Shown piece after piece: positions 1 to 64,000 of a stretch of DNA of 64,000 bases (the stretch's first letter is position 1; the number at the start of each line of letters is the position of its first letter). The notes below the pieces were generated by a model that was given only the letters and a program-made list of their open reading frames with translations, was not told the DNA's origin and searched no databases. The stretch lies in NCBI GenBank assembly GCA_965261225.1, contig OZ253456.1, forward strand, positions 1,813,864-1,877,863, given 5' to 3'. A program made the position numbers and the translations under genes. The DNA comes from Dehalococcoidia bacterium. Its GTDB lineage: Bacteria > Chloroflexota > Dehalococcoidia > Bin125.

Positions 1-604
1 CACCGCCATGTACGAGCGAGGGCTGGATCTTCCAAATAGCGTCATCGTTGAGGAACCTCGACCACCAACGTCTGGCCCAGGTAATCTCGGACCAGGTCAT
101 CAGCGGTCTCAAGATCCTCAGCGATCGCCTGGACAGCGCCTCGTGCTCCGCACGCCACTCGCGAAAGGACGTTGCGCCCAATCCTCGCGCCCGCTCGACC
201 GAAAATTCGTGCAACTCGTGGCAGAAGGTGGCCAGATCCCTGACTAGCCGCTCGCGGTTCTGGTCGACGATCAGATCAGGCCGCAGTGGCCGACCGTCGG
301 GTCGCTGTGCCGCTCGCCAGTGGCGCTTCCAGTCATCGGAGCCGCTCGATTGTTCCCAGACCGGCACGGCGGGGCTGAGGAAGCCTCGGAGGTGTGGCAT
401 CACCGCGGACATGATCGAGAGCTGCGATGCGGCCGCCTCCGATTGCGGGAAGAGCGCGGTCCAGCCCTGCCAGTCGGCGCGAATGAACTCCGCGTCCGGC
501 TCCGGGGATATTTCGATGTCATCAGCGCGAAGATCAGGGAATTTCGCCCCGAGGGCGAATGCGAGCTCGGTCGCGCGTTCTGCGATTGCCGGAGCATCGG
601 GCAT
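1..604 (-). CDS. Aminoglycoside/choline phosphotransferase (APH)-like protein, runs off window edge (not in supplied ORF track)
   Basis: Hand translation from ATG 604 (TAATG overlap with M23 gene stop) is open to the edge: MPDAPAIAERATELAF...LATFCHELHEF...WKIQPSLVHGG; APH-like helix and pre-Brenner motif. Confidence 0.6.
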   Translation of the reverse strand, partial: MPDAPAIAERATELAFALGAKFPDLRADDIEISPEPDAEFIRADWQGWTALFPQSEAAASQLSIMSAVMPHLRGFLSPAVPVWEQSSGSDDWKRHWRAAQRPDGRPLRPDLIVDQNRERLVRDLATFCHELHEFSVERARGLGATSFREWRAEHEALSRRSLRILRPLMTWSEITWARRWWSRFLNDDAIWKIQPSLVHGG

Positions 605-1833
605 TATTCGAGTGTATCCGCCGACTCCTCAGAGATTGGCGGCACAGGCGGCCGGTCAACACCGGTCCATTGCAGCGGATCGACATCGATGCCCTGCACG
701 ATGACTTCCCAATGCAGGTGCGGTCCGGTCGACAGACCAGTCGTTCCGATATTGCCGAGATAGTCACCGGGCGCCACTTCGACAGCTTCACGGACCCCGA
801 TCAGCGACATGTGCCAGTAGCCGCTATAGACGCCGGCGCCGTGGTCGATGATCACCCCCATGCCATGGAGCACGAGGTCGCCGGTCCAGACCACGGTTCC
901 CGCCGCCGGGGCGAAAATGGGATCGCCATGCTGCGCGGCAATGTCGTGACCGTGATGCCACTGGTCGGAGGGGACGCCGTCGTACGAGCGCAGTGAGCCG
1001 AACGCTCCGGACGCCTCACCTTCGACGGGCAGCATCCAGGGGCCGCTCCAGCGAGGCGGCCCGGTCACTGCGGTGTGTTGCTCGAACCGCACGGCGATAT
1101 CGAGGGCCATTGCGGCCGGGTCGGGCGCGGCGCCCGTTCCGCCCAGCATGATTTCCTCAAACGGCGCAGGATTCGCAAGCACCACGAGCGGGGAAACAGT
1201 CGAACGCAACCAGACCCCGCCTTCGCCGTAGAAGTCGATGACCACCTCTGACGCGCCGATCTCGCCGTCCCGAGGAACAGCGATGATCCCCCACCAGACG
1301 CCGGTCGTGATCTCGCTCAGATTCCAGCTCCGCCGCCCGTGCGTGACCGCGATTGCCTTGGCCTCACTGCTCTCGACCGTGACTGCGAAGGACTCTCCCT
1401 GCATCACGGTGCTCGGGGAGACGCTCACCGAATCCGGCGTCCCACCGTTCGTGGCGGAAGGCGGCTCTGCTTGCGTCTCGGCCTGCTGTTCCTGCTGCTG
1501 GTCAGGCGCGGCCGCTTGCGTCGGCGCGGATTGCGTCTCCGTTGGCTCTTCGCCAGCTTCGGCGGGTGGTGGAACCTGGCGAGTCGGCTCGGTGCGTTCC
1601 GTTGCTGGTTGTTGCGATTGGCCGACCTGCGTCTGCTGGTCATCCTCAGGGTTCGGCGTCACTGTGGTCACGACGCTGACTCGGGTCGATGTCGCGGTCG
1701 ATGTCGCGGTCGATGTCGCGGTCAATGTCGCGGGAGCGTCATCATCTTGTTGGAGCAGGAATGCAGCTCCTGCGCCTACGGCGGCCGATGCCACGGCCAA
1801 GACCAACACCAGTGCCCACAATCGACCGCTCAA
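604..1833 (-). CDS. Membrane-anchored M23 family metallopeptidase with long Thr/Gln/Pro linker
   Basis: N-terminal TM, low-complexity linker, HHGHD (HxxxD) and STGPHLHWEV (HxH) motifs. Confidence 0.9.
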   Translation of the reverse strand: MSGRLWALVLVLAVASAAVGAGAAFLLQQDDDAPATLTATSTATSTATSTRVSVVTTVTPNPEDDQQTQVGQSQQPATERTEPTRQVPPPAEAGEEPTETQSAPTQAAAPDQQQEQQAETQAEPPSATNGGTPDSVSVSPSTVMQGESFAVTVESSEAKAIAVTHGRRSWNLSEITTGVWWGIIAVPRDGEIGASEVVIDFYGEGGVWLRSTVSPLVVLANPAPFEEIMLGGTGAAPDPAAMALDIAVRFEQHTAVTGPPRWSGPWMLPVEGEASGAFGSLRSYDGVPSDQWHHGHDIAAQHGDPIFAPAAGTVVWTGDLVLHGMGVIIDHGAGVYSGYWHMSLIGVREAVEVAPGDYLGNIGTTGLSTGPHLHWEVIVQGIDVDPLQWTGVDRPPVPPISEESADTLE

Positions 1834-1975
1834 GCCGATCCCCCTGTTGCCCGCATTTGCTCAACTTCGTGCTCAAACTCGTCGATACGGCAGTTGGATG
1901 ACGCCGCTCGCCCTCGTACCCTCACTCTAGTAAGCAGCAGGGCCCGGCCAACCATGCCAGCAACGAGGAGGCCAT

Positions 1976-2392
1976 GTGGTACTCGAATCAGCGACCGTGA
2001 CGAGCCTCGCCGGGCCGCCCCTGGAGCGCATCAGCAAACCGTGGGGTGAGGAGCTCGTCCTCAGCCGGACTCGAACGTCAATCGTGAAAATGCTGCGGAT
2101 CGATCCCAACCGACGCCTGTCGCTGCAGTATCACCGTCGCAAGCACGAGACCTTGAGGCTGCTCAGCGGGCAAGCTCTGTTGACGATCGGGCCCAGCGCC
2201 AAGCGGTTGCGGCAGGTGACGCTGTTGACCGGCATGCGTCAGGACATCCCTGCCGGCGTGGTTCACCGCTTGAGCGCGGGCGACGACGGGGCCAACATCC
2301 TTGAAGTGGCTTCACGTCCGCCCGACGATGAGGACGACATAGTCCGGCTGGCCGACGATTATGGCCGCGCCGATGTCTGTGGTCGTGCTTGA
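1976..2392 (+). CDS. Cupin protein (mannose-6-phosphate isomerase type II C-terminal-like)
   Basis: KPWGEE, RLSLQYHRRKHET, IPAGVVHRL, DIVRLADDYGR; GAGGAG RBS at 1965-1970. Confidence 0.85.
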   Translation: MVLESATVTSLAGPPLERISKPWGEELVLSRTRTSIVKMLRIDPNRRLSLQYHRRKHETLRLLSGQALLTIGPSAKRLRQVTLLTGMRQDIPAGVVHRLSAGDDGANILEVASRPPDDEDDIVRLADDYGRADVCGRA

Positions 2393-2413
2393 TCAAGTCT
2401 GATTGCGATTTCC

Positions 2414-2920
2414 GTGGCCGCGCCTGAACTGTTCCAGCGAATCGTTGAGGGTGATGAGATCGCCTTACGCGACGCGTTTCGCGCCTACGGCGCGACGGCG
2501 CGAGAGTTGGCCAGGCGGATCGTCGGACCTGATCAAGCTGACGACATTGTGGAAGAGGCCTTTCTCCTGATCTGGACGGATCCCGAGCACTGGGCCTCTG
2601 CCGCGTTGGAGGTCCACATCCTGAGACTTGTGCGAGATATCGCGCTAGCGGTTCGGCGACGCGGCATCACGCCGGCAGTTGCGGTGGACGAAGTACAGCC
2701 CTTTCCCATCGGGCCTGTTCCCGGGTTGCCAGACGTCGTTCACGACCTGGATCATGAAGCGTTACAGCGGGCGGTACTCCGGTTGCCGCTTGACCGGGGG
2801 AGGCATCTTGAGGATGCCTGGTTCGACGCGATTCGACATGGCGACGAGTCATTGAACAAGGCGATGGACGCACTGGTCGAGAACATCAACAGCGGTCGCA
2901 TCGCGCGGTCGGACCGATGA
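2414..2920 (+). CDS. ECF sigma factor, SigK-like, with truncated region 4
   Basis: GDEIALRDAFRAYG...ADDIVEEAFLLIW sigma2; LQRAVLRLP start of sigma4; followed by an anti-sigma gene. Confidence 0.7.
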   Translation: MAAPELFQRIVEGDEIALRDAFRAYGATARELARRIVGPDQADDIVEEAFLLIWTDPEHWASAALEVHILRLVRDIALAVRRRGITPAVAVDEVQPFPIGPVPGLPDVVHDLDHEALQRAVLRLPLDRGRHLEDAWFDAIRHGDESLNKAMDALVENINSGRIARSDR

Positions 2921-2942
2921 TCGCCGGGACGCCGGTGAAGCG

Positions 2943-3647
2943 GTGACTTCTCGCACGACGCGCTCAGAGCAACCGTTGGCTGCGTTTTTTCTTGGCCTGC
3001 TGCCGCCGCAGGAGCACGACGAAGTCGAGCGGCTGGTTCGTTCCGTTCCTGCCATTCGACGCCGCTGCGCGGCCTGGCCAACGGCTGCCGCTGCGATTAC
3101 CTGTGCGACGCTGGTTGTCGACACGAATCAGGTGGAAGCGCGGCTTGAGCAACGACTGATCCAGCGCGCGCGAATCGAACGTCCGCCTGCCGTTCATTCG
3201 CATCGCGCGTTGCGTGTGGCGCGCCGAGGCGCGCTTGGAGTCCTGCTTGTCGGCCTGGTGTCCATTGCCGCCTTCTTTGGCTATCTCGCCTTTCGTCCTG
3301 AGGAACCGATCTCCGGCCGAGCGATCGCGTTAACCAATGACGGCGCCACCGGTGTATTGCTGCCCAAGTACGAAGACCGACTGTTCGCCCTGATCTTTTG
3401 GGGTCTGCCGCAACTGAGTGTGAGCGAAACCTGGCAGCTCTGGCTGGTCAGAGAGTCCGGCGCTATCGAGCCAGGGCCACGATTTGAACGTGACGCTGAA
3501 GGTCGTGCGGCGGTGTCGATCAACCCCAATGCGCTCGAATCCGACGATCAATTGATCGGCTTCGTCGTCTCCCGGGATGTACCGGCGGGTCGTCCCGATG
3601 GGACGCCAACTTCCGAAGACATTCTGTATCAGTTCTCACGACAATAG
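2943..3647 (+). CDS. Anti-sigma factor, RskA-like
   Basis: N-terminal AFFLGLL...EVERLV helix, single TM, GLPQL..ETWQLWLV and FVVSRDVPAG RskA-type C-domain. Confidence 0.75.
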   Translation: MTSRTTRSEQPLAAFFLGLLPPQEHDEVERLVRSVPAIRRRCAAWPTAAAAITCATLVVDTNQVEARLEQRLIQRARIERPPAVHSHRALRVARRGALGVLLVGLVSIAAFFGYLAFRPEEPISGRAIALTNDGATGVLLPKYEDRLFALIFWGLPQLSVSETWQLWLVRESGAIEPGPRFERDAEGRAAVSINPNALESDDQLIGFVVSRDVPAGRPDGTPTSEDILYQFSRQ

Positions 3648-3722
3648 TGCGGCAATAGCGTGGGATTCTGAAGGTCGCCGGTAGACTGAGGCGGATAGCG
3701 CAAGTGACAGCGAGGACGCACG

Positions 3723-4892
3723 ATGGAATTTGAATTCACGACCGAGCAAGAGTCCTGGCGCAACGAAATTCGCGGCTGGATCCGCGAGCAATTCGGCGCT
3801 GACTGGAATGGCCTGGACGTCTCCAACGACGAGGAAGGCTCGGACGAGGCCTGGGCATTCGCCAAGGGCATTCGCGCCAAGTTGGCGGAGAAGCAGTGGA
3901 CGGCGCCGGCCTGGCCGAGCGAGCACGGCGGCATGGGGTTGTCCTTCGCCGAGCAGGCGATCTTCAACGAGGAACTTGCCTACCACCGCGTACCCGGGCC
4001 GGACCTGATCTCGGTTGGCTACGTCGGACCGACGCTGCTGGTCTACGGCACCGAAGAACAGAAGGAACGCCACCTCGACGACATCGTCAACGCTCGCGCA
4101 TCCTGGTGCCAGGGATACTCCGAGCCGGGCTCCGGCTCAGACCTCGCATCGCTGCAGACGCGCGCCGTCAAAGACGGCGATGACTACGTAATTAACGGGC
4201 AGAAGATCTGGACCTCCAACGCGCACCGCGCCGACTGGATGTTTGCGCTGGTCCGCACCGACCCCGACGCGCCCAAGCATCGCGGCATTTCGTACCTGCT
4301 GATCGACATGAAAACGCCCGGCATTACGGTGCGCCCACTGATCAACATGCTCGGCGGACACGGCTTCAACGAGGTGTTCTTCGAAGATGTGCGCGTCCCG
4401 GCGGAGAATCGCGTCGGCGAAGAAAACCGCGGCTGGTACGTCGGTATGGCGACGATGGACTTCGAACGCAGCGCACTCTCGGGCAGCGCGGCTTTGCGTC
4501 GCAACTTTGAGGACTTCATCGAGTTTCTCGGCGAGAGTCCGGAGACGAGCCGTGAGGCCAAACTCGGCGTCGCCGACACGGCGATCAATATCGAGGTCTC
4601 GCGGCTGCTCTCGCTGCGCGTGCTCTCGATGCAGCAGGGCGGCTTGGCGCCGAACCATGAGGCGTCGGTGGCGAAGATGTTCTCGTCCGAGCTGTCGCAG
4701 CGCTTTGCGCGCTTCGGGATCAACACGATGGGCAGTTACGGCCAGGTCCGCAAGGGCGACCCGTACGCGCAGATGCAGGGCTGGTTCACCGAGCAGTACA
4801 TGTCGTCGGTACCGGCCACGATCGCCGGCGGCTCGTCCGAGATTCAGCGCGGCATCATCGCCACTCGAGGCCTGGGCTTGCCTCGCGCATGA
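3723..4892 (+). CDS. Acyl-CoA dehydrogenase family protein
   Basis: WCQGYSEPGSGSDLASL, INGQKIWTS, FNEVFF, TIAGGSSEIQRGIIA..GLGLPR. Confidence 0.95.
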   Translation: MEFEFTTEQESWRNEIRGWIREQFGADWNGLDVSNDEEGSDEAWAFAKGIRAKLAEKQWTAPAWPSEHGGMGLSFAEQAIFNEELAYHRVPGPDLISVGYVGPTLLVYGTEEQKERHLDDIVNARASWCQGYSEPGSGSDLASLQTRAVKDGDDYVINGQKIWTSNAHRADWMFALVRTDPDAPKHRGISYLLIDMKTPGITVRPLINMLGGHGFNEVFFEDVRVPAENRVGEENRGWYVGMATMDFERSALSGSAALRRNFEDFIEFLGESPETSREAKLGVADTAINIEVSRLLSLRVLSMQQGGLAPNHEASVAKMFSSELSQRFARFGINTMGSYGQVRKGDPYAQMQGWFTEQYMSSVPATIAGGSSEIQRGIIATRGLGLPRA

Positions 4893-4896
4893 TCTC

Positions 4897-4941
4897 CGCT
4901 CCCCCTTTCCAGGAGGAGCTGCCGCAGGCTGAGGGGTCCCG
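4897..4941. repeat. REP-like palindrome (CTCCCCC..GGGGGAGCTGCCG.AGGCTGAGGGG family)
   Basis: Closely similar to the units at 21536-21581 and 56404-56445. Confidence 0.7.
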
Positions 4942-5014
4942 TCCCGCTAACGGGCGTGTTCAGCAATCAGGATTTCGGTTCACTTCAGCCTGAACCGTGC
5001 CGGAGAGACGCACG

Positions 5015-6412
5015 ATGGCATCGCTCTACGACGACTTCACCGAGTACTTCGAGCAAGCCGCTCAGTACTCGCAGCACGATCCGCATCTGCTGGAGCAGGT
5101 CAAGACCTGTAACAACGTCTACCAGATGACGTTCCCCGTCGAGAATGACGACGGAGAGATCGAAGTGATCGAGGCGTACCGCGCCCAGCACAGTCACCAC
5201 CGCCTGCCGACCAAGGGCGGGATTCGCTACTCGACGATGGTCGACGCCGAAGAGGTCAAGGGCCTGGCGGCGCTGATGACGTTCAAGTGCGCGATTGTCG
5301 ATGTGCCGTTTGGCGGCGCCAAGGGCGGCGTCTGCATCGATCCGTTCAAGTCCTCGCCCGAGTTCGTCGAACGCGTCACGCGGCGGCTGGTGATTGAACT
5401 GAATTCGCACAACTTCATCGGTCCTGCCGTCGACGTGCCGGCGCCCGACTACGGCACCAGCGAGCGCGAGATGGCCTGGATTGCCGATACGTATCGCACG
5501 CTCAATCCGCACGACATCAACTACTGGAGCTGCGTCACCGGCAAACCACTGTCGCTGCACGGAATTCCCGGACGCCGTGAGGCCACTGGTCTCGGCGTGT
5601 TCCACGGAATCATGCAGTGCCTGGGCGATCCACATCAGACCCACGGACTGTCGCCCGGGCTCGATGGCAAGCGCGTGATCGTCCAGGGCCTCGGCAACGT
5701 GGGCTATCACGTCGCGCGCGAGTTGTCGGAACACGGCGCTCGGATCGTCGGCATTGCCGAAATCGACGCCGGCGTCTACGACCCCAACGGTCTCGACCTG
5801 GAAGAGGTCACGGCGCATCGATGGGAACACGGCGGCATCGCCGGCTATCCAGCCGGACAGGTATTCGCCGCTTCAATCGAGACGATTGAGCAACCCTGCG
5901 ACATCCTCGTACCGGCGGCCCTCGAACACCAGATCACGGCCGACAACGCCGAACGGATTCAGGCGTCAGTCGTCGCTGAAGCAGCGAACGGACCGACCAC
6001 CCCCGACGGCGATCGGATCCTGCGCAAGCGTGGGATCACTGTCATTCCCGACCTGTACTTGAATGCGGGCGGCGTGACGGTATCGTACTTCGAGTGGATC
6101 AAGAATCTCTCGCATGTCTCGTTCGATCGGATGCTGAGCCGTAACGCCGAAATGCACAATCGCCGGCTGCTCGACACGATTGAACAGCAGACCGGCGCCC
6201 TGATCGACGACGTCAAGCGTCGGCAACTGGAGCGCGGACCGTCCGAACGCGACATTGTTTACGACGCGCTGGCGCAGACAATGGCGGAGTCGTATGACCG
6301 AATCTCCACGCTGCGCCGGAAGCGGGAACTGCCCGATCTGCGCTGCGCCGCGTATCTGTACTCGCTGGAGTTGGTCGCGCAAAGCTACCTCGACCTGGGA
6401 CTGTTCCCCTAA
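5015..6412 (+). CDS. gdhA: Glutamate dehydrogenase (Glu/Leu/Phe/Val DH family)
   Basis: YRAQHSHHRLPTKGGIRY, VPFGGAKGG, DVPAPD, QGLGNVG, EAANGP, GGVTVSYFEW; RBS GGAGAG before ATG 5015. Confidence 0.93.
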   Translation: MASLYDDFTEYFEQAAQYSQHDPHLLEQVKTCNNVYQMTFPVENDDGEIEVIEAYRAQHSHHRLPTKGGIRYSTMVDAEEVKGLAALMTFKCAIVDVPFGGAKGGVCIDPFKSSPEFVERVTRRLVIELNSHNFIGPAVDVPAPDYGTSEREMAWIADTYRTLNPHDINYWSCVTGKPLSLHGIPGRREATGLGVFHGIMQCLGDPHQTHGLSPGLDGKRVIVQGLGNVGYHVARELSEHGARIVGIAEIDAGVYDPNGLDLEEVTAHRWEHGGIAGYPAGQVFAASIETIEQPCDILVPAALEHQITADNAERIQASVVAEAANGPTTPDGDRILRKRGITVIPDLYLNAGGVTVSYFEWIKNLSHVSFDRMLSRNAEMHNRRLLDTIEQQTGALIDDVKRRQLERGPSERDIVYDALAQTMAESYDRISTLRRKRELPDLRCAAYLYSLELVAQSYLDLGLFP

Positions 6413-6441
6413 CCGCCTCGCATTTCAGAAGGAGTTCCACC

Positions 6442-6969
6442 ATGGGCAACCCCGAGATGTACATCGATCTGGCTCCCGAGTTCACCGACTCAGGCACGCC
6501 GGTGCTCAAGTTCACGAACGACGATGACGCCAACCAGCTATTGGCCGAAGATCCGAACGCGCTGCTGATCGCCATCGTGCTCGACCAGCAGATTTCGTCG
6601 ACCAAGGCCTTCGCAGGTCCTCGTGACCTGATGCAGCGGCTGGGCCATCTCGATCCGGCGAGGATCGCCGAGATGGACGAGGACGAGTTTCTGACGATCT
6701 TCCGCGAGAAGCCGGCGATTCACCGGTTCCCGGCGTCGATGGGCAAACGAGTCCAGGCTGCATGCGCGATGGTGCGCGACGATTTCGACAACGACGCCGC
6801 CAACATCTGGGACAACCAACCCGACGCGAAGACGATCATGAAGCGGATCGGCGGCGTTCCGGGCATAGGTCCGGCGAAGCAGAAGATCGCGATCCTGCTG
6901 CTGGCTCGCTACTACGGGATGGATATCCCCGGTTGGCGTGATGTGATTCCGGTCGAGCTGCCTGACTGA
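6442..6969 (+). CDS. HhH-GPD-type base-excision repair family protein (actinobacterial-type)
   Basis: LLIAIVLDQQI..KAFAGP, PAIHRFPASM, HhH VPGIGPAK. Confidence 0.85.
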   Translation: MGNPEMYIDLAPEFTDSGTPVLKFTNDDDANQLLAEDPNALLIAIVLDQQISSTKAFAGPRDLMQRLGHLDPARIAEMDEDEFLTIFREKPAIHRFPASMGKRVQAACAMVRDDFDNDAANIWDNQPDAKTIMKRIGGVPGIGPAKQKIAILLLARYYGMDIPGWRDVIPVELPD

Positions 6970-7001
6970 GCGCGATGGGGAAGATGCTCCCTCTCCCTCT
7001 G

Positions 7002-7198
7002 GAGACCTGCGCGTAAACCACATTCGCACGACGAGAAAAAGTTCCCTCTCTTACCCCCTCTCCCTCTGGGAGAGGGCTGGGGTGAGGGTCCCGTCTTCCA
7101 GCTATCTGGTGGCGGCCAGTTTTTGCCTCGCGCCCTAACCCTCTCCCTCGGGGAGAGGGGACCAGAAAGAGTCGGCAGGTGATTTACGCACAGGTCTC
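7002..7198. mobile_element. MITE-like element (197 bp) with 20-bp TIRs, carrying two REPs and inserted into a third REP
   Basis: GAGACCTGCGCGTAAACCAC (7002-7021) vs GTGATTTACGCACAGGTCTC (7179-7198), 18/20; CTCTG repeated at 6997-7001 and 7199-7203; removal restores CCCTCTCCCTCTGGGAGAGGG. Confidence 0.8.
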
Positions 7199-7305
7199 CT
7201 CTGGGAGAGGGGACCGGAATCGGCAATGACGGAATTGGTCGAGCGTTATCCTCCACAGACTGCGTGTACGCCGGCTGTGTCCGGCGTTGATAGGAGCAGA
7301 TTCTG

Positions 7306-8265
7306 ATGGCCGTTTCTTTTGGCGTTCACACTGGACAACAGAATGTGACGATGGGCGACCTGCGCCGCCTCTGGCGCTGGATCGACGACGAGGGGATGGA
7401 CTGGATCTCGGTCTGGGACCACTTCTACGAGGCGCCGCCTGTCGATGGGATGTCGCCGCACTTTGAGTCGTTGACCTGTATGGCGACGATCGCCTCCGAG
7501 ACCGAGCGGGTTCGCATTGGCTGTCTCGTCTTCTGCGTGCCCTACCGCAACCCCGCCTATCTGGCGAAGTCGCTGATGACGCTGGACCACATCTCCAACG
7601 GCAGAATCGAGCCCGGACTCGGCGCTGGTTGGCATCAGATGGAGTTTGAGGGCTTCGGCTACGGCTGGCCCAGCCTCAAGACCCGCTTCGAGATGCTCGA
7701 GGAAGGCACGCAGATCATCAAGGGGATGCTCTCTCAGGAGCGAACGACCTTTGAAGGCGTCCACTACAACGCGCTCAACGCCACCAACGAACCCGGCCCG
7801 GTGCAGGAGCACGTTCCGCTCTGGATCGGCGGTCGGGGCGAGCGCAAGACGCTGCGCATGGCGGCCCAATATTGCGACGGCTGGAACGTCCCGTACATCG
7901 GCCCCGAAGAATTTGCGCGGCTGTCAGGCGTGCTCGATGTTCGCTGCGAAGAGCAGGGACGCGATCCAGCGACCATCGACCGAACGGTCAACCTGCAGTT
8001 CAACCTCAGCCCGACCGCGGCTGAAGCTGAGATTACTCGAGAAAAACTGATTGAACAGTGGGGCGACCAGGCCGCCCGCGTCTCCGAGGGCGCGCTCCAG
8101 GGCACGCCGGACGACGCGTTCGACCGCGTCTCGATGTACTGTGACGCAGGCGCTGCCGGCGTCAATGTGGCGCTGCGAGCTCCCTGGAGCGACGAAGCAT
8201 TGTCGGTCTACATCAAAGAGGTCGTGCCGGCGCTGCGCGAGAAGTATGGGGCGGTCGAACTCTAA
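7306..8265 (+). CDS. Luciferase-like monooxygenase family, probable F420-dependent oxidoreductase
   Basis: ISVWDHF, YRNPAYLAK..TLDHISNGR...GLGAGW, LWIGGRGERKTLR.AA..CDGWN. Confidence 0.92.
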   Translation: MAVSFGVHTGQQNVTMGDLRRLWRWIDDEGMDWISVWDHFYEAPPVDGMSPHFESLTCMATIASETERVRIGCLVFCVPYRNPAYLAKSLMTLDHISNGRIEPGLGAGWHQMEFEGFGYGWPSLKTRFEMLEEGTQIIKGMLSQERTTFEGVHYNALNATNEPGPVQEHVPLWIGGRGERKTLRMAAQYCDGWNVPYIGPEEFARLSGVLDVRCEEQGRDPATIDRTVNLQFNLSPTAAEAEITREKLIEQWGDQAARVSEGALQGTPDDAFDRVSMYCDAGAAGVNVALRAPWSDEALSVYIKEVVPALREKYGAVEL

Positions 8266-8386
8266 GGTCCATTGACACTCGCCTTCCCGCAGACTTGCCG
8301 CCCGGCTCAGGCCTGCGTCGGCGGAACTGTCGCCCGTACGACACCCGCAGATCGTCTGCGCTTGCCTCATCCGGGATCGCACCAAT

Positions 8387-8570
8387 CGAACGTCCGTGCG
8401 CATACAATCAACGGCGCAACACATCGGTCAGCCAACCAGGAGAACCCCATGACCTCCAGCCATCCCATCCGACATCACCGAGAAATTTGCAGCGGTTCGC
8501 CGACGCACACCCCCAGGATCGGACCAATCTCCGACCGAATCTGACAAAACCTGACCAAATCTGACCACCT
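8387..8570 (+). repeat. C/A-rich element: LexA-like box, TACAAT, RBS/short ORF and four 10-bp-period repeats
   Basis: CGAACgtccGTGCG 8387-8400; TACAAT 8403-8408; AGGAG 8438-8442, ATG 8449; ccgaccgaat/ctgacaaaac/ctgaccaaat/ctgaccacct 8531-8570. Confidence 0.55.
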
Positions 8571-8740
8571 GCCGCGCAAATTCTCAGCCCACAGAGACAC
8601 ATTCGTGCAATTCGACCGAAAACTTCCCGCCTCGGCCCGACCGCATCCCGGCTGTCAAGCCTGAGCAGGGGAACGAAGCCGCGATGTGAACAGGCACTAG
8701 TTGACTGCCTCGCTCGTTCGATTGCGGCTACCCTCAGCAC

Positions 8741-9637
8741 ATGAGCAATGACCGCATCGATGAGGCGCTGACGATCGACGGCATACCCGACGACCTACGT
8801 CGGCCAATCTTGGTTCTGGCTTTTTTCGGCTGGAATGACGCCGCGGAAGCGGCGACGGACGCTGTGCGATTCCTCCGCAATATTGATCAAACCGCGCCGG
8901 TTGCTTCACTGGATCCCGACGATTTCTTTGTCTTCAGCGAACACCGTCCGACGGTCAAGTGGGTCGACGGCGACAACGCCCGTCGCGAGGTTGTCTGGCC
9001 GGTCACCGACTTTACGGTGCTGCGCCGTCCTCAGGCGGAGCACGACCTGATCGTCGGGCTGGGCACCGAGCCCGACCTGCGCTGGCGCCGATATTGCCGA
9101 GCCGTCTTGCAGGTCGCGGAGATGGCAAAGGTTGAAGAGGTCATCACGATCGGCGCGCTGCTGGCGGATGTCGCGCATACGCGACCGACGAAAGTGTCCG
9201 GTGGTTCGTCGAACCCCGAACGGCAAAAGCAGTTCGGCTTCCAGGCGTCGCGATATGAGGGTCCCACGGGAATCGTCGGATCGATTGGCGACGCCTGCCG
9301 GATCGCTCAGATTCCGCAGATGGGGTTCTGGGCGTCGGTGCCGCATTACGTGACCTCGCGCCACAATCCCGGCGCGACCAAGGCGCTGCTGACCGAGCTC
9401 GATCGCGTCTTCAGCCTCGGGCTGGACTTCCATCACCTGGATGGCGCCCAGGAACGCTACCGAGCGCAGATCGACTCCGCCCTGGAAGACAAACCCGACA
9501 TTCGCGACTATGTCCGCAAACTGGAAGCTCAGAATGACGAGGAGTCGCCGGCCGACGAGATGGAAGCCGAACCGCTGGACAGCGACGACATCATGGAGGC
9601 GGTCAACCGGCTCCTGCGAGGCGATAAATCAAACTGA
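8741..9637 (+). CDS. PAC2 family (proteasome assembly chaperone-like) protein
   Basis: AFFGWNDAAEAAT, GTEPDLRWRRY, GALLADVAHTRP, SRYEGPTGIVG, WASVPHY. Confidence 0.92.
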   Translation: MSNDRIDEALTIDGIPDDLRRPILVLAFFGWNDAAEAATDAVRFLRNIDQTAPVASLDPDDFFVFSEHRPTVKWVDGDNARREVVWPVTDFTVLRRPQAEHDLIVGLGTEPDLRWRRYCRAVLQVAEMAKVEEVITIGALLADVAHTRPTKVSGGSSNPERQKQFGFQASRYEGPTGIVGSIGDACRIAQIPQMGFWASVPHYVTSRHNPGATKALLTELDRVFSLGLDFHHLDGAQERYRAQIDSALEDKPDIRDYVRKLEAQNDEESPADEMEAEPLDSDDIMEAVNRLLRGDKSN

Positions 9638-9638
9638 C

Positions 9639-10376
9639 ATGAGCGACCACGAGCAAGAGACCGCCGCCGAGCCGTTTGTCAACGAGATCGAGGTCCGCGG
9701 CCTGCTCGTGGGCGCGTTCCAGGAGAACTGCTGGGTCATCGGTAATCGCCACACCGGTGAGGCAATCTGCATCGATCCGGGCGATCAGGCCGATGACATC
9801 GTGCATATGGCCTCGGAGATGGGCGTCACGATCAAGTTGATCGCCAACTCCCACGCACATCTCGACCACGTGCTGGGCGTTCGTGGTGTGCAGTCGGACA
9901 GCAATGCCGAGTTTCTCCTGCATGAGGCTGACCTCGACATCCTGCAGGGCGCGGCGGAATCCGCTGCGCGATTCGGTATGGAAGTTGAGCAGCCTCCCGA
10001 CCCCGATCACTACATCGACGATGAGCAGAAGGTCGAAGTCGACGGCGTCGAGTTGCATGTGATTCACACTCCGGGGCACACGCGCGGATCGGTCTGCTTC
10101 TACGGGCATGGCGTGCTGTTCTCGGGCGACACGCTGTTCAAACAAAGCATTGGACGCACCGACCTGCCGGGTGGCGACTACAACCAGGAGATGTCGTCGA
10201 TTGTCGACAAGCTGCTGATGCTGCCCGACGAGACGATCGTGCTGCCTGGTCACATGGACCAGACCACCCTGGCCGCGGAGCGGGTGCAGAATCCCTTCAT
10301 CCTGCAAACGCTCGAACAGCGCGGGGCGCAGCCGGGCGAGCGTCGCACGCCGGGTGGGCTGAATCTTCCGAACTGA
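9639..10376 (+). CDS. MBL-fold metallo-hydrolase (glyoxalase II-like)
   Basis: SHAHLDH, HTPGHT.GS, FSGDTLF..SIGRTDLPGGD, LPGH; start at ATG just after the PAC2 stop. Confidence 0.92.
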   Translation: MSDHEQETAAEPFVNEIEVRGLLVGAFQENCWVIGNRHTGEAICIDPGDQADDIVHMASEMGVTIKLIANSHAHLDHVLGVRGVQSDSNAEFLLHEADLDILQGAAESAARFGMEVEQPPDPDHYIDDEQKVEVDGVELHVIHTPGHTRGSVCFYGHGVLFSGDTLFKQSIGRTDLPGGDYNQEMSSIVDKLLMLPDETIVLPGHMDQTTLAAERVQNPFILQTLEQRGAQPGERRTPGGLNLPN

Positions 10377-10408
10377 TCTCCCCAGAATTGAGTAACCGGA
10401 GGACAGGC

Positions 10409-10873
10409 ATGACGGACCGGGCAGCGACACTAACGGCGATGGCTGAGGCGAAGGCCGCGTTGGATGATCGGTTGAGCCGAATCGACGAGGCTCACGGATC
10501 GTGGGAGGGCGCGATTGGCCATTGGTCGGTGACGCAGTTGCTGCAACATCTGCACGGTTGGTTGACTGAAATGACCGCCGGCGTGGAGCGCATGAACGCC
10601 GGCCAGCGTCCAACGCCCAAGGGCGTTGACTACTCAGACCCCGATGACTGGAATCCCGGATTCGTCGCCGAGCGGGGCGAGCAAAGCTACGAAGAAGCGA
10701 GAGCGGCGTTCGACGCTGCGCACGCCGAGTTCGCTGGCGCCGTCGGCGAAGTCGATGCGGGTCGCTTCGGCGAAGGCAAGACGATCAATCGGATGGTCGA
10801 CGGTGTCGTTCTGGAACACTACCCAGAGCATGCCGAGGACATTGATCGATTCTTCGAACCCGCAGACCACTAA
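10409..10873 (+). CDS. DinB/ClbS-DfsB-like four-helix bundle protein
   Basis: GHWSVTQLLQHLHGW, EHYPEH; GGAGG RBS. Confidence 0.8.
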   Translation: MTDRAATLTAMAEAKAALDDRLSRIDEAHGSWEGAIGHWSVTQLLQHLHGWLTEMTAGVERMNAGQRPTPKGVDYSDPDDWNPGFVAERGEQSYEEARAAFDAAHAEFAGAVGEVDAGRFGEGKTINRMVDGVVLEHYPEHAEDIDRFFEPADH

Positions 10874-10967
10874 CGCCGGATAGCGCATGAGCGGCGGGCG
10901 GGCGATACTTGAACGAATCCGTTTGAGTCCCCTTGGCCTGAACCGCGGCCTGAGAAGAGAGTCCATC

Positions 10968-11438
10968 ATGAGCGATGACGAGAGTCTGATCACGCCCGCA
11001 ATGGAGGCCGCCATCGGTATTGAAGGCGAGCCACGGGAAGTGACCATCGACAAAGAGCTGGTGCTGCGCCTGATGCACGCACTGGACGAAGAAGACGAAG
11101 AGTTGATCGCCGCTGTCGAAGCGGGCGACGCGACGTATCCGATCCCGACCTACGCCCTACTCACGACCAGCACTTCGCAGCGCCAAATGTCCGTGCCCGA
11201 CGCTCCTGAGCGCGCGCTGATGGCGGCGGATGCGTGGGAGGTCAAGGCGGATATCCACCTCGGCGACACCATGACGATTGTGCCGCGACTGGCAGAGATC
11301 CAGGAGCGAATCGGCGGCCGGGTCGGACACTCGCTGTTTATTCATCACGAGTGGGTCTACACCAACCAGGACGATGTCGAAGTTGCTCGGGTGCGTCGCA
11401 CGGTGGCGCACTTCCAGGCGCGGCACACAGGGGAGTAA
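10968..11438 (+). CDS. MaoC-like hotdog protein (HadA-like N-terminal type)
   Basis: IGIEGEPREVTIDK, IHLGDTMT, EWVYTNQDD.EVAR. Confidence 0.8.
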   Translation: MSDDESLITPAMEAAIGIEGEPREVTIDKELVLRLMHALDEEDEELIAAVEAGDATYPIPTYALLTTSTSQRQMSVPDAPERALMAADAWEVKADIHLGDTMTIVPRLAEIQERIGGRVGHSLFIHHEWVYTNQDDVEVARVRRTVAHFQARHTGE

Positions 11439-11445
11439 CAGCACG

Positions 11446-11862
11446 ATGACTTTGGAATACGACGCCCTGAGCGAGGGCACAGAGCTCCCAAGCGAACAGC
11501 GCACGCCGACGACCGAACAGGTCATAGCGTTCTGTAACGCGACCGGCAACGGAGGACCGCAATTTCTCGATCCCGAGTTCGCAAAAGAGAAGATGGGCCT
11601 GCCCGGACCGATCATTCCGGGCAATATGAAGCAGGGCTTTCTCGATCAGTACCTGCGCCGGCATTTCGGACGCAATCAGATCACTCGCCTACAGCTCAAT
11701 CATCGCCGCCCAGATGTGCACAACGCCGAGATGACGCTCGGCGGCGAGATTACTCGCACCTACGAGGTTGACGGACGGCGGATGGCCGACCTTGAGATTC
11801 ACATCGACAATCCGCAGGGCGACCGCTCGGTGCGCGGCGCTGCATCGATCGCGTTCGACTAG
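11446..11862 (+). CDS. MaoC-like hotdog-fold protein
   Basis: EGTELP, QVIAFC.ATG...LDPEFAK..GLPGPIIPG, NPQGD.SVRG.A. Confidence 0.8.
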   Translation: MTLEYDALSEGTELPSEQRTPTTEQVIAFCNATGNGGPQFLDPEFAKEKMGLPGPIIPGNMKQGFLDQYLRRHFGRNQITRLQLNHRRPDVHNAEMTLGGEITRTYEVDGRRMADLEIHIDNPQGDRSVRGAASIAFD

Positions 11863-11876
11863 GTCGGACCAGTTTC

Positions 11877-12308
11877 GTGTCTCTGCCGCGTCTGATCGAT
11901 CTGGGTGAGCTGAGCGAAGCTGTCTCGCTGCCCGAGTACTCGGTCGCGCCCGACATCATGGACGTGGCCAAATTCATCGGCGCTGCGGGATTCGCGATTC
12001 CGATCTTTCTCGATCCCGTGGCCGCACGTCAGACAGGACTTGAGGGTCCGCTGATCCCGGCGGAGTACAAGTCGGCATTTCTGCTTGGATATCTTCGACG
12101 ACTGGTGAAACCGAACGGTAAGATCGTCCGTTTGCAATCAGGATTCCGGCGTCCCGACTATCACGGCAATCGTTTCACGATTAGCGGCCAGGTCACGCGA
12201 GTCGATGAGACCGAAGCCGGGCGCGAGGTAAATCTCGAGCTATGGATCGAGCAGGCGTCGGGCGACCGCAGCGTGCGATCATCGGCGGTGGTGTTTCTTC
12301 CGAGTTAG
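11877..12308 (+). CDS. MaoC-like hotdog-fold protein (paralog)
   Basis: FLDPVAARQTGLEGPLIP, FRRPDYHG, GDRSVRS; similar to the preceding gene. Confidence 0.75.
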   Translation: MSLPRLIDLGELSEAVSLPEYSVAPDIMDVAKFIGAAGFAIPIFLDPVAARQTGLEGPLIPAEYKSAFLLGYLRRLVKPNGKIVRLQSGFRRPDYHGNRFTISGQVTRVDETEAGREVNLELWIEQASGDRSVRSSAVVFLPS

Positions 12309-12364
12309 GAATCTTCTGATTAGCTGCCGTCGAAGATCGATCGCCCCCTTCAGCCTCGGTTCGT

Positions 12365-12455
12365 GAGGCTGTCTCAGAACTGCGAGATTCGTCATTCCCG
12401 CGGCGGAGCGTGGGTATGACGGAAGTTGGGGTCGGGCGACTTCTCAGACACGCTC
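12365..12455. mobile_element. Degenerate MITE-like shell enclosing a GTCATTCCCGC-type REP hairpin
   Basis: GAGGCTGTCTCAGAA (12365-12379) vs TTCTCAGACACGCTC (12441-12455), 12/15; inner CGTCATTCCCGCG...GCGTGGGTATGACG 12390-12421. Confidence 0.55.
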
Positions 12456-12538
12456 CTCAAGCCGGGGCCAGGCTTGCGGCAGCTTCACCTTCACCTGGGA
12501 GAGAAAGAGGACATTCAGAGCATTCTTCGGGCCAGCAG

Positions 12539-13906
12539 TCAGACGCCGCTGATAGTCATCCGCGACATTCGCAGTGTCGGCGCCGAGCTTGCGCCGAACC
12601 ATTGGACGTCGTTGCCGACGGCGTCGACCCGCTGGAACATCTCAAGCAGATTCCCAGAGATGTTGATTCCCTGCACCGGTTCGGCGAGTTCGCCGTTACG
12701 AATCCAGATGCCCGCCGCGCCGCGTGAGAAGTCTCCCGTGGTGTAGTTGATTCCAAATCCCATCAGCGTCGTCAGGTAGAGGCCGTCGCTGACTTCGGCA
12801 ATGATCTGCTCCGGGGGAGTATCGCCGGTTTCGATGGCGAGATTCCCGCTGCCGATCTGGGGCAGTCCACCGACGCTGCGCCAGGCCGAGCCGGTGCTGG
12901 ACGCGTTGAGTCGGCGGGCGTTGTAGGAGTCGAACAGGAAGCCGTGGAAGACGCCATGCTCAATCAGCGCGTTGCGACGCGTGACGACGCCTTCGCCGTC
13001 GAACGGACGCGAGCCGAGGCGGCTGGTCATCGTGGAGTCGTCAACAATCGTGAGCAGCGGCGACGCCACTTCGGTTTGTTTGAGGTCGGCGAGGAACGTG
13101 GCGCGTCGGTAGAGGGCCTCTCCATTTGCGGCGCCGGAGACGATACCGGCCAGGCCGGCCGCCATCCTCGGCTCCCAGACGACGGGCGCCTCGCAGGTCG
13201 ATGCCTTGGACGCGCCGAGCTGACGGAGGGTGCGAGCGGCCGCCTCGCGACCGACATCCTCGGGACTGTCCAGTCGGTGCAGGCTGCGCTCGGTGGTCGA
13301 CCAGCCGGCGTTGCGCAGCTGTCCGTCTTCCTCTTGCGCCATCACCTCGACCCACATCGATGCGCCGGTGTCGGCGTAGGTCCCGGCGAATCCGTTGGAA
13401 TCGACCAGTGCGAAGTTGCTGACGCTCGTGCTGAAGGTTGCTCCGCCGCTGTTCACGATTCGCTCGTCGGCGTCGAGCGCCGATTGCTCGCAAACCATGG
13501 CCTGCGCCAGTCGATGGTCGCCGTCGACTTCGGGAATCTGCTCGTCGAACAGGCCCAATTGAGGAACGTTGCGGGCTTGGTCCCTCGGATCGGCGAGGCC
13601 GGCGAATGGATCTGGTTCTGAAACCCGCGCCAATTCGAGAGCAGTCTGGACGGTCTCGGCGAGCGCTGTGTCGCTGATGTCACTGGTCGACACGGTGGCC
13701 TGTCGTCCACCGAGGATGACCCGCAGTCCAACCGAACGCGACGTTGACTCGGAGACCTTTTCGATCTGTTGCTTGCGGACGGTTGTGGACGCATTGGTCG
13801 AGCTGGCCGCGACTGCGTCGGCCTGGTCGGCGCCTGCGGCCTTTGCGAGTTCCAGCAGTCGTGCTGCGATCTCGAGAGGCTGCGTGGAGAGTGTCGGCTG
13901 CGCCAT
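12539..13906 (-). CDS. pmbA: TldE/PmbA family protein
   Basis: SRPFDGEGV, GINYTTGDFSRGAAG, INISGNL, APTLR; coupled to tldD. Confidence 0.93.
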   Translation of the reverse strand: MAQPTLSTQPLEIAARLLELAKAAGADQADAVAASSTNASTTVRKQQIEKVSESTSRSVGLRVILGGRQATVSTSDISDTALAETVQTALELARVSEPDPFAGLADPRDQARNVPQLGLFDEQIPEVDGDHRLAQAMVCEQSALDADERIVNSGGATFSTSVSNFALVDSNGFAGTYADTGASMWVEVMAQEEDGQLRNAGWSTTERSLHRLDSPEDVGREAAARTLRQLGASKASTCEAPVVWEPRMAAGLAGIVSGAANGEALYRRATFLADLKQTEVASPLLTIVDDSTMTSRLGSRPFDGEGVVTRRNALIEHGVFHGFLFDSYNARRLNASSTGSAWRSVGGLPQIGSGNLAIETGDTPPEQIIAEVSDGLYLTTLMGFGINYTTGDFSRGAAGIWIRNGELAEPVQGINISGNLLEMFQRVDAVGNDVQWFGASSAPTLRMSRMTISGV

Positions 13907-15372
13907 TATGCCGACATCCCAGCGCCCGGCCGCATCTGCGTGCCGCCGACGGTGATGCCTGAAACGAGCACGGTTGGAATGCCCACGCCGACCGGCACCG
14001 ACTGGCCCGATTTGCCGCAGGTCCAGCGACCATCGGACATTTCCAGATCGTGTCCAACGCCGGTGACCTTGGACAGGACGTCAGGGCCATTGCCGATCAG
14101 GTTGACGTCTCGAATCGGCGCAGTGATCTGGCCGTTCTCGATCAGGTAGCCCTCGGTGACCGAGAAGACAAAGTCTCCGTTGGTGATGTTCACCTGTCCG
14201 CCGCTGAATGCCTTGCAGTAGATGCCGAAATCGACGCGTCGGATCAGGTCTTCCGGCTCGTCCTCGCCGGCGGTCATGTAGGTGTTGGTCATCCGCGGCA
14301 TCGGCGCGTGGCGAAACGACTGGCGCCGTCCGTTGCCCGATGGCGTGACGCCGAAGTGGTCGGACGAGATTCGGTCCTGCATGTAGGCGGCGAGTTGTCC
14401 ATTCTCGATCAGCAGGTTGTGTCCGGCGTTTTCTCCCTCGTCATCAATGTTGACCGAGCCTCGCGACAGGTTGAGCGTTGCGTCGTCGATCACCGTGACA
14501 AGGTCCGAGGCGACCGAGTGTCCGATTCGATTCGAGTAGTTGGAGGTCTCCTTGCGGTTAAAGTCAGCCTCGAGCCCGTGTCCAACCGCCTCATGCAGAA
14601 GGATTCCGGAGTCGCCGGCGGCCAGCACGACGGGGAATGTTCCAGCCGGCGCCTCGCGCGCCTCCTGCTGTAGTACCGCCTGACGGGCGGCCTCTTCGGC
14701 CAGCGATTCCGGCGAGTGTTCGTCGAAATATGCCATGCCCATGCGTCCGCCGCCGCCCCAACGGGCATTGCGGCGTTGACCGTCGAGCTCGGAGAGACAT
14801 GAGACGTTGAATCGGAGCAGGGGCTGGTAATCGGCGACCAGGCGCCCATCGCTGCGGACGATCAGGACCCGCTTCTCCTCGTCGACCATGGACGCGTCGA
14901 CGCGGGTGATGCTCGAATTCCAGGCGCGTGCCGCACCATCGGCGCGGCGCAGGAGCTCGACCTTCTCGGCGAGCGGCGTTGACGTGCTCGGCGAAGCGAT
15001 GGCGTAGCGGTCGGCGGGATACGACTCGGCCGTGACATCCACCGGATCAGCATCTGTCGTTCCATGCGCAATCTGCGCAGCAGTGGCTGCGGCTCGGCGC
15101 ATGGCGTCGAGCGAGAGGTCTTCGGTGTAGGCGTAGCCGATCGCGTCACCCTCGACGACGCGAATGCCCACGCCCTGCGAGAGCGACGCCTGCGTCGACT
15201 TGACCTGCTGGTCCTCGAAGCTGAGCGAGCCGGAGCGTTTGTGCTCGAAGTAGAGCTCGGCGAACGATTCGCCACGTCCGAGGGCTGAGTCCAGCACGGA
15301 TTCAGCCGCCGCTTCATCGACACCGAGTTGGTTGGCATAGAAGCCGATCACGTCGGCTGGCGTATCGCTCAT
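13906..15372 (-). CDS. tldD: TldD metalloprotease
   Basis: GILLHEAVGHGLEADFNRK, PMPRMTNTYM, CGKSGQSVPVGVGIPT. Confidence 0.96.
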   Translation of the reverse strand: MSDTPADVIGFYANQLGVDEAAAESVLDSALGRGESFAELYFEHKRSGSLSFEDQQVKSTQASLSQGVGIRVVEGDAIGYAYTEDLSLDAMRRAAATAAQIAHGTTDADPVDVTAESYPADRYAIASPSTSTPLAEKVELLRRADGAARAWNSSITRVDASMVDEEKRVLIVRSDGRLVADYQPLLRFNVSCLSELDGQRRNARWGGGGRMGMAYFDEHSPESLAEEAARQAVLQQEAREAPAGTFPVVLAAGDSGILLHEAVGHGLEADFNRKETSNYSNRIGHSVASDLVTVIDDATLNLSRGSVNIDDEGENAGHNLLIENGQLAAYMQDRISSDHFGVTPSGNGRRQSFRHAPMPRMTNTYMTAGEDEPEDLIRRVDFGIYCKAFSGGQVNITNGDFVFSVTEGYLIENGQITAPIRDVNLIGNGPDVLSKVTGVGHDLEMSDGRWTCGKSGQSVPVGVGIPTVLVSGITVGGTQMRPGAGMSA

Positions 15373-15436
15373 GGGAATGCCTCTCCAATGGGTTAGGCGG
15401 GCCTCATGCAGTCATCATGCAGGCATTATGCAGGCA

Positions 15437-16621
15437 CTATGAAGGAAGGGCGCCGTTCGCGCGGAGCTCTGCAATGTCCCCAACGCTATAGCCGCATTCG
15501 GCCAGAATCGAGTCGGCGTCGGCATTGAGTTCCGGGGCGCGTCCCTGGATGGCTCCGGGAGTGGCGGAGAAACTCCAGGGCAAGCCGGTGACGCGACGAG
15601 TTCCGAAGCGGGGGTCGGGGATCTCGGCCAGGTAGCCGTTCTCCCAGACCTGTTGCGACGCCTCGACGTCGGCATAGCTGTTGACCGGCGCGGAGGGAAT
15701 GTCAGCATCGCGTAGGCGTCGCAGCCATTCGTCGCGGTCGGCTGTGGCGAAAGAGTCTTCGAGCAGCGCCTCGAGATCGGCGGTGTGCTTGAGTCTTGCC
15801 TGGGCAGTGGCGAAGCGCGCGTCGGATTCCCACTCCGGATGGCCCATGAGGTCACACAGCGCACGCCAGTTCTTGGGATCGACAACGCCGATCACCAGCC
15901 AGCGTCCGTCGGAGGTCTGATAGAAGGTGAACGTGGGCATCCGTCTGCGCGTCATATGCGGCTGCACGCCATTCTTGAGGAACCCGGTGAAGTAGACAGA
16001 CTGCAGGGCGATTTGCGATCCGAGCAGCGAGACGTCAACCTGCTGTCCCTGTCCCGAGTCTTTGGCGGCAATCAGCCCGGCCAGCATCGCGATACAGGCC
16101 TGCATCGCGCCGACCTGATCGGCGAATCCACCGGGAAGTGTGCGCGGCTCGGCTGCGTCGCCGAGCGCCTGCAGGGTCATGACACCGCCGGTGGCCTGGC
16201 CGATGACGTCGTAGCCCGGCTCCCCGGCCTGTGGGCCGCTGGCCCCGAACGCGGAGGCGGAGACCATGACAATCCGCGGATTACGTGCCTTGAGTGCGTC
16301 GTAGCTGAGACCGAGCCTGTCCATCACACCTGGCCGGTAGTTGTCGATCACGCCGTCGCACTGCTCGGCCATTCGCAGGGCGGCGTCGACCGCCGCTTGT
16401 TCTCGCAAGTTCAGGACGAGTGAGCGTTTGCCCCGGTCGTACGCTTCGAAGTAGCGGGAAAAGCCGTCCGCCGACAGATCGGAGCCTCGGCCTGGGTCTC
16501 CACCCGGCGGCTCGACCTTCCAGATCTCTGCGCCCAGGTCGGAGAGCAGCACCGTTGCGTACGGACCCTGCTGATAGCGGGTGAAATCGAGGATACGATA
16601 GCCGTCCAGAGGTCCCTGCAT
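15437..16621 (-). CDS. Class III CoA-transferase (CaiB/BaiF)
   Basis: GPLDGYRILD...GPY...LSDLGAEIWKVEPP.GD, RGKRS, NYRPGVMDRLGL. Confidence 0.93.
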   Translation of the reverse strand: MQGPLDGYRILDFTRYQQGPYATVLLSDLGAEIWKVEPPGGDPGRGSDLSADGFSRYFEAYDRGKRSLVLNLREQAAVDAALRMAEQCDGVIDNYRPGVMDRLGLSYDALKARNPRIVMVSASAFGASGPQAGEPGYDVIGQATGGVMTLQALGDAAEPRTLPGGFADQVGAMQACIAMLAGLIAAKDSGQGQQVDVSLLGSQIALQSVYFTGFLKNGVQPHMTRRRMPTFTFYQTSDGRWLVIGVVDPKNWRALCDLMGHPEWESDARFATAQARLKHTADLEALLEDSFATADRDEWLRRLRDADIPSAPVNSYADVEASQQVWENGYLAEIPDPRFGTRRVTGLPWSFSATPGAIQGRAPELNADADSILAECGYSVGDIAELRANGALPS

Positions 16622-16675
16622 ACTTCTGCCTTGCTGCCTCGCGCGAGAGCTTCGGGGGCAGGATACCGTTGCTCC

Positions 16676-16939
16676 ATGCCGCCACGTGTTCGCCTGACTC
16701 CGGAGGAATCGGCCCGCTTGACGTCCCTACTGGCAGGCGTCGTTGACTTGCGCTCCTCGTTTCCCAGCGAGGCCGAAGCACCGATTCAGGTCGCGTGGAT
16801 CCGAGAACAATACACCGGCGATGAGCCTCTGACGTTGAACTTGACCACGCTGTTGTTGTTCGAGCATGGCGTGCATCGGTCGGTGGACCAGGTTTCACGA
16901 GACCTCGCTATCCTGCCCGAGGAACCAGAATTCAAGTAA
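16676..16939 (+). CDS. Small hypothetical protein
   Basis: ATG 16676 preceded by TACCGT; globular composition; co-oriented with next gene. Confidence 0.6.
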   Translation: MPPRVRLTPEESARLTSLLAGVVDLRSSFPSEAEAPIQVAWIREQYTGDEPLTLNLTTLLLFEHGVHRSVDQVSRDLAILPEEPEFK

Positions 16940-16954
16940 CCGGAAGGAACCGAC

Positions 16955-17347
16955 ATGGCAATTGACGCAGCGGACACCCTGGAAATCCTGCAACTGGCAG
17001 CACGCTACAACTTTGCGATCGACTACGGCGACCCCGAGGCGTGGGCCGGCACCTTCGCCGAGGACGGCGTCTTCAACGGCGGTCCGAAGCCCGTGACAGG
17101 CCACGAAGCATTGGCGCAGTTTGCGGCCGGCTTCGGAACCAACATGGCCGGCGCGCGGCACTGGACGAATAACCATGTCGTTGACATCAACGGCGACGAA
17201 GCGACGCACTCTTGCTACTTGAACCTCGTCCAGACCAAGGACGGCAGTGCCAGCATCGTGTCCGGTCGCTACGACGACACCTTGAAGAAGATCGACGACC
17301 AGTGGCGCTTCACGACTCGTAGTGTGACGCCCGACCCCAAGGACTAG
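16955..17347 (+). CDS. SnoaL/NTF2-like protein
   Basis: EILQLAARYNFAID.GD...WAGTFAEDG, RHWTNN, GRYDDTL...WRF. Confidence 0.9.
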   Translation: MAIDAADTLEILQLAARYNFAIDYGDPEAWAGTFAEDGVFNGGPKPVTGHEALAQFAAGFGTNMAGARHWTNNHVVDINGDEATHSCYLNLVQTKDGSASIVSGRYDDTLKKIDDQWRFTTRSVTPDPKD

Positions 17348-17363
17348 TTCCGCCCCTGGCGCG

Positions 17364-17430
17364 GACACACCACAACGCGCCCTTCGCGTTCACGCAGCAG
17401 TGCGAACGCGGGGGGCGCGTTTGGCGTGTC
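17364..17430. terminator. Long stem-loop between convergent genes (probable bidirectional terminator)
   Basis: AACGCGCCCTTCGCGTTCACGC-agca-GTGCGAACGCGGGGGGCGCGTT. Confidence 0.7.
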
Positions 17431-17444
17431 TGTGATCTTCGCTG

Positions 17445-18662
17445 CTATTGCTCAAGCATGTCGGGGTTGGAGCCTGTGCTGGCGCCTTCTTCTCCCATGA
17501 GGTCACTGGGGGTGTCGGTGGCTGGGGTGTCGGTGGCTGGAGTCTCGGGGGTCACTTCCACTTGCGCGACTGTGTCGGTCACGCCACCGACGGTCACGCC
17601 ACCGACGGTCACGCCACCGACGGACACGTCGCCGTTGTAACCGACCGGCACGAGTAGCACGTCGCCGATAAAGATCAGGTTCGGATCGGCGATGCCATTG
17701 AGCGCCATGATCGCGTCCATCGTCGTGTTGTTGGCGACGGCGATCGCTACCAGGCTGTCGCCTTCCTCGATCGAAACCGGCGCGATCGTGTGCCAGTTCA
17801 TGAGGTCGTCGGTCAACGGTGGAGCGTCGGTTGCCGCTGCGGTGATGGCAACAGAGCCCTCTTCGTTGGCAACCGTGGCACTCTCGGTCGTCTCGGCCGG
17901 AGCGGTCTCGATGATCTCCTCGGTGAAGCCAATGGGGATCATGAGTTGTTGCCCGATGCTCAGCGTCTCTGGATCAGTGATGCCGTTCAGCGTGGCAATC
18001 GCAGAGATCGTGGTGCCATAGTTCTGGGCAATCAGCCAGAGCGTCTCACCCGGTAGCACCTGGATCGTTTCGATCTCAGTCCAGGCAGCGAGGCGAGCGG
18101 CGGGCTCGAGCGATGAGAGATCGACTGCTGGCGTTGCCGTAGCGGCGGCCTGCTGATTAGCAGTGGTACCAGTCGCGGCTTCAGCTGAGGTCGCAACTGC
18201 GGCGGTCGGCGTTGAGGTCACGGACGAAGGCGTTGCCGTCCTGGCAGCGACGGTCGCTTTCACCGGCGAGGCCGTTGCGGCCTGACCTTGCCGCGTCACC
18301 GTCTCGGCCGGGGTCGTGGTGACCCTCGTGACGGTCGGAGCGGGCTCCGTGTCACTCCCGAAGAGTTGCCAGGCGATGATGCCAGCAACGGCAGCGGGTA
18401 TGATGATCGCCAGACTGATGGCGGTCCACGCCCGACGACGCGTCGCGCTCATGTCTGGTTCGCCACCGTCGACCAGCGCCTCATCGGTGCCGGGCACGAA
18501 TTCGTATGTGGCGCCAAAGGGCGAGGCCGGTTCGGCCATCACCTGATCGACGTCACTCTCCGCCATTGGCGGATTGAATGGCGATTCGGCTCGCTGTGGG
18601 TCGGATGGTTGGGCCGCGTGAGGCTTAAAAGAACCCGACGAGGCCGCTTCCTGCAGGGACAT
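17445..18662 (-). CDS. Membrane-anchored protein with two LysM domains
   Basis: TM AISLAIIIPAAVAGIIAW; VLPGETLWLIAQNYGTT..LNGI and IEEGDSLVAIA..NNTT..LNGI; Thr/Ala linkers. Confidence 0.88.
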   Translation of the reverse strand: MSLQEAASSGSFKPHAAQPSDPQRAESPFNPPMAESDVDQVMAEPASPFGATYEFVPGTDEALVDGGEPDMSATRRRAWTAISLAIIIPAAVAGIIAWQLFGSDTEPAPTVTRVTTTPAETVTRQGQAATASPVKATVAARTATPSSVTSTPTAAVATSAEAATGTTANQQAAATATPAVDLSSLEPAARLAAWTEIETIQVLPGETLWLIAQNYGTTISAIATLNGITDPETLSIGQQLMIPIGFTEEIIETAPAETTESATVANEEGSVAITAAATDAPPLTDDLMNWHTIAPVSIEEGDSLVAIAVANNTTMDAIMALNGIADPNLIFIGDVLLVPVGYNGDVSVGGVTVGGVTVGGVTDTVAQVEVTPETPATDTPATDTPSDLMGEEGASTGSNPDMLEQ

Positions 18663-18714
18663 CCCGGTCTCCCAACCGAGTCACCCCGCCGCATAGTGCC
18701 CGAAGGCATGTCGC

Positions 18715-19503
18715 TTAGCGGAACCTGGCCGGGCGCTTCTCAAGAAACGCCGAGATTGCTTCCGCATGCTCTGGTGTCTGCATCGCCCACTCTAGCGCCT
18801 CGCCTTCGCGCTGTTGAACCAGCCCAATATTCGTTTCCAGCTGATTTTGCGAAAACAGCGATTTCACGCGTCGCATGATCGAGTCGGGATTTTCCGCCAG
18901 CTCTTCACCTAGCGCGACAGCGCGATCAAGCAGCTCGTCGTCGGGCGCCACGTCGCGGACCAGTCCCGCTTCCAGGGCTTCCTGTGCGCCGACAAAGCGA
19001 CCGGTCAGGCACCAGTCAAGCGCGCGACCGACGCCGACGAGACGAGGCAGCAAAGTGGTGGACGCCGCCTCGGGCAATAATCCCATCTTGACGAAGCGGA
19101 AACCAAACTGAGCGCTCTCGCCGGCGATGCGGAAGTCAAATGGCAGGACCGTGGTCACGCCCACGCCCACGGCGTAGCCGTGAACCGCTGCGATGATTGG
19201 TTTGCTCGCGTTGCAGAAATCGACCCAGGTCTCGTCGTGTTCGTCGGCCTCGCCGGCGCGGCGCGAGGCTTCTCCGGTATTCACATCGGCTTGCTGCTGT
19301 TGCAGATCCAGGCCGGCGCAATAGGCGCGACCGTTCCCGGCGAAGACGATGGCGGCAACATCCGGGTTGTTGTTGAAGTTGGCGACTGCGTCCTTCTCTT
19401 CGGCCGCCATCGCGCGGCTCCAGGCGTTCAGCTTCTCGGGACGGTTCTTGCGGATGATGCCAACCGCTCCGCGCTGTTCAACTTCAATCAGTTCGTACGT
19501 CAT
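18715..19503 (-). CDS. Enoyl-CoA hydratase/isomerase family protein
   Basis: NRPEKLNA, AYCAGLDL, KPIIAAVHGYAVGVG, GLLPEAAS. Confidence 0.93.
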   Translation of the reverse strand: MTYELIEVEQRGAVGIIRKNRPEKLNAWSRAMAAEEKDAVANFNNNPDVAAIVFAGNGRAYCAGLDLQQQQADVNTGEASRRAGEADEHDETWVDFCNASKPIIAAVHGYAVGVGVTTVLPFDFRIAGESAQFGFRFVKMGLLPEAASTTLLPRLVGVGRALDWCLTGRFVGAQEALEAGLVRDVAPDDELLDRAVALGEELAENPDSIMRRVKSLFSQNQLETNIGLVQQREGEALEWAMQTPEHAEAISAFLEKRPARFR

Positions 19504-19655
19504 GAGAGGTCTGCTCCTGTTTCACAATGTGCGACATCTGGTCGAGGTCAGCCGGCGCTTATGCCAACGGCCGTTTTACGTCACCTTCAAGGAAGTTATC
19601 ACTCCCTTGACATTGGACGACCTTGCATCGTCCCTGGTCGTGCATAGAGTGACAT

Positions 19656-21509
19656 ATGCGCCGTTCGTTGAGGTTACTGATGCTGATTCAGTTGGCCGTC
19701 GTGCTGGCGATGGTCAGCGCGTGGTCAGGAGTCAGGCCAGCTCTACTCGGCTGGGATCGCGCTTCCGCCGACACCTACACGATCCAACAAGGTGACACCC
19801 TCTGGGACATCGCCAATCGGCTGCAGATTGGTGTCTCCGTACTGCTGGCGCTGAACGAGGAGATCACTTCTCCGAACGACATTTATGTCGGACAGAACAT
19901 CCAGGTCCCCGATCACACCGCGGTACAACCACAGACCGATCACTCGGACAGTGGCAGCGGTGCGCAGGACAACCAGCCAGCCGGCGGCTTGGGCAGCGGC
20001 TTGGGCGGCGGGGGATTCACCTTTATCTATCGCATCCGCGCGGATGACACCCTGAGCGAGATTGCTTACACGCATGGCACCGATGTCGCGACCATCCTCG
20101 CTCTCAATCCCGGGCTGAATCCGAACCTGTTGTGGGTCGGTAACGAGATCAATGTTCAGCGTGGCGCAGGCCTCGGCATCGCGCATGGTGTCGAGCAGCC
20201 TCAGCCGACGCTGAATGCCGGCATCCAAACGCCGGACCCTCGTCCGACATCTAGTCAGACGGTCGAGTACGTCATTCAGCCCGGCGACTCGCCGTCGGAA
20301 ATCGCGGAGGCCAACGGTGTCTCGCTGGACGCGCTGCGTGAGCACAATCCTCACCTTAATTTCGACGTGATTCACCCAAACCAGGTCATGTATATCCCGA
20401 TTCCCGACCATCGGGCGCCGGCGCTCGATCCGTCGGAGGTCCTGGGTGGACTGACCGAGCGCTACACAGTGCGCAGCGGGGACAATGCCACATTCATCGC
20501 GCAGACCTACGACATGACAGTTGAGGAACTGAGCCTGCTGAATGGCGGCGCGGACCTGTCAACGATCTATGTCGGGCAGACGATCACCGTGCCCTGGACC
20601 GGGACTGCCGCCAATGCCCAGGCCGGAACTGTTCCTGCTGTCCAGGTTCGGCGGCGCACGTATGTCGTCCAGTCGGGCGATACGTTCACCCATATCGCCG
20701 AGCGGCACGGCCTGACCCTTGAGGAGCTGCGAAATTTCAACCCGCTCCGACCGAACGATCTACTGGTCATCGGCGAGCTGTTGTATTTGCCCGGCACGAT
20801 CGATGCTCCGATCGTCTCGGAAGAGCGCACGCTGTGGGAAGCAGACCTCGTGCAGTACGCCGCGTCGACGCTCGGCGTTACGCCTCACACGTTGCTTGCC
20901 AATCATGGCTCGGTTGAACCTGGCCAATGGCTCAGCGCCGGCACTTCATGGCGACTGCCGACTCGCGAGGGCCTGCTGGTCACCGTTCAAGCGGGCGACA
21001 CGCTCCTGGGGATCGCGAATGCCCACGGAGTCGACATGGCGCTGATCCTGGCAGATCCGGCGAACGGCGTTGACGATCCGAATGCGATCGTGATCGGTCA
21101 GGAAATCATCCTGCCCCTGGCGATGCCCGCCTTTGCCTGGCCGGCACAGGCGGAACTGACGGATCCCTTCGGTCTCTGCCGGAGCTGGGACTGCTCATAT
21201 CGGCACAACGGCCTCGACATGGCGCTCGAATACTATGAGCCGATCGTTGCCGCGGCCGACGGAATCGTCACGTTCGCCGGCGGCGACGCGTTGCTGGGGC
21301 TGGGCTGGTACGTCGAGATCGAGCATGACCACGGCTGGAGCACGACGTATGCGCATCTGGTCGACTTCAACGTGTTCCAGGGACAATATGTCAATCGGGG
21401 CGACATCATCGGCTACAACGGCACTTCGGGGCTGAGTACCGGACCGCATCTGCACTTCGAGGTGCGTCACAACGACTGGTACGTCGACCCGCTGGTCGTC
21501 CTGCCCTAG
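19656..21509 (+). CDS. Secreted multi-LysM (about 7, one degenerate) M23 peptidase
   Basis: Signal peptide; repeated YxVxxGDxLxxIA...N...I.VGQ.I.VP; HNGLD and STGPHLHFEV. Confidence 0.92.
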   Translation: MRRSLRLLMLIQLAVVLAMVSAWSGVRPALLGWDRASADTYTIQQGDTLWDIANRLQIGVSVLLALNEEITSPNDIYVGQNIQVPDHTAVQPQTDHSDSGSGAQDNQPAGGLGSGLGGGGFTFIYRIRADDTLSEIAYTHGTDVATILALNPGLNPNLLWVGNEINVQRGAGLGIAHGVEQPQPTLNAGIQTPDPRPTSSQTVEYVIQPGDSPSEIAEANGVSLDALREHNPHLNFDVIHPNQVMYIPIPDHRAPALDPSEVLGGLTERYTVRSGDNATFIAQTYDMTVEELSLLNGGADLSTIYVGQTITVPWTGTAANAQAGTVPAVQVRRRTYVVQSGDTFTHIAERHGLTLEELRNFNPLRPNDLLVIGELLYLPGTIDAPIVSEERTLWEADLVQYAASTLGVTPHTLLANHGSVEPGQWLSAGTSWRLPTREGLLVTVQAGDTLLGIANAHGVDMALILADPANGVDDPNAIVIGQEIILPLAMPAFAWPAQAELTDPFGLCRSWDCSYRHNGLDMALEYYEPIVAAADGIVTFAGGDALLGLGWYVEIEHDHGWSTTYAHLVDFNVFQGQYVNRGDIIGYNGTSGLSTGPHLHFEVRHNDWYVDPLVVLP

Positions 21510-21620
21510 GAATATTCTGAACGACTCCGATCCCCGCTTCCCCCCTCTGCGGGGGAAGCTACCGTAGGCTGAAGGGGGTCCCCGCTCGGCCTGCGACACC
21601 AGTTGTTCAGAGGATTCCTA
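21507..21620. mobile_element. MITE-like shell with 20-bp TIRs enclosing a REP
   Basis: TAGGAATATTCTGAACGACT (21507-21526) vs AGTTGTTCAGAGGATTCCTA (21601-21620), 17/20; REP GCTTCCCCCTCTGCGGGGGAAGC... 21536-21581. Confidence 0.72.
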
Positions 21621-21641
21621 ACACCGAACTTGACGCACGCC

Positions 21642-22616
21642 TCAGTTGACCCGCGACTGAACCTCGACACAGACCCGGCGCAGCTCCCGAATCTCAGGAC
21701 TGCCGTAAACATCCGCGGCACGGAGCTGGTAGTCATCCCTTTCACGCCATCCGGGAGACGCCGCTTCGACGATTGAATCGAACTCCGCCGCTGCAGCAAT
21801 CGCGGTCCATGTGGCGCCGCTCGCGTCTCCGGCGCTCGAGAGTGACGCACTGCCTCGGCGGGCCGGCGCCAACGCGCGATCGAGGCGCGGTACCAGCGCG
21901 GCGCCGACTTCAGGCATTCGCGCATCGAGGTGTGATTTCGCGAGGGAATGGAGGGAGTCAACTGCCGCCCAACGCTCCTCGGTCTGGTGTTGATCTAGCC
22001 CAAGCGCATCGCTGATTCGAGGCCAGAGATCGGTCAGCTTGAGCAGACGGCTGCCGGCGCGCAGGCGTCTCGGCATTCGCAGGGAATCGACCGGCTCACC
22101 GACGATGGCGCTCACCGCAGGAAAGATGCCGCTTCGGACCGCCTCCACAGCATCGATTGGTCGTCCCGTTGATTCGTAGTCGTCTAGCGAGACTCTGGCG
22201 CGCCGCAAGGCGCGGGATGCCCGCAACTGGCGACCCTCCGCGGAGTAGTAACGGTCGCGAAACGCCGCGAGGATGTCACGCAGCGTGGAGTCCGCCATCC
22301 GCAGCGTGTGCATGTCGGCCAGGTTTCCGGCGAGCGGCTCCAGATGCAGGAGCTCTTCCAGTTCGACCAACGAACCGGACGTGATCGAGTCGACCGTCAC
22401 CGAGAATCCGTTCTCGTGGGTGACTGCTCCTTCGTCGATCCATGGCTCATTGCGATGGCGAAACAGCAGGATCTGCAACAACGACGCGGGCCAGATCTGG
22501 TTCCTGGCGTAGTCGCCTATGACAGCGACACCACGAACCAGCGAATCTCTACCGCGATGTCGCGCGCTGATTCGTTCGGCCAGCGATTGCCACTCGGTAG
22601 GTTCTGGGGCGGGCAT
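21642..22616 (-). CDS. Hypothetical protein, degenerate Pol-beta nucleotidyltransferase-like N-terminus
   Basis: ATG 22616 just after nadE stop; VRGVAVIGDYARNQIWPASLLQILLF resembles GSxARG...SDxD without the aspartates. Confidence 0.6.
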   Translation of the reverse strand: MPAPEPTEWQSLAERISARHRGRDSLVRGVAVIGDYARNQIWPASLLQILLFRHRNEPWIDEGAVTHENGFSVTVDSITSGSLVELEELLHLEPLAGNLADMHTLRMADSTLRDILAAFRDRYYSAEGRQLRASRALRRARVSLDDYESTGRPIDAVEAVRSGIFPAVSAIVGEPVDSLRMPRRLRAGSRLLKLTDLWPRISDALGLDQHQTEERWAAVDSLHSLAKSHLDARMPEVGAALVPRLDRALAPARRGSASLSSAGDASGATWTAIAAAAEFDSIVEAASPGWRERDDYQLRAADVYGSPEIRELRRVCVEVQSRVN

Positions 22617-22623
22617 GCGAGTC

Positions 22624-24348
22624 TCAGAAGCCGCGGTAGCGGTTGGCGATCGGGAAGCGCCGGTCTCGACCGAAAGCTCGAGGCGTGATCTTGAGTCCCG
22701 GCGCGGCCTGCCGACGCTTGTACTCGGCGCCGGTGACCAGTGACATGACGCGCTTGACGTCAGTCTCGTCGAAGCCTGCCGCAACGATCTCATCGAGGGA
22801 CCGGTCTTCCTCCACGAACGCCTGAAGGATCGGGTCAAGACGGTCGTAGGGCATCAAGGACTGTTCATCGAACTGGTCGGGGCGGAGTTCGGCGCTGGGT
22901 GGCTTGGTCAGCACCGAAACAGGAATAATCTCACGGCCGGCCCGGACGTTCACGAGTTCCGAGATGCGGTAGACGAGCAACTTGGGCACGTCCTGGATCA
23001 CGGCGAGTCCACCGGTCATGTCGCCGTACAACGTCGTGTAGCCGGTGGCGGATTCGCTCTTGTTGGAAGTGGTCAGCACCAGCGCGCCGGTTTTGTTGGA
23101 GATAGCCATCATCAACACGCCGCGAATGCGGGCCTGGAGATTCTCTTCTGTGACATCCTGCGGCAGACCCTCAAACAGCGGAGCCAGCGTGTCGATGTAG
23201 GACTGGTACGGGCCCTCGATCGGCAGCACATCCATGTGCATACCAAGGTTGTCGGCCAACGCTCGTGCGTCGGCGACGCTGCCTTCGGAGGAGTAGCGGG
23301 AAGGCATGGAGACGCCGCGCACATGGTCCGCACCGAGCGCATCAACGGCGATCACCGCCGTGATCGTCGAGTCGATCCCTCCGGACAACGCGATGATGAC
23401 GTCGCTGAATCCGGTCTTGTGGACGTAGTCGCGCGTGCCAAGCACGAGCGCCTCGTAGACCTGCTCATCGCTGGGCAGCGTGGCTGCGATGCTCGTCCCG
23501 ATGAGTGGTCCTCTGTCGACATCAAGCTCTCGCGAGACCATCGCATGTTCTGCCTGCTTCTGTGGCAAGCGTCGCAAGCGCGGGTCGTGCAGCCGCGTCT
23601 GACGTACCTCTTCCACGTCCAGATCGACCGTGAGCAATTGTTCGGTGAAGAGTGGCGCTCGAGCGATCAGGTCGCCGCCGGGTCCGTAGACGGTTGAGCC
23701 GCCGTCGAAGATTAGGTGGTCCTGTCCGCCGACGAGGTTGCAATAGAGGGTCAGCACCGCGTTGTCGGCGGCACGGGTCGCGAGCATCCGCTCGCGTTGC
23801 TGCGACTTGCCGGCATGGAAGGGCGAGCCATTGATATTGATCACGACCTCCGCGCCTGCAAGACACTGGTCCTGCATCGGTCCCGAGGAATACCAGATGT
23901 CCTCGCAGATCGTCACACCAACACGCGCGCCCGCGATGTCGAAGAGCTGCACGCCCTGACCCGCCCTGAAGTAGCGGGTCTCGTCAAAGACGCCGTAGTT
24001 GGGCAGGTACTGCTTGTGGTAGGACCCGGCCAGCTCACCATCGTGCAGGACACCGGCGGCATTGAAGATGTCGTGCGCGTAGTCGACGAAGCCGACGATT
24101 GCGGTGACATGAAGCCCCGTTGTGGCTTCACGTACGCGGTCGAGTGTCGACAGGTTGTCCTCGACGAAACCGCGCCGCAGCACGAGGTCTTCCGGTGGAT
24201 ATCCGGTCAACGCCAACTCGGGAAAGGCGACGAGATCCGCTCCAAGGGACTCGGCCTCGCCGATCTGATCGATGATCTTGGCGGCGTTGCCGTCGAGATC
24301 GCCCACAGTCGCGTTGATCTGCGCCAACGACACGCGCAAGCGTCGCAC
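22624..24348 (-). CDS. nadE: Glutamine-dependent NAD+ synthetase
   Basis: FPELALTGYPPEDL, K..LPNYGVFDE, ICEDIW, LSGGIDS, NKSE, PSAELRPDQ. Confidence 0.97.
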   Translation of the reverse strand: MRRLRVSLAQINATVGDLDGNAAKIIDQIGEAESLGADLVAFPELALTGYPPEDLVLRRGFVEDNLSTLDRVREATTGLHVTAIVGFVDYAHDIFNAAGVLHDGELAGSYHKQYLPNYGVFDETRYFRAGQGVQLFDIAGARVGVTICEDIWYSSGPMQDQCLAGAEVVININGSPFHAGKSQQRERMLATRAADNAVLTLYCNLVGGQDHLIFDGGSTVYGPGGDLIARAPLFTEQLLTVDLDVEEVRQTRLHDPRLRRLPQKQAEHAMVSRELDVDRGPLIGTSIAATLPSDEQVYEALVLGTRDYVHKTGFSDVIIALSGGIDSTITAVIAVDALGADHVRGVSMPSRYSSEGSVADARALADNLGMHMDVLPIEGPYQSYIDTLAPLFEGLPQDVTEENLQARIRGVLMMAISNKTGALVLTTSNKSESATGYTTLYGDMTGGLAVIQDVPKLLVYRISELVNVRAGREIIPVSVLTKPPSAELRPDQFDEQSLMPYDRLDPILQAFVEEDRSLDEIVAAGFDETDVKRVMSLVTGAEYKRRQAAPGLKITPRAFGRDRRFPIANRYRGF

Positions 24349-24426
24349 GGAGCCTCCTGAATAGCGTTCCTACAGCAATTCGGCTAACGGATCGCAGAGT
24401 ATCGCACCGCCGATACACTCTGACCT

Positions 24427-25392
24427 GTGCCGAAATCCCCGACTGACATCCCCGATTCCGATCTCCCAGCGCGACTGAGCGGCGCTGCGTTTGCCTGGCC
24501 GGGCGGGCGTGGCGTGGCGGAAATCGACCTTACCGTCCACCGTGGCGAGGTGGTGACGTTGCTCGGTCCAAACGGAGCGGGCAAGTCCACCATCCTCAAG
24601 ATGTTGAGCGGCGAGATCACACCACAGGCAGGTGAGGTGTCCATCTTCGGCAAGCAGCACGGACCCGACGCGCGTCGGCGCATCGGACTCGTCCTGCAAG
24701 AGGCGAGCACTGACGATCTGATGACCGTGCGTGAAACGCTGCAACTTCACGGCCGGTTATTCGGCTTGCGCGGCGCAGAGCTGGATCGGCGCTGCACGGA
24801 ACTACTCGATTCGCTGGGCATCGGCGATCGGGCCGCTGACCGCTGTGAAACGTTATCGGGCGGTTTGCGGCGACGCCTGGATATCGCACGAGCGCTGTTG
24901 CATGCGCCCGACCTGTTGCTGCTTGACGAGCCCACGCTCGCACTCGACCCAGATTCCAGTGCCGCCATCTGGAAAACGTTGTGTCAGCGGGTCGCGGACG
25001 GAGCCGCCGTCGTCGTGTGTTCAAACGACACAGTTGAAGCGGAGACCTACGCAGACCGGGTCGTGATCGTGAGCGATGGACAGGTCGTCGCAGAGGACAG
25101 TCCGGCGAATCTGACATCTAGCTTGCGTGCGGACGCGCTTGAGCTCGACTGGCCGGGCGCAAGCGATGCCGACGTGGTTGAGTTGGAGTCTTGGCCTGGA
25201 GTCGGCGCCATTTTGCGAACCGAGGGGCGATTGCACCTGACCGTTGACAGTTCTGCCGAAATCGTGCCGCGGCTGTTTCAGACATACGGCGCGCAGATCG
25301 TCGGCCTGCGCATTCGCGAATCCAGCCTGCGAGACGCCTGGTTCCAGATTGTGGGACGGCCGCTAACGGAGGAAGCGAAGGACGAGGAATGA
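24427..25392 (+). CDS. ABC transporter ATP-binding protein (DrrA-like)
   Basis: GPNGAGKST, LSGGLRRR, LLLLDEPT. Confidence 0.93.
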   Translation: MPKSPTDIPDSDLPARLSGAAFAWPGGRGVAEIDLTVHRGEVVTLLGPNGAGKSTILKMLSGEITPQAGEVSIFGKQHGPDARRRIGLVLQEASTDDLMTVRETLQLHGRLFGLRGAELDRRCTELLDSLGIGDRAADRCETLSGGLRRRLDIARALLHAPDLLLLDEPTLALDPDSSAAIWKTLCQRVADGAAVVVCSNDTVEAETYADRVVIVSDGQVVAEDSPANLTSSLRADALELDWPGASDADVVELESWPGVGAILRTEGRLHLTVDSSAEIVPRLFQTYGAQIVGLRIRESSLRDAWFQIVGRPLTEEAKDEE

Positions 25393-26180
25393 TTGACGCC
25401 GCAACTGCCACCTGGGCGTTGTTGAGCCGCGACCTGCGAGCGGTCGCGCGCTCCCGCTCGCAGCTGTACTCGTCGATTCTGTTTCCCTTGATGCTGCTCG
25501 CACTTCTGGGAACCGGGGTTTCCAGCGGACTGTCGCCGACATCGCCCAGGATTCTCGACGGCGACTACACCTCGTTCCTCGCGCCCGGCATGATTGCGAT
25601 GACTGCGCTCTTCTCCTCCACCTTTTCCAGCGCCGGCTTCTACCGCGACCGCGAGAGCGGTCTGCTGCGGGCCATGCTGGCTTCGCCGCACAGTGCTCAG
25701 ACGATCCTGTTCGGCAAGGCGCTTGGGGCAATACTGATCGGATCGCTACAGGCGTTGGCGGTGCTGGTGCTGGCGGTGGTGATCCCCGGGATTGATCTCT
25801 CCTGGCAGTTCGGATGGCTGGGAGGCGTCGCGACGGTGGTTGTCACGATCCTCGCGCTCAACTTCATGCTCTCGGGGTTGTCGCTGCTGCTGGCCGTGAG
25901 AATCAAGACGATGCAAGGGTTCCATTTGATCATGAACCTGGTCCTGTTCCCGCTGTTCTTCCTCTCGGGCGCGTTTTTCCCGCTCGATGAGGTGCCGACC
26001 TGGCTGGAGGTGATCGGCTACGCGAATCCGCTGACTTATGCGGTCGACCTCCTGCACTACGCGTCCTACGCCGACTCGCCCGATGGATTGATTGGGCCGT
26101 TGATCGACGGACTCGTACTAGGCGGTCTGGCGGTGGTGCTGTTCGTCGTTGGGCTAAGACGGGCGCCGAGAGCGGTGTGA
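25389..26180 (+). CDS. ABC-2 type permease
   Basis: Six TMs, FLAPGMIAM, FFLSGAFFPL, NPLTYAVD; ATGA overlap. Confidence 0.92.
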   Translation: MIDAATATWALLSRDLRAVARSRSQLYSSILFPLMLLALLGTGVSSGLSPTSPRILDGDYTSFLAPGMIAMTALFSSTFSSAGFYRDRESGLLRAMLASPHSAQTILFGKALGAILIGSLQALAVLVLAVVIPGIDLSWQFGWLGGVATVVVTILALNFMLSGLSLLLAVRIKTMQGFHLIMNLVLFPLFFLSGAFFPLDEVPTWLEVIGYANPLTYAVDLLHYASYADSPDGLIGPLIDGLVLGGLAVVLFVVGLRRAPRAV

Positions 26181-26184
26181 GCGA

Positions 26185-27066
26185 ATGAATCTTCGCGTGG
26201 ACACCCGCTGGTTTCTCATCGGATTGGTCGTCTGCGCGGTCGCGTTTGCCTCCTGCGAGGAATCAGACGATCGGGGCGTCGTTACGTCCTCGGAAGCCTC
26301 GTTCGTGCCGGTAATTGAGTCATCCGATGTCTATATCGGGGTCCCAAGGCTGGTTCTGACGCTGTTGGAGCGTGATCGGCAACCGAGATTCAGCGAGGAC
26401 GCGATGTTCCGCGTCCGATACTTCGTGCCGACCGAAGGCGGGATCAGATTCCACTCGGAAGCGGAGTTGACTTCGATCGATGTTGAAGGGCTGCGCTACC
26501 TGGTGGCCGACGATCCGCCGTTCGATGCCGCCGGTGAATGGGCGATAGCAGTAACGGTGGAGTTGCCCGACGGCAAGGCGGAGAGTTCCCCACGATTGTC
26601 GTTTCCGGTGAAAGATGCGCCTCGTGGGCCTTCAGTTGGCGTCGCCGCGCCTGGCATTCCCACACCGACGATTGACGACGGAGTGCTGGAGCGCATGGCG
26701 GCCGCCGAGTCGGACAGAGGAATGTACGAGCAATCGGCATCGCGGCTGATTGCCGCCGGCGAGCCGTTCCTGATCGTCTGGGCCTCGGCTGATCGCTGTG
26801 CCGGCAGATTGGCCTGTGCTCGTGCAGTCGACCAGGCGCGCGAGATCTACGGGCAGGACAAGATCGCAGTGCTCCACGTTGAGCCGTTCGGCCGACCCCG
26901 GCGGGCAGTCTTGCAAGCGTTGATCGACGCCGCCAACGAGACCTGGGTGATTCAGGCGGAACCACAGTTCTATGTCATTGACGGAGACGGCGTCGTTGCC
27001 GCGCACTTTGAGATTGTGGTCGAGTCCGCAGAGTTGCAGGCAGCGGTCGAGCGGGTCACCCGTTAG
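26185..27066 (+). CDS. Lipoprotein with Ig-like and thioredoxin-like domains
   Basis: Lipobox FASC; GEPFLIVWASADRCAGRLAC, LHVEP, EPQFYVIDGDGVV. Confidence 0.65.
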   Translation: MNLRVDTRWFLIGLVVCAVAFASCEESDDRGVVTSSEASFVPVIESSDVYIGVPRLVLTLLERDRQPRFSEDAMFRVRYFVPTEGGIRFHSEAELTSIDVEGLRYLVADDPPFDAAGEWAIAVTVELPDGKAESSPRLSFPVKDAPRGPSVGVAAPGIPTPTIDDGVLERMAAAESDRGMYEQSASRLIAAGEPFLIVWASADRCAGRLACARAVDQAREIYGQDKIAVLHVEPFGRPRRAVLQALIDAANETWVIQAEPQFYVIDGDGVVAAHFEIVVESAELQAAVERVTR

Positions 27067-27992
27067 ACGAGTACGTCGAGTCCGACCGCGGCGAAGATGA
27101 TGAACAGATAGGCGATCGATGCGAAGAACAAGCGCATCGGCGGCGTCTGCTCCTTCCAGACTTGCCAGGCGATGTAGATGAAGATCGCGCCCGAGATTGC
27201 GCAAGTCGTCTCGTAGCACCAGCTGAGATGTCCGCCCAGTGGTCCGAGCAGACTGACGGCCACCAACGCGACCGAGTAAATCAACATTTGCTTGCGAGTC
27301 TCACGTTCGCCGGATACGACGGGCAGCATCGGTACGCCGGCCTTGGCGTAGTCGTCGCGGTACTTGAGCGCCAGCGCCCAGAAGTGCGGCGGCGTCCACA
27401 TGAAGATGACCAGAAAGAGGATGAAGGGCGTCCATGTAACATCGCCGGTCACGGCCGCCCAACCGATGAGCGGGGGGATCGATCCGGCGGCGCCGCCGAT
27501 CACGATGTTCTGCTTCGTCGAACGCTTAAGCCAGATCGTGTAGACGAACACGTAGAAGAGCACCGCCGCCTCGGCCAACAAGGCGGCAAACAGATTGACG
27601 GTCAGCGCGAGCTGGATCCCACCGACCGTTGCGAGGAGCACGCTCCAGGCCAGCGCCTGCCAGGGTTGAATCACACCCGATGGCAACGGCCGACCGGCCG
27701 TGCGGTCCATGATTGCGTCGATATCGCGGTCGAACCACTGGTTGAAGGTGTTTGCGCCGCCGGCAGTCAGGACTCCGCCGAGCAGCGTGAGCACGATCAG
27801 CGCGAGGCCGTCGACGAAACTATCTCGCGGCCAACCGTCGGCGGCGACGATCATCGTGGGCACGGTCGTGACCAGCAGCAGACCAATGATGCCCGGCTTG
27901 GTCAGGTCCCAGAATCCTCGCGCGACATCGGTTGTGCGACGAGGGACCGAGATTGCCGCAGGTCGTTGCAGGGTGAGCGGACGTTCGGTCAT
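27063..27992 (-). CDS. ctaB: Protoheme IX farnesyltransferase (heme O synthase)
   Basis: LTKP, DRDIDAIMDRT..RPLPSG, NIVIGGAAG, WTPPHFWALA. Confidence 0.96.
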   Translation of the reverse strand: MTERPLTLQRPAAISVPRRTTDVARGFWDLTKPGIIGLLLVTTVPTMIVAADGWPRDSFVDGLALIVLTLLGGVLTAGGANTFNQWFDRDIDAIMDRTAGRPLPSGVIQPWQALAWSVLLATVGGIQLALTVNLFAALLAEAAVLFYVFVYTIWLKRSTKQNIVIGGAAGSIPPLIGWAAVTGDVTWTPFILFLVIFMWTPPHFWALALKYRDDYAKAGVPMLPVVSGERETRKQMLIYSVALVAVSLLGPLGGHLSWCYETTCAISGAIFIYIAWQVWKEQTPPMRLFFASIAYLFIIFAAVGLDVLV

Positions 27993-29047
27993 CCGTTGCT
28001 CTCACTCTCCGCCGAGACCTCGTGGGCGCCGATTGATGCCGGCGTTAGATGTCCGCTGCTCCGTGGATCGGATTGCAGCCATCCGGCGCGGTAGGCCGCC
28101 AACAACGCAGATGCCGCAGCCAGAAGCCAGACGATGGACCCCATCGAGAGGTGCAGCGCGCGCGACCAGGAATCGAAGTTGATCCAGATCATCGCAGCGC
28201 CCATGAAAATCTGACCGACGTAGAGAGCCGTCGCTCCGTGAATCAGGGACGTCAATGGTCGCGATCTCGGGCGCAGCATCACGACGCCCATCGAAGCGCC
28301 GAACAGGGCGAGTCCGCCAATCAGGACCAGGAATCGGTGACCCATATTCCATTGAGCGTACTCGCCCTCGGGAAACAGTCCGCCGTAGCAGAGCGGCCAT
28401 TGATTCCCGCAGGCTGCGCCTCCAGGACCGACGTGTGCTCCCGCGTCAGGTCCAGCCCCGACGTGCGTCACGTAGGAACCAACCACCACCACGACGTACA
28501 CCAGGACTGCGGTGACCAGGACGATGCGAGCGAAGTTTCGCGCCTGAGACGGCGAGTCCGTGCCGAGCGGTGCATCGTCCTCGAGTGTCACGGCTCGCCA
28601 GGCGAAGGTGCTCAACCACGAGACGGCGACTGTCACGAGGATCAACATGGCGGTGGCGAGGTGCAAGGTGACAATGAGCGATTCAAGCTGTTCGGTCACG
28701 GTCAGGCCGCCGAGAACAACCTGAAGTGCAAGCAAAGGAATCGCGAGCACTGCGGGGAGCCAGATGCCGGCGCGGTCTCGATACTGCCGCCATGCGACGA
28801 TGGCGTAGCCAAGGATGATGAACCCCATGATTGCGGCGACCAGCCGGTGGGTCCATTCAAGCCAGACCTGGTGTGCCGCGAATCGACCAAAGTCGCCTGA
28901 GGGAATCATGCCTCCGTAGCAGGCGGGCCAGTCGGGGCAGGCGAGGCCCGAGCCGGTGACTCGCACAATCCCGCCCAGGGCTGTGAGCGCCAATAGACCG
29001 ACGACCAGTCCCAGACCAACGCGTTGAAACCTGGTCATCGATGCCAT
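27989..29047 (-). CDS. ctaA: Heme A synthase (COX15/CtaA)
   Basis: GSGLACPDWPAC, EWTHR, HLATA, C.NQWPLC, HR, LHL. Confidence 0.93.
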   Translation of the reverse strand: MASMTRFQRVGLGLVVGLLALTALGGIVRVTGSGLACPDWPACYGGMIPSGDFGRFAAHQVWLEWTHRLVAAIMGFIILGYAIVAWRQYRDRAGIWLPAVLAIPLLALQVVLGGLTVTEQLESLIVTLHLATAMLILVTVAVSWLSTFAWRAVTLEDDAPLGTDSPSQARNFARIVLVTAVLVYVVVVVGSYVTHVGAGPDAGAHVGPGGAACGNQWPLCYGGLFPEGEYAQWNMGHRFLVLIGGLALFGASMGVVMLRPRSRPLTSLIHGATALYVGQIFMGAAMIWINFDSWSRALHLSMGSIVWLLAAASALLAAYRAGWLQSDPRSSGHLTPASIGAHEVSAESESNG

Positions 29048-29134
29048 CGAACGCAGATCCGTCTAGCAACCGGCGAGTAAGGGACTTGCCCCGTTAAGTG
29101 TTGCACTCTTCCGCGTATCGGCGAACTGCAGAGC

Positions 29135-29186
29135 GCACACTGCTTCACTGTGCGTCACTGTGCGTCTTCACTGTGCAGCAGTGTGC
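29135..29186. repeat. Intercistronic hairpin with three TCACTGTGC repeats in the loop
   Basis: GCACACTGCT 29135-29144 / AGCAGTGTGC 29177-29186; repeats at 29145, 29155, 29168. Confidence 0.7.
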
Positions 29187-29187
29187 A

Positions 29188-30189
29188 TCACTGGTCACCC
29201 GGTCGCGGCCCCAGGGTTGGAATCTCTCCGTGGACGCGGATCTGCATGTCGCGCACAGTGTCGTTGCGGCGATCCTTGAAGCCCTCTCGCTCCGCCCAGA
29301 AGTAGAACGTGACAATGACGGCGAGCGCGAACATCATCGAGCCCGGCACCCACATAATTCCCGCGCCGATTCGTTGGTCGATTAGCGCGGTTGGTCCCCA
29401 TTCGCGCACCGAGGCGGCCGTGGCGTAGGTGTCGTAGATCGCTTCTCCGACATTGATCAGGATGACTCCGAGCCCAATGTTCTGCAGGATCGCAACGACC
29501 AGCAGCGCGCATCGCCAGACGTGATGGGGACGCAGGCGCGTGGCATCTACCCCGATCACCATCCACCAGAGCAGGATGGCGCCGAAGAGGAAGACGCCGT
29601 GTTCGACGAAGTGCAACGGCTCCGAAGCGATGGCGGCGTCATAGGCGGCAGGCCAATGCCAGCTCCAGACGCTCGCGATATAGACGATGATCGCGACCGG
29701 CGCCCAGGTCAGGAATCGGACTACCCGAGAATTGAGGAACGGCACCAGGTAGGTAGAGCGAATGCGGGGTGAAGCAGCCCTGAGCGCGAGGGTTGCCGGC
29801 GCTCCCAGCAGCATCAGCGGCGCCACCAGCATTGTGATGAATACGTGCTGCAGCATGTGTACCCAGAACAGATCGTCCGAGTACGTGTCGATCGGGGACA
29901 TCAGTCCCAGCAACATGAAGACCCAGCCGGCGAAGAAACACCAACCATGCCATTGAGGAAAGCGGAAGGTTGGCGAATCACGCCGCAGCCGATAGTAGCC
30001 CCAGGCGTAGAGTCCGCCCACGATCAGAACCAGCGCCAAGCCGGGAGCATCCACGCTCCAGGCGCCCAGGGCATGAAGGAAGCCGCCCGACTCGGCGTAC
30101 CGACCGTCGTGGGCCAGCGCCGCTGAGGGCGCGAGTACCGCAGCGGTCCCGCAGGCGACCGCGAGCAGCGCTCGCGGCCTGATTGTCAC
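29188..30189 (-). CDS. ctaG: caa3-type oxidase assembly factor (Caa3_CtaG family)
   Basis: SPID..SDDLFWVHMLQH, WHWP..YD, HFVEH, DQRIGAGIMWVPG. Confidence 0.92.
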   Translation of the reverse strand: MTIRPRALLAVACGTAAVLAPSAALAHDGRYAESGGFLHALGAWSVDAPGLALVLIVGGLYAWGYYRLRRDSPTFRFPQWHGWCFFAGWVFMLLGLMSPIDTYSDDLFWVHMLQHVFITMLVAPLMLLGAPATLALRAASPRIRSTYLVPFLNSRVVRFLTWAPVAIIVYIASVWSWHWPAAYDAAIASEPLHFVEHGVFLFGAILLWWMVIGVDATRLRPHHVWRCALLVVAILQNIGLGVILINVGEAIYDTYATAASVREWGPTALIDQRIGAGIMWVPGSMMFALAVIVTFYFWAEREGFKDRRNDTVRDMQIRVHGEIPTLGPRPGDQ

Positions 30190-30202
30190 TAGCCTGCCCG
30201 AG

Positions 30203-30823
30203 TCAGCTGAGGAAGAAGACGAGCGGGAAGATCACCAGCAGCCATACAAAGCCCACGAAGTGCCAGTACAGCGTGGCAGCCTCAATCGCCGTGTTGCGTT
30301 TAGCGTCGAAGTGTCCCAGCAATCCTCGCAACCACTGCGCGAAGATGAATACGAGACCGCCGATCACGTGGGCGCCGTGGAAGCCGGTGAGCGTGTAGAA
30401 GGTCGCCGCGTACGGGCCGTCGGAGATGCCGAATCCGGCGTGCTGCCACTCGAAGTACTGGTTGACGATGAAGGCAATGCCAATCACCAGCACAATTGCC
30501 ATGCTGATGATCATCGCCTTGCGATTGCCCTTGCGGATCGAGAAGGCGGCTATCTGCATCGGGATGGAGGTACTGACCAGCAGGATCGTGAACAGAATCG
30601 GCCGCAACTCTGCGCCTTCGAGCCGGTGCGCGCCGTTGGTCGGCTCCCAGAAGAGGGTGTCGCTGTGCAAGGCGAGCATCGCCGCGATCAGTCCGGCAAA
30701 GAACATGATCTCGGAGAAGATGAAGAAGATGATGCCCCACAGGCCGGTCGTCATTGGCTCGTCGCCGACGAGGAAGCTGCGCACGGGGTGTACCCGCTTG
30801 TGAGTGATGGCTCCTGCTGCCAT
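30203..30823 (-). CDS. ctaE: Cytochrome c oxidase subunit III (short, 5-TM form)
   Basis: FIFSEIMFF, FYTLTGFHGAHV, YWHFV..VW. Confidence 0.94.
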   Translation of the reverse strand: MAAGAITHKRVHPVRSFLVGDEPMTTGLWGIIFFIFSEIMFFAGLIAAMLALHSDTLFWEPTNGAHRLEGAELRPILFTILLVSTSIPMQIAAFSIRKGNRKAMIISMAIVLVIGIAFIVNQYFEWQHAGFGISDGPYAATFYTLTGFHGAHVIGGLVFIFAQWLRGLLGHFDAKRNTAIEAATLYWHFVGFVWLLVIFPLVFFLS

Positions 30824-30825
30824 GA

Positions 30826-32565
30826 CTAACTCTCCTCCCGCCTGGACGCAGAGGGCGTCTTCGCGCCGCTTCCTCCGTTGTGCCCGTTGCGCCCGTTGTT
30901 GACGTGGTAGTGCGGGTCGTCCTGCAGCTTCTCACCGAAGCGCAGGTCGAAGAGCGGTCGCTCGGAGCGAATCTCGGGCAGTGAGTCGAAGTTGTGCGGC
31001 GGCGGCGGTGAGGTGGTCGCCCACTCGAGCGTGGTGCCTTCCCACGGGTCGGAGCCGGCGCGCTCGCCCCACTTGACTGAGTAGAAGACGTTGTAGATGA
31101 AGACCATCATGCCGGCGGCGGAGACGAATGCGCCAATCGTGATCAGCATGTTCATCAGCTCCCAGCCGGGGTTGTCGACGTAGTCGTTGATCCGGCGCGG
31201 CATGCCATCGAGGCCGAGCAGGAGCTGAGTGAAGAAGACCAGGTTGACGCCAATGAAGACCAGCCAGAAGTGCAGCTTGCCCAGTCCTTCGTTCATGAAC
31301 TTGCCGAAGATCTTGGGGAACCAGTAGTAGCAACCGGCGAGGAAGCCGAACGTCGCGGCGATCGACATCGTGTAGTGGAAGTGGCCGACGACGAAGTAGG
31401 TGTCGTGGAGGGCGAAGTCGACGGGAACCGCAGCGTGGAAGACGCCGGTGATTCCGCCGATCAGGAAGAGCATCAGGAAACCGACGCTGAAGAGCATCGC
31501 GGTCGGGAAGATGTTCGAGCCGCGCCACATGGTAGCGATCCAGTTGAACATCTTGACGCCGGTTGGGATGGCAATCAGGAAGGTCGCGCCCATGAAGAAG
31601 GGCAGGAAGACGCCGCCGGTTGTGAACATGTGGTGGGCCCAGACGATGAACCCGAGCAAGCCAATACCGATCAGCGCCAGGACCATCGAGCGATAGCCGA
31701 AGACCGGGCGTCGGGTGAATACACCGAACACGTCGGAGACGATGCCCATGGCGGGCAGGATCATGATGTAGACGGCTGGATGCGAATAGAACCAGAACAG
31801 GTTCTGCCAGAGCAGTGGCTGTCCGCCGGCGGCCGGGTCGAAGAAGGCTCCGCCGGCGCCATTGCGGTCGATGAAACCGAGCGCCAAGGCCGCGGCGAGG
31901 ACCGGGGTCGAGAGCAGGATCAGCAGTCCGGTGACGAGTGTGGTCCAGGTGAACAGCGGCAAACGCCACATGGTCATCCCGGGCGCACGCATCTTGAAGA
32001 TCGTGACCAAGAAGTTCACGGAACCGAAGATGGCCGCCTGACCCAACAGGATGACACCGACCAACCACATGTCCATCCCGGCGCCGGGCGGTTGGGCGTT
32101 GTTGCCGGTGTCGAGCGTGATGGGCGGGTAAGCAGTCCAACCCGCGGCGGCAGTTCCGCCCTCGACGGCGAAACTGAGCGTCAGCAGCACTCCGCCGAAC
32201 AGGAAGATCCAGAACGAGAGCGCGTTGATGCGCGGGAACGCCATGTCGAGCGCGCCGATTTGCAGCGGCATCGCGTAGTTCATGAACGCTGCGCCAATCG
32301 GCAGCAGGAAAAGGAAGATCATCACGCTGCCGTGCATCGTGAAGATCGAGTTGTAGGTCTCGGCCGAGATGATGGTGCCGGTCTGCGCGAGCTCGGTGCG
32401 CATGACCAGTGAGAATGCCATGCCGACGAGTCCGAATGCGCCGGCCGTCCAGAGGTACATGATCCCGATCCTCTTGTGGTCGACCGTGGTCAACCATTCG
32501 AGGATCGTGCGCCAGACATTTGCGCCTGCATATGGTGTGGTCTGAGCCCCCGCCAGTGTCGCCAT
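30826..32565 (-). CDS. ctaD: Cytochrome c oxidase subunit I, A2 type
   Basis: DHKRIG, TMHG, WFYSHPAVY (YS motif), VWAHHMF, HDTYFVVGHFHY, GMPRR. Confidence 0.97.
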   Translation of the reverse strand: MATLAGAQTTPYAGANVWRTILEWLTTVDHKRIGIMYLWTAGAFGLVGMAFSLVMRTELAQTGTIISAETYNSIFTMHGSVMIFLFLLPIGAAFMNYAMPLQIGALDMAFPRINALSFWIFLFGGVLLTLSFAVEGGTAAAGWTAYPPITLDTGNNAQPPGAGMDMWLVGVILLGQAAIFGSVNFLVTIFKMRAPGMTMWRLPLFTWTTLVTGLLILLSTPVLAAALALGFIDRNGAGGAFFDPAAGGQPLLWQNLFWFYSHPAVYIMILPAMGIVSDVFGVFTRRPVFGYRSMVLALIGIGLLGFIVWAHHMFTTGGVFLPFFMGATFLIAIPTGVKMFNWIATMWRGSNIFPTAMLFSVGFLMLFLIGGITGVFHAAVPVDFALHDTYFVVGHFHYTMSIAATFGFLAGCYYWFPKIFGKFMNEGLGKLHFWLVFIGVNLVFFTQLLLGLDGMPRRINDYVDNPGWELMNMLITIGAFVSAAGMMVFIYNVFYSVKWGERAGSDPWEGTTLEWATTSPPPPHNFDSLPEIRSERPLFDLRFGEKLQDDPHYHVNNGRNGHNGGSGAKTPSASRREES

Positions 32566-32608
32566 CGTGATGCCTCCCTCTGCGTCGTCGCGTGCGCCGT
32601 AGACGGGG

Positions 32609-33961
32609 CTAGCCGCCGGCCTCGATCAGTTCAGCCAGTTTGCTGGGGATTTCGTCTGCTGCGTGCGGCCGTTCGACCGTCTGCAGCCAGGCGTAGATGT
32701 CGGCAACATCGTCGTCGGAGACCTGATCCGGCGGGAATGCGGTCATGGCCTCGAGCGGCTCGCGATACTGCTGGACAACACGCTCGAGCGGAACAACCGT
32801 CATCGCGATCGTTGGACCGACGAGGCCCTCGCCGCGGTCGCCGTGGCAGACGTTGCAGCCCAGCGAGAAGAAGAGGTTCTGTCCGTTGGCCGGGTTGCCG
32901 ATGGCGCCCTCCTCCAGCTCGACCTCTTCCTCGCCGCCGAAGTCGCCCTCGATCGGCTCGGGTGCGTCGCCCGCCTTGTCCTCGAACCAGGCGTGGTAGT
33001 CGGCCATCGACAACGCCCTGACCGTGTAGATCATTCGTGCATGGTCACGGCCGCAGAATTCGGCGCATTGGCTCTGGAAATCACCGGCTTCCGTGATCCG
33101 GATCCACAACGTCTGCACGCGCCCGGGGACCGCGTCGAGCTTGGTCAGGAACTGCGGCGTGTAGAAGGCGTGGAGCACGTCTGCCGAGGCGATATTGAAG
33201 CGAATCATCTGACCAACCGGGACGGTCACAACTGGCGTGTTGTCGGCGGCCTGGAGACGACCCTCGGGGACGGTATCGGTGCCGTTGAAGACACGCATGA
33301 CCTCGAAGCCGGCGCTGTGCCGGATGGCGACCGTGCCGTTGACCGCCCGCTCGACGGTGACGACATCGCCCGTCCGAGCGACGACGCGCATGTGCTCAAC
33401 GCCCATCTTCAAGGTGACGAACGGGACCACGAGGGATGGATCCTCAAGATGAATCTCGGTCTCGGCCAGGTCGGCGGACATACTTTCGGCCAGCTCAGTA
33501 CCGAGCGGGACCGCGTAGTTGAACGCCCAGGCCCACTGTCGGCCCTGGACATCGACGATGGTGACTTCCTCCTCGGGATCAGCTGCCGCCTGAATGTCCT
33601 GCAGGACGAAGAACGAGACGAAGAACAGGATCACGACGATGACGGTTGGGATGCCGGTCCAGAGGATTTCGGCGGTGGCGTTGTGTGCGACCTGCGTGGG
33701 CAGTTCATCGTCGGATTTGCGCTTGTAGCGGAAGACGACCCAGAGGATCATCGCTTCGACGATGATGAAGACGATCAAGCCAATGGCAAGGAAAATGAAG
33801 TAGAGCGTGCGGATCGAATCGCCTTGTTCGGAGACCGATTGGGGTGGGGCGACCTGCGCACCGGCCAAACCCGAGAGAGCGAGCAGCGCCAGGGCGGTCG
33901 CGCCCATGACCAGCGTCAGCCGACCGAATCGCGTTCGCCACAACCGTTGAAATGCCGTCAC
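32609..33961 (-). CDS. ctaC: Cytochrome c oxidase subunit II with inserted domain and fused cytochrome c
   Basis: EILWT, QWAW.F.Y, DVLHAF, CAEFCGRDHARM (CuA), CNVCH heme c. Confidence 0.94.
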   Translation of the reverse strand: MTAFQRLWRTRFGRLTLVMGATALALLALSGLAGAQVAPPQSVSEQGDSIRTLYFIFLAIGLIVFIIVEAMILWVVFRYKRKSDDELPTQVAHNATAEILWTGIPTVIVVILFFVSFFVLQDIQAAADPEEEVTIVDVQGRQWAWAFNYAVPLGTELAESMSADLAETEIHLEDPSLVVPFVTLKMGVEHMRVVARTGDVVTVERAVNGTVAIRHSAGFEVMRVFNGTDTVPEGRLQAADNTPVVTVPVGQMIRFNIASADVLHAFYTPQFLTKLDAVPGRVQTLWIRITEAGDFQSQCAEFCGRDHARMIYTVRALSMADYHAWFEDKAGDAPEPIEGDFGGEEEVELEEGAIGNPANGQNLFFSLGCNVCHGDRGEGLVGPTIAMTVVPLERVVQQYREPLEAMTAFPPDQVSDDDVADIYAWLQTVERPHAADEIPSKLAELIEAGG

Positions 33962-34030
33962 GCGCCCGCTCCCTTCTCTCCCTGTTTCAGCCCTGTTTCA
34001 GCACTATTCGTCGTCGTTACTTCGTCGTCG

Positions 34031-35179
34031 TTACCCGGCGCCGTCTGCGCCTGCGCGGTGCATCAACGGCGCGTCCGAGTCGCGGTCGTCATGGTGGTCG
34101 TCGTGTGCTGGCTCCTCAAAGGACTTGATGTCCTCCAGGAACCAACCGACGCCACCAAACACAATCAGGGTAATTCCAGCCCCCAATACGTAGGAGGTGA
34201 AGACCGCGCCCGCCGCCGTCATCATCAGGCCGATGGCAAAGATAATCGGAGAGATGCTCGGCGGTGGCATGTGAATGCCAGGTGGTGGAGACACGTCGGG
34301 CATGATCTTCAACGGATGCTGCCGAAACTCGGCGGGGCCGCCCGCTTCGAAGTAGCCCATGTCTTCCAGTAACCAGCGAACCGCCGAGATGATAATCAGG
34401 GTGATACCGACGCCCAGCAGTTCGCCGACAAACACGGCGCCGGCAGCCGTCATAATCAGACCTAGTGCAAACAACACGGGCGCGAGACTTGGCGGCGGAA
34501 GATGCGACTCGGGCGCGTCGTGCGCGCCGTGTCCGTGCTCGTCTGCCAGGCCCGACGCCAGGCCCGACGCCAGCGCCAGCGTGGCGGCCGGCTGTTGAGC
34601 CGGAGCAGCGAGCGCCGGCACATCGCCGGTGCGTGACGCCGGCAGCGGCTGGAGGTAGCTGTCGGCTACGACCTTGCGTTCGTTTCGGTAGGCCATCGGC
34701 CGCAGGGCCGGTGGCAGCAGCCCGGCGATGGGCTTGAACAGGTCGGGACCGCTGTAGGCCTGCTGCAGATCGAGGCCGAAGCTGGCCGGCCGCTGCCGGT
34801 AGGCGATCAGCCTGTGCAGCTTGATTCCGTTGATTCGGCAGAGTCGGATGGCCCGTCCGCTCTGTCCCATGGGGACATAGAGGACTAAGGGCGCCGCCTG
34901 AGCCAGCGGCTTCCAGCGCTCAATCGCAGTTTGATTCGTGACTTCATGGGTCAGCGCAAGGTCGCCGGCGAGGGCGATAAAGTGTCCGGGCTCGTCCGTG
35001 ACAACGATGTCGGGGTACAGCCAGCCACCCGACCTGACTCGCACGCCCATCTGTTCTTCAGGGAAGTTGGTCGTGACTTCGCGATCAGGGAACTCGTCGT
35101 TGGGATAGCCGTACGACGCCTCAGCGATCTGCTGAAGGACGTTCCCGCGCTTCTGCCTCGCCGATTCCAGCGTGGGCAT
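34031..35179 (-). CDS. Putative oxidase accessory subunit: soluble domain plus duplicated HxPPPS TM hairpin
   Basis: HLPPPSLAP...WLLED and HMPPPSISP...WFLED repeats; His-rich tracts; first gene of the cta operon. Confidence 0.7.
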   Translation of the reverse strand: MPTLESARQKRGNVLQQIAEASYGYPNDEFPDREVTTNFPEEQMGVRVRSGGWLYPDIVVTDEPGHFIALAGDLALTHEVTNQTAIERWKPLAQAAPLVLYVPMGQSGRAIRLCRINGIKLHRLIAYRQRPASFGLDLQQAYSGPDLFKPIAGLLPPALRPMAYRNERKVVADSYLQPLPASRTGDVPALAAPAQQPAATLALASGLASGLADEHGHGAHDAPESHLPPPSLAPVLFALGLIMTAAGAVFVGELLGVGITLIIISAVRWLLEDMGYFEAGGPAEFRQHPLKIMPDVSPPPGIHMPPPSISPIIFAIGLMMTAAGAVFTSYVLGAGITLIVFGGVGWFLEDIKSFEEPAHDDHHDDRDSDAPLMHRAGADGAG

Positions 35180-35204
35180 TGCCGTCTGTTCGCCTCTCGC
35201 TCAG

Positions 35205-35228
35205 CCGCGCCCCAGGCATGGGGCGCGG
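35205..35228. terminator. GC-rich hairpin (citrate synthase terminator or cta operon leader structure)
   Basis: CCGCGCCCCA-ggca-TGGGGCGCGG; no U tract. Confidence 0.4.
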
Positions 35229-35320
35229 TCGATCTCCGATCCTAACCCAGCCCTGCGACAGTGGCTATCCCCTCAAGCTGACTTGAGTCCCAGGAGTCCA
35301 CAGATTTCGCAACCCGACTG

Positions 35321-36490
35321 CTAGCTGGAGAGCGATCGAGCCGGCTGGTTGACGGGAATGTAGCGAGGCCGATAGATCGCCACGCCGCGACCATTGCGCG
35401 CGCGTGTGCGCTCGTCAACGATCTGAGCGCCGATCCCGGCGATCCGCGACCAACCGAACAGCGTCGTGTAGTAGTCAGGGTCGGTGAAGCCCAGGGCATG
35501 GACCAGGCTGCCGGAAATCAGGTCGACGTTCGGGTACGGGTTCGAGACCTTCGGGTTCTCGCTCAGCACCTTGATCCCGGCTTCGCGAACCGCCTTGACC
35601 ACGTTGAACCAATAGTCGTCGGGGCAGAGTTCCTCGCCGACGCCCAACTGGACCTTGGCCCGTGGGTCTTCTCGGCGCAGAACCGCGTGGCCGAATCCGA
35701 AGATGAGCCCGCCGCCGGCCAGACGTTTGCGTAGAATCTCCGTCGCTACTTCGTGGTCGGTCGTGTTGACGTCGCGCACCATTTTGAAGGCGTCCTGGTT
35801 GGCCATGCCGTGCCGTGGCCCGGCAAGCGCGTTCATGCCCGACGTCATCGAGCGATACATGTCGGCCAGGCCTGAGGCCACTGCACGACCGGTGAAGGTC
35901 GAGAGGTTGCCGCCGCCGTGGTCGGCGTGCAGGTTGTAATAGACCGACAGCAGACGGGTCAGCGCTTCCTCGTCGCCACCGGGCATGCCCAGCATGTGGA
36001 CGAAGTTGTTCACGTAGCCGCGTGCGGGTTCCGAGGGAATCGGGTCGCCCCAGCCTTCACGGTTGCGGAAGATGGCCGCGAGCGCGGCTGGCGTCCGGGC
36101 GACCAGGTTGAGCGCATCCTCGTAGTAGTCATCGGTCTTGCCAGTCATACCCAGGATCTGGATGGCGGCGCAGAACTGGTCCATCGGATGGCCGGATGGC
36201 GGCAGCGCCGAGATTGCGGCCACTGCCTCCTCAGATACCTCAGAACGCTCTGCGATGTCATCGGCAACAGCCTGGCGCTCGACGTCAGTCGGCAGCGTTT
36301 TGTTGAACAACAGATGGATGATGTCCTCGGACGGCAGGAAAGCCAGTTCGGCGATCGGGTAGCCGACGTAGGAAACACCCTCTTGCGGGTCGACGTAGCT
36401 GGTTTCGCAGGTACCCACCGGATAGCCGCGCAGGCCTGTATCGAGATTGGCGTTGGTGATCGTGAACTCAATCGTCGGAATGTCAGGCAC
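35321..36490 (-). CDS. gltA: Citrate synthase, eukaryote-like type
   Basis: GLRGYPVG, GHPMDQF, HADHGGGNLS, LAGPRHGMANQ, GFGHAVLR.EDPR, YPNVD; RBS supports GTG 36490. Confidence 0.9.
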   Translation of the reverse strand: MPDIPTIEFTITNANLDTGLRGYPVGTCETSYVDPQEGVSYVGYPIAELAFLPSEDIIHLLFNKTLPTDVERQAVADDIAERSEVSEEAVAAISALPPSGHPMDQFCAAIQILGMTGKTDDYYEDALNLVARTPAALAAIFRNREGWGDPIPSEPARGYVNNFVHMLGMPGGDEEALTRLLSVYYNLHADHGGGNLSTFTGRAVASGLADMYRSMTSGMNALAGPRHGMANQDAFKMVRDVNTTDHEVATEILRKRLAGGGLIFGFGHAVLRREDPRAKVQLGVGEELCPDDYWFNVVKAVREAGIKVLSENPKVSNPYPNVDLISGSLVHALGFTDPDYYTTLFGWSRIAGIGAQIVDERTRARNGRGVAIYRPRYIPVNQPARSLSS

Positions 36491-36613
36491 CGGCGTCCCT
36501 TTCTCCGCGCGCACCGTGAGGTAGTGGATGGACACCGCGTCCCGGTGCGCACGGGAGGCGGCACATCTCGCTCGTGTTGCGTCTCGCTTCGACTGCCGGC
36601 CGGGTGTGGCCGA

Positions 36614-37645
36614 TTAGCCATTGACCGCGAGCAGGCGGAACCGTTTGCGACCGTTGGGGGCCTGGATTTCGATCTGCCGGTCGGCAGTTTGGTCGAGTAA
36701 TCCACGACCGAGCGGACTCTCAACCGAAATCCGCCGCGCCGCGGCATTCGCTTCGGTGGTTCCAACCAGAGTGTACTCTCTGGCTTCGCCCAGCAAGCCG
36801 CCGTCATCGTCGACTTCGACGACCGAAACGAGGCTGCCCAACTTCGCCCGACCGGTCGCTCGCCCACCGCCGACCGCAGCGTGCGCAATTTGGTACTCGA
36901 GCTCGTCGATCCGTGATTTGAGGCGCTCCTGATGCTCGCGTGCAGCCTCAAGCGGAGCGTTTTCGCGGATATCCTTGTCCTCGCGCGCAGCGGCCACAGC
37001 CTGGATCGCCTCGGGCATCTCCGCGTTGAGCTGTTCCAGTTCGTCTTTCAGTGACTGGAGCCCGGCGGCGGTCATTTCAAAGGTCTGCGCCTGTTCGTGC
37101 TGGAACCGAGACCCGGCACGAACCACACCGGCGGCACGCTTAATCCGCAGGTAATTGCCCAGGTTCTGCGCGCTGGCCTGGCCCTCGGCATCGACGGTGA
37201 CCGTGTATTCCTGCTTCCAGCAATAGCGCAAGAATTCCTTAACCGGCTGCAGGCGCGACGCGAGATCCATGGCATTGGCGCCGATCGTCTCCTGAAAGCC
37301 CTCCATCGTCTTGGGCGAGAGTTCCGAGATCGGCGTGGTCGGACCGAAGTGCCAGAGAAAGCGCGTGACCGCTTCACGCGCCGGCTCGTCGAGGACAAAT
37401 GCGCCGCGGCGGGGCCGGGTCACAGTGGTCGTCTTGCGACGCGAGCGCTTGGCCTCCCGCTCTTCCTCCCAGTTGAAGTATTCCATCACCGCCAGGTCCA
37501 ACGTCATCGACTGCGCGGCCGGGCCGGAACCGTTGCCAGGCTGTGCGGCAAATGGCTCATCAAAGACCTCGGTGTCACCCTCCACCACATCATCCACGAG
37601 TTCTTCCACCGCGTCGGCTGTCTGATCGTCGTCAAAGAATGCCAT
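36614..37645 (-). CDS. greA: Transcription elongation factor GreA with ~190-aa N-terminal extension
   Basis: MTAAGLQSLKDEL, KDIRENAPLEAAR, GSLVSV, YTLVG..EAN, ISVESPLG.GL, APNG. Confidence 0.88.
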   Translation of the reverse strand: MAFFDDDQTADAVEELVDDVVEGDTEVFDEPFAAQPGNGSGPAAQSMTLDLAVMEYFNWEEEREAKRSRRKTTTVTRPRRGAFVLDEPAREAVTRFLWHFGPTTPISELSPKTMEGFQETIGANAMDLASRLQPVKEFLRYCWKQEYTVTVDAEGQASAQNLGNYLRIKRAAGVVRAGSRFQHEQAQTFEMTAAGLQSLKDELEQLNAEMPEAIQAVAAAREDKDIRENAPLEAAREHQERLKSRIDELEYQIAHAAVGGGRATGRAKLGSLVSVVEVDDDGGLLGEAREYTLVGTTEANAAARRISVESPLGRGLLDQTADRQIEIQAPNGRKRFRLLAVNG

Positions 37646-37761
37646 CAGTCGTCTCCAACTATCGAGCAGCTATCGAGTCGTTCCTTGCTTCAATCGCGCA
37701 CGACACGCGACACGAGCAGAGCGTCACCCAGCTCCGATACCCCTATCCTACTCCCTTGCCT

Positions 37762-38499
37762 ATGTCGTACCTGATAGACCAACGCCAGATTCAAGAGGCA
37801 CTTGGCCGTGCAGGCCTAAGTTATGTGGTGGATCTGAATCCCCATCTGCCCGCGCAGCTGAGCGTATGGCTGACCATGGTGCTGGAGGCGCCTCGTAATC
37901 TCACCGGGATCCGAGAGCCTGAGCAAGCCATCCTCAAGCACATCATCGAGCCGTTGCAGGGCCGCCATCGCCTGATCGGCGCTGATCTGCCGGTGCCGCA
38001 CGGTCCCATGATCGACATCGGCAGCGGCAACGGCGCACCGGGTTTGCCAATCGCCCTCTGCGAGCCGGAACGAGAGGTGACGCTACTGGACTCCCGATCG
38101 GGTGTCACCGGCTTCCTCAATGAGATCATCGTCCTACTCGACGCACCGCAGATCAGCGTGCGTCAGGAGCGGGCCGAGATTGCCGCGCACACTGATCTGC
38201 GTTCCCAGTTCTCGTTGGCGCTGAGTCGTGCGCTTGCTCCTCCCCCGGCGGCGTTGGAGCTGATGATTCCGTTTCTGCAGATTGGTGGAATCGCGGCCGC
38301 GTGGACAGGAGAGCTCTCCGACGCCGTAATGGAACGCGTCGAGCAGACGGCTCGCGAGCTGGGCGCGGAGATCACCCCCATCGATCCGCCGCATGACATC
38401 CTGGTCGCGACCAAGGTCCGCGCCACGGATGTCCGGTATCCGCGATCCTGGGCCCAAATACGCCGGCGACCGTTGTCCGCGATACGGTCTCGCCACTGA
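37762..38499 (+). CDS. rsmG: 16S rRNA m7G527 methyltransferase
   Basis: NLTGI...HI, DIGSGNGAPGLPIA, ERAE, SRAL, YPR. Confidence 0.88.
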   Translation: MSYLIDQRQIQEALGRAGLSYVVDLNPHLPAQLSVWLTMVLEAPRNLTGIREPEQAILKHIIEPLQGRHRLIGADLPVPHGPMIDIGSGNGAPGLPIALCEPEREVTLLDSRSGVTGFLNEIIVLLDAPQISVRQERAEIAAHTDLRSQFSLALSRALAPPPAALELMIPFLQIGGIAAAWTGELSDAVMERVEQTARELGAEITPIDPPHDILVATKVRATDVRYPRSWAQIRRRPLSAIRSRH

Positions 38500-38533
38500 C
38501 AGCGTGCCAGGATTGCCCGTACCCTGACTGGGC

Positions 38534-39994
38534 ATGTCCGCTCTCGCTTCCGCACTGCCCAAATACGATCCTCGTCTCTTCAAGCGCAATATCCGCGTCT
38601 ACTACCTGTTCATGGCCTCGACCGGGTTCATGCTCTTTCTGCCGGTCTGGATCATCTACCTGATGAACGGACGCGGCCTGTCCCTGACAGAGGTCGGCGT
38701 CTTTGAATCGTTCTTCTGGCTCACGATCATCATCGCCGAGGTCCCGACCGGCGCAATCGCCGACCGATTCGGCAGGCGCGTCTCGTTGGCGCTCGGAGCC
38801 ATCCTGTTCGCGGTCTCCACCGTTATTTTCGCGATGGCCGACACGTTCTCGCTGCTGCTTGGCTCCTATCTCGTGATGGGCATCGCCCTAACCCTGTACT
38901 CGGGCGCCGGGGATGCGTTGCTCTACGACACCCTGCGAGTCCTGGGCCGGACAGGCGAATACGAGCGTCACGCGGGGCGTTCACATGGGCTGTTTTGGGC
39001 CATGATGGTGCTCGCGACGGCAATCGGCGGGCCGGCCGCCTATTTCCTGGGCTATTCCGCGGCCATCCTTGTTTCGGCCGGCTTCTTCCTCATCTCCGCC
39101 CTGGCCGCGCTGCTGCTCCGGGAACCGCCCCGCCGCGAGTCCGATTTCCCGCCGGATCCACTCCACGCGCCGCCTGCCGATGTCAAACACACGGCGGCGG
39201 ACCATGAGCCGGGTCCTGAGCCGGGTGGAGTGCCGGGTGGAGTGCCGATCTTCAACGAGATGATCGAGGGATTTCGGATCGTCTGGCGCAATCGCCCGAT
39301 TCGCTACTTGATTCCGTTCGCCGCGGTGCTGATCGCCCTGTTCGACTTGCCGCGCTTTCTGGCTCAGCCCTTTGTAGCGCAGCACGGCCTCGACCCGCTC
39401 GCCGGCGCGACCGACGGACTGATCTGGTCCGCATTGCTGATTCCCGGCTATGTCGGGACCATGCTGGGCATGTTGGCCGCCGCGAGACTGCTCGGCAAGT
39501 TGGGCGAGCGACGCTCCTTCCCCGCCATCCTCGCGTTTGGAGCCGTCTTCCTGATTCCGCTCGCGATCTGGAACCACCTCGGTCTGCTTGGCGCCATTTT
39601 CATGGTCAGCATTGCTCAGGCCGCAATTCGACCGATCGCTACCGGCTATATCAACCGACGCATCACTTCGGACCAACGTGCCACTGTGCTGTCCATCTTC
39701 TCGCTGGTCCACGGCGGCGCAATGAGCATCGTCATGATCGCGATCCTGCCGACAGCAGATTTCATCTCCTTCCCTGCCGCATTCGGACTGGCGCTGCTGG
39801 TGGTCGTGACCGTCGGCGTGGCGCTGTGGTTGCTCTGGCGGTTTGCCCATCGACGTGACCAGACAGAGCGGATCCGAGAGTGGTCGCTTACGGTTCCCAA
39901 GCCGCAGGCGCTTCACCATCGGCCGATGGTGAGTCAGAATGGTCATAGCGGCGAGAGGCCTGCTCTGTACCCAAATGCGCAGAACCTCGACTGA
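38534..39994 (+). CDS. MFS transporter
   Basis: EVPTGAIADRFGRR, SGAGDALLYD, RATVLS; about 12 TMs. Confidence 0.92.
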   Translation: MSALASALPKYDPRLFKRNIRVYYLFMASTGFMLFLPVWIIYLMNGRGLSLTEVGVFESFFWLTIIIAEVPTGAIADRFGRRVSLALGAILFAVSTVIFAMADTFSLLLGSYLVMGIALTLYSGAGDALLYDTLRVLGRTGEYERHAGRSHGLFWAMMVLATAIGGPAAYFLGYSAAILVSAGFFLISALAALLLREPPRRESDFPPDPLHAPPADVKHTAADHEPGPEPGGVPGGVPIFNEMIEGFRIVWRNRPIRYLIPFAAVLIALFDLPRFLAQPFVAQHGLDPLAGATDGLIWSALLIPGYVGTMLGMLAAARLLGKLGERRSFPAILAFGAVFLIPLAIWNHLGLLGAIFMVSIAQAAIRPIATGYINRRITSDQRATVLSIFSLVHGGAMSIVMIAILPTADFISFPAAFGLALLVVVTVGVALWLLWRFAHRRDQTERIREWSLTVPKPQALHHRPMVSQNGHSGERPALYPNAQNLD

Positions 39995-40084
39995 CGGGTA
40001 CCGAACTGTCGTCTCGGGCCCGCCTGAACTCCCTACGCTCTACTGCATTGCCAGCATTGACCGGTAGCCTGCACGCGCCTTCCG

Positions 40085-41539
40085 ATGACTCAAACTGAAC
40101 GCTTCGCGCGCAACATCCCGATCTACTACTTGTTCCAGTTCGCCACTGGATTCCTAATCTGGGTGCCCGTCTGGATCATCTTCCTGCAGGATGAACGCGG
40201 TCTCTCGCTGACCCAGGTTGGCTTGATCGAAGCCGTCTTCTGGGTCTCGATGTTCGTCGCGGAAGTCCCGACGGGTGCGATCGCCGATCGATGGGGACGT
40301 CGCACATCGCTCGCACTGGGCGGTTTCCTGTTCACGGCCGGGACCTTCGTGTTTGTCATCGCCGACAGCTTCGCGGGTCTCGCGATCGGCTACGTGATCA
40401 TGGCCGTGTCGATGACCCTCTATTCCGGGTCAGGACACGCACTGCTCTTCGACACCTTGCGCACGCTGGGTCGGAGTCGCGAGTACGAGAAACACATGGG
40501 CCGCTCGGAGGCGATGATGACCGGCGCGCTGCTTGGCGCGGCGCTCCTGGGTGGACCGATGGCCGGTCTCTGGGGACTGGAAGCCGTCTTCCTGATCGGC
40601 GCGGGCACGATGGCACTGGCTGGGGTTATCGCGCTCCTGCTCCGCGAGCCGCCTCGAACCGAGGCCGAGTTTGGCGAAGACGGGTTGCATGCCGCACCCA
40701 TTTCGGCCGTCGATGCTGCTGCCGATGATCGGTCGCCGCAAGGCATCGTCAGTTACATCCTTGATGGCTTCCGGATCGTGCTTCGGCAAAAACCCGTGCT
40801 CTGGATCATCCTTCTCGCGGGTGTCGTCACCGTGGCGTATGAAATGCCGAATTTCTTCGTGCAGCCGTTTCTCCGTCATCACGGACTCAGCCCATCGGGC
40901 GGTCTGATCGACGGCGCCATCTGGAGTGGGTTGATCGTTCCGGGATTCGCGGCGATGTCCGTCGGCTCACTCTTGGCTGCTCCCTTCGTGGCGCGGGTCG
41001 GCGAGCGCCGTGCCATCCCCATCTTGATGATTAGCGGGGCCTTCCTCTTTATCCCGCTGTTGATCTTCGACCACCTCAGCATCATCGCCCCAATCGCGAT
41101 TCTGGGCGGCGTTCACGCCGCGATCCGGCCAATTGCGACCGGATACATCAATCGACGCATCCGCTCCGATCAGCGGGCGACTGTGCTCTCGATCTTCGAG
41201 TTGATCATGGCCGCGCAGATGGCGCTGATCGTGCCGCTGATCTCGGCCTCTGCGGACAACATCGATTTCCGCTTCGCCTACGGACTCTCACTCGGCGTCG
41301 TGCTCACGGTCGGCGTGAGCTTCTGGCTCGTATGGCGAAAATCGCACCGCCGAGAACAAACCGACGCGCTGCGCCGAATCAGCATCCGCCCAGCCCCGCA
41401 GGCCAATGTCGGCCGGCTGATCGGCGCGAGCAACGTGGACCATGGCAACGGAGTTCAAGCCAATGGTGTCCACGCCGACGGCGTCGGGTCGGAGACATTG
41501 CCGGTGCTGACCGGTTCTGAGCGCGACGATCTCGCGTGA
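40085..41539 (+). CDS. MFS transporter (tandem paralog)
   Basis: EVPTGAIADRWGRR; shares AAIRPIATGYINRRI.SDQRATVLSIF with the upstream gene. Confidence 0.92.
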   Translation: MTQTERFARNIPIYYLFQFATGFLIWVPVWIIFLQDERGLSLTQVGLIEAVFWVSMFVAEVPTGAIADRWGRRTSLALGGFLFTAGTFVFVIADSFAGLAIGYVIMAVSMTLYSGSGHALLFDTLRTLGRSREYEKHMGRSEAMMTGALLGAALLGGPMAGLWGLEAVFLIGAGTMALAGVIALLLREPPRTEAEFGEDGLHAAPISAVDAAADDRSPQGIVSYILDGFRIVLRQKPVLWIILLAGVVTVAYEMPNFFVQPFLRHHGLSPSGGLIDGAIWSGLIVPGFAAMSVGSLLAAPFVARVGERRAIPILMISGAFLFIPLLIFDHLSIIAPIAILGGVHAAIRPIATGYINRRIRSDQRATVLSIFELIMAAQMALIVPLISASADNIDFRFAYGLSLGVVLTVGVSFWLVWRKSHRREQTDALRRISIRPAPQANVGRLIGASNVDHGNGVQANGVHADGVGSETLPVLTGSERDDLA

Positions 41540-41620
41540 GTCGATCGCCGACGGACGGCGCTCCGCTCCAATATTCGTTCACGGATTCGACTCTTATCGA
41601 CCGACTAACTTCACTCCCGC

Positions 41621-42829
41621 TCAAGCCACAATCTCGCGCTCGCGCAGCGACGCAACTTGGTCCGCACTGAATCCAAGCGCGGTAAGCAGCTCTTCGGTGT
41701 CCTGACCGCGAGCCGGCGCGCCGCCTCGGATGCGTCCCGGCGTTGCCGACAACTTTGGCGCCACTCCAGCCTGGCGCATCACGCCGCCATCAGGGGTCGG
41801 CACCTCGACCACCATCTCGCGGGCAATGTTGTGTTCGTTGTTCAACGCCTCCTCCAGGCTGAGCACCGGCTTGGCGCAGACATCGACATCGTTGAGCAGC
41901 GTGTGCCACTCATCGGCCGTTCGAGTCTTGAAGGCCCTTGCGAACGCCGCGCGCATTTCCTCTCGACGTTCGATGTCGGACGTGCCCTGGTCGTCGCTGA
42001 ACTGCTCGACGTCCAACACTCGACACAGGTTGGCGTAGAAGTACGGCTCCATCGACCCAACCGAGAACCAACGCCCGTCCGCGGTCTCGTAGACCTGATA
42101 GTGCGGCTCGCCTCCATTGAGCACATGTTGAGCCGGACGCATGTCGGCGCCGGCGCCTTCGGCTCCCGCCATGGCTGACGTGATTAGCGACATCGCTCCA
42201 TCCGACATTCCGAGATCGATGTACTGACCCTCGTCAGTGCGCTCCCGCGCCTGTAGCGCGCAGACGATGGCGAATGCCGCCATCAGGCCGCCGCCGGCGA
42301 AGTCGGCGATGATGTTGACCGGAATCGCCGGACGTCCGCCCGTCGCGTAGTCGCCGATCATGCCGAGCGCGCCGGCGGTGGCGATGTAGTTGATGTCGTG
42401 TCCAACGTGCGACGCATAGGGTCCGGTCTGGCCGAATCCAGACAACGAGCAATAGACCAGTCGCGGATTTCGGGCGGACAGTGTCTCCCAGTCGACGCCC
42501 AGCCGCTTAACGACGCCCGGACGGAACCCTTCCAGCACCACGTCGGCGCTGTCGGCGAGCTGATAGAAGATGTCGCGCGCCTCGTCGGACTTGAGGTTCA
42601 GTCCGATTGAGCGCTTACCTCGTCCGAGTGCGTAGGAGGAGAAGCGCCGACGCTCTTCGTTCGGGTCCTTGCCGGCGATGTCGCGTCGTCCGCGTGGTCG
42701 TCCCGCCTGCTCGACCAGGATCACTTCCGCCCCCATATCGGCCAGCAGCATCGAGCAGTATGGTCCCGGCGCCAGCGCCGAAAGATCGACGACGCGAATC
42801 CCGTCCAACGGTCCGTCCAAGGTTGTCAT
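41621..42829 (-). CDS. Class III CoA-transferase / alpha-methylacyl-CoA racemase-like
   Basis: LAPGPYC...ADMGA, EGFRPGV..RLG, GHDINY, ADFAGGG. Confidence 0.92.
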   Translation of the reverse strand: MTTLDGPLDGIRVVDLSALAPGPYCSMLLADMGAEVILVEQAGRPRGRRDIAGKDPNEERRRFSSYALGRGKRSIGLNLKSDEARDIFYQLADSADVVLEGFRPGVVKRLGVDWETLSARNPRLVYCSLSGFGQTGPYASHVGHDINYIATAGALGMIGDYATGGRPAIPVNIIADFAGGGLMAAFAIVCALQARERTDEGQYIDLGMSDGAMSLITSAMAGAEGAGADMRPAQHVLNGGEPHYQVYETADGRWFSVGSMEPYFYANLCRVLDVEQFSDDQGTSDIERREEMRAAFARAFKTRTADEWHTLLNDVDVCAKPVLSLEEALNNEHNIAREMVVEVPTPDGGVMRQAGVAPKLSATPGRIRGGAPARGQDTEELLTALGFSADQVASLREREIVA

Positions 42830-42869
42830 CGGATCTGCCCTTCTCTGACCAGCGCATGCACTGCCCAGA

Positions 42870-43928
42870 TTAGGACTCGGGCTGGAACAGCCGATGCTGG
42901 GGGGCGACCTGGAAGACCCAGAGGAAGATCAGGCCTGTCAAAGAGATTGGAATGAGAACCAGCCCGTGCAAAATGGCCGCGAAGGCCACGGCCGTCGACT
43001 CCGCGTCCTGCATCCCGACCGCTCCCAGGGTCGGTAGCCAGATCAACAGCGTTGCTTTTGTCGCCCACTCGAACGGACCGACGCCGCCGGCGGTCGATGG
43101 CGCCGTGATCAGCAGATTCGCCGCCGCTGCGACCAGCAGATAGACAGGGAATGGCAAACCGAGGTGAAACGCCTGTCCGACCATCCAATACATCAGGGCT
43201 TCGAGCGCCCAGGCAATCAGGCTGGCGACCAGCGCGCCAATCACCTGTTTCCGATTCGCCTGCGCCGACATCCCGGTGATCAACGGGCCCAACAGCTTCC
43301 ATTCTCGCTGCGACTGTCCGGGCAGCCGACCGAGGAGTCGGCCGATGATGCGCTCGGCATCAGTTGGGTGGCGAGCGATCGCCCCGAACACGAGGAATGC
43401 CCCCGTGATGCCAAAGACCAGGAAGGACATCGCGCCGGTCAACTCGTCGCTGGCGTCGGTCATGCCCCAGAGTCCGACCAGGCTGGCAATCACGCCGATC
43501 ACGAGGAAGCAGGTCAGCATCAGCCCGTCGTAGACGCGCGTCATGAAGATGCTTGAGAGGCCGGTCAGTCGGGAGATGTCGTGCAACTGATACAACACGT
43601 GCGCTCGGACAAACTCTCCCGCTCTGAGCGGAAGCACGTTGTTCACCCCGAATCCGATCGCAACGATGGGAAACAGGCGCCACCAGGAGATGTTCTTGAT
43701 GTGCAGTAACAACCAGTGCCAGCGCCAGGCTCGAGCCGCAATGCCGGCGAAGTAGACAACCAGCGCCGGTCCGATCCACCAGGCCGACACCTCGGTGAAC
43801 GCGCGACCGACCTGGTGAAAGTCTGCATTTCGCAAGAACAGCACGAGGAAGACGGTGCTGCCGCCCAGACCTAACGCCAGACGCGCAAACGGACCTGTGG
43901 CCCAACCTGGAATCCGTATTGTCATCAC
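42870..43928 (-). CDS. Lysylphosphatidylglycerol synthase TM-domain (flippase-like) protein
   Basis: RAWRW, NNVLPLRAGEFVR, R.YD, PSTAGGVGPFE. Confidence 0.88.
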   Translation of the reverse strand: MMTIRIPGWATGPFARLALGLGGSTVFLVLFLRNADFHQVGRAFTEVSAWWIGPALVVYFAGIAARAWRWHWLLLHIKNISWWRLFPIVAIGFGVNNVLPLRAGEFVRAHVLYQLHDISRLTGLSSIFMTRVYDGLMLTCFLVIGVIASLVGLWGMTDASDELTGAMSFLVFGITGAFLVFGAIARHPTDAERIIGRLLGRLPGQSQREWKLLGPLITGMSAQANRKQVIGALVASLIAWALEALMYWMVGQAFHLGLPFPVYLLVAAAANLLITAPSTAGGVGPFEWATKATLLIWLPTLGAVGMQDAESTAVAFAAILHGLVLIPISLTGLIFLWVFQVAPQHRLFQPES

Positions 43929-43954
43929 CGACCCCGCCGTTACTCAGGCGGAGG

Positions 43955-44950
43955 CTAGCCCGCCTCGATCCGACGCGGAGGTAGCCGCAACGCCTCCCGG
44001 AGCCCCTGGGCCACTCGTTGGCCGCTTCCTCTCAGCTGCGCGTGACGCAAGATGATCTGTGCTTGCACGTAGCGTCCGCCCTCAACCGCGGAGAATGCGA
44101 TGAAGGCCACGACTCCGCCGGCGAGGATGTCGGCGACGTAATGCTCGCCCAGGTACACCAACGAGAAAGTCAACGCCGCGGAGTAGAGCAGGGCAACCGT
44201 CACCACCCAACGCGAGCGGAGCACGATGCCGACTCCGACCACGACAAAGGACGCGGCGAAGTGGAGCGACGGCATCGCGGCGATGGGATTCGGTTCGGCC
44301 ATGGTGTCGAAGGCCCATTTGTAGAAATCGACGCCCAGTATGGCCGGTCCGACGGAATTCATGCCGCGGGCGATTCCCTCGATCAGGCCCTGGTCGGACG
44401 CCATCCATGGTGGGGCGGTCGGCACCGTGAAGTACAGCAGGACGCCGAGGTAGAAAGTGAGCGCCACGATGATCGTGACGCGCCAGGCCATCTTGCGTGC
44501 AAACAGCCATACGCCGATCACGGCGGCATGCGGGAACACAAACCAGGTCCAGTGAATGATCGCTGAGAAAAACGCGGGAAATCCCGGGTCGGAACCGGCG
44601 CCGCCGATCCGCGCCTGTAGCCAGGCGGACGGCGTGACGCCGGCGAACATCCACAGCTCCCAGTCGAGTACGTAGCCGGTCAACGTGCGCAGACCGGTCT
44701 CGTCGGCGGCATCGCGGAGCTGAATGAAGAAGGCCATTGCGACGGCGTAGGCAACGAGGATGCCCCAATCGCCCCATCGCCGGGCGAGGACAAACACCGC
44801 CACCACAGCGATTCCGCTGATCGGAGCAAATACGACCGGTTCCAGAGAGACGGTCTGGCGCAGAAACAACGCAATCAGCCCGACCGCCAATGCGGCCCAG
44901 CAGACGGCCCCGATTGCCTCTCGACTGCTGATGCTCTGCACCCGACGCAC
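43955..44950 (-). CDS. PAP2/Aur1-like membrane phosphoesterase
   Basis: PTAPPW, NPIAAMPSLH, VYLGEHYVAD; GGGAGG RBS before GTG 44950. Confidence 0.88.
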   Translation of the reverse strand: MRRVQSISSREAIGAVCWAALAVGLIALFLRQTVSLEPVVFAPISGIAVVAVFVLARRWGDWGILVAYAVAMAFFIQLRDAADETGLRTLTGYVLDWELWMFAGVTPSAWLQARIGGAGSDPGFPAFFSAIIHWTWFVFPHAAVIGVWLFARKMAWRVTIIVALTFYLGVLLYFTVPTAPPWMASDQGLIEGIARGMNSVGPAILGVDFYKWAFDTMAEPNPIAAMPSLHFAASFVVVGVGIVLRSRWVVTVALLYSAALTFSLVYLGEHYVADILAGGVVAFIAFSAVEGGRYVQAQIILRHAQLRGSGQRVAQGLREALRLPPRRIEAG

Positions 44951-45081
44951 GCCCGCGTTGCCCTCCCGCTCTGCCCGATCAGATTGCCTGCATGATCGGC
45001 CGTAGTAGCGCAATCAAGCCTACCGACTCTGGCGATACAGGTTAACGATCTGTGCACGCGATGTCTTAACCACGCGTTGTC

Positions 45082-45831
45082 TTAACGGGGTGTGGACAGC
45101 CGTTCGGAAATCAGACGGGCAATCGCATCGATGTCTGTCAGCTGAGATTGCGCCCGCGTCTCGTCGCACTGTCCACCGCCCTCAGCATTGCCATCCTGAG
45201 AGGTGATCTCAATCGCATTCTTGAGAAAGACGAGCGCGTTCCTCTGGGCAAAGACGAGCAGCTCCGATAACCAACAACCACCGCTGTGGCCGGAGATCAG
45301 CCGGATTGATACCGCCGCGTCACCGACGACCGGGGTTGGCCGAAACTCCGCAGAGAACAACTCGGGATGAGGCACGATGAACCCCATCAGAGTAGGCGGT
45401 TGCGAGGCGAGATACTTCACCCAATCAGTCGCCGCTTGTTGCGATCTGTCGGTGATGACATGAACCCAGAACGTTTCTTGCGTCGGACTGTCCAATGTAG
45501 GTTGATAGAGCAACCCGACCGATTCCTCTCTGCGTCTGGGCAACGCGCTGACGAGTTGATCATCCGCTTCCTGCAGCAGCAGGTCCAACGGGACCGAAAT
45601 TCCTGTTGATTCCAGATGATCCCCGACAACTTCGTCGGGGATCTCCAGCGTGAAGCCTTCAATTGGGTTCAACACCTGCGTTACTGGAAGATCTAGGGGC
45701 GGTTGCCCCGTCGGCGGATCGACCTGAGGTGTTGGATCGGGCTGCTGGCCGTTTCCATTACAGGCCGAGACGGTCGCCGTCATCAGAGCAACGATGGCAA
45801 TCAGTCCGGCTGCGATCAACCAACGTGGCAC
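45082..45831 (-). CDS. Hypothetical lipoprotein
   Basis: Hydrophobic signal ending VSAC; GTG 45831 just after the kinase stop. Confidence 0.65.
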   Translation of the reverse strand: MPRWLIAAGLIAIVALMTATVSACNGNGQQPDPTPQVDPPTGQPPLDLPVTQVLNPIEGFTLEIPDEVVGDHLESTGISVPLDLLLQEADDQLVSALPRRREESVGLLYQPTLDSPTQETFWVHVITDRSQQAATDWVKYLASQPPTLMGFIVPHPELFSAEFRPTPVVGDAAVSIRLISGHSGGCWLSELLVFAQRNALVFLKNAIEITSQDGNAEGGGQCDETRAQSQLTDIDAIARLISERLSTPR

Positions 45832-45832
45832 G

Positions 45833-47389
45833 TTAGCCGTGCTCCGCAATCGAGGGTTCCCCAGCATCGCGAATCGCTTCAACTAGCTCGCCGTCTCCAC
45901 GAGCGGCCAGCAGCACAATGTGGAACGTCGTGCCGACTCCCTGCGCGCTCGACACCCGAATCTCTCCTCCTTGTGCCCGCACCAGCTCACGAGCGATCGC
46001 CAGACCCAGCCCGGTGCCGCCTTGCGCGCCCGGCCTGTCCGACTTGTAGTAGCGGTCGAACAAATTGGGAATTGCTTCCTCAGGAATGCCAACGCCGGTG
46101 TCGGCGACCGCAATCGACACGCTGCCCTGGCTCTCGCTCCGTGCGCTCAACTGTACGTCGCCGCCCGGCGGCGTGTGGCGCAGGGCGTTGTCAAGCAGGT
46201 TGCCCAAGACCTGGTCCAGCCGGTCCCAATCCCCGAGCACATCGCCGACATTCGAGGGAGCCACAGACAGATTGACTTCGAGCTCCTGAGCCCTCAGCGC
46301 GAACAGATCGCCAACGTGTTCGAGCAAGGAGGCAACATCCACAGGATTCGACTCCACATCGTCCTGCCCAGACTCAATCCGTGACAGGTCCAACAGCCCT
46401 TCAACCAGCCGCAACAGGCGCCGCGACTCGTCCTCAATAATCCGATAGGCGTTTCGCTGCTCGTCGCCTTTCACCACATCGTCCATGAGCGCCTGCGAAA
46501 AGCCGTTGATCGAGGTCAATGGAGTCTGAAGATCATGCGAGACATTAGCCAGGAAGTCTCGCAACGCGGTCTGTTGGCGCTCGACCTCCTCAGCCATCTG
46601 GTTGAACGATCGGGCGAGCTCCTGCGCTTCCTGAGATCCACCGACGTCAACCCGTTGCTGCAGTTGTCCGCGAGCCACACTGCGCGATGCCGCCGCGACA
46701 CGCTGAATCGGTCGATAGATCGAACGAGACACGAGGAAGCCCACCAATGAGGCGACCACCAGTGCAATCGCGCCCGCGCTCAACAAGTTTGGCGCCAGGT
46801 CCGCCAACAATGCCCCTCGTGACTCCCCCACCAACGCCACCACCACGCAGCAATAGCCTTGCCGCTCCTCTTCTTCCTTGGGCAGGCTGGTCAGGACGTA
46901 GGCCAGCCGCTCGCCGTCGTCCGTCGTGAGCTGTCCTTGCACGATCTGGTTCGTGTCCAATGCGCCGAGATCGAGGGTCAGTCGCTCGCCGAGAAAACGA
47001 TCACCCGATTCCAGCACGCGCACGACCTCGCCCGAGGACGTCACACCCAAGACCGGAACATCGAGCTCGCTCACAATCGAGCCGGAGAGGCGCCGCTCGG
47101 TCTGAAAACTACGCAACAGGTTCTCCGGGCGCAGCAGATTGTCCGGCTCACGGCCTTCCCACTCCTCAGTGAACAGTTCGGGAGCCCAGGCGGCCGCCAA
47201 TTCGCGCAAGCGGGACTGATCAACTCGGTCCTGGTACCCGCCGAGCAACAGGAAGCTGATCAATCCGACCACGAGCAGCGTCAGCACGACGATCGCGACC
47301 AGGGTCACGTAGATCCGAGAGCGAATCGTACTGAACTGCAACCACGGCCAGCCCAGAGTGGGTAACCGTCGCTGCGTTCCGGGGATCAT
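45833..47389 (-). CDS. HAMP-domain sensor histidine kinase
   Basis: Two TMs, HAMP, VSHDLQTPL, NLLDNALRH, DTGVGI, GTGLGLAI. Confidence 0.95.
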   Translation of the reverse strand: MIPGTQRRLPTLGWPWLQFSTIRSRIYVTLVAIVVLTLLVVGLISFLLLGGYQDRVDQSRLRELAAAWAPELFTEEWEGREPDNLLRPENLLRSFQTERRLSGSIVSELDVPVLGVTSSGEVVRVLESGDRFLGERLTLDLGALDTNQIVQGQLTTDDGERLAYVLTSLPKEEEERQGYCCVVVALVGESRGALLADLAPNLLSAGAIALVVASLVGFLVSRSIYRPIQRVAAASRSVARGQLQQRVDVGGSQEAQELARSFNQMAEEVERQQTALRDFLANVSHDLQTPLTSINGFSQALMDDVVKGDEQRNAYRIIEDESRRLLRLVEGLLDLSRIESGQDDVESNPVDVASLLEHVGDLFALRAQELEVNLSVAPSNVGDVLGDWDRLDQVLGNLLDNALRHTPPGGDVQLSARSESQGSVSIAVADTGVGIPEEAIPNLFDRYYKSDRPGAQGGTGLGLAIARELVRAQGGEIRVSSAQGVGTTFHIVLLAARGDGELVEAIRDAGEPSIAEHG

Positions 47390-47425
47390 GGGATGCGCCC
47401 TGTCGGCAACGATGGTTGAGGCCGG

Positions 47426-48139
47426 TTAGTCGGCGTCGCCGTTGGGCGACAGAGAGAGACAGGACGGGTTGTCACGCATGGTCATCTTGTAGCCGACTCC
47501 CCGCAGCGTTTCGATCTGCAAGTCGCTGTCGCGCAAGTGTTGACGCAGATGGTTGATGTGCACATCAACCGTGCGCGTCTCTCCACTGAAGGTGTAGCCC
47601 CAGACCAAGGACAGCAGTTGTTCTCGAGACATCACCGTTTGCAGGTTCTGCGCCAGCGCGAACAGCAGGTCGAACTCTTTGGTCCGAAGCTTCAGCGAGG
47701 CTCCACCCAGCGTGGCCTCTCGCGTCTGGCGATTGAGGATCAGACTGCCAACTGCGACCTCGACGCCAGAGCGCGAGATTCCGTCGGCCCGGCGCAAAAT
47801 TGCCTTGACCCGGGCGACCAGCTCCTTGGGATTGAACGGCTTGGTCAGGTAGTCGTCGGCGCCCAGCTCGAAGCCGGCCACCTTGACGGCATCCTCACGT
47901 CGCACCGTCAGCATCAGGATCGGAACATCGGAGTCCTGACGGATTCCCTTGGTGACCTCGAAGCCGTCCAGTTTGGGCATCATCAGGTCGAGAACAACCA
48001 GGTCCGGTTGCAGCATGACCGCCTTTTCAAGGGCTTCCTGGCCGTCCGAGGCGAACTCCAGCTCGTATCCCTCCCTCGAGAGGTACAGCCGAACCAACTC
48101 ACGAATGTGGGGTTCGTCATCAGCGATGAGTATTTTCAT
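47426..48139 (-). CDS. OmpR-family response regulator
   Basis: ILIADDE, LDLMMP, GADDYLTKPF, RTVDVHI, TLRGVGYK. Confidence 0.95.
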   Translation of the reverse strand: MKILIADDEPHIRELVRLYLSREGYELEFASDGQEALEKAVMLQPDLVVLDLMMPKLDGFEVTKGIRQDSDVPILMLTVRREDAVKVAGFELGADDYLTKPFNPKELVARVKAILRRADGISRSGVEVAVGSLILNRQTREATLGGASLKLRTKEFDLLFALAQNLQTVMSREQLLSLVWGYTFSGETRTVDVHINHLRQHLRDSDLQIETLRGVGYKMTMRDNPSCLSLSPNGDAD

Positions 48140-48279
48140 GGCGTTCGCCTGCCAGCCAACCAAAATTCACTATAGAACCTGAATCCTTAGAAGACGCGGT
48201 TCGCGAACAGCATCCGTGCAATGCTGCGAACCGCGAGTCATTGATAGCCTCTACGTGTTCGAATTCCGAGGAGTACCAC

Positions 48280-49536
48280 ATGCCGCGTCGCGAAATACCT
48301 GCTGGGGTCGAAGTCCGAGCTGCCAACGCCGAAGAAATGGAAGATTTCCGCTTCATCGCCAACCTGGCGCTGCAGGAACACGGCAATCCGATGCGCGACC
48401 CGGTCACCTTCCTGCAGCCCGAGTGGTCGACGTGTGTCTTCGAACACGGCTCGCTGTCCACGACCTTCGGCGCCTGGCCGTTCTCAATGCGGTTCAACGG
48501 CGAACGCGCGCACGTCGCCGGTGTCACCGCCGTCGGCACCGACCCGACCAAGCGCCGCCGCGGCTACCTGCGTTTCGCAATGGAACACTCTCTGGATGAG
48601 CAATACGAGCGTGGACAGTCGCTGGCCGCGCTGTACGCGTCGCAAGCCGGCATCTACCAGCGCTTCGGCTACGCGATTTGCTCGCGAAGCCATCGCTACG
48701 AGATCGACCCGCTCGATCTGAACTTCGTCCAGGCGCCGACGCCAACGGGACAACTGAGCATCGCCAACGCCAAGGACCTGCCGGAAGACGCAGTGGTGGT
48801 CCGCGACCTCTACCGCAAATTCATGCAGCCACGCAACGGCTTGCTGCATCGAGGTCTCAATCTGTGGAATGCCGAGGTGTTGTCGGAGCCTGACGACATC
48901 CAGGAAGGTCCGATTCGCGTCCTGCTCTATGAAGAGGACGGCGAAGCGCTGGGCTACATGGTCTACACGAGCCGCGAGGACCGCTCCCTGAACGCGTTCA
49001 GCGCCGGTCAACGCGACCAGAAGATGACCATCCGCGAGTACGGCTGGCTCACGCCCGAGGCCTACGTCGCGATGTGGCAATTCGCGGCCGGACAGGACCT
49101 CGTCTACCGCATCCACCTCAACGACGCGCCGTCCGACGACCCAATCCAGCACTTCGCCCGCGACCCGCGCACACTCCGCGTCGATGTCGGCGACGGCATC
49201 CTGGTCCGCATCGTCGACCTGCCGCGCGCGCTCATGACTCGCAACTATCAGGTCGAGTCCGAGCTAACCTTCCGCGTGATCGACGATCTCTGCGACTGGA
49301 ACCAGGGAACCTGGAAGCTGTCAACCGGTCCCGAGGGCGCCGACATCCGCCAGGTCGATGAAGCACCGCAACTGACAATGGACGTGTTCACAATGGCGCA
49401 CCTCGCAACCGGCGCGCTATCGGCGACCTACGCACACCGGCTGGGCCGAATCGAAGCGTCCGACAAGTCTGCGCTCATCAGGGCCGACCACCTCTTCGCG
49501 ACCGAGTACGCCATGCACTGCATGAATCACTTCTAG
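48280..49536 (+). CDS. Eis-like GNAT acetyltransferase
   Basis: VTAVGTDPTKRRRG, LYASQAGIYQRFGY, RIVDL..AL, SCP-like C-terminus ending in F. Confidence 0.9.
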   Translation: MPRREIPAGVEVRAANAEEMEDFRFIANLALQEHGNPMRDPVTFLQPEWSTCVFEHGSLSTTFGAWPFSMRFNGERAHVAGVTAVGTDPTKRRRGYLRFAMEHSLDEQYERGQSLAALYASQAGIYQRFGYAICSRSHRYEIDPLDLNFVQAPTPTGQLSIANAKDLPEDAVVVRDLYRKFMQPRNGLLHRGLNLWNAEVLSEPDDIQEGPIRVLLYEEDGEALGYMVYTSREDRSLNAFSAGQRDQKMTIREYGWLTPEAYVAMWQFAAGQDLVYRIHLNDAPSDDPIQHFARDPRTLRVDVGDGILVRIVDLPRALMTRNYQVESELTFRVIDDLCDWNQGTWKLSTGPEGADIRQVDEAPQLTMDVFTMAHLATGALSATYAHRLGRIEASDKSALIRADHLFATEYAMHCMNHF

Positions 49537-49538
49537 CG

Positions 49539-49892
49539 TTATCTAGGCTTCAACTGCAGGTGCCGAGCGATAATGTAGTCGTCAACGATGCTCAATACCG
49601 CAGAGCGTTTGGGTGGAACTAGAGATAGCCCTCGATGCTGCGCGAGGAAGTCTCGAAATGGCTTCCAGATGTCTATGAATTCACGCCCCGCGCGCAACGC
49701 TGACATCACCAAAGCGACGAACAAAGTGAGATTACGCGCAGAGAGCCCTAACAGGGTGCTGGTAAACGCCTTGTTTCGCTCGGACGTTGCCTGTGTCGCT
49801 CGATCGGGCGATCAGCTCTTATCTGGTCGAGGGATGATCGAGGGCCGTCGAATCGCAACAATTGCACCGCTGTTGACTTTTTCAGCATCCTG
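49539..49892 (-). pseudogene. Possible C-terminal remnant of the disrupted TPR gene
   Basis: Lower GC; open frame ending FVALVMSAL...IIARHLQLKPR; degraded upstream; abuts the IS end. Confidence 0.3.
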
Positions 49893-51011
49893 CTAGTGTC
49901 CTGAGTCGGGAATACGGTTGAGATATCCGGCGAGGTTGTCGAAGATCTGGTCGACGGTCCTGTGCGAGACGAACGGGCGCGGGTGTTCGTTCCAGTCGGC
50001 AACCTAGCGATCGACGTCGTGGGTCAGGTCGGTCACGCTGCGGTGCGCGCCGCGCCTGAGCCACTTGGTCGTCAGTTCGGTGAACCAGCGTTCGACCTGG
50101 TTCATCCAGGAGCCGTAGGTGGGGGTGAAGTGAAAGCGGAAACAGGGATGACGCTGGAGCCAACGCTGGATCTCGGCGGTGCGCTGGGTGTTGACGTTGT
50201 CCAATATGACATGCACGGCGAGTTCGTCGGGTACCTGCTCGTTGACCAGGTCGAGGAAGCGCCGGAACTCGCAGGCCCTCTGTCACGGGGTCAGGTCGGC
50301 GATCACGTAGCCGGAGGCAACCCCGCATCAAGTACGGGGCAGGTTATCGAGCACCGCGTAGAGATTGGTGGCGCCGTGACGCAGGTAACCGTGGATCTAG
50401 CGGGGAGGCACACCAGACAGCATCGGCCGGGTCGACGCCGTGTGGTCGAGCGCCGGGATCTGGGTCTGCTCGTCCACGCACAGGACGACGGCTGCGTCGG
50501 GCGGATTCAGATAGAGACCGGCCACGTCCCGCACTTTGTCGATTAACTGCGGGTCGGGCGACAGCTTGAACTGCTCAACGAGGTGCGGGTTGAAGCCCAA
50601 AGCGCGCCGGATCCTGGAGATCGCCGTCTGCGACATGCCCATCTCGGCGGCCTTTGAGCGAGTCGACCAGTGAGTCGCGTGACGCGGCTGCCGTTCCAGC
50701 GTCTTGACGATCACCGTTTCCACCTGCTCGTCGCTGATCTTGCGGGGCGCGACGGGATGCAGCTCATCGCTCAGTCCATCCAGCCGACGCTGGGCGAAGC
50801 GTCGCCGCCACTTGCCGACCGTGACCGGATGGCAACCGAGCGCCGCGCCGATCTCCGTGTTCGCCTGTCCGGTCGCCGCCGCGAGCACGATCCGGCTGCG
50901 TAGCGCCAAGGCCTGCGCCGTGCTCGGTCGGCGCGCCCAGCGCTCCAGCGTCTCTCGCTCCTCCGCACTCAGCACGATCGTCACCGTCGGGCGGCCCAGT
51001 TGGGTACGCAT
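49893..51011 (-). pseudogene. IS630 transposase pseudogene
   Basis: One frame with stops at 50397, within a 24-bp insertion near 50328, at 50283 and at 50004. Confidence 0.88.
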
Positions 51012-51099
51012 GACACTCCACTGAAAGCCCCGGACGGCCAAACCGGCTCCATCAACACCATACGACGTTGTACATCGCATTAGCGACTCAGGACACTAG
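49893..51099 (-). mobile_element. IS630-family insertion sequence, inactive
   Basis: Perfect 16-bp IR CTAGTGTCCTGAGTCG at 49893-49908 and 51084-51099 (CTAG at both ends); transposase LCVDE, ILDN, WMNQVERWF, ending DSGH*. Confidence 0.93.
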
Positions 51100-53256
51100 G
51101 GCGCCTTGATCGATCCGCCGCACCGTCAGTCGCGCAGCATCTTGATCTCCGCTCCGAAATTGAACAAGCGCCAGCCTGAAGAAATCTCGGGCTGTCGCAT
51201 CTGAACGCTGACAAAGTTGCTCGCGCAACGTTCGAGTTGTAGCGAGATCGCCGGCACGCTCAAGGAGCTGCGCCTCCGCGTCGATCACTGCCTTCGGGCA
51301 ATCCGACAATGCACCGCGCATCTGCTGGCACCAATCAAGCGCTTCGCGATACCGCCCGCCATTGACCAGACATACCAGCAATCGCTCGGCCAAGGGATGC
51401 CGGGCGACCTCGCCGACCACTTCCGCGAGCGCGTCCGCCGCCTCGGAGTACCGCTCGGCCGACATGTGCACTTCGGCCAATCTCAATTGGATCGTCCATC
51501 GGTCCGTATCCGCCACGCTGTCCAACGCGCGCTCAAGCAACTGCGCCGCGTGCTCATCATCGCCACGAACTCGGCTGCGAATCGCGGATGCGGTCAGCAG
51601 GTACGAATCCTCGGGATGTTGCGCCGTCGCGGCCTCTAAGTCTCGCCAGATGTCGCTCGTCAAGCCGTCGAGCGAATCTGCGCGTGCCAGAAGCTCCACG
51701 TGCTCCAAGAGATGCAATCCCGGATGTTCAAAGTCAAGTTTGGCGCGCAGGATATCGCGCGCCTCGGTCGACTCGCCTGCCTCCAAGTGGGCGTCGGCGA
51801 GGAAAATTTCGAAGCCGTCTGGAAGCTCATCTGCTCCCAGATCTTTCCAGGCTTCGATAGCCTCGCGTGGCTTTCGCGCTTGCAGCAGAGTCAATCCACG
51901 GCAGAGCATCGCGGCATGATGGTGTGGAGCGTCCTCCAGTGCCCTTTCAGCTTCGCAAGCCGCATCCTCAGTCCGCCCGAGTGCACCCAGAACGAGTGCT
52001 CTGAGCGCATGTGCATCGGCCCGCAGGGAGTCTCTCTGGGTGTTCTTGAGCAGGCGGATTGCACGGCGCGCCTCCGCTTCGGCGCGGACCAGCATTGGGT
52101 ACGATTCAACGTCAGACCCGCCGGACCGAGAGAATTTCGCCTGCGCTTCATTCAACAGCGTCTGGCCCAACAGCAAGGCGGCAGTGAAGTTCTCAGCGTC
52201 GTTATCTGTCAGGTGCTGACAGATCGAGATTGCTTCGATGCCTCTCGACTCGGATACTCGTACTTGCGCCAACGCCAATCCAGCTTGATCATCCTCGATT
52301 ATCCAACTCTTAGCCAGCATGAGTTGATCGAGTTGTTCGCTCTTCTCAAGCTTCCATAGCGCGTGTATTAGCGCCGCTGCTGCCTTGCCATTGTTCGGGT
52401 CCATTTCGAGCGCCTTGCGTGCGAACTTCTCCGCTCTTCTGAAGTCCTCTTGCAGGCTGGCGCCAACTGCTTGATTGGCGATTCCTTGTGGCTCGTCCGG
52501 CTGAATCAGGTGAGCATCGTCGAATAGCTCGCAAGCCCGCTCGTAATCGCTTTCCACAAGCGCGCAGAGCCCTAGCTACGTAGTGACGCGAAAAGCGAGA
52601 CCGTCTGGCATCTCGGAACTGTCGAGCAGCTCATCGAGTTGGCGGCGCGCCGTCCGAACGAGACCGGTGTTGATGAGTTCTCTCACTCCATCAAGCTGTG
52701 TTGTCAGCTTGAGGTGTTCTGGATCCATCGCCGGCTCCGAACCCCAAGGAGTTTCCGGTATGGATGCTTGGGCTGCCAATCGAAACACGTCGGTCCTGAT
52801 GGCCTCGACCTCTGCGGTTACATGCCTCTTGATGTCGCTTAGCGTCCCAAGGTGCAATTCTTCCTGACGATTGGCGAGTGCCGAGATGCTTTGATCGCTC
52901 GAATAAATTTCAGATACCAAGACGCCAAGAAATTCTTCGAGGATCGCCCTCGCCAAGCGCAGAGTCTCCCCGTCGTCGGGCATGTAGAATCCTCCGTCCG
53001 CGATGTATGCCTCGACCAGATCATGCAAGCCGAACTCCCGCTCACCGGATATCACTCTCCCTGGCAGCTCTGCGAACCCAGCACTCGCGATCCACTCCTC
53101 CAGAGTGGGCTCTACACCTGGAACGTCTTCAAATCGTTCGCTCGTCCTCTTGACGACGCGGTCAAGGTCAACAGGCCTACCGGTACCGCCGCTTGCCGCA
53201 ATCCCTCGGGCAATCACCGCGTAGAGGACTTTGATCGCGACTGCCTCGAGAACCAT
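51088..53256 (-). pseudogene. Large TPR-repeat protein pseudogene (in-frame TAG, IS-truncated)
   Basis: ORFs 52576-53256 and 51088-52557 share a frame: VTT*LGLCALVESDYERA; many TPR-like helical repeats; 3' end runs into the IS IR. Confidence 0.8.
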
Positions 53257-53352
53257 GATCTCTCATTCCAGAGTCATACCTGCATATCTGCCTATTCACC
53301 ATATCCAATTCCGGTGGCTATTGCGCACAGCTGGTCAGGTTTTCCACCGACC

Positions 53353-54294
53353 TTAGACCGCCTCGCCGAGCAGATAGCGCCCCATCGCTTCCTCCAGCGC
53401 CGATACTTCACGCGGATCCAGGTCGCGATAGGGCGGCCTGGTGTGCGTGAGCGGCAGTCCGCTCGTGATCGAGATCAGTTGCTTCAGCGCCCCCACTCGG
53501 GGGAACAGGTTGAGAATCGCATGCAATTCGTTGAGCTGATCCTGCGGTCGATGCGGCTCGCGGCCCTCGCGATGGGCGAACTGAATCGTCTTGACGAGCG
53601 CCGGCACCGCGTTGGCCATGCCTGAGACGCCACCGACGCATCCGACGCCGTACAGCGCCGCGTGTGCTGCGTCGGAACCGGCCATGACTCGAAATTCGGA
53701 ACCGGGACCCTCTGAAGGAACCTGCGCCATGTAGCGCTCGGTCCGCTCGGCGTCGCCACCTGAGTCCTTGATCCCCATCAGCTGGTCGGGATGCCGCCGC
53801 AGCACCCCGGCGAGGACCTCGTCGGGAATGTCGATCCCAGCTTGCGCGGGCATGTTGTAGAGCAACGCCCGTCCTTCCGGGGGCAGCGATTCGATCACCG
53901 CCGAGAACCAGTCGATCATTCCGCGTGAATCGACGTTCTTGAAGAAGAACGGCGGCAACAACGCCACGGCGTCGGCGCCGGCGTCAAGGGCATCATTGGC
54001 TGCCCGGATGGTGTCGGGCAGCGATGGCGAAGTAGCGCCCGCAACCACGACCAACCCGCCACCGATACCCCGAGAAGCCTGTTTCACCGCTACGACGACG
54101 CGCTTGCGCTCTTCCAGTCCGACCGATGGACCCTCGCCGTTCGTGCCGAGCGTGAGAATCCCGGTGATGCCCATCGTCCGCATCCAGTCGATGTGTGGAC
54201 CAATCCAGTCCACGTCGACATCACGCCCGCCTTCGGTGAACGGCGTCACCTGGGCTGCCATCAAGCCGTCCAGGCGTTCGTACTTCAGCACCAT
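53353..54294 (-). CDS. Dihydrodipicolinate synthase family aldolase
   Basis: VTPF, GTNGE, LLYNMP, GIKDSG (Schiff-base Lys). Confidence 0.9.
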   Translation of the reverse strand: MVLKYERLDGLMAAQVTPFTEGGRDVDVDWIGPHIDWMRTMGITGILTLGTNGEGPSVGLEERKRVVVAVKQASRGIGGGLVVVAGATSPSLPDTIRAANDALDAGADAVALLPPFFFKNVDSRGMIDWFSAVIESLPPEGRALLYNMPAQAGIDIPDEVLAGVLRRHPDQLMGIKDSGGDAERTERYMAQVPSEGPGSEFRVMAGSDAAHAALYGVGCVGGVSGMANAVPALVKTIQFAHREGREPHRPQDQLNELHAILNLFPRVGALKQLISITSGLPLTHTRPPYRDLDPREVSALEEAMGRYLLGEAV

Positions 54295-54371
54295 GGTCCT
54301 GCCTCCACTCGTCTCAGTGCTCGCAGCGTAGCTCTGAGCCGCATCCCCAAAGAACGAATAGTCTCAACCCC

Positions 54372-55703
54372 ATGCCGCGCATCTTCCTTTGCAGCGCGAC
54401 CGGCGCTCTCACGACCGAGGCCGCTCCCGTCGGCGGAGGCGTCGCCGTGCTTGAAGCGCTGATCCCGCACCTGATCGAATCCGGTTTCGACGTCACCCTG
54501 CTCACACCGGGCCGCGAAGAGTCGTTCGATGGTCTGCGTCAATCGCTACCAGTCGCGACCCTTGCTCGCGCCAAACCAGATCGCATCCTCAACCTCAACG
54601 CCCGGCGCTACGCCCGGTTCGCCTTGGAGTGGGAGTCGGCGCTGCGCCGATACTTCTCAGATATCGAACCGGCAGACGCCGTTGTGCTGGCCAACGACAC
54701 GTCGGAAGGACCACCGTTCGCCCAACTCCACGCCAACGGGTTCCGACAGATGGCGCTATTGCACGTGATCGTCAGTGAGTTCTTCAGTCGGCGCTACCTC
54801 TCACAGCCGACAGGCATTCCGATTCGCGGACATCACCTCTCCGCTCTCTGGCGATTCGCGCAGGATCGTGGGTTGACCAACCACGCACCCGAGATCGCCC
54901 GTCTTGTCTGGCCGAAGGAGGGCGATCTCGCGAGGTACGTTGACGTACCGATTGCGCCATCGGCGCCGGTTGCTCGCTCACTTGCCGATTGTTACCCCGG
55001 CACCGGGGTCGCCCGGCGCACCCAAATCGTTCCCTGGGGTGTGATCGGCGACGCCAATCCCGAACTACGGGAGCATCGACGGGAAACACTTCGAGACCTT
55101 GGAGCGGACCCGAACCGGTTCACGCTGCTGACACTGAGCCGCATCTCGCCGGAGAAACGCATTGAACTGGTCATCGACGCACTGAAGTTGATCGAACGAC
55201 AGTCGCCGTCAACCGCCGAGAGAATTCAGCTCGTGGTCGCCGGAGCGCCGGCATACATGGGCGGCGAGTCGTATGCCCGAAAACTGCAGCGTGCTGCCTT
55301 GACGTTGGAGCATGCAGAGGTCCATTTCGCGGGATACGTCAGCGGTCAGCAGAAGTGGAACCTCTTGGCCGCAGCGGATACGTTCTGCTCTCCCAGCTTC
55401 TATGAGGCGTACGGCCTGACCATCGCGCAGGCGCTCGCCAGCGGCGTTCCAGTGATTGCGGCGCCACATGCCGGAGCGCGAGCCACGGTCGACGAACGGC
55501 ACGGCTGGATCGCCGATCCAACGCCAAAAGCCTTCGCCGCCGCCATCAGGCGCGCCCTGCACGCCGACGAAACCCGCGAGATCGCCCGACACCGCGAATC
55601 GGCGGCGCGCTGGGGTCGCGAACGGCCGTTTGCCGTCGCTGCTAACCGGATCGTCGGGATCGCACGTAGACTCGCTGTTGGCGCACCATTTGTGGGAAAT
55701 TAG
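54372..55703 (+). CDS. Glycosyltransferase family 4
   Basis: LSRISPEKR, SPSFYEAYGLTIAQALASGVPVI. Confidence 0.9.
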   Translation: MPRIFLCSATGALTTEAAPVGGGVAVLEALIPHLIESGFDVTLLTPGREESFDGLRQSLPVATLARAKPDRILNLNARRYARFALEWESALRRYFSDIEPADAVVLANDTSEGPPFAQLHANGFRQMALLHVIVSEFFSRRYLSQPTGIPIRGHHLSALWRFAQDRGLTNHAPEIARLVWPKEGDLARYVDVPIAPSAPVARSLADCYPGTGVARRTQIVPWGVIGDANPELREHRRETLRDLGADPNRFTLLTLSRISPEKRIELVIDALKLIERQSPSTAERIQLVVAGAPAYMGGESYARKLQRAALTLEHAEVHFAGYVSGQQKWNLLAAADTFCSPSFYEAYGLTIAQALASGVPVIAAPHAGARATVDERHGWIADPTPKAFAAAIRRALHADETREIARHRESAARWGRERPFAVAANRIVGIARRLAVGAPFVGN

Positions 55704-55714
55704 GAGGCTGAGCG

Positions 55715-56350
55715 ATGACCCAGCGAGCCGTATTGTTCGACTTCGGCGGTGTCCTGATCCGGATGGATTGGGACGGCTACGACGAGTTCGGCAAACGCTG
55801 GAATCTGCCAGCAGGCACATTGGTCGACGCGTTCTATCGAACCCCTGAGTGGCACGCGATCGAGACCGGCCGCGGCAGCTGGGACATCTGGCAGCGCGGC
55901 GTCGAACAAAGTCTCGCGCCGTACCTCCATGGTGACGTCGTGGAAGAAGTTCAGAGCCTGCTCGACGCCTGGTACGCACAGCCCTGGCAATACCACCATC
56001 CCAACTTCGAGCTCGCCCACGATCTGCAGGCCGCCGGTCACAAGATCGGTGTGCTCTCCAACGCACCCGACGATCTACGAGACCGCTTCCTCAGCAACTT
56101 GCCGGTCGAGGTGAGCTGGGACGCGATCATCGTTTCAGGAGAGATCGGCATGCGAAAACCCGACCCGCGCATCTTCGAACACGCCGCCGAGGAAATCGGC
56201 GTCCCCGCCAGGCACTGCTTCTTCATCGACGACCTGGAAGAGAACGTGCTGGCGGCACAGGCCATCGGTATGAAGGCCTTTCACTTCACCAGAAACAATT
56301 ACAAGGCGCTCAGGATCGCACTGAAAGCGCACGGGATAGGCGCGGACTAG
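55715..56350 (+). CDS. HAD-family phosphatase
   Basis: LFDFGGV, LSN, KPDPRIF, FIDD..ENV. Confidence 0.92.
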   Translation: MTQRAVLFDFGGVLIRMDWDGYDEFGKRWNLPAGTLVDAFYRTPEWHAIETGRGSWDIWQRGVEQSLAPYLHGDVVEEVQSLLDAWYAQPWQYHHPNFELAHDLQAAGHKIGVLSNAPDDLRDRFLSNLPVEVSWDAIIVSGEIGMRKPDPRIFEHAAEEIGVPARHCFFIDDLEENVLAAQAIGMKAFHFTRNNYKALRIALKAHGIGAD

Positions 56351-56513
56351 GGCATGTTCACATTGACGCGGCGATCCCATTCAAAGGGCCTATCAACTCT
56401 CCCGCTCCCCCTTGCAGGGGGAGCTGCCGAAGGCTGAGGGGGTCCCGCCTCCCATCGCCCAGGCGGAATGGGGCACTTCTTGCTCTTCACCACCCTTTGT
56501 GAACAGACCCTAG
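56347..56513. mobile_element. MITE-like shell with CTAG-ended TIRs enclosing a REP, spanning two convergent stop codons
   Basis: CTAGGGCATGTTCACA (56347-56362) vs TGTGAACAGACCCTAG (56498-56513), 14/16; REP 56404-56445. Confidence 0.75.
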
Positions 56514-56809
56514 CGAGTCCGTCGGCGCTCATATCCGATGTAGGCAGTTCTGCGCGGGCGGATTCGAAACACGCGAAGCCGGCGCGCCTCCGCTTCGACG
56601 GTAAACAACACCCGCCACCGACCCGGGACATGAGCGCGGTAGACGCCGGGATGATCCTGTAGCTCTTTGCTTTCCCTCCCACTCGGCCCGTCGGACAGTG
56701 ACTTGAGCACCGTCTTCACGTCGCTTTTGCGCTTATGTGTGAGCGCCCGGTACTCCTCCTCGGCTTCTTGAGTTCTGTAGACGATCCAACGCGGACCGCT
56801 CTGAGTCAC
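56510..56809 (-). CDS. RelE/ParE-superfamily toxin
   Basis: 99 aa from GTG 56809 (GTGA overlap); basic; KELQ..PGVYRAHV.GRWRVLF...RIRPRRTAY. Confidence 0.82.
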   Translation of the reverse strand: MTQSGPRWIVYRTQEAEEEYRALTHKRKSDVKTVLKSLSDGPSGRESKELQDHPGVYRAHVPGRWRVLFTVEAEARRLRVFRIRPRRTAYIGYERRRTR

Positions 56810-57291
56810 CGACTGTCGTCTTCCTCGTAGCAGAAATGCTCGGCCGCCTCTGGACGTTCGGTTCTCAGCTTGGCAATGAAACGTATGCCCTCGGTCGATG
56901 TCCGATCCAACCAGTACACCCAGTTCCAACCCATCGGAAATCGCGCGTCCAACCACTTCATGAATTCGACATCTTCCGGATAGTCATCGTCGTCAAACAT
57001 CGACCAGTCGCCGTCGGGAATAGGCAGCGGCTCCACCGGTCCTGCGGCAGCTGTTCGCATCGCCTCCACTTCCTCCCAGGTCGGATCCGGGTCGACAATA
57101 TCGACGTCAAATTCGTACTCCGGAGGAACCAGATACTCCGCGAGCTGACCATAGCCGCCAGCCTCGGCTTGCGCGACCATCTGCTTTCTCTTGAGCTCGA
57201 CAAGAGCCGCCTGCCACTGCACCTGCGACTCGCTCGGCTTCCACCAATCCACCCAATCTGCCGTGATTAGCTCCCGCTTGTTATCAACCAT
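56806..57291 (-). CDS. Acidic Trp-rich hypothetical protein, putative antitoxin
   Basis: GGAGG RBS before ATG 57291; coupled to the toxin gene; D/E-rich. Confidence 0.6.
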   Translation of the reverse strand: MVDNKRELITADWVDWWKPSESQVQWQAALVELKRKQMVAQAEAGGYGQLAEYLVPPEYEFDVDIVDPDPTWEEVEAMRTAAAGPVEPLPIPDGDWSMFDDDDYPEDVEFMKWLDARFPMGWNWVYWLDRTSTEGIRFIAKLRTERPEAAEHFCYEEDDSR

Positions 57292-57312
57292 CGTCAACCC
57301 TCCAACCCGATC

Positions 57313-58080
57313 CTACCCAGTTTCTGACGCATTCCGATCCCGCAACACCGCAAAGAACACCGACGCGAACAGCGCGCCCAAACCGGGCGCGACCCAGTAG
57401 ATCCAGTGATCTGTCCAGAACCAGGCGATGGCCGCCGGACCGAACGCTCGGGCTGGATTCATCGATGCACCCGAGACGCTGCCGGTCATTGTGACCGCCG
57501 CCGCTACGTAGAGACCCACTGCGAGGGCAAAGACCGTAGCATTGCGTCCTCGTTCCGCCATCATCAGGATCGCGTAGACGAGGAAGAATGTGATCACAAT
57601 CTCGGTACCGAATGCCTGGATCAGCGGACCGTTACTGAAGTTGGCCCCCAGCCAGGATTCGCCCTCGCCGGTGTGATTGCGAAACAGTCCGTGCATCACC
57701 GAGGAGGCGATCAGCGCGCCGGCAATCTGCGCCGCGATGTAGGGAAACAACTTTCGTCCAGGCAACTTCCCACTGAGCCACAGTCCAAACGAGACCGCAG
57801 GATTGAGGTGGGCGCCTGAGATTGCCCAAAACGCGAAGATCATCACCGCCACGCCGAATCCATTGACCAAACCAACGCCCAATGCGCCCAGCTGTCCACC
57901 CGACCACCAGTTAACGTGGGCCGACCCTGCGCAGAAGAAGACGAGCCCAAACGTTCCCAGAACCTCCGCCATCAACTGGCGGGCGTTTCCGTTCACACTG
58001 GCCTGGTCGAGCCTGAGCGCCGCGACCAATGGATTCAGCAGCCGCAGCCCCGGCGCCAGTACCTGCTCGATAGGACTCAT
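57313..58080 (-). CDS. Aquaporin (MIP family)
   Basis: SGAHLNPAVS and SMNPARAFGP; six TMs; RBS supports ATG 58080. Confidence 0.94.
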   Translation of the reverse strand: MSPIEQVLAPGLRLLNPLVAALRLDQASVNGNARQLMAEVLGTFGLVFFCAGSAHVNWWSGGQLGALGVGLVNGFGVAVMIFAFWAISGAHLNPAVSFGLWLSGKLPGRKLFPYIAAQIAGALIASSVMHGLFRNHTGEGESWLGANFSNGPLIQAFGTEIVITFFLVYAILMMAERGRNATVFALAVGLYVAAAVTMTGSVSGASMNPARAFGPAAIAWFWTDHWIYWVAPGLGALFASVFFAVLRDRNASETG

Positions 58081-58172
58081 CTCTGCCACCTCCCAGCTCG
58101 ACACCGACATTCCGCACGAAACGCTAACAGCGACGACAAAGGTCGGAGTGTGCGCGCTGTTAAGGTTGGGCT

Positions 58173-60242
58173 ATGCCAAATCGACTTGCCCGGGAAACAT
58201 CTCCCTACCTGCTGCAACACGCAAACAACCCCGTGGATTGGTATCCATGGGGAGAAGAAGCCTGGGCCCGAGCGCGGGCCGAGGACAAGCCCGTCCTGGT
58301 CAGCGTCGGCTATGCCGCCTGTCACTGGTGTCACGTGATGGAGCGTGAATCGTTCGAGGACGATCAGATCGCCGCGCTACAGAATGACCTGGTCGTCAGC
58401 ATCAAGGTTGACCGCGAGGAACGACCCGATGTCGACGAGATTTACATGGACGCCCAGCAGATGATCCACGGTCACGGCGGCTGGCCGCTCAACGTCTTCT
58501 GCACGCCCGACGGTCGCCCCTTCTTCGGCGGCACCTACTTCCCGCCTCAGCGACGCACAGGCATGCCGGGCTGGACTGACGTGCTGCAAGGCGTCACCCG
58601 CGCCTTCCGCGAGCAGCGCGATCAGGTCGAGCAGCAGGCGACGCAGCTCACTCAACATCTCAATCTTCGCGTCGAGCTCACCGGCGAGGAACTCACCGAA
58701 TCTGCCGCGCAGGTCCGTTCCCGCGCGGCGACCGCCATGCTCCAGGCGGCCGACCGCACGCACGGCGGATTTGGCGCGGCGCCGAAGTTTCCCCAGCCCT
58801 TCTATCTGCAGCTCCTTGTCCAACAGGCGCTCGACGAAACAGCCAGCAACCGCAACGACGCCCGCCGGCATCTCGCTCATTCACTTCGCAAGATGGCCGA
58901 AGGCGGCATCTATGACCAGCTCGCCGGCGGTTTCCACCGCTACGCAGTCGACCAGATCTGGTTGGTCCCGCACTTCGAAAAGATGCTCTATGACAATGCG
59001 CTGCTGATTCCGTTGTATCTGGACGCACATCGGTTACAGGATGCGTCGGAAGCCGATCCGCTCTTCGCCCACATCGCCCGAGAGACCGCAGATTATCTGC
59101 TCAACGACCTGCAGACCCCCGACGGCGCATTCTTCGCCTCAACTGACGCCGACTCCGAGGGGGTCGAGGGCAAATACTTCGTCTGGACGCGCGATGAGCT
59201 GCACGAACTGCTCGACGAACGCGATGCCGAGATCGCCTGCCGTCGGTGGGGCGTCGACATCGGCGGCAACTGGGAGGGCAACTCGATTCTGCTCGCGGCG
59301 CAGTCACCCGAGGATGTCGCTCGCTGGCTCGACTTGCCACTGACCGTGGTGCAAGCGTCGCTTGAACGCAGCCGCCACACACTGCTGGAGCATCGCGCGA
59401 CACGCATCCCTCCGGCCACAGACACCAAAATCATCGCTGCCTGGAACGGCATGGCGATCGACGCGCTGGCTAAGGCCGGAGCCATACTGGAAGAACCCCG
59501 ATTCATCGATGCGGCGGAGCGAGCCGCGCGGTTCACCCTCAGCAACATGCGATCGGATGACGGCGGTCTGCTGCGCATCCACTCCGCAGGGCGCGCCTCG
59601 GTTGTGGCGTTCGTCGAGGACTACGCCGCACTCGCCGACGGCATGATCTCGCTCTACGAGGCGACCGGCGACGAGTCCTGGTACTCCGAGGCGCGGGCCA
59701 TGATTGATGCGATGATCGACCGCTTCTGGGATCACGAGGGCGGCGGCTTCTTCACTGTCGGGCGAGGTGGCGAACAGCTCATCGCGCAGCGAAAACCGAC
59801 CCAGGACGGCGCGACGCCGAGCGGCAATTCGCTAGCGGCTCGTGCGCTGGCGCGCATGTATGCGCTCACATCCGACGGTCGCTACGCCGACCTGATCGAA
59901 GCGATGCGCGTCGCGTTCTCCGCCTACCTGAGCAAAGCGCCGACGATGCTGGGATTGTTCGTCTCGGTCGAGGACTGGTTGACCGAACATCGTTCGGTCG
60001 CACTCGTTGGCCCCGCCGACGATGCGGAGCTGATGCAGATGCGACGCGACCTGTGGTCGGGGCCGCCTCGTCCGATGGTCGTGATGCGACGCTCGGACGG
60101 CGACACCGCCGTCCCCCAACTGGCCGACAAGCCACAACAGGACGGCAAGCCGACTGCGTATGTCTGCCAGTCCTTTGCCTGCTCCGCGCCGGTTCACACC
60201 GCCGCCGACCTCAACACCGCCCTCACCCAACCACTCACTTGA
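58173..60242 (+). CDS. Thioredoxin-domain YyaL/SPATA20-like protein
   Basis: [48 protein letters not shown]. Confidence 0.95.
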
Positions 60243-60255
60243 CCCTCTCCCCTCT

Positions 60256-60293
60256 CTCCTCGATCTGCGGGGCAGATGCCGCAGGTCGAGGAG
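60256..60293. terminator. Stem-loop downstream of yyaL-like gene (REP-related)
   Basis: CTCCTCGATCTGCGG / CCGCAGGTCGAGGAG, 14/15. Confidence 0.5.
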
Positions 60294-60390
60294 GCCGCCG
60301 CCTCTGCCAACCACAACTCATATCAAAGAACGTATATTCGTTAACGTCATCCCATGACCGCCTCAGCCGTATCGACAACCGCAGTGACAG

Positions 60391-60917
60391 CCCACTCCCG
60401 GCTCGCCTCGGCGCAGCACGCAGACTCCGCACTTCTTACCCAATCCCCACCCGACCATCCCGAACCCGTCACGAACACGTGCCAACTACGCGGATCCAAA
60501 CCAAACATCGCCGAACAAACCCGAACAAACCTGAACATTCCTGAACACCTGAACGCCCCGATTCCCTGCAACACACAGCAGATCACGCATCCCACAGCCC
60601 ACAACAAAATAATCTCCCTGAACGCCGAACAACTCCCGAGAGCCGCCACCCACTCCCGGCTCGCCTCGGCGCAGCACGCAGACTCCGCACTTCTCTCCCA
60701 ATCCGTACCCGACCGTCCCGAACCCATCCCGAACACGTGCCAACTACGCGGATCCAAACCAAACATCGCCGAACAAAACCGAACAAAACCGAACAAACCT
60801 GAACACTTCTGAACACCTGAAGGCCCCGATACCCTGCAACACACAGCAGATCATGGATCCGGCTGCCCAAAACAAAAGAATCTCCCTGAACACTGAACAA
60901 CTCCGGAGAGGCGCCAC
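60391..60917 (+). repeat. Two tandem copies (~258 and ~269 bp) of a C/A-rich unit with internal 10-bp repeats
   Basis: Units start CCCACTCCCGGCTCGCC at 60391 and 60649; arrays of CCGAACAAAC/CTGAACA; copy 2 has an extra repeat. Confidence 0.9.
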
Positions 60918-61322
60918 ATGACCATCCCCAGACAGACCGTCATCCCCACCCTTCGCTACGAAGACGCCAACCGAGCCATCCAATGGCTCAACGACGCGCT
61001 CGGCATCACCGAGCACTTCGTCGTCCGCAACGAAGCAGGCCAAGTCGAACACGCCCAGCTGGCCTGGCGCGGGTCGCTGGTCATGCTCGGCGACCTGCGG
61101 GGCGACCAGCACGACCTACCCCACCGTCACGGCTCGATCAGCATGACTGCAGAATCGACCGCGCAGGTCAACGAAATCTACGCGCGCGCCCTCGCTGCTG
61201 GCGCGACCGTCGTGCAACCGTTGATCGACACCGAATACGGCTCACACGCCTTCACCGTCGAGGACTACGAGGGCAACCATTGGCACCTCGGCACGTACGA
61301 CCCCCTCGCAGAGAATGAGTAG
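60918..61322 (+). CDS. VOC (glyoxalase/bleomycin resistance) family protein
   Basis: IPTLRYEDA..AI.WL, HAQL, DTEYGSH.F...D.EGNHW..G. Confidence 0.9.
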   Translation: MTIPRQTVIPTLRYEDANRAIQWLNDALGITEHFVVRNEAGQVEHAQLAWRGSLVMLGDLRGDQHDLPHRHGSISMTAESTAQVNEIYARALAAGATVVQPLIDTEYGSHAFTVEDYEGNHWHLGTYDPLAENE

Positions 61323-61803
61323 ACACATGACCGATTCACCACAACCCGACCGTCCGGAGATGCCTGAGAGTTTCGGCGTCGGTAATCCCGACTTCCCCTT
61401 CGAACCGATTGAGTGGTCGTCCGTCGTTGAGCGCGTGACAGAGGCCCGCAACTACTGGATATCCACGACTCGACCCTCGGGACAGCCTCATTCAGTCCCG
61501 GTCTGGGGCGCCTGGACGGAAGACACATTCTTTTTTCTGACCGATCTGAAGTCATTAACCGCGACAAACCTGGCTCAAAACCCGGCCTCGGAAGTGCATC
61601 TCGAAAGTGGCGACGACGTAGTGATGCTGTTCGGAGAGTTTGAGCAGGCGGACCTCACAGCATCAGTCGTGGACGCATTCAACAGTAAGTACGAGATGCC
61701 ACCGATGGCTGACGGCTTCCCCGTGTACCGCCTGGCGCTCAAGAAGGCGATCGCCTGGGGCGAACAGGGTTTCCCCAGCAATGCGACGCGCTGGCGCTTC
61801 TAA
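61315..61803 (+). CDS. Pyridoxamine 5'-phosphate oxidase-like split-barrel protein
   Basis: RNYWISTTRP.G.PHSVPVWG.W, NL..NP...VHLESGD. Confidence 0.85.
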   Translation: MSRHMTDSPQPDRPEMPESFGVGNPDFPFEPIEWSSVVERVTEARNYWISTTRPSGQPHSVPVWGAWTEDTFFFLTDLKSLTATNLAQNPASEVHLESGDDVVMLFGEFEQADLTASVVDAFNSKYEMPPMADGFPVYRLALKKAIAWGEQGFPSNATRWRF

Positions 61804-61888
61804 CCGGCTGCGTACACATCTCGAACGGCGCGCGTACCTCGTGCGACGACCATTGCCTTCGGCACGGAAATATATCGGAGGCAGTCAA

Positions 61889-62377
61889 ATGATCATTCGA
61901 ACTGGGTTGGCGGCGCTGATCGCAGTGGCGTTTTTCGCGGTTGCTTGCTCCGGCGACGAGACACAACAGGGGTCCGGGGAACACAGCGAACGACAGGGTC
62001 AAGAACAAGGCCACGGGCAGCAACAAGGCCAAGAGCAAGGCCAGGGACAAGGCCAGGAACAATCCGCAGTTCAGTTCAGCAAGTCAGACACCTACGACCA
62101 CACTCGCAACGGAGCGCGCTTGATTCTGACCTACGACCGCGAGGCGAATGAGTTCGTCGGCACGGTCGAAAACACGACCGATGACACGCTCTCACGCGTG
62201 CGAGTCGAGGTACATCTCTCCAACGGCACAGAACTGGGTCCGACAACGCCCACCGACCTTGATCCTGGAGAGGCCATGGATATCACGCTGACCGCCACCG
62301 AGGAAGCGTTCGAGACCTGGAGCGCCCATCCTGAGGTCGGCAACGAAGAGGCGAACCACCAGTCGGATCGCGAGTAG
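61889..62377 (+). CDS. Lipoprotein with Gln/Gly linker and FxLYD-like Ig domain
   Basis: GGAGG RBS; lipobox AVAC; QGQEQG repeats; GTVENTT...VRVEVHL...L.PGE. Confidence 0.75.
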   Translation: MIIRTGLAALIAVAFFAVACSGDETQQGSGEHSERQGQEQGHGQQQGQEQGQGQGQEQSAVQFSKSDTYDHTRNGARLILTYDREANEFVGTVENTTDDTLSRVRVEVHLSNGTELGPTTPTDLDPGEAMDITLTATEEAFETWSAHPEVGNEEANHQSDRE

Positions 62378-62383
62378 TCCCGG

Positions 62384-63157
62384 CTAGGTCCCGGTGAACT
62401 GAGCCGTGCGGCGCTCGTTGAAGGCGGCGACGCCTTCCTTCATGTCGTCGGTGTAGGCGAGCCGCTCGAAGTAGAGCTGTTCGATCTGCAAGCCCTCGTC
62501 CAGCGAGGTCTGCATGCCGCGGACGGCTGCAGACTTGCAAGCGCGCACCGCGAGCGGTCCATTGCGGCAGATGCGCTCCGCCAACGCGCGCGCCGCGCCG
62601 ATCAGCTCGTCAGGCTCGACGACCTTGTGCACGAGCCCGATTTCCAATGCCCGTTCCGCCGATAGCGGATCGCCGGTCAGTACGATCTCCATCGCCCGGC
62701 TCTCGCCCAACAGACGTGGCAGGCGCTGCGTGCCACCCCAACCCGGCAACAGTCCAAGTCCAACCTCCGGCTGGCCCATCTGTGCATTGGTCGAAGCAAT
62801 CCGCAGATCGCAGGCCAACGCCACTTCGAGACCGCCACCGAATGCATACCCATTGATCGCCGCGATCAGCGGCTTGGAGATGTACATCCCGCGCATGATC
62901 GTAGGCGCCAACTCGAAGCGCTCCTTCGACGGCTCATCCATCATCGCCGGAATCATGTCGCGCAGGTCCGCGCCGGCCGAGAACGCCCGATCACCGGCGC
63001 CGGTGATGATCGCGACCCACGCGTCATCGTCATCCTTGAACTGTGCGCAAGCCTCGGCAAAGGCCGCGTACTGCTCGCGATCAAACGAGTTCAGAGCCCG
63101 TTGCCGGTCAAGGGTGATCGTCGCGATGCGATCCGAAACCTCATACGTGACAACCAT
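62384..63157 (-). CDS. Enoyl-CoA hydratase/isomerase family protein
   Basis: AFSAGADL, KPLIAAING..GGGLE, PEV.LGL.PGWGGTQRL; GGAGG before ATG 63157. Confidence 0.94.
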   Translation of the reverse strand: MVVTYEVSDRIATITLDRQRALNSFDREQYAAFAEACAQFKDDDDAWVAIITGAGDRAFSAGADLRDMIPAMMDEPSKERFELAPTIMRGMYISKPLIAAINGYAFGGGLEVALACDLRIASTNAQMGQPEVGLGLLPGWGGTQRLPRLLGESRAMEIVLTGDPLSAERALEIGLVHKVVEPDELIGAARALAERICRNGPLAVRACKSAAVRGMQTSLDEGLQIEQLYFERLAYTDDMKEGVAAFNERRTAQFTGT

Positions 63158-63342
63158 GTTCAACCTCCGTTAGCCACCGTGTTCATACACCATGCTCATA
63201 GATGCCGCGCCCGGTCTTCCGACCGAGACGGCCGGCAGAGACCAGGCGCCGCAAGATCGTCGGTGGCGCGAGTATCATAGTGTGCCGTGTGGCTGGAATT
63301 ATCACTTCACGGCCCCGCAAGCACTTGGATAACTCCCCTGAG

Positions 63343-63828
63343 TCACTCATCTTCGGACTTCTCTTCAGATCCTTCGGGCTTGAAGTTGGACACGAGGGTG
63401 TTCAGCAGAATTCCAGCAGCCTCTACGACCAAAACGCTTCCGCCAATCGTGGGGCCTCCTGCCCAGAATGCAACTGCTGCGCCAAGAAGTCCAAGAATGG
63501 TGAGCACTAAGACATTCGAGACCCTAAGGATTAGGAACCTACGGGTGACATGATCCATGTGTTTGGAGGAAAGATCTAAACTGCGCCTATCGATGTTGTT
63601 CCGGTTGACCTGTTCCTTCTCCAGCAGAGAGAGCGACCGGTCAGAAAACCCGGGCAGGATTTTCTCGTATCTCTCCAGAAGATCTGGATGTGGCATCGGG
63701 CCAATGAACGCTGACAGCGAAAGAGCGGACGACTCGCTCTCCGGCCCGTCAACAGAAGTCGCAATACCGTCAGGGACGATTGACCCGCTCAGATCTGCTT
63801 CGGGCAATGACTCCCCATCGTCAGTCAC
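63343..63828 (-). CDS. DUF2335-like membrane protein
   Basis: FIGPMPHPDLLERYEKILPG..DR....EKEQ, two C-terminal TMs; lower GC. Confidence 0.8.
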   Translation of the reverse strand: MTDDGESLPEADLSGSIVPDGIATSVDGPESESSALSLSAFIGPMPHPDLLERYEKILPGFSDRSLSLLEKEQVNRNNIDRRSLDLSSKHMDHVTRRFLILRVSNVLVLTILGLLGAAVAFWAGGPTIGGSVLVVEAAGILLNTLVSNFKPEGSEEKSEDE

Positions 63829-64000
63829 TACTGGAATCGCCTTTCGGAACCGCCAACATCACCCGATTGGCATCCAGAATGTCGCCAAGCCCGCCCAGAG
63901 CCTCATCGAAGTCTCTCCGCAGAGACGTAGTCAGCGGCTCCCTCATCGGGCTGTACACGACATGAAACGATTCGAATGCCTGGTCGCTGAAGTCCATGAA
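63821..64000 (-). CDS. Small hypothetical protein (partial), overlapping the DUF2335-like start
   Basis: Open frame FMDFSDQAF...SLRRDFDEALGGLGDIL...SSD*. Confidence 0.5.
   Translation of the reverse strand, partial: FMDFSDQAFESFHVVYSPMREPLTTSLRRDFDEALGGLGDILDANRVMLAVPKGDSSSD

What the first reader, a model, noticed from the sequence alone, without database searches (positions are those of the whole stretch)
34031..35179. Candidate new oxidase subunit: nuclease-like domain fused to a duplicated CoxIII-type hairpin
Seen: the first gene of the cta operon has a ~135-aa soluble domain (YPDIVV...IALAGDL...ERWKPLA...LYVP), a His-rich linker, two near-duplicate HxPPPS-TM-TM-W.LED units and a His/Asp tail. 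CtaD here lacks a C-terminal TM extension and CtaE is the 5-TM form. Known: these two helices are supplied by the CtaD tail in Bacillus or by CtaF in Actinobacteria. Inference: this protein supplies them, in two copies that might bridge an oxidase dimer. It would tether a PD-(D/E)XK-like domain lacking the E-x-K residues, a possible nucleic-acid-binding or metal-sensing link between oxidase assembly and expression.
Basis: partly seen in the sequence, partly recalled or inferred. Interest (0 to 1): 0.78.

Follow-up and report, generated by a model that had tools for sequence, protein, structure and literature searches.

The report
Oxidase subunit with dead-nuclease-like domain
The first gene of this bacterium's cytochrome oxidase operon joins a nuclease-shaped but apparently inactive cytoplasmic domain to two copies of the membrane hairpin that the oxidase's shortened subunit III lacks, an arrangement kept throughout one order of Dehalococcoidia and not found described in print.

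Summary
ORF 34031-35179 (-) encodes 382 aa. Residues 1-145 fold confidently (pLDDT 87) into a restriction-endonuclease-like domain. An acidic, His-rich linker follows, then two tandem TM hairpins that are true duplicates, then an acidic His/Asp tail.

A hairpin-only profile matches TM1-2 of canonical subunit III (Thermus caa3 I+III, E 1.9e-5; Rhodobacter CoxIII, E 5.3e-5) and the C-terminal helices of Bacillus QoxB (E 7e-4). CtaE here is the 5-TM form and CtaD has no TM tail. The genome has one oxidase, and no other hairpin reached significance in it. So the protein very probably supplies the missing subunit III helices, as CtaF does in Actinobacteria. This is inferred, not shown.

The fusion occurs in 64 of 65 genomes of the order, always at citrate synthase - X - ctaC-D-E-G-A. 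The soluble domain is under selection as strong as the hairpins (dN/dS 0.12). Its wider family, which has no Pfam model, carries D...E-V-E. The fusion clade has lost that motif and gained invariant E63, H66, H78, E79 and R88, so it is probably not a nuclease.

The same domain is elsewhere fused to CoxB, tethered to a ferredoxin, or encoded beside the cta cluster. Its role is unknown. Dimer bridging and nucleic-acid binding have no support.

The parts
34031..35179 (-). Whole ORF, 382 aa: soluble domain, linker, two TM hairpins, tail. First gene of the cta operon.
   Evidence: N-terminus MPT... nearly invariant in 66 homologues. One copy in the genome.
34745..35179 (-). Residues 1-145: cytoplasmic domain with a restriction-endonuclease-like (PD-(D/E)XK) fold. 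D57 is kept; the second motif is lost (D73-L74-A75).
   Evidence: AF2 pLDDT 87.2. VIA Z up to 8.3 to YaeQ; 29 of 50 rows are nucleases or REase-like by title. Motif counts. dN/dS 0.12. No Pfam, NCBIfam or PADLOC family.
34640..34744 (-). Residues 146-180: conserved basic extension (AYSGPDLF..LLPPALRP..YR..R), predicted helical. A similar LLPxxLR tail ends many stand-alone relatives.
   Evidence: Invariant G144, P145, D146, P156, P161, Y164, R165. Helices 148-152 and 157-175. Net charge +2. Tails of P0097, P0098, P0101, P0104, P0138.
34514..34639 (-). Residues 181-222: variable, acidic, His-containing linker of low confidence. The His-rich run DEHGHGAHDAPESH (213-226) spans its end and the start of hairpin 1.
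   Evidence: pLDDT below 50. Median charge -6 with 3 His. dN/dS 0.26. An in-frame 12-nt deletion variant at 34545 in one DNA run.
34340..34513 (-). Residues 223-280: hairpin 1 (H-L-P-P-P-S, two TM helices, W..LED), subunit III TM1-2 type.
   Evidence: VIA match of model 221-282 to the COX3 N-terminus (9f5x_2D Z 6.4; 7jro_c Z 6.1). Hydrophobic stretch 230-272.
34280..34339 (-). Residues 281-300: cytoplasmic loop between the hairpins.
   Evidence: dN/dS 0.12.
34112..34279 (-). Residues 301-356: hairpin 2 (H-M-P-P-P-S, two TM helices, W.LED).
   Evidence: PF12270 positions 80-125. VIA match of model 300-359 to M. smegmatis CtaF 81-139, Z 6.6. Profile hits.
34031..34111 (-). Residues 357-382 plus stop: acidic His/Asp tail.
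   Evidence: median charge -9, 4 His. dN/dS 0.46. In-frame 12-nt insertion variants at 34037 in two DNA runs.
35205..35228 (-). GC-rich stem-loop upstream of the start codon. It is kept as a structure with different sequences in orthologous loci.
   Evidence: No Rfam match. No T-run after it.
35227..35272 (-). Conserved non-coding block with a possible promoter (TAGCCA, 17 nt, TAGGAT at 35239-35267).
   Evidence: Invariant columns in 10 aligned loci. Read by eye: 8 of 12 consensus positions, below the 9 of 12 the scan requires, so the scan did not call it.
32609..33961 (-). ctaC: subunit II with a C-terminal cytochrome c domain.
30826..32565 (-). ctaD: subunit I with a hydrophilic tail and no extra TM helices. 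It is the only COX1 in the genome.
30203..30823 (-). ctaE: 5-TM subunit III, lacking TM1-2.
   Evidence: COX3 profile positions 74-251 of 258.
27989..30189 (-). Caa3-type CtaG (29188-30189) and heme A synthase CtaA (27989-29047).

Best explanation
The ORF encodes a subunit of the organism's single caa3-type cytochrome c oxidase.

Membrane part. It is two tandem copies of the TM1-TM2 hairpin of subunit III. One copy completes the 5-helix CtaE into the canonical 7-helix subunit III, as CtaF does in Actinobacteria and the subunit I tail does in Bacillus. The second copy takes a neighbouring peripheral position. The homology and genomic complementarity are shown. The position in the complex is inferred.

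Topology. There is no signal peptide, and four TM helices follow the soluble domain. So the soluble domain, the linker, the inter-hairpin loop and the tail should all lie on the cytoplasmic (N) side. This is inferred.

Acidic, His-rich segments. By analogy with the subunit III N-terminal region that lies near the D-pathway entrance in Rhodobacter, they most likely act as a proton-collecting surface. This is inference from position and composition only.

N-terminal domain. It has a PD-(D/E)XK fold taken over from a small, single-copy Dehalococcoidia protein family. In this clade it lost the E-x-E motif and fixed a new set of residues (E63, H66, H78, E79, R88). It most likely no longer cuts nucleic acid and instead serves as a cytoplasmic accessory module of the oxidase: a structural or docking piece on the N face. 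This is inferred, and its actual partner is unknown.
For: Homology of the hairpins:
- The hairpin profile A6 against the PDB gives Thermus caa3 I+III residues 545-603 (E 1.9e-5), R. sphaeroides CoxIII 7-62 (E 5.3e-5), mammalian COX3 3-62 (E 6e-4 to 1.4e-3), B. subtilis QoxB 579-620 (E 7e-4) and E. coli CyoB 581-637 (E 0.34).
- Structure search matches hairpin 2 to M. smegmatis CtaF 81-139 and hairpin 1 to the COX3 N-terminus.
- PF12270 matches 63 of 66 members at E below 0.1.

Complementarity within the genome:
- CtaE is the 5-TM form and CtaD has no tail helices.
- There is one COX1. The only strong hairpin-profile matches are the two in this ORF (E 6e-26 and 2.5e-25); the five others have E 0.07 to 1.

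Synteny:
- 57 of 58 species-level loci with the fusion have ctaC directly downstream; the remaining contig ends inside the gene. All 58 have citrate synthase upstream.
- In Limnocylindria, Chloroflexia and related loci the hairpin gene without the soluble domain follows ctaE.
- In at least one genus of the order the frame runs on into ctaC (P0082; G448, a 722-aa open frame).

Conservation:
- 64 of 65 genomes of the order and 10 of 10 genera carry the fusion.
- dN/dS is 0.12 for the domain, 0.12-0.15 for the hairpins, 0.26 for the linker and 0.46 for the tail.

Links between the domain family and the oxidase:
- About six clusters are fused to CoxB.
- In family f125 the domain gene lies beside the cta cluster in 3 of 3 loci fetched, and within 4 kb of COX1 in 7 of 11 sampled genomes.
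- 134 of 138 genomes with the domain also have COX1, against 126 of 263 without it.

Loss of the catalytic motif: position 75 is E in 26 of 29 wider-family rows but A in 62 of 65 fusion-clade rows. E63, H66, H78, E79 and R88 are 65 of 65 in the clade and rare outside it.

Literature: review and preprint passages say CtaE plus CtaF equal subunit III, that subunit III has a loop near the D-pathway aspartate, and that a cytoplasmic sub-structure sits at that entrance in actinobacterial complexes.
Against: - No physical evidence exists that the protein is part of the oxidase.
- This sequence is below Pfam's cut-off for Cyt_c_ox_IV (22.8 bits against 26.9).
- Actinobacterial CtaF chains do not appear in the sequence search of the PDB. 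They appear only in the structure search, at a middling Z of 6.6.
- One hairpin would be enough: single-hairpin genes exist in other Chloroflexota (L082, L086, L088, L092). The second copy therefore has no assigned site.
- Stand-alone relatives of the domain in four other families (G228, G372, G292, G220) are not near cta genes. The ferredoxin-tethered form in f110 lies 24-50 kb from COX1. Many oxidase-bearing families lack the domain altogether; in f4, for example, 24 of 25 genomes have COX1 and 0 of 25 have the domain.
- The co-occurrence count is inflated by relatedness.
- The proton-antenna idea rests on composition and on my recollection of the Rhodobacter N-terminal histidine work, which I could not read.
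- Fold matches have Z of 8.3 or less, a range the tool itself calls middling.
Confidence: 0.65

Rival explanations
1. The protein is an assembly factor rather than a stoichiometric subunit. It would hold the place of the missing subunit III helices, or chaperone CtaD or CtaE during biogenesis, and then leave. The soluble domain would recruit a biogenesis partner.
For: The gene sits at the head of an operon that also holds the biogenesis genes ctaG and ctaA. In family f125 the stand-alone domain gene is divergent from ctaA or follows ctaG. In f110 the domain is tethered to a 2x[4Fe-4S] ferredoxin. From my own recollection, not from any call, mitochondrial heme A synthesis needs a ferredoxin.
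Against: The hairpin is homologous to a permanent structural element of every 7-TM subunit III. No other significant match to the hairpin profile is found in the genome. The f110 ferredoxin gene is not near ctaA.
Confidence: 0.15
2. One reading: the soluble domain still binds nucleic acid or senses a metal. For example it might bind the operon's own leader hairpin, linking oxidase assembly to expression. The two hairpins would bridge two oxidase monomers.
For: The fold is that of nucleases. PD-(D/E)XK proteins often dimerise (my own recollection). A structurally conserved stem-loop lies upstream of the start codon. Invariant His and Glu residues plus the His-rich linker and tail could bind metal.
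Against: The domain's net charge is about 0 (median -1, range -3 to +3 in 58 orthologues). The E-x-E motif is lost. Nothing ties the stem-loop to the protein. No evidence bears on a dimer. The wider family is single-copy and often membrane-tethered, and has no match among known defence systems.
Confidence: 0.1
3. The fusion is an artefact: two neighbouring genes joined by a frameshift or a gene-calling error, or a decaying nuclease gene next to ctaF.
For: Elsewhere the domain and the hairpins do exist as separate genes.
Against: The frame is continuous in 64 of 65 genomes of the order, with no stop inside most matches. dN/dS is 0.12 in the domain. Indel variants in the linker and tail are multiples of three. 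The N-terminus is conserved.
Confidence: 0.01

Closest known systems
Actinobacterial CtaF (cytochrome aa3 subunit IV; Pfam PF12270 Cyt_c_ox_IV)
   Same: A separate small membrane protein with four TM helices. Its last two helices replace TM1-2 of subunit III beside a 5-TM CtaE (review passages). There is a weak Pfam match and a structural match of hairpin 2 to CtaF 81-139.
   Different: Here both hairpins are of the TM1-2 type; both match profile positions 79-125 only. The gene is first in the operon, not after ctaE. A 200-aa soluble domain is fused to it. There is no sequence-level hit to CtaF chains in the PDB.
TM1-TM2 of canonical 7-TM subunit III (R. sphaeroides CoxIII, mitochondrial COX3, and the subunit III part of the Thermus caa3 I+III fusion)
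   Same: A shared motif H-x-(P/V)-x-P-S-x-x-P ... W, with profile E-values of 1.9e-5 to 1.4e-3.
   Different: Here it is detached from TM3-7, duplicated in tandem and joined to a soluble domain.
C-terminal helices 13-14 of quinol oxidase subunit I (B. subtilis QoxB, E. coli CyoB)
   Same: The same hairpin supplied in another way: QoxB 579-620, E 7e-4; CyoB 581-637, E 0.34. In family f125 of this class the hairpin lies between ctaD and ctaE, and the COX1 open frame is about 640-670 aa, so it is probably fused to CtaD.
   Different: In this genome CtaD ends without these helices.
Small PD-(D/E)XK-fold proteins: YaeQ, TT1808/Uma2 (DUF820), XisH
   Same: The same core fold: VIA Z 8.3 with rmsd 3.5 over 114 residues to YaeQ 2g3w_B, 7.0 to TT1808 and 6.9 to XisH-like 2okf. 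There are faint Pfam hints to Uma2 and BsuBI_PstI_RE in relatives.
   Different: Sequence identity is 8-14%. No family model matches. The second catalytic motif is absent here. The family is membrane-associated and linked to oxidase genes.

Membership tests
Subunit III TM1-2 hairpin module (CtaF-like split subunit III) | Significant sequence-profile similarity to TM1-2 of solved subunit III chains | tested here: met
   E 1.9e-5 (2yev_A 545-603) and 5.3e-5 (1m56_C 7-62). 22 of 29 listed hits are this element in COX3, QoxB or CyoB.
Subunit III TM1-2 hairpin module (CtaF-like split subunit III) | Partner subunit III lacks TM1-2 and subunit I lacks helices 13-14 | tested here: met
   CtaE matches COX3 profile positions 74-251 of 258. 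CtaD is covered by TIGR02891 to residue 531, followed by a hydrophilic tail.
Subunit III TM1-2 hairpin module (CtaF-like split subunit III) | Encoded in the oxidase operon | tested here: met
   Directly upstream of ctaC in 57 of 58 loci. In other Chloroflexota the hairpin gene follows ctaE.
Subunit III TM1-2 hairpin module (CtaF-like split subunit III) | Physically part of the purified oxidase, at the subunit III TM1-2 site | not testable with these tools
   Needs biochemistry or cryo-EM.
Pfam PF12270 Cyt_c_ox_IV | Score at or above the curated gathering cut-off (26.9 bits) | tested here: not met
   22.8 bits, E 1e-4, for this protein. 63 of 66 clade members match at E below 0.1, best 5e-7. 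P0072 and P0080 carry the family in the precomputed table.
PD-(D/E)XK nuclease superfamily | Alpha-beta-beta-beta-alpha-beta core fold | tested here: met
   Top VIA rows are YaeQ (Z 8.3, 8.2, 8.0). 29 of 50 rows are nucleases or REase-like by title. The same picture holds with the full-length model. Z values are middling.
PD-(D/E)XK nuclease superfamily | Catalytic residues: D of the 'PD' motif plus (D/E)-x-K (or E-x-E) on the next strand | tested here: not met
   D57 is present. Positions 73-75 read D-L-A here, and A75 occurs in 62 of 65 clade members. The wider family has E-V-E, with E75 in 26 of 29.
PD-(D/E)XK nuclease superfamily | Nuclease activity | not testable with these tools
   Needs an enzyme assay.
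Known anti-phage defence nucleases (PADLOC) | Match to a defence-system model | tested here: not met
   No family at E up to 1 for the domain or for six stand-alone relatives. The domain is single-copy in nearly all sampled genomes that carry it (G593 had 2 matches).

The most novel reading that the evidence does not exclude
The small PD-(D/E)XK-fold family found here is a so far unrecognised cytoplasmic partner of heme-copper oxidases across Dehalococcoidia. It is a nuclease fold exapted for respiration. In different lineages it is fused to the subunit III hairpins, fused to subunit II, tethered in the membrane with a ferredoxin, or encoded beside ctaA. It would dock on the N face of the enzyme or of its biogenesis machinery, for instance to gate or feed proton uptake at the D-pathway mouth, or to bring an electron donor to heme A synthase. 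In the fusion clade a new His/Glu site (E63, H66, H78, E79) replaced the old acidic triad.
Probability: 0.3. Interest if true: 0.75.

Novelty: new variant of a known kind. Interest (0 to 1): 0.6.

Why it matters
Subunit III is known to be built in several ways: 7 helices, 5 plus a subunit I tail, or 5 plus CtaF. This adds a fourth solution, a tandem duplicate of the hairpin carrying a folded cytoplasmic domain, fixed in a whole order of largely uncultured marine Chloroflexota.

Bacterial oxidases rarely carry sizeable N-side domains. In mitochondria and Actinobacteria such additions sit at the proton entrance and tune the enzyme. A nuclease fold reused there would be an unusual case of exaptation.

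It would also give a handle on an unannotated protein family that is present in about a third of the sampled Dehalococcoidia genomes.

Tried and rejected
- Complex prediction of CtaD + CtaE + residues 215-365 gave no verdict (score 0.02 against a mark of 0.32; the partner's own fold was uncertain). It says nothing either way.
- phmmer of the TM part alone against the PDB gave only chance-level hits. The full-length profile gave weak COX3 and QoxB hits, E 0.08-2. Only the hairpin-only profile reached significance.
- Foldseek found no match at E of 0.001 or better for either model.
I used the fusion-clade alignment instead.
- The promoter and terminator scan found nothing in 33900-35450. Rfam found nothing in 35100-35400.
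- PADLOC gave no hits. The ESM Atlas returned only unnamed Chloroflexota clusters, one auto-named 'putative Restriction endonuclease domain-containing protein'. PDDEXK families scored 0.79, which is a lead only.
- Earlier findings of this scan: none near this place.
- RNA evidence: contigs of two metatranscriptome libraries lie on 34699-34882, 34989-35191 and 34846-35015. The depth is low, DNA carry-over cannot be excluded, and parts of the gene without cover mean nothing.
- Literature searches found nothing on such a fusion. The term sets were: 'Chloroflexi, cytochrome c oxidase, subunit IV, CtaF' (0 papers); 'restriction endonuclease-like, cytochrome c oxidase, subunit, fused, Chloroflexi' (none of the 10 listed of 39 holds the first term); and 'subunit III, five transmembrane, heme-copper oxidase...'.
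- The Varanasi and Hosler review was not held. A search for the proton-antenna work found nothing usable.
- Supplementary files were not consulted.
- I considered that neighbours of the domain gene share an oxaloacetate theme. It is too thin to use; see Noticed in passing.
Full report
**What is there.**
On the minus strand the window carries an operon. It runs ORF X (34031-35179, 382 aa), ctaC (COX2 plus a cytochrome c domain), ctaD (579 aa), ctaE (206 aa), a Caa3-type ctaG and ctaA. A citrate synthase gene ends 141 nt upstream of X.

X has no family above threshold in Pfam or NCBIfam. Its only notable match is Cyt_c_ox_IV (PF12270) at 22.8 bits against a cut-off of 26.9.

**The membrane part.**
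Residues 223-280 and 301-356 are a true tandem duplication. BLASTP gives 59% identity over 39 aa with E 2e-15. Smith-Waterman scores 185 against 26.8 +/- 5.5 in 1000 shuffles. Each unit is H-x-P-P-P-S, a roughly 40-residue hydrophobic hairpin, and W..(L)ED.

Both units match only positions 79-125 of PF12270, the second half of actinobacterial CtaF.

I built a profile from 33 hairpins taken from this window and 19 other Chloroflexota loci and searched it against the PDB. It hits:
- the start of the subunit III part of the Thermus caa3 I+III fusion (E 1.9e-5)
- the N-terminus of R. sphaeroides CoxIII (E 5.3e-5)
- mammalian COX3 residues 3-62 (E 6e-4 to 1.4e-3)
- B. subtilis QoxB residues 579-620 (E 7e-4)
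- E. coli CyoB residues 581-637 (E 0.34)

In total 22 of the 29 listed sequences are this same structural element.

The structure search agrees at middling scores. Hairpin 2 aligns to M. smegmatis CtaF 81-139 (Z 6.6). Hairpin 1 aligns to the COX3 N-terminus of two mitochondrial enzymes (Z 6.4 and 6.1).

Passages of a review and a preprint state that CtaE plus CtaF make up subunit III in Actinobacteria, with CtaF giving TM1-2. That the quinol oxidase subunit I tail plays the same part is my own recollection; the QoxB and CyoB hits are consistent with it.

**Why it should belong to this oxidase.**
- CtaE matches only positions 74-251 of the 258-position COX3 profile, so it has five helices.
- CtaD is covered by the subunit I model up to residue 531 and ends in a hydrophilic tail.
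- The genome is one contig, 98% complete, and holds a single COX1.
- The hairpin profile finds only the two copies in X at significant E-values (6e-26 and 2.5e-25). Five further matches have E 0.07 to 1.

So if this enzyme has a seven-helix subunit III equivalent, X supplies the missing two helices.

Synteny supports this. A scan of species-representative genomes gave 77 loci. Of these, 58 encode the full fusion. All 58 have citrate synthase upstream, and 57 have ctaC immediately downstream, followed by ctaD, ctaE, ctaG and ctaA where the contig reaches. The remaining contig ends inside X.

In Limnocylindria, Chloroflexia and related MAGs a hairpin gene without the soluble domain sits after ctaE, at the classical ctaF place. 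It takes several forms:
- one TM helix plus one hairpin (about 115 aa)
- one hairpin alone with His-rich flanks (L082)
- TM, two hairpins, TM and a cupredoxin domain (about 375 aa)

One hairpin can therefore suffice. The duplication recurs, and the site of the second copy is open.

**Spread and constraint.**
The order holding the window is a single family in the genome set. In it, 64 of 65 genomes and 10 of 10 genera have the fusion, one copy each. The one without it is 87% complete. In at least one genus the frame continues into ctaC (P0082; G448, 722-aa open frame).

Pairwise dN/dS against ten orthologues, by region:

| Region | dN/dS |
|---|---|
| Soluble domain | 0.12 |
| Hairpins | 0.12-0.15 |
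| Linker | 0.26 |
| Tail | 0.46 |

Variants in two DNA runs carry 12-nt indels in the linker and tail, which keep the frame.

**The soluble domain.**
Modelled with 29 diverse relatives, residues 1-194 reach mean pLDDT 87.2 and pTM 0.77. The order of elements is helix, strands, helix, strand, helix and two strands, followed by a helical extension.

Aligned against 48,161 PDB representatives, the three best rows are YaeQ proteins (Z 8.3, rmsd 3.5 over 114 residues; then 8.2 and 8.0). By title, 29 of the 50 rows shown are restriction endonucleases, other nucleases or 'restriction endonuclease-like' proteins. Four rows are clearly other folds. The full-length model gave the same picture. The tool warns that such Z values are middling, so I take the fold class as supported and no closer kinship.

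An exhaustive search with residues 1-194 found 58 cluster representatives. They include:
- stand-alone proteins of 135-180 aa
- forms with two TM helices in front
- forms with a 2x[4Fe-4S] ferredoxin, two TM helices and then the domain (P0093, P0124)
- fusions to the front of subunit II (P0118, P0128, P0134)

None has a Pfam family for this part.

A follow-up search found about six CoxB fusions covering 86-100% of the 448-aa query, at 47-87% identity to it (P0118, P0142-P0145, P0134). That architecture is therefore real.

**The active site is remodelled.**
The wider family keeps P-D (28 of 29) and E-V-E on the next strand (E73 in 21 of 29, E75 in 26 of 29). The fusion clade keeps D57 (65 of 65). 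It has A at position 75 in 62 of 65 and never E there. Position 73 varies (D 52, E 7, V 5, I 1).

In exchange, E63, H66, H78, E79 and R88 are invariant in the clade (65 of 65). Outside it they are rare (3, 1, 0, 1 and 4 of 29).

The domain's net charge is about zero, with median -1. I conclude that it is probably not a nuclease and shows no sign of nucleic-acid binding. A new His/Glu site arose with the fusion, and its ligand is unknown.

**Is the domain family tied to the oxidase beyond this clade?** Partly.

In favour:
- The CoxB fusions described above.
- In family f125 the stand-alone gene lies divergent from ctaA in two loci and directly after ctaG in a third (L101-L103).
- By coordinates, the domain lies within 4 kb of COX1 in 7 of 11 sampled f125 genomes.
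- A GreA-like gene flanks the domain gene both there and near X in the window. This suggests that the neighbourhood is old and that the fusion arose between neighbours.
- In a class-wide sample, 138 of 401 genomes have the domain, nearly always as one copy, and 134 of those also have COX1. Of the 263 genomes without the domain, 126 have COX1 (I compared the handle lists by eye). Related genomes are not independent, so this is only suggestive. The unpublished genome G654 is inside these tallies.

Against:
- In G228, G372, G292 and G220 the gene is not within 10 kb of cta genes.
- In f110 the ferredoxin-tethered form is 24-50 kb from COX1.
- Whole oxidase-bearing families lack the domain; f4 has COX1 in 24 of 25 genomes and the domain in 0 of 25.

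**Topology and a mechanism.**
There is no signal peptide and the domain is followed by four TM helices. The domain, the linker, the inter-hairpin loop and the tail should therefore all be cytoplasmic. This fits the cytoplasmic N-terminus of canonical subunit III.

The linker and tail are consistently acidic and His-rich (median charges -6 and -9; 3 and 4 His). In the alignment to Rhodobacter CoxIII, the His-rich stretch before the hairpin lines up with its N-terminal H..H..H segment.

Review passages say that subunit III has a loop near the D-pathway aspartate and that its removal shifts the pH dependence of proton uptake. They also say that actinobacterial complexes build an extra cytoplasmic sub-structure at this entrance.

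My best reading is that these segments form a proton-collecting surface and that the folded domain is an N-side accessory piece. That specific N-terminal histidines act as an antenna in Rhodobacter is recalled, not read.

**Upstream region.**
A 46-nt block (35227-35272) is nearly invariant across ten orthologous loci. It contains TAGCCA, 17 nt and TAGGAT. The stem-loop is kept as a structure, but with different stem sequences in different loci. A conserved Shine-Dalgarno region follows. There is no T-run after the stem and no Rfam match. X probably has its own promoter and a structured leader. Nothing links the leader to the protein.

**Verdict.**
The inference that X supplies the missing helices is well supported by homology, complementarity and synteny, but it is not shown physically. 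Dimer bridging and a nucleic-acid or metal-sensing role are unsupported.

The membrane module is a variant of a known solution. What appears undescribed is the tandem duplication, the fused and remodelled nuclease-fold domain, and the wider oxidase association of that domain family. My searches found nothing in print, and public annotation calls these proteins hypothetical.

Noticed in passing
window 35227-35272 and 35205-35228 (- strand): There is a nearly invariant 46-nt non-coding block with a possible promoter (TAGCCA, 17 nt, TAGGAT). It is followed by a stem-loop whose stem differs in sequence between orthologous loci but keeps pairing, and then a conserved Shine-Dalgarno region. No Rfam family matches.
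   Followed up: partly
window 35321-36535 (-); L011 about 9910-12473; L012 about 8407-10493: The gene upstream of the domain gene handles oxaloacetate in three different settings. It is citrate synthase in all 58 fusion loci, an oxaloacetate decarboxylase or pyruvate carboxylase-like subunit with a biotin carrier in G228, and PEP carboxykinase in G372. The enzyme names for G228 and G372 are my reading of the N-terminal sequences only. G292 (Lhr-like helicase) and G220 (methionine salvage genes) do not fit. This may be chance.
   Followed up: partly
L104 5433-6890 (G532); also P0093 and P0124: In another Dehalococcoidia family the same domain ends a 485-aa protein. That protein is made of a 2x[4Fe-4S] ferredoxin, an Ala/Pro/Glu-rich linker and two TM helices: a membrane-tethered ferredoxin of unknown partner.
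   Followed up: partly
L074, L076-L081, L085, L089-L091 (match at about 8001; about 375-aa ORFs); P0083-P0087: Limnocylindria- and Chloroflexia-type ctaF-position genes encode TM, two subunit III-type hairpins, TM and a C-terminal cupredoxin (plastocyanin-like) domain. This is another lineage-specific fusion on the same hairpin module, this time on the outer side of the membrane.
   Followed up: partly
L101-L103 (family f125), between ctaD and ctaE: A single hairpin lies directly after ctaD, and the COX1 open frames are about 640-670 aa. In this family the hairpin is probably a C-terminal extension of subunit I, as in Bacillus. Three ways of supplying TM1-2 therefore coexist within one bacterial class.
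   Followed up: no
window 36614-37645 (-) and L101 10501-11286 (-): A protein with a GreA/GreB-like C-terminal part flanks the domain gene both in the window (beyond citrate synthase) and in family f125. This hints at an old shared neighbourhood.
   Followed up: no
window 32609-33961 (-), ctaC residues about 150-235: Subunit II is long (450 aa). The NCBIfam CtaC and CoxB models span residues 19-326 and 48-327 while covering only about 200-240 model positions. This suggests an insertion of about 80 residues between the TM hairpin and the cupredoxin domain.
   Followed up: no
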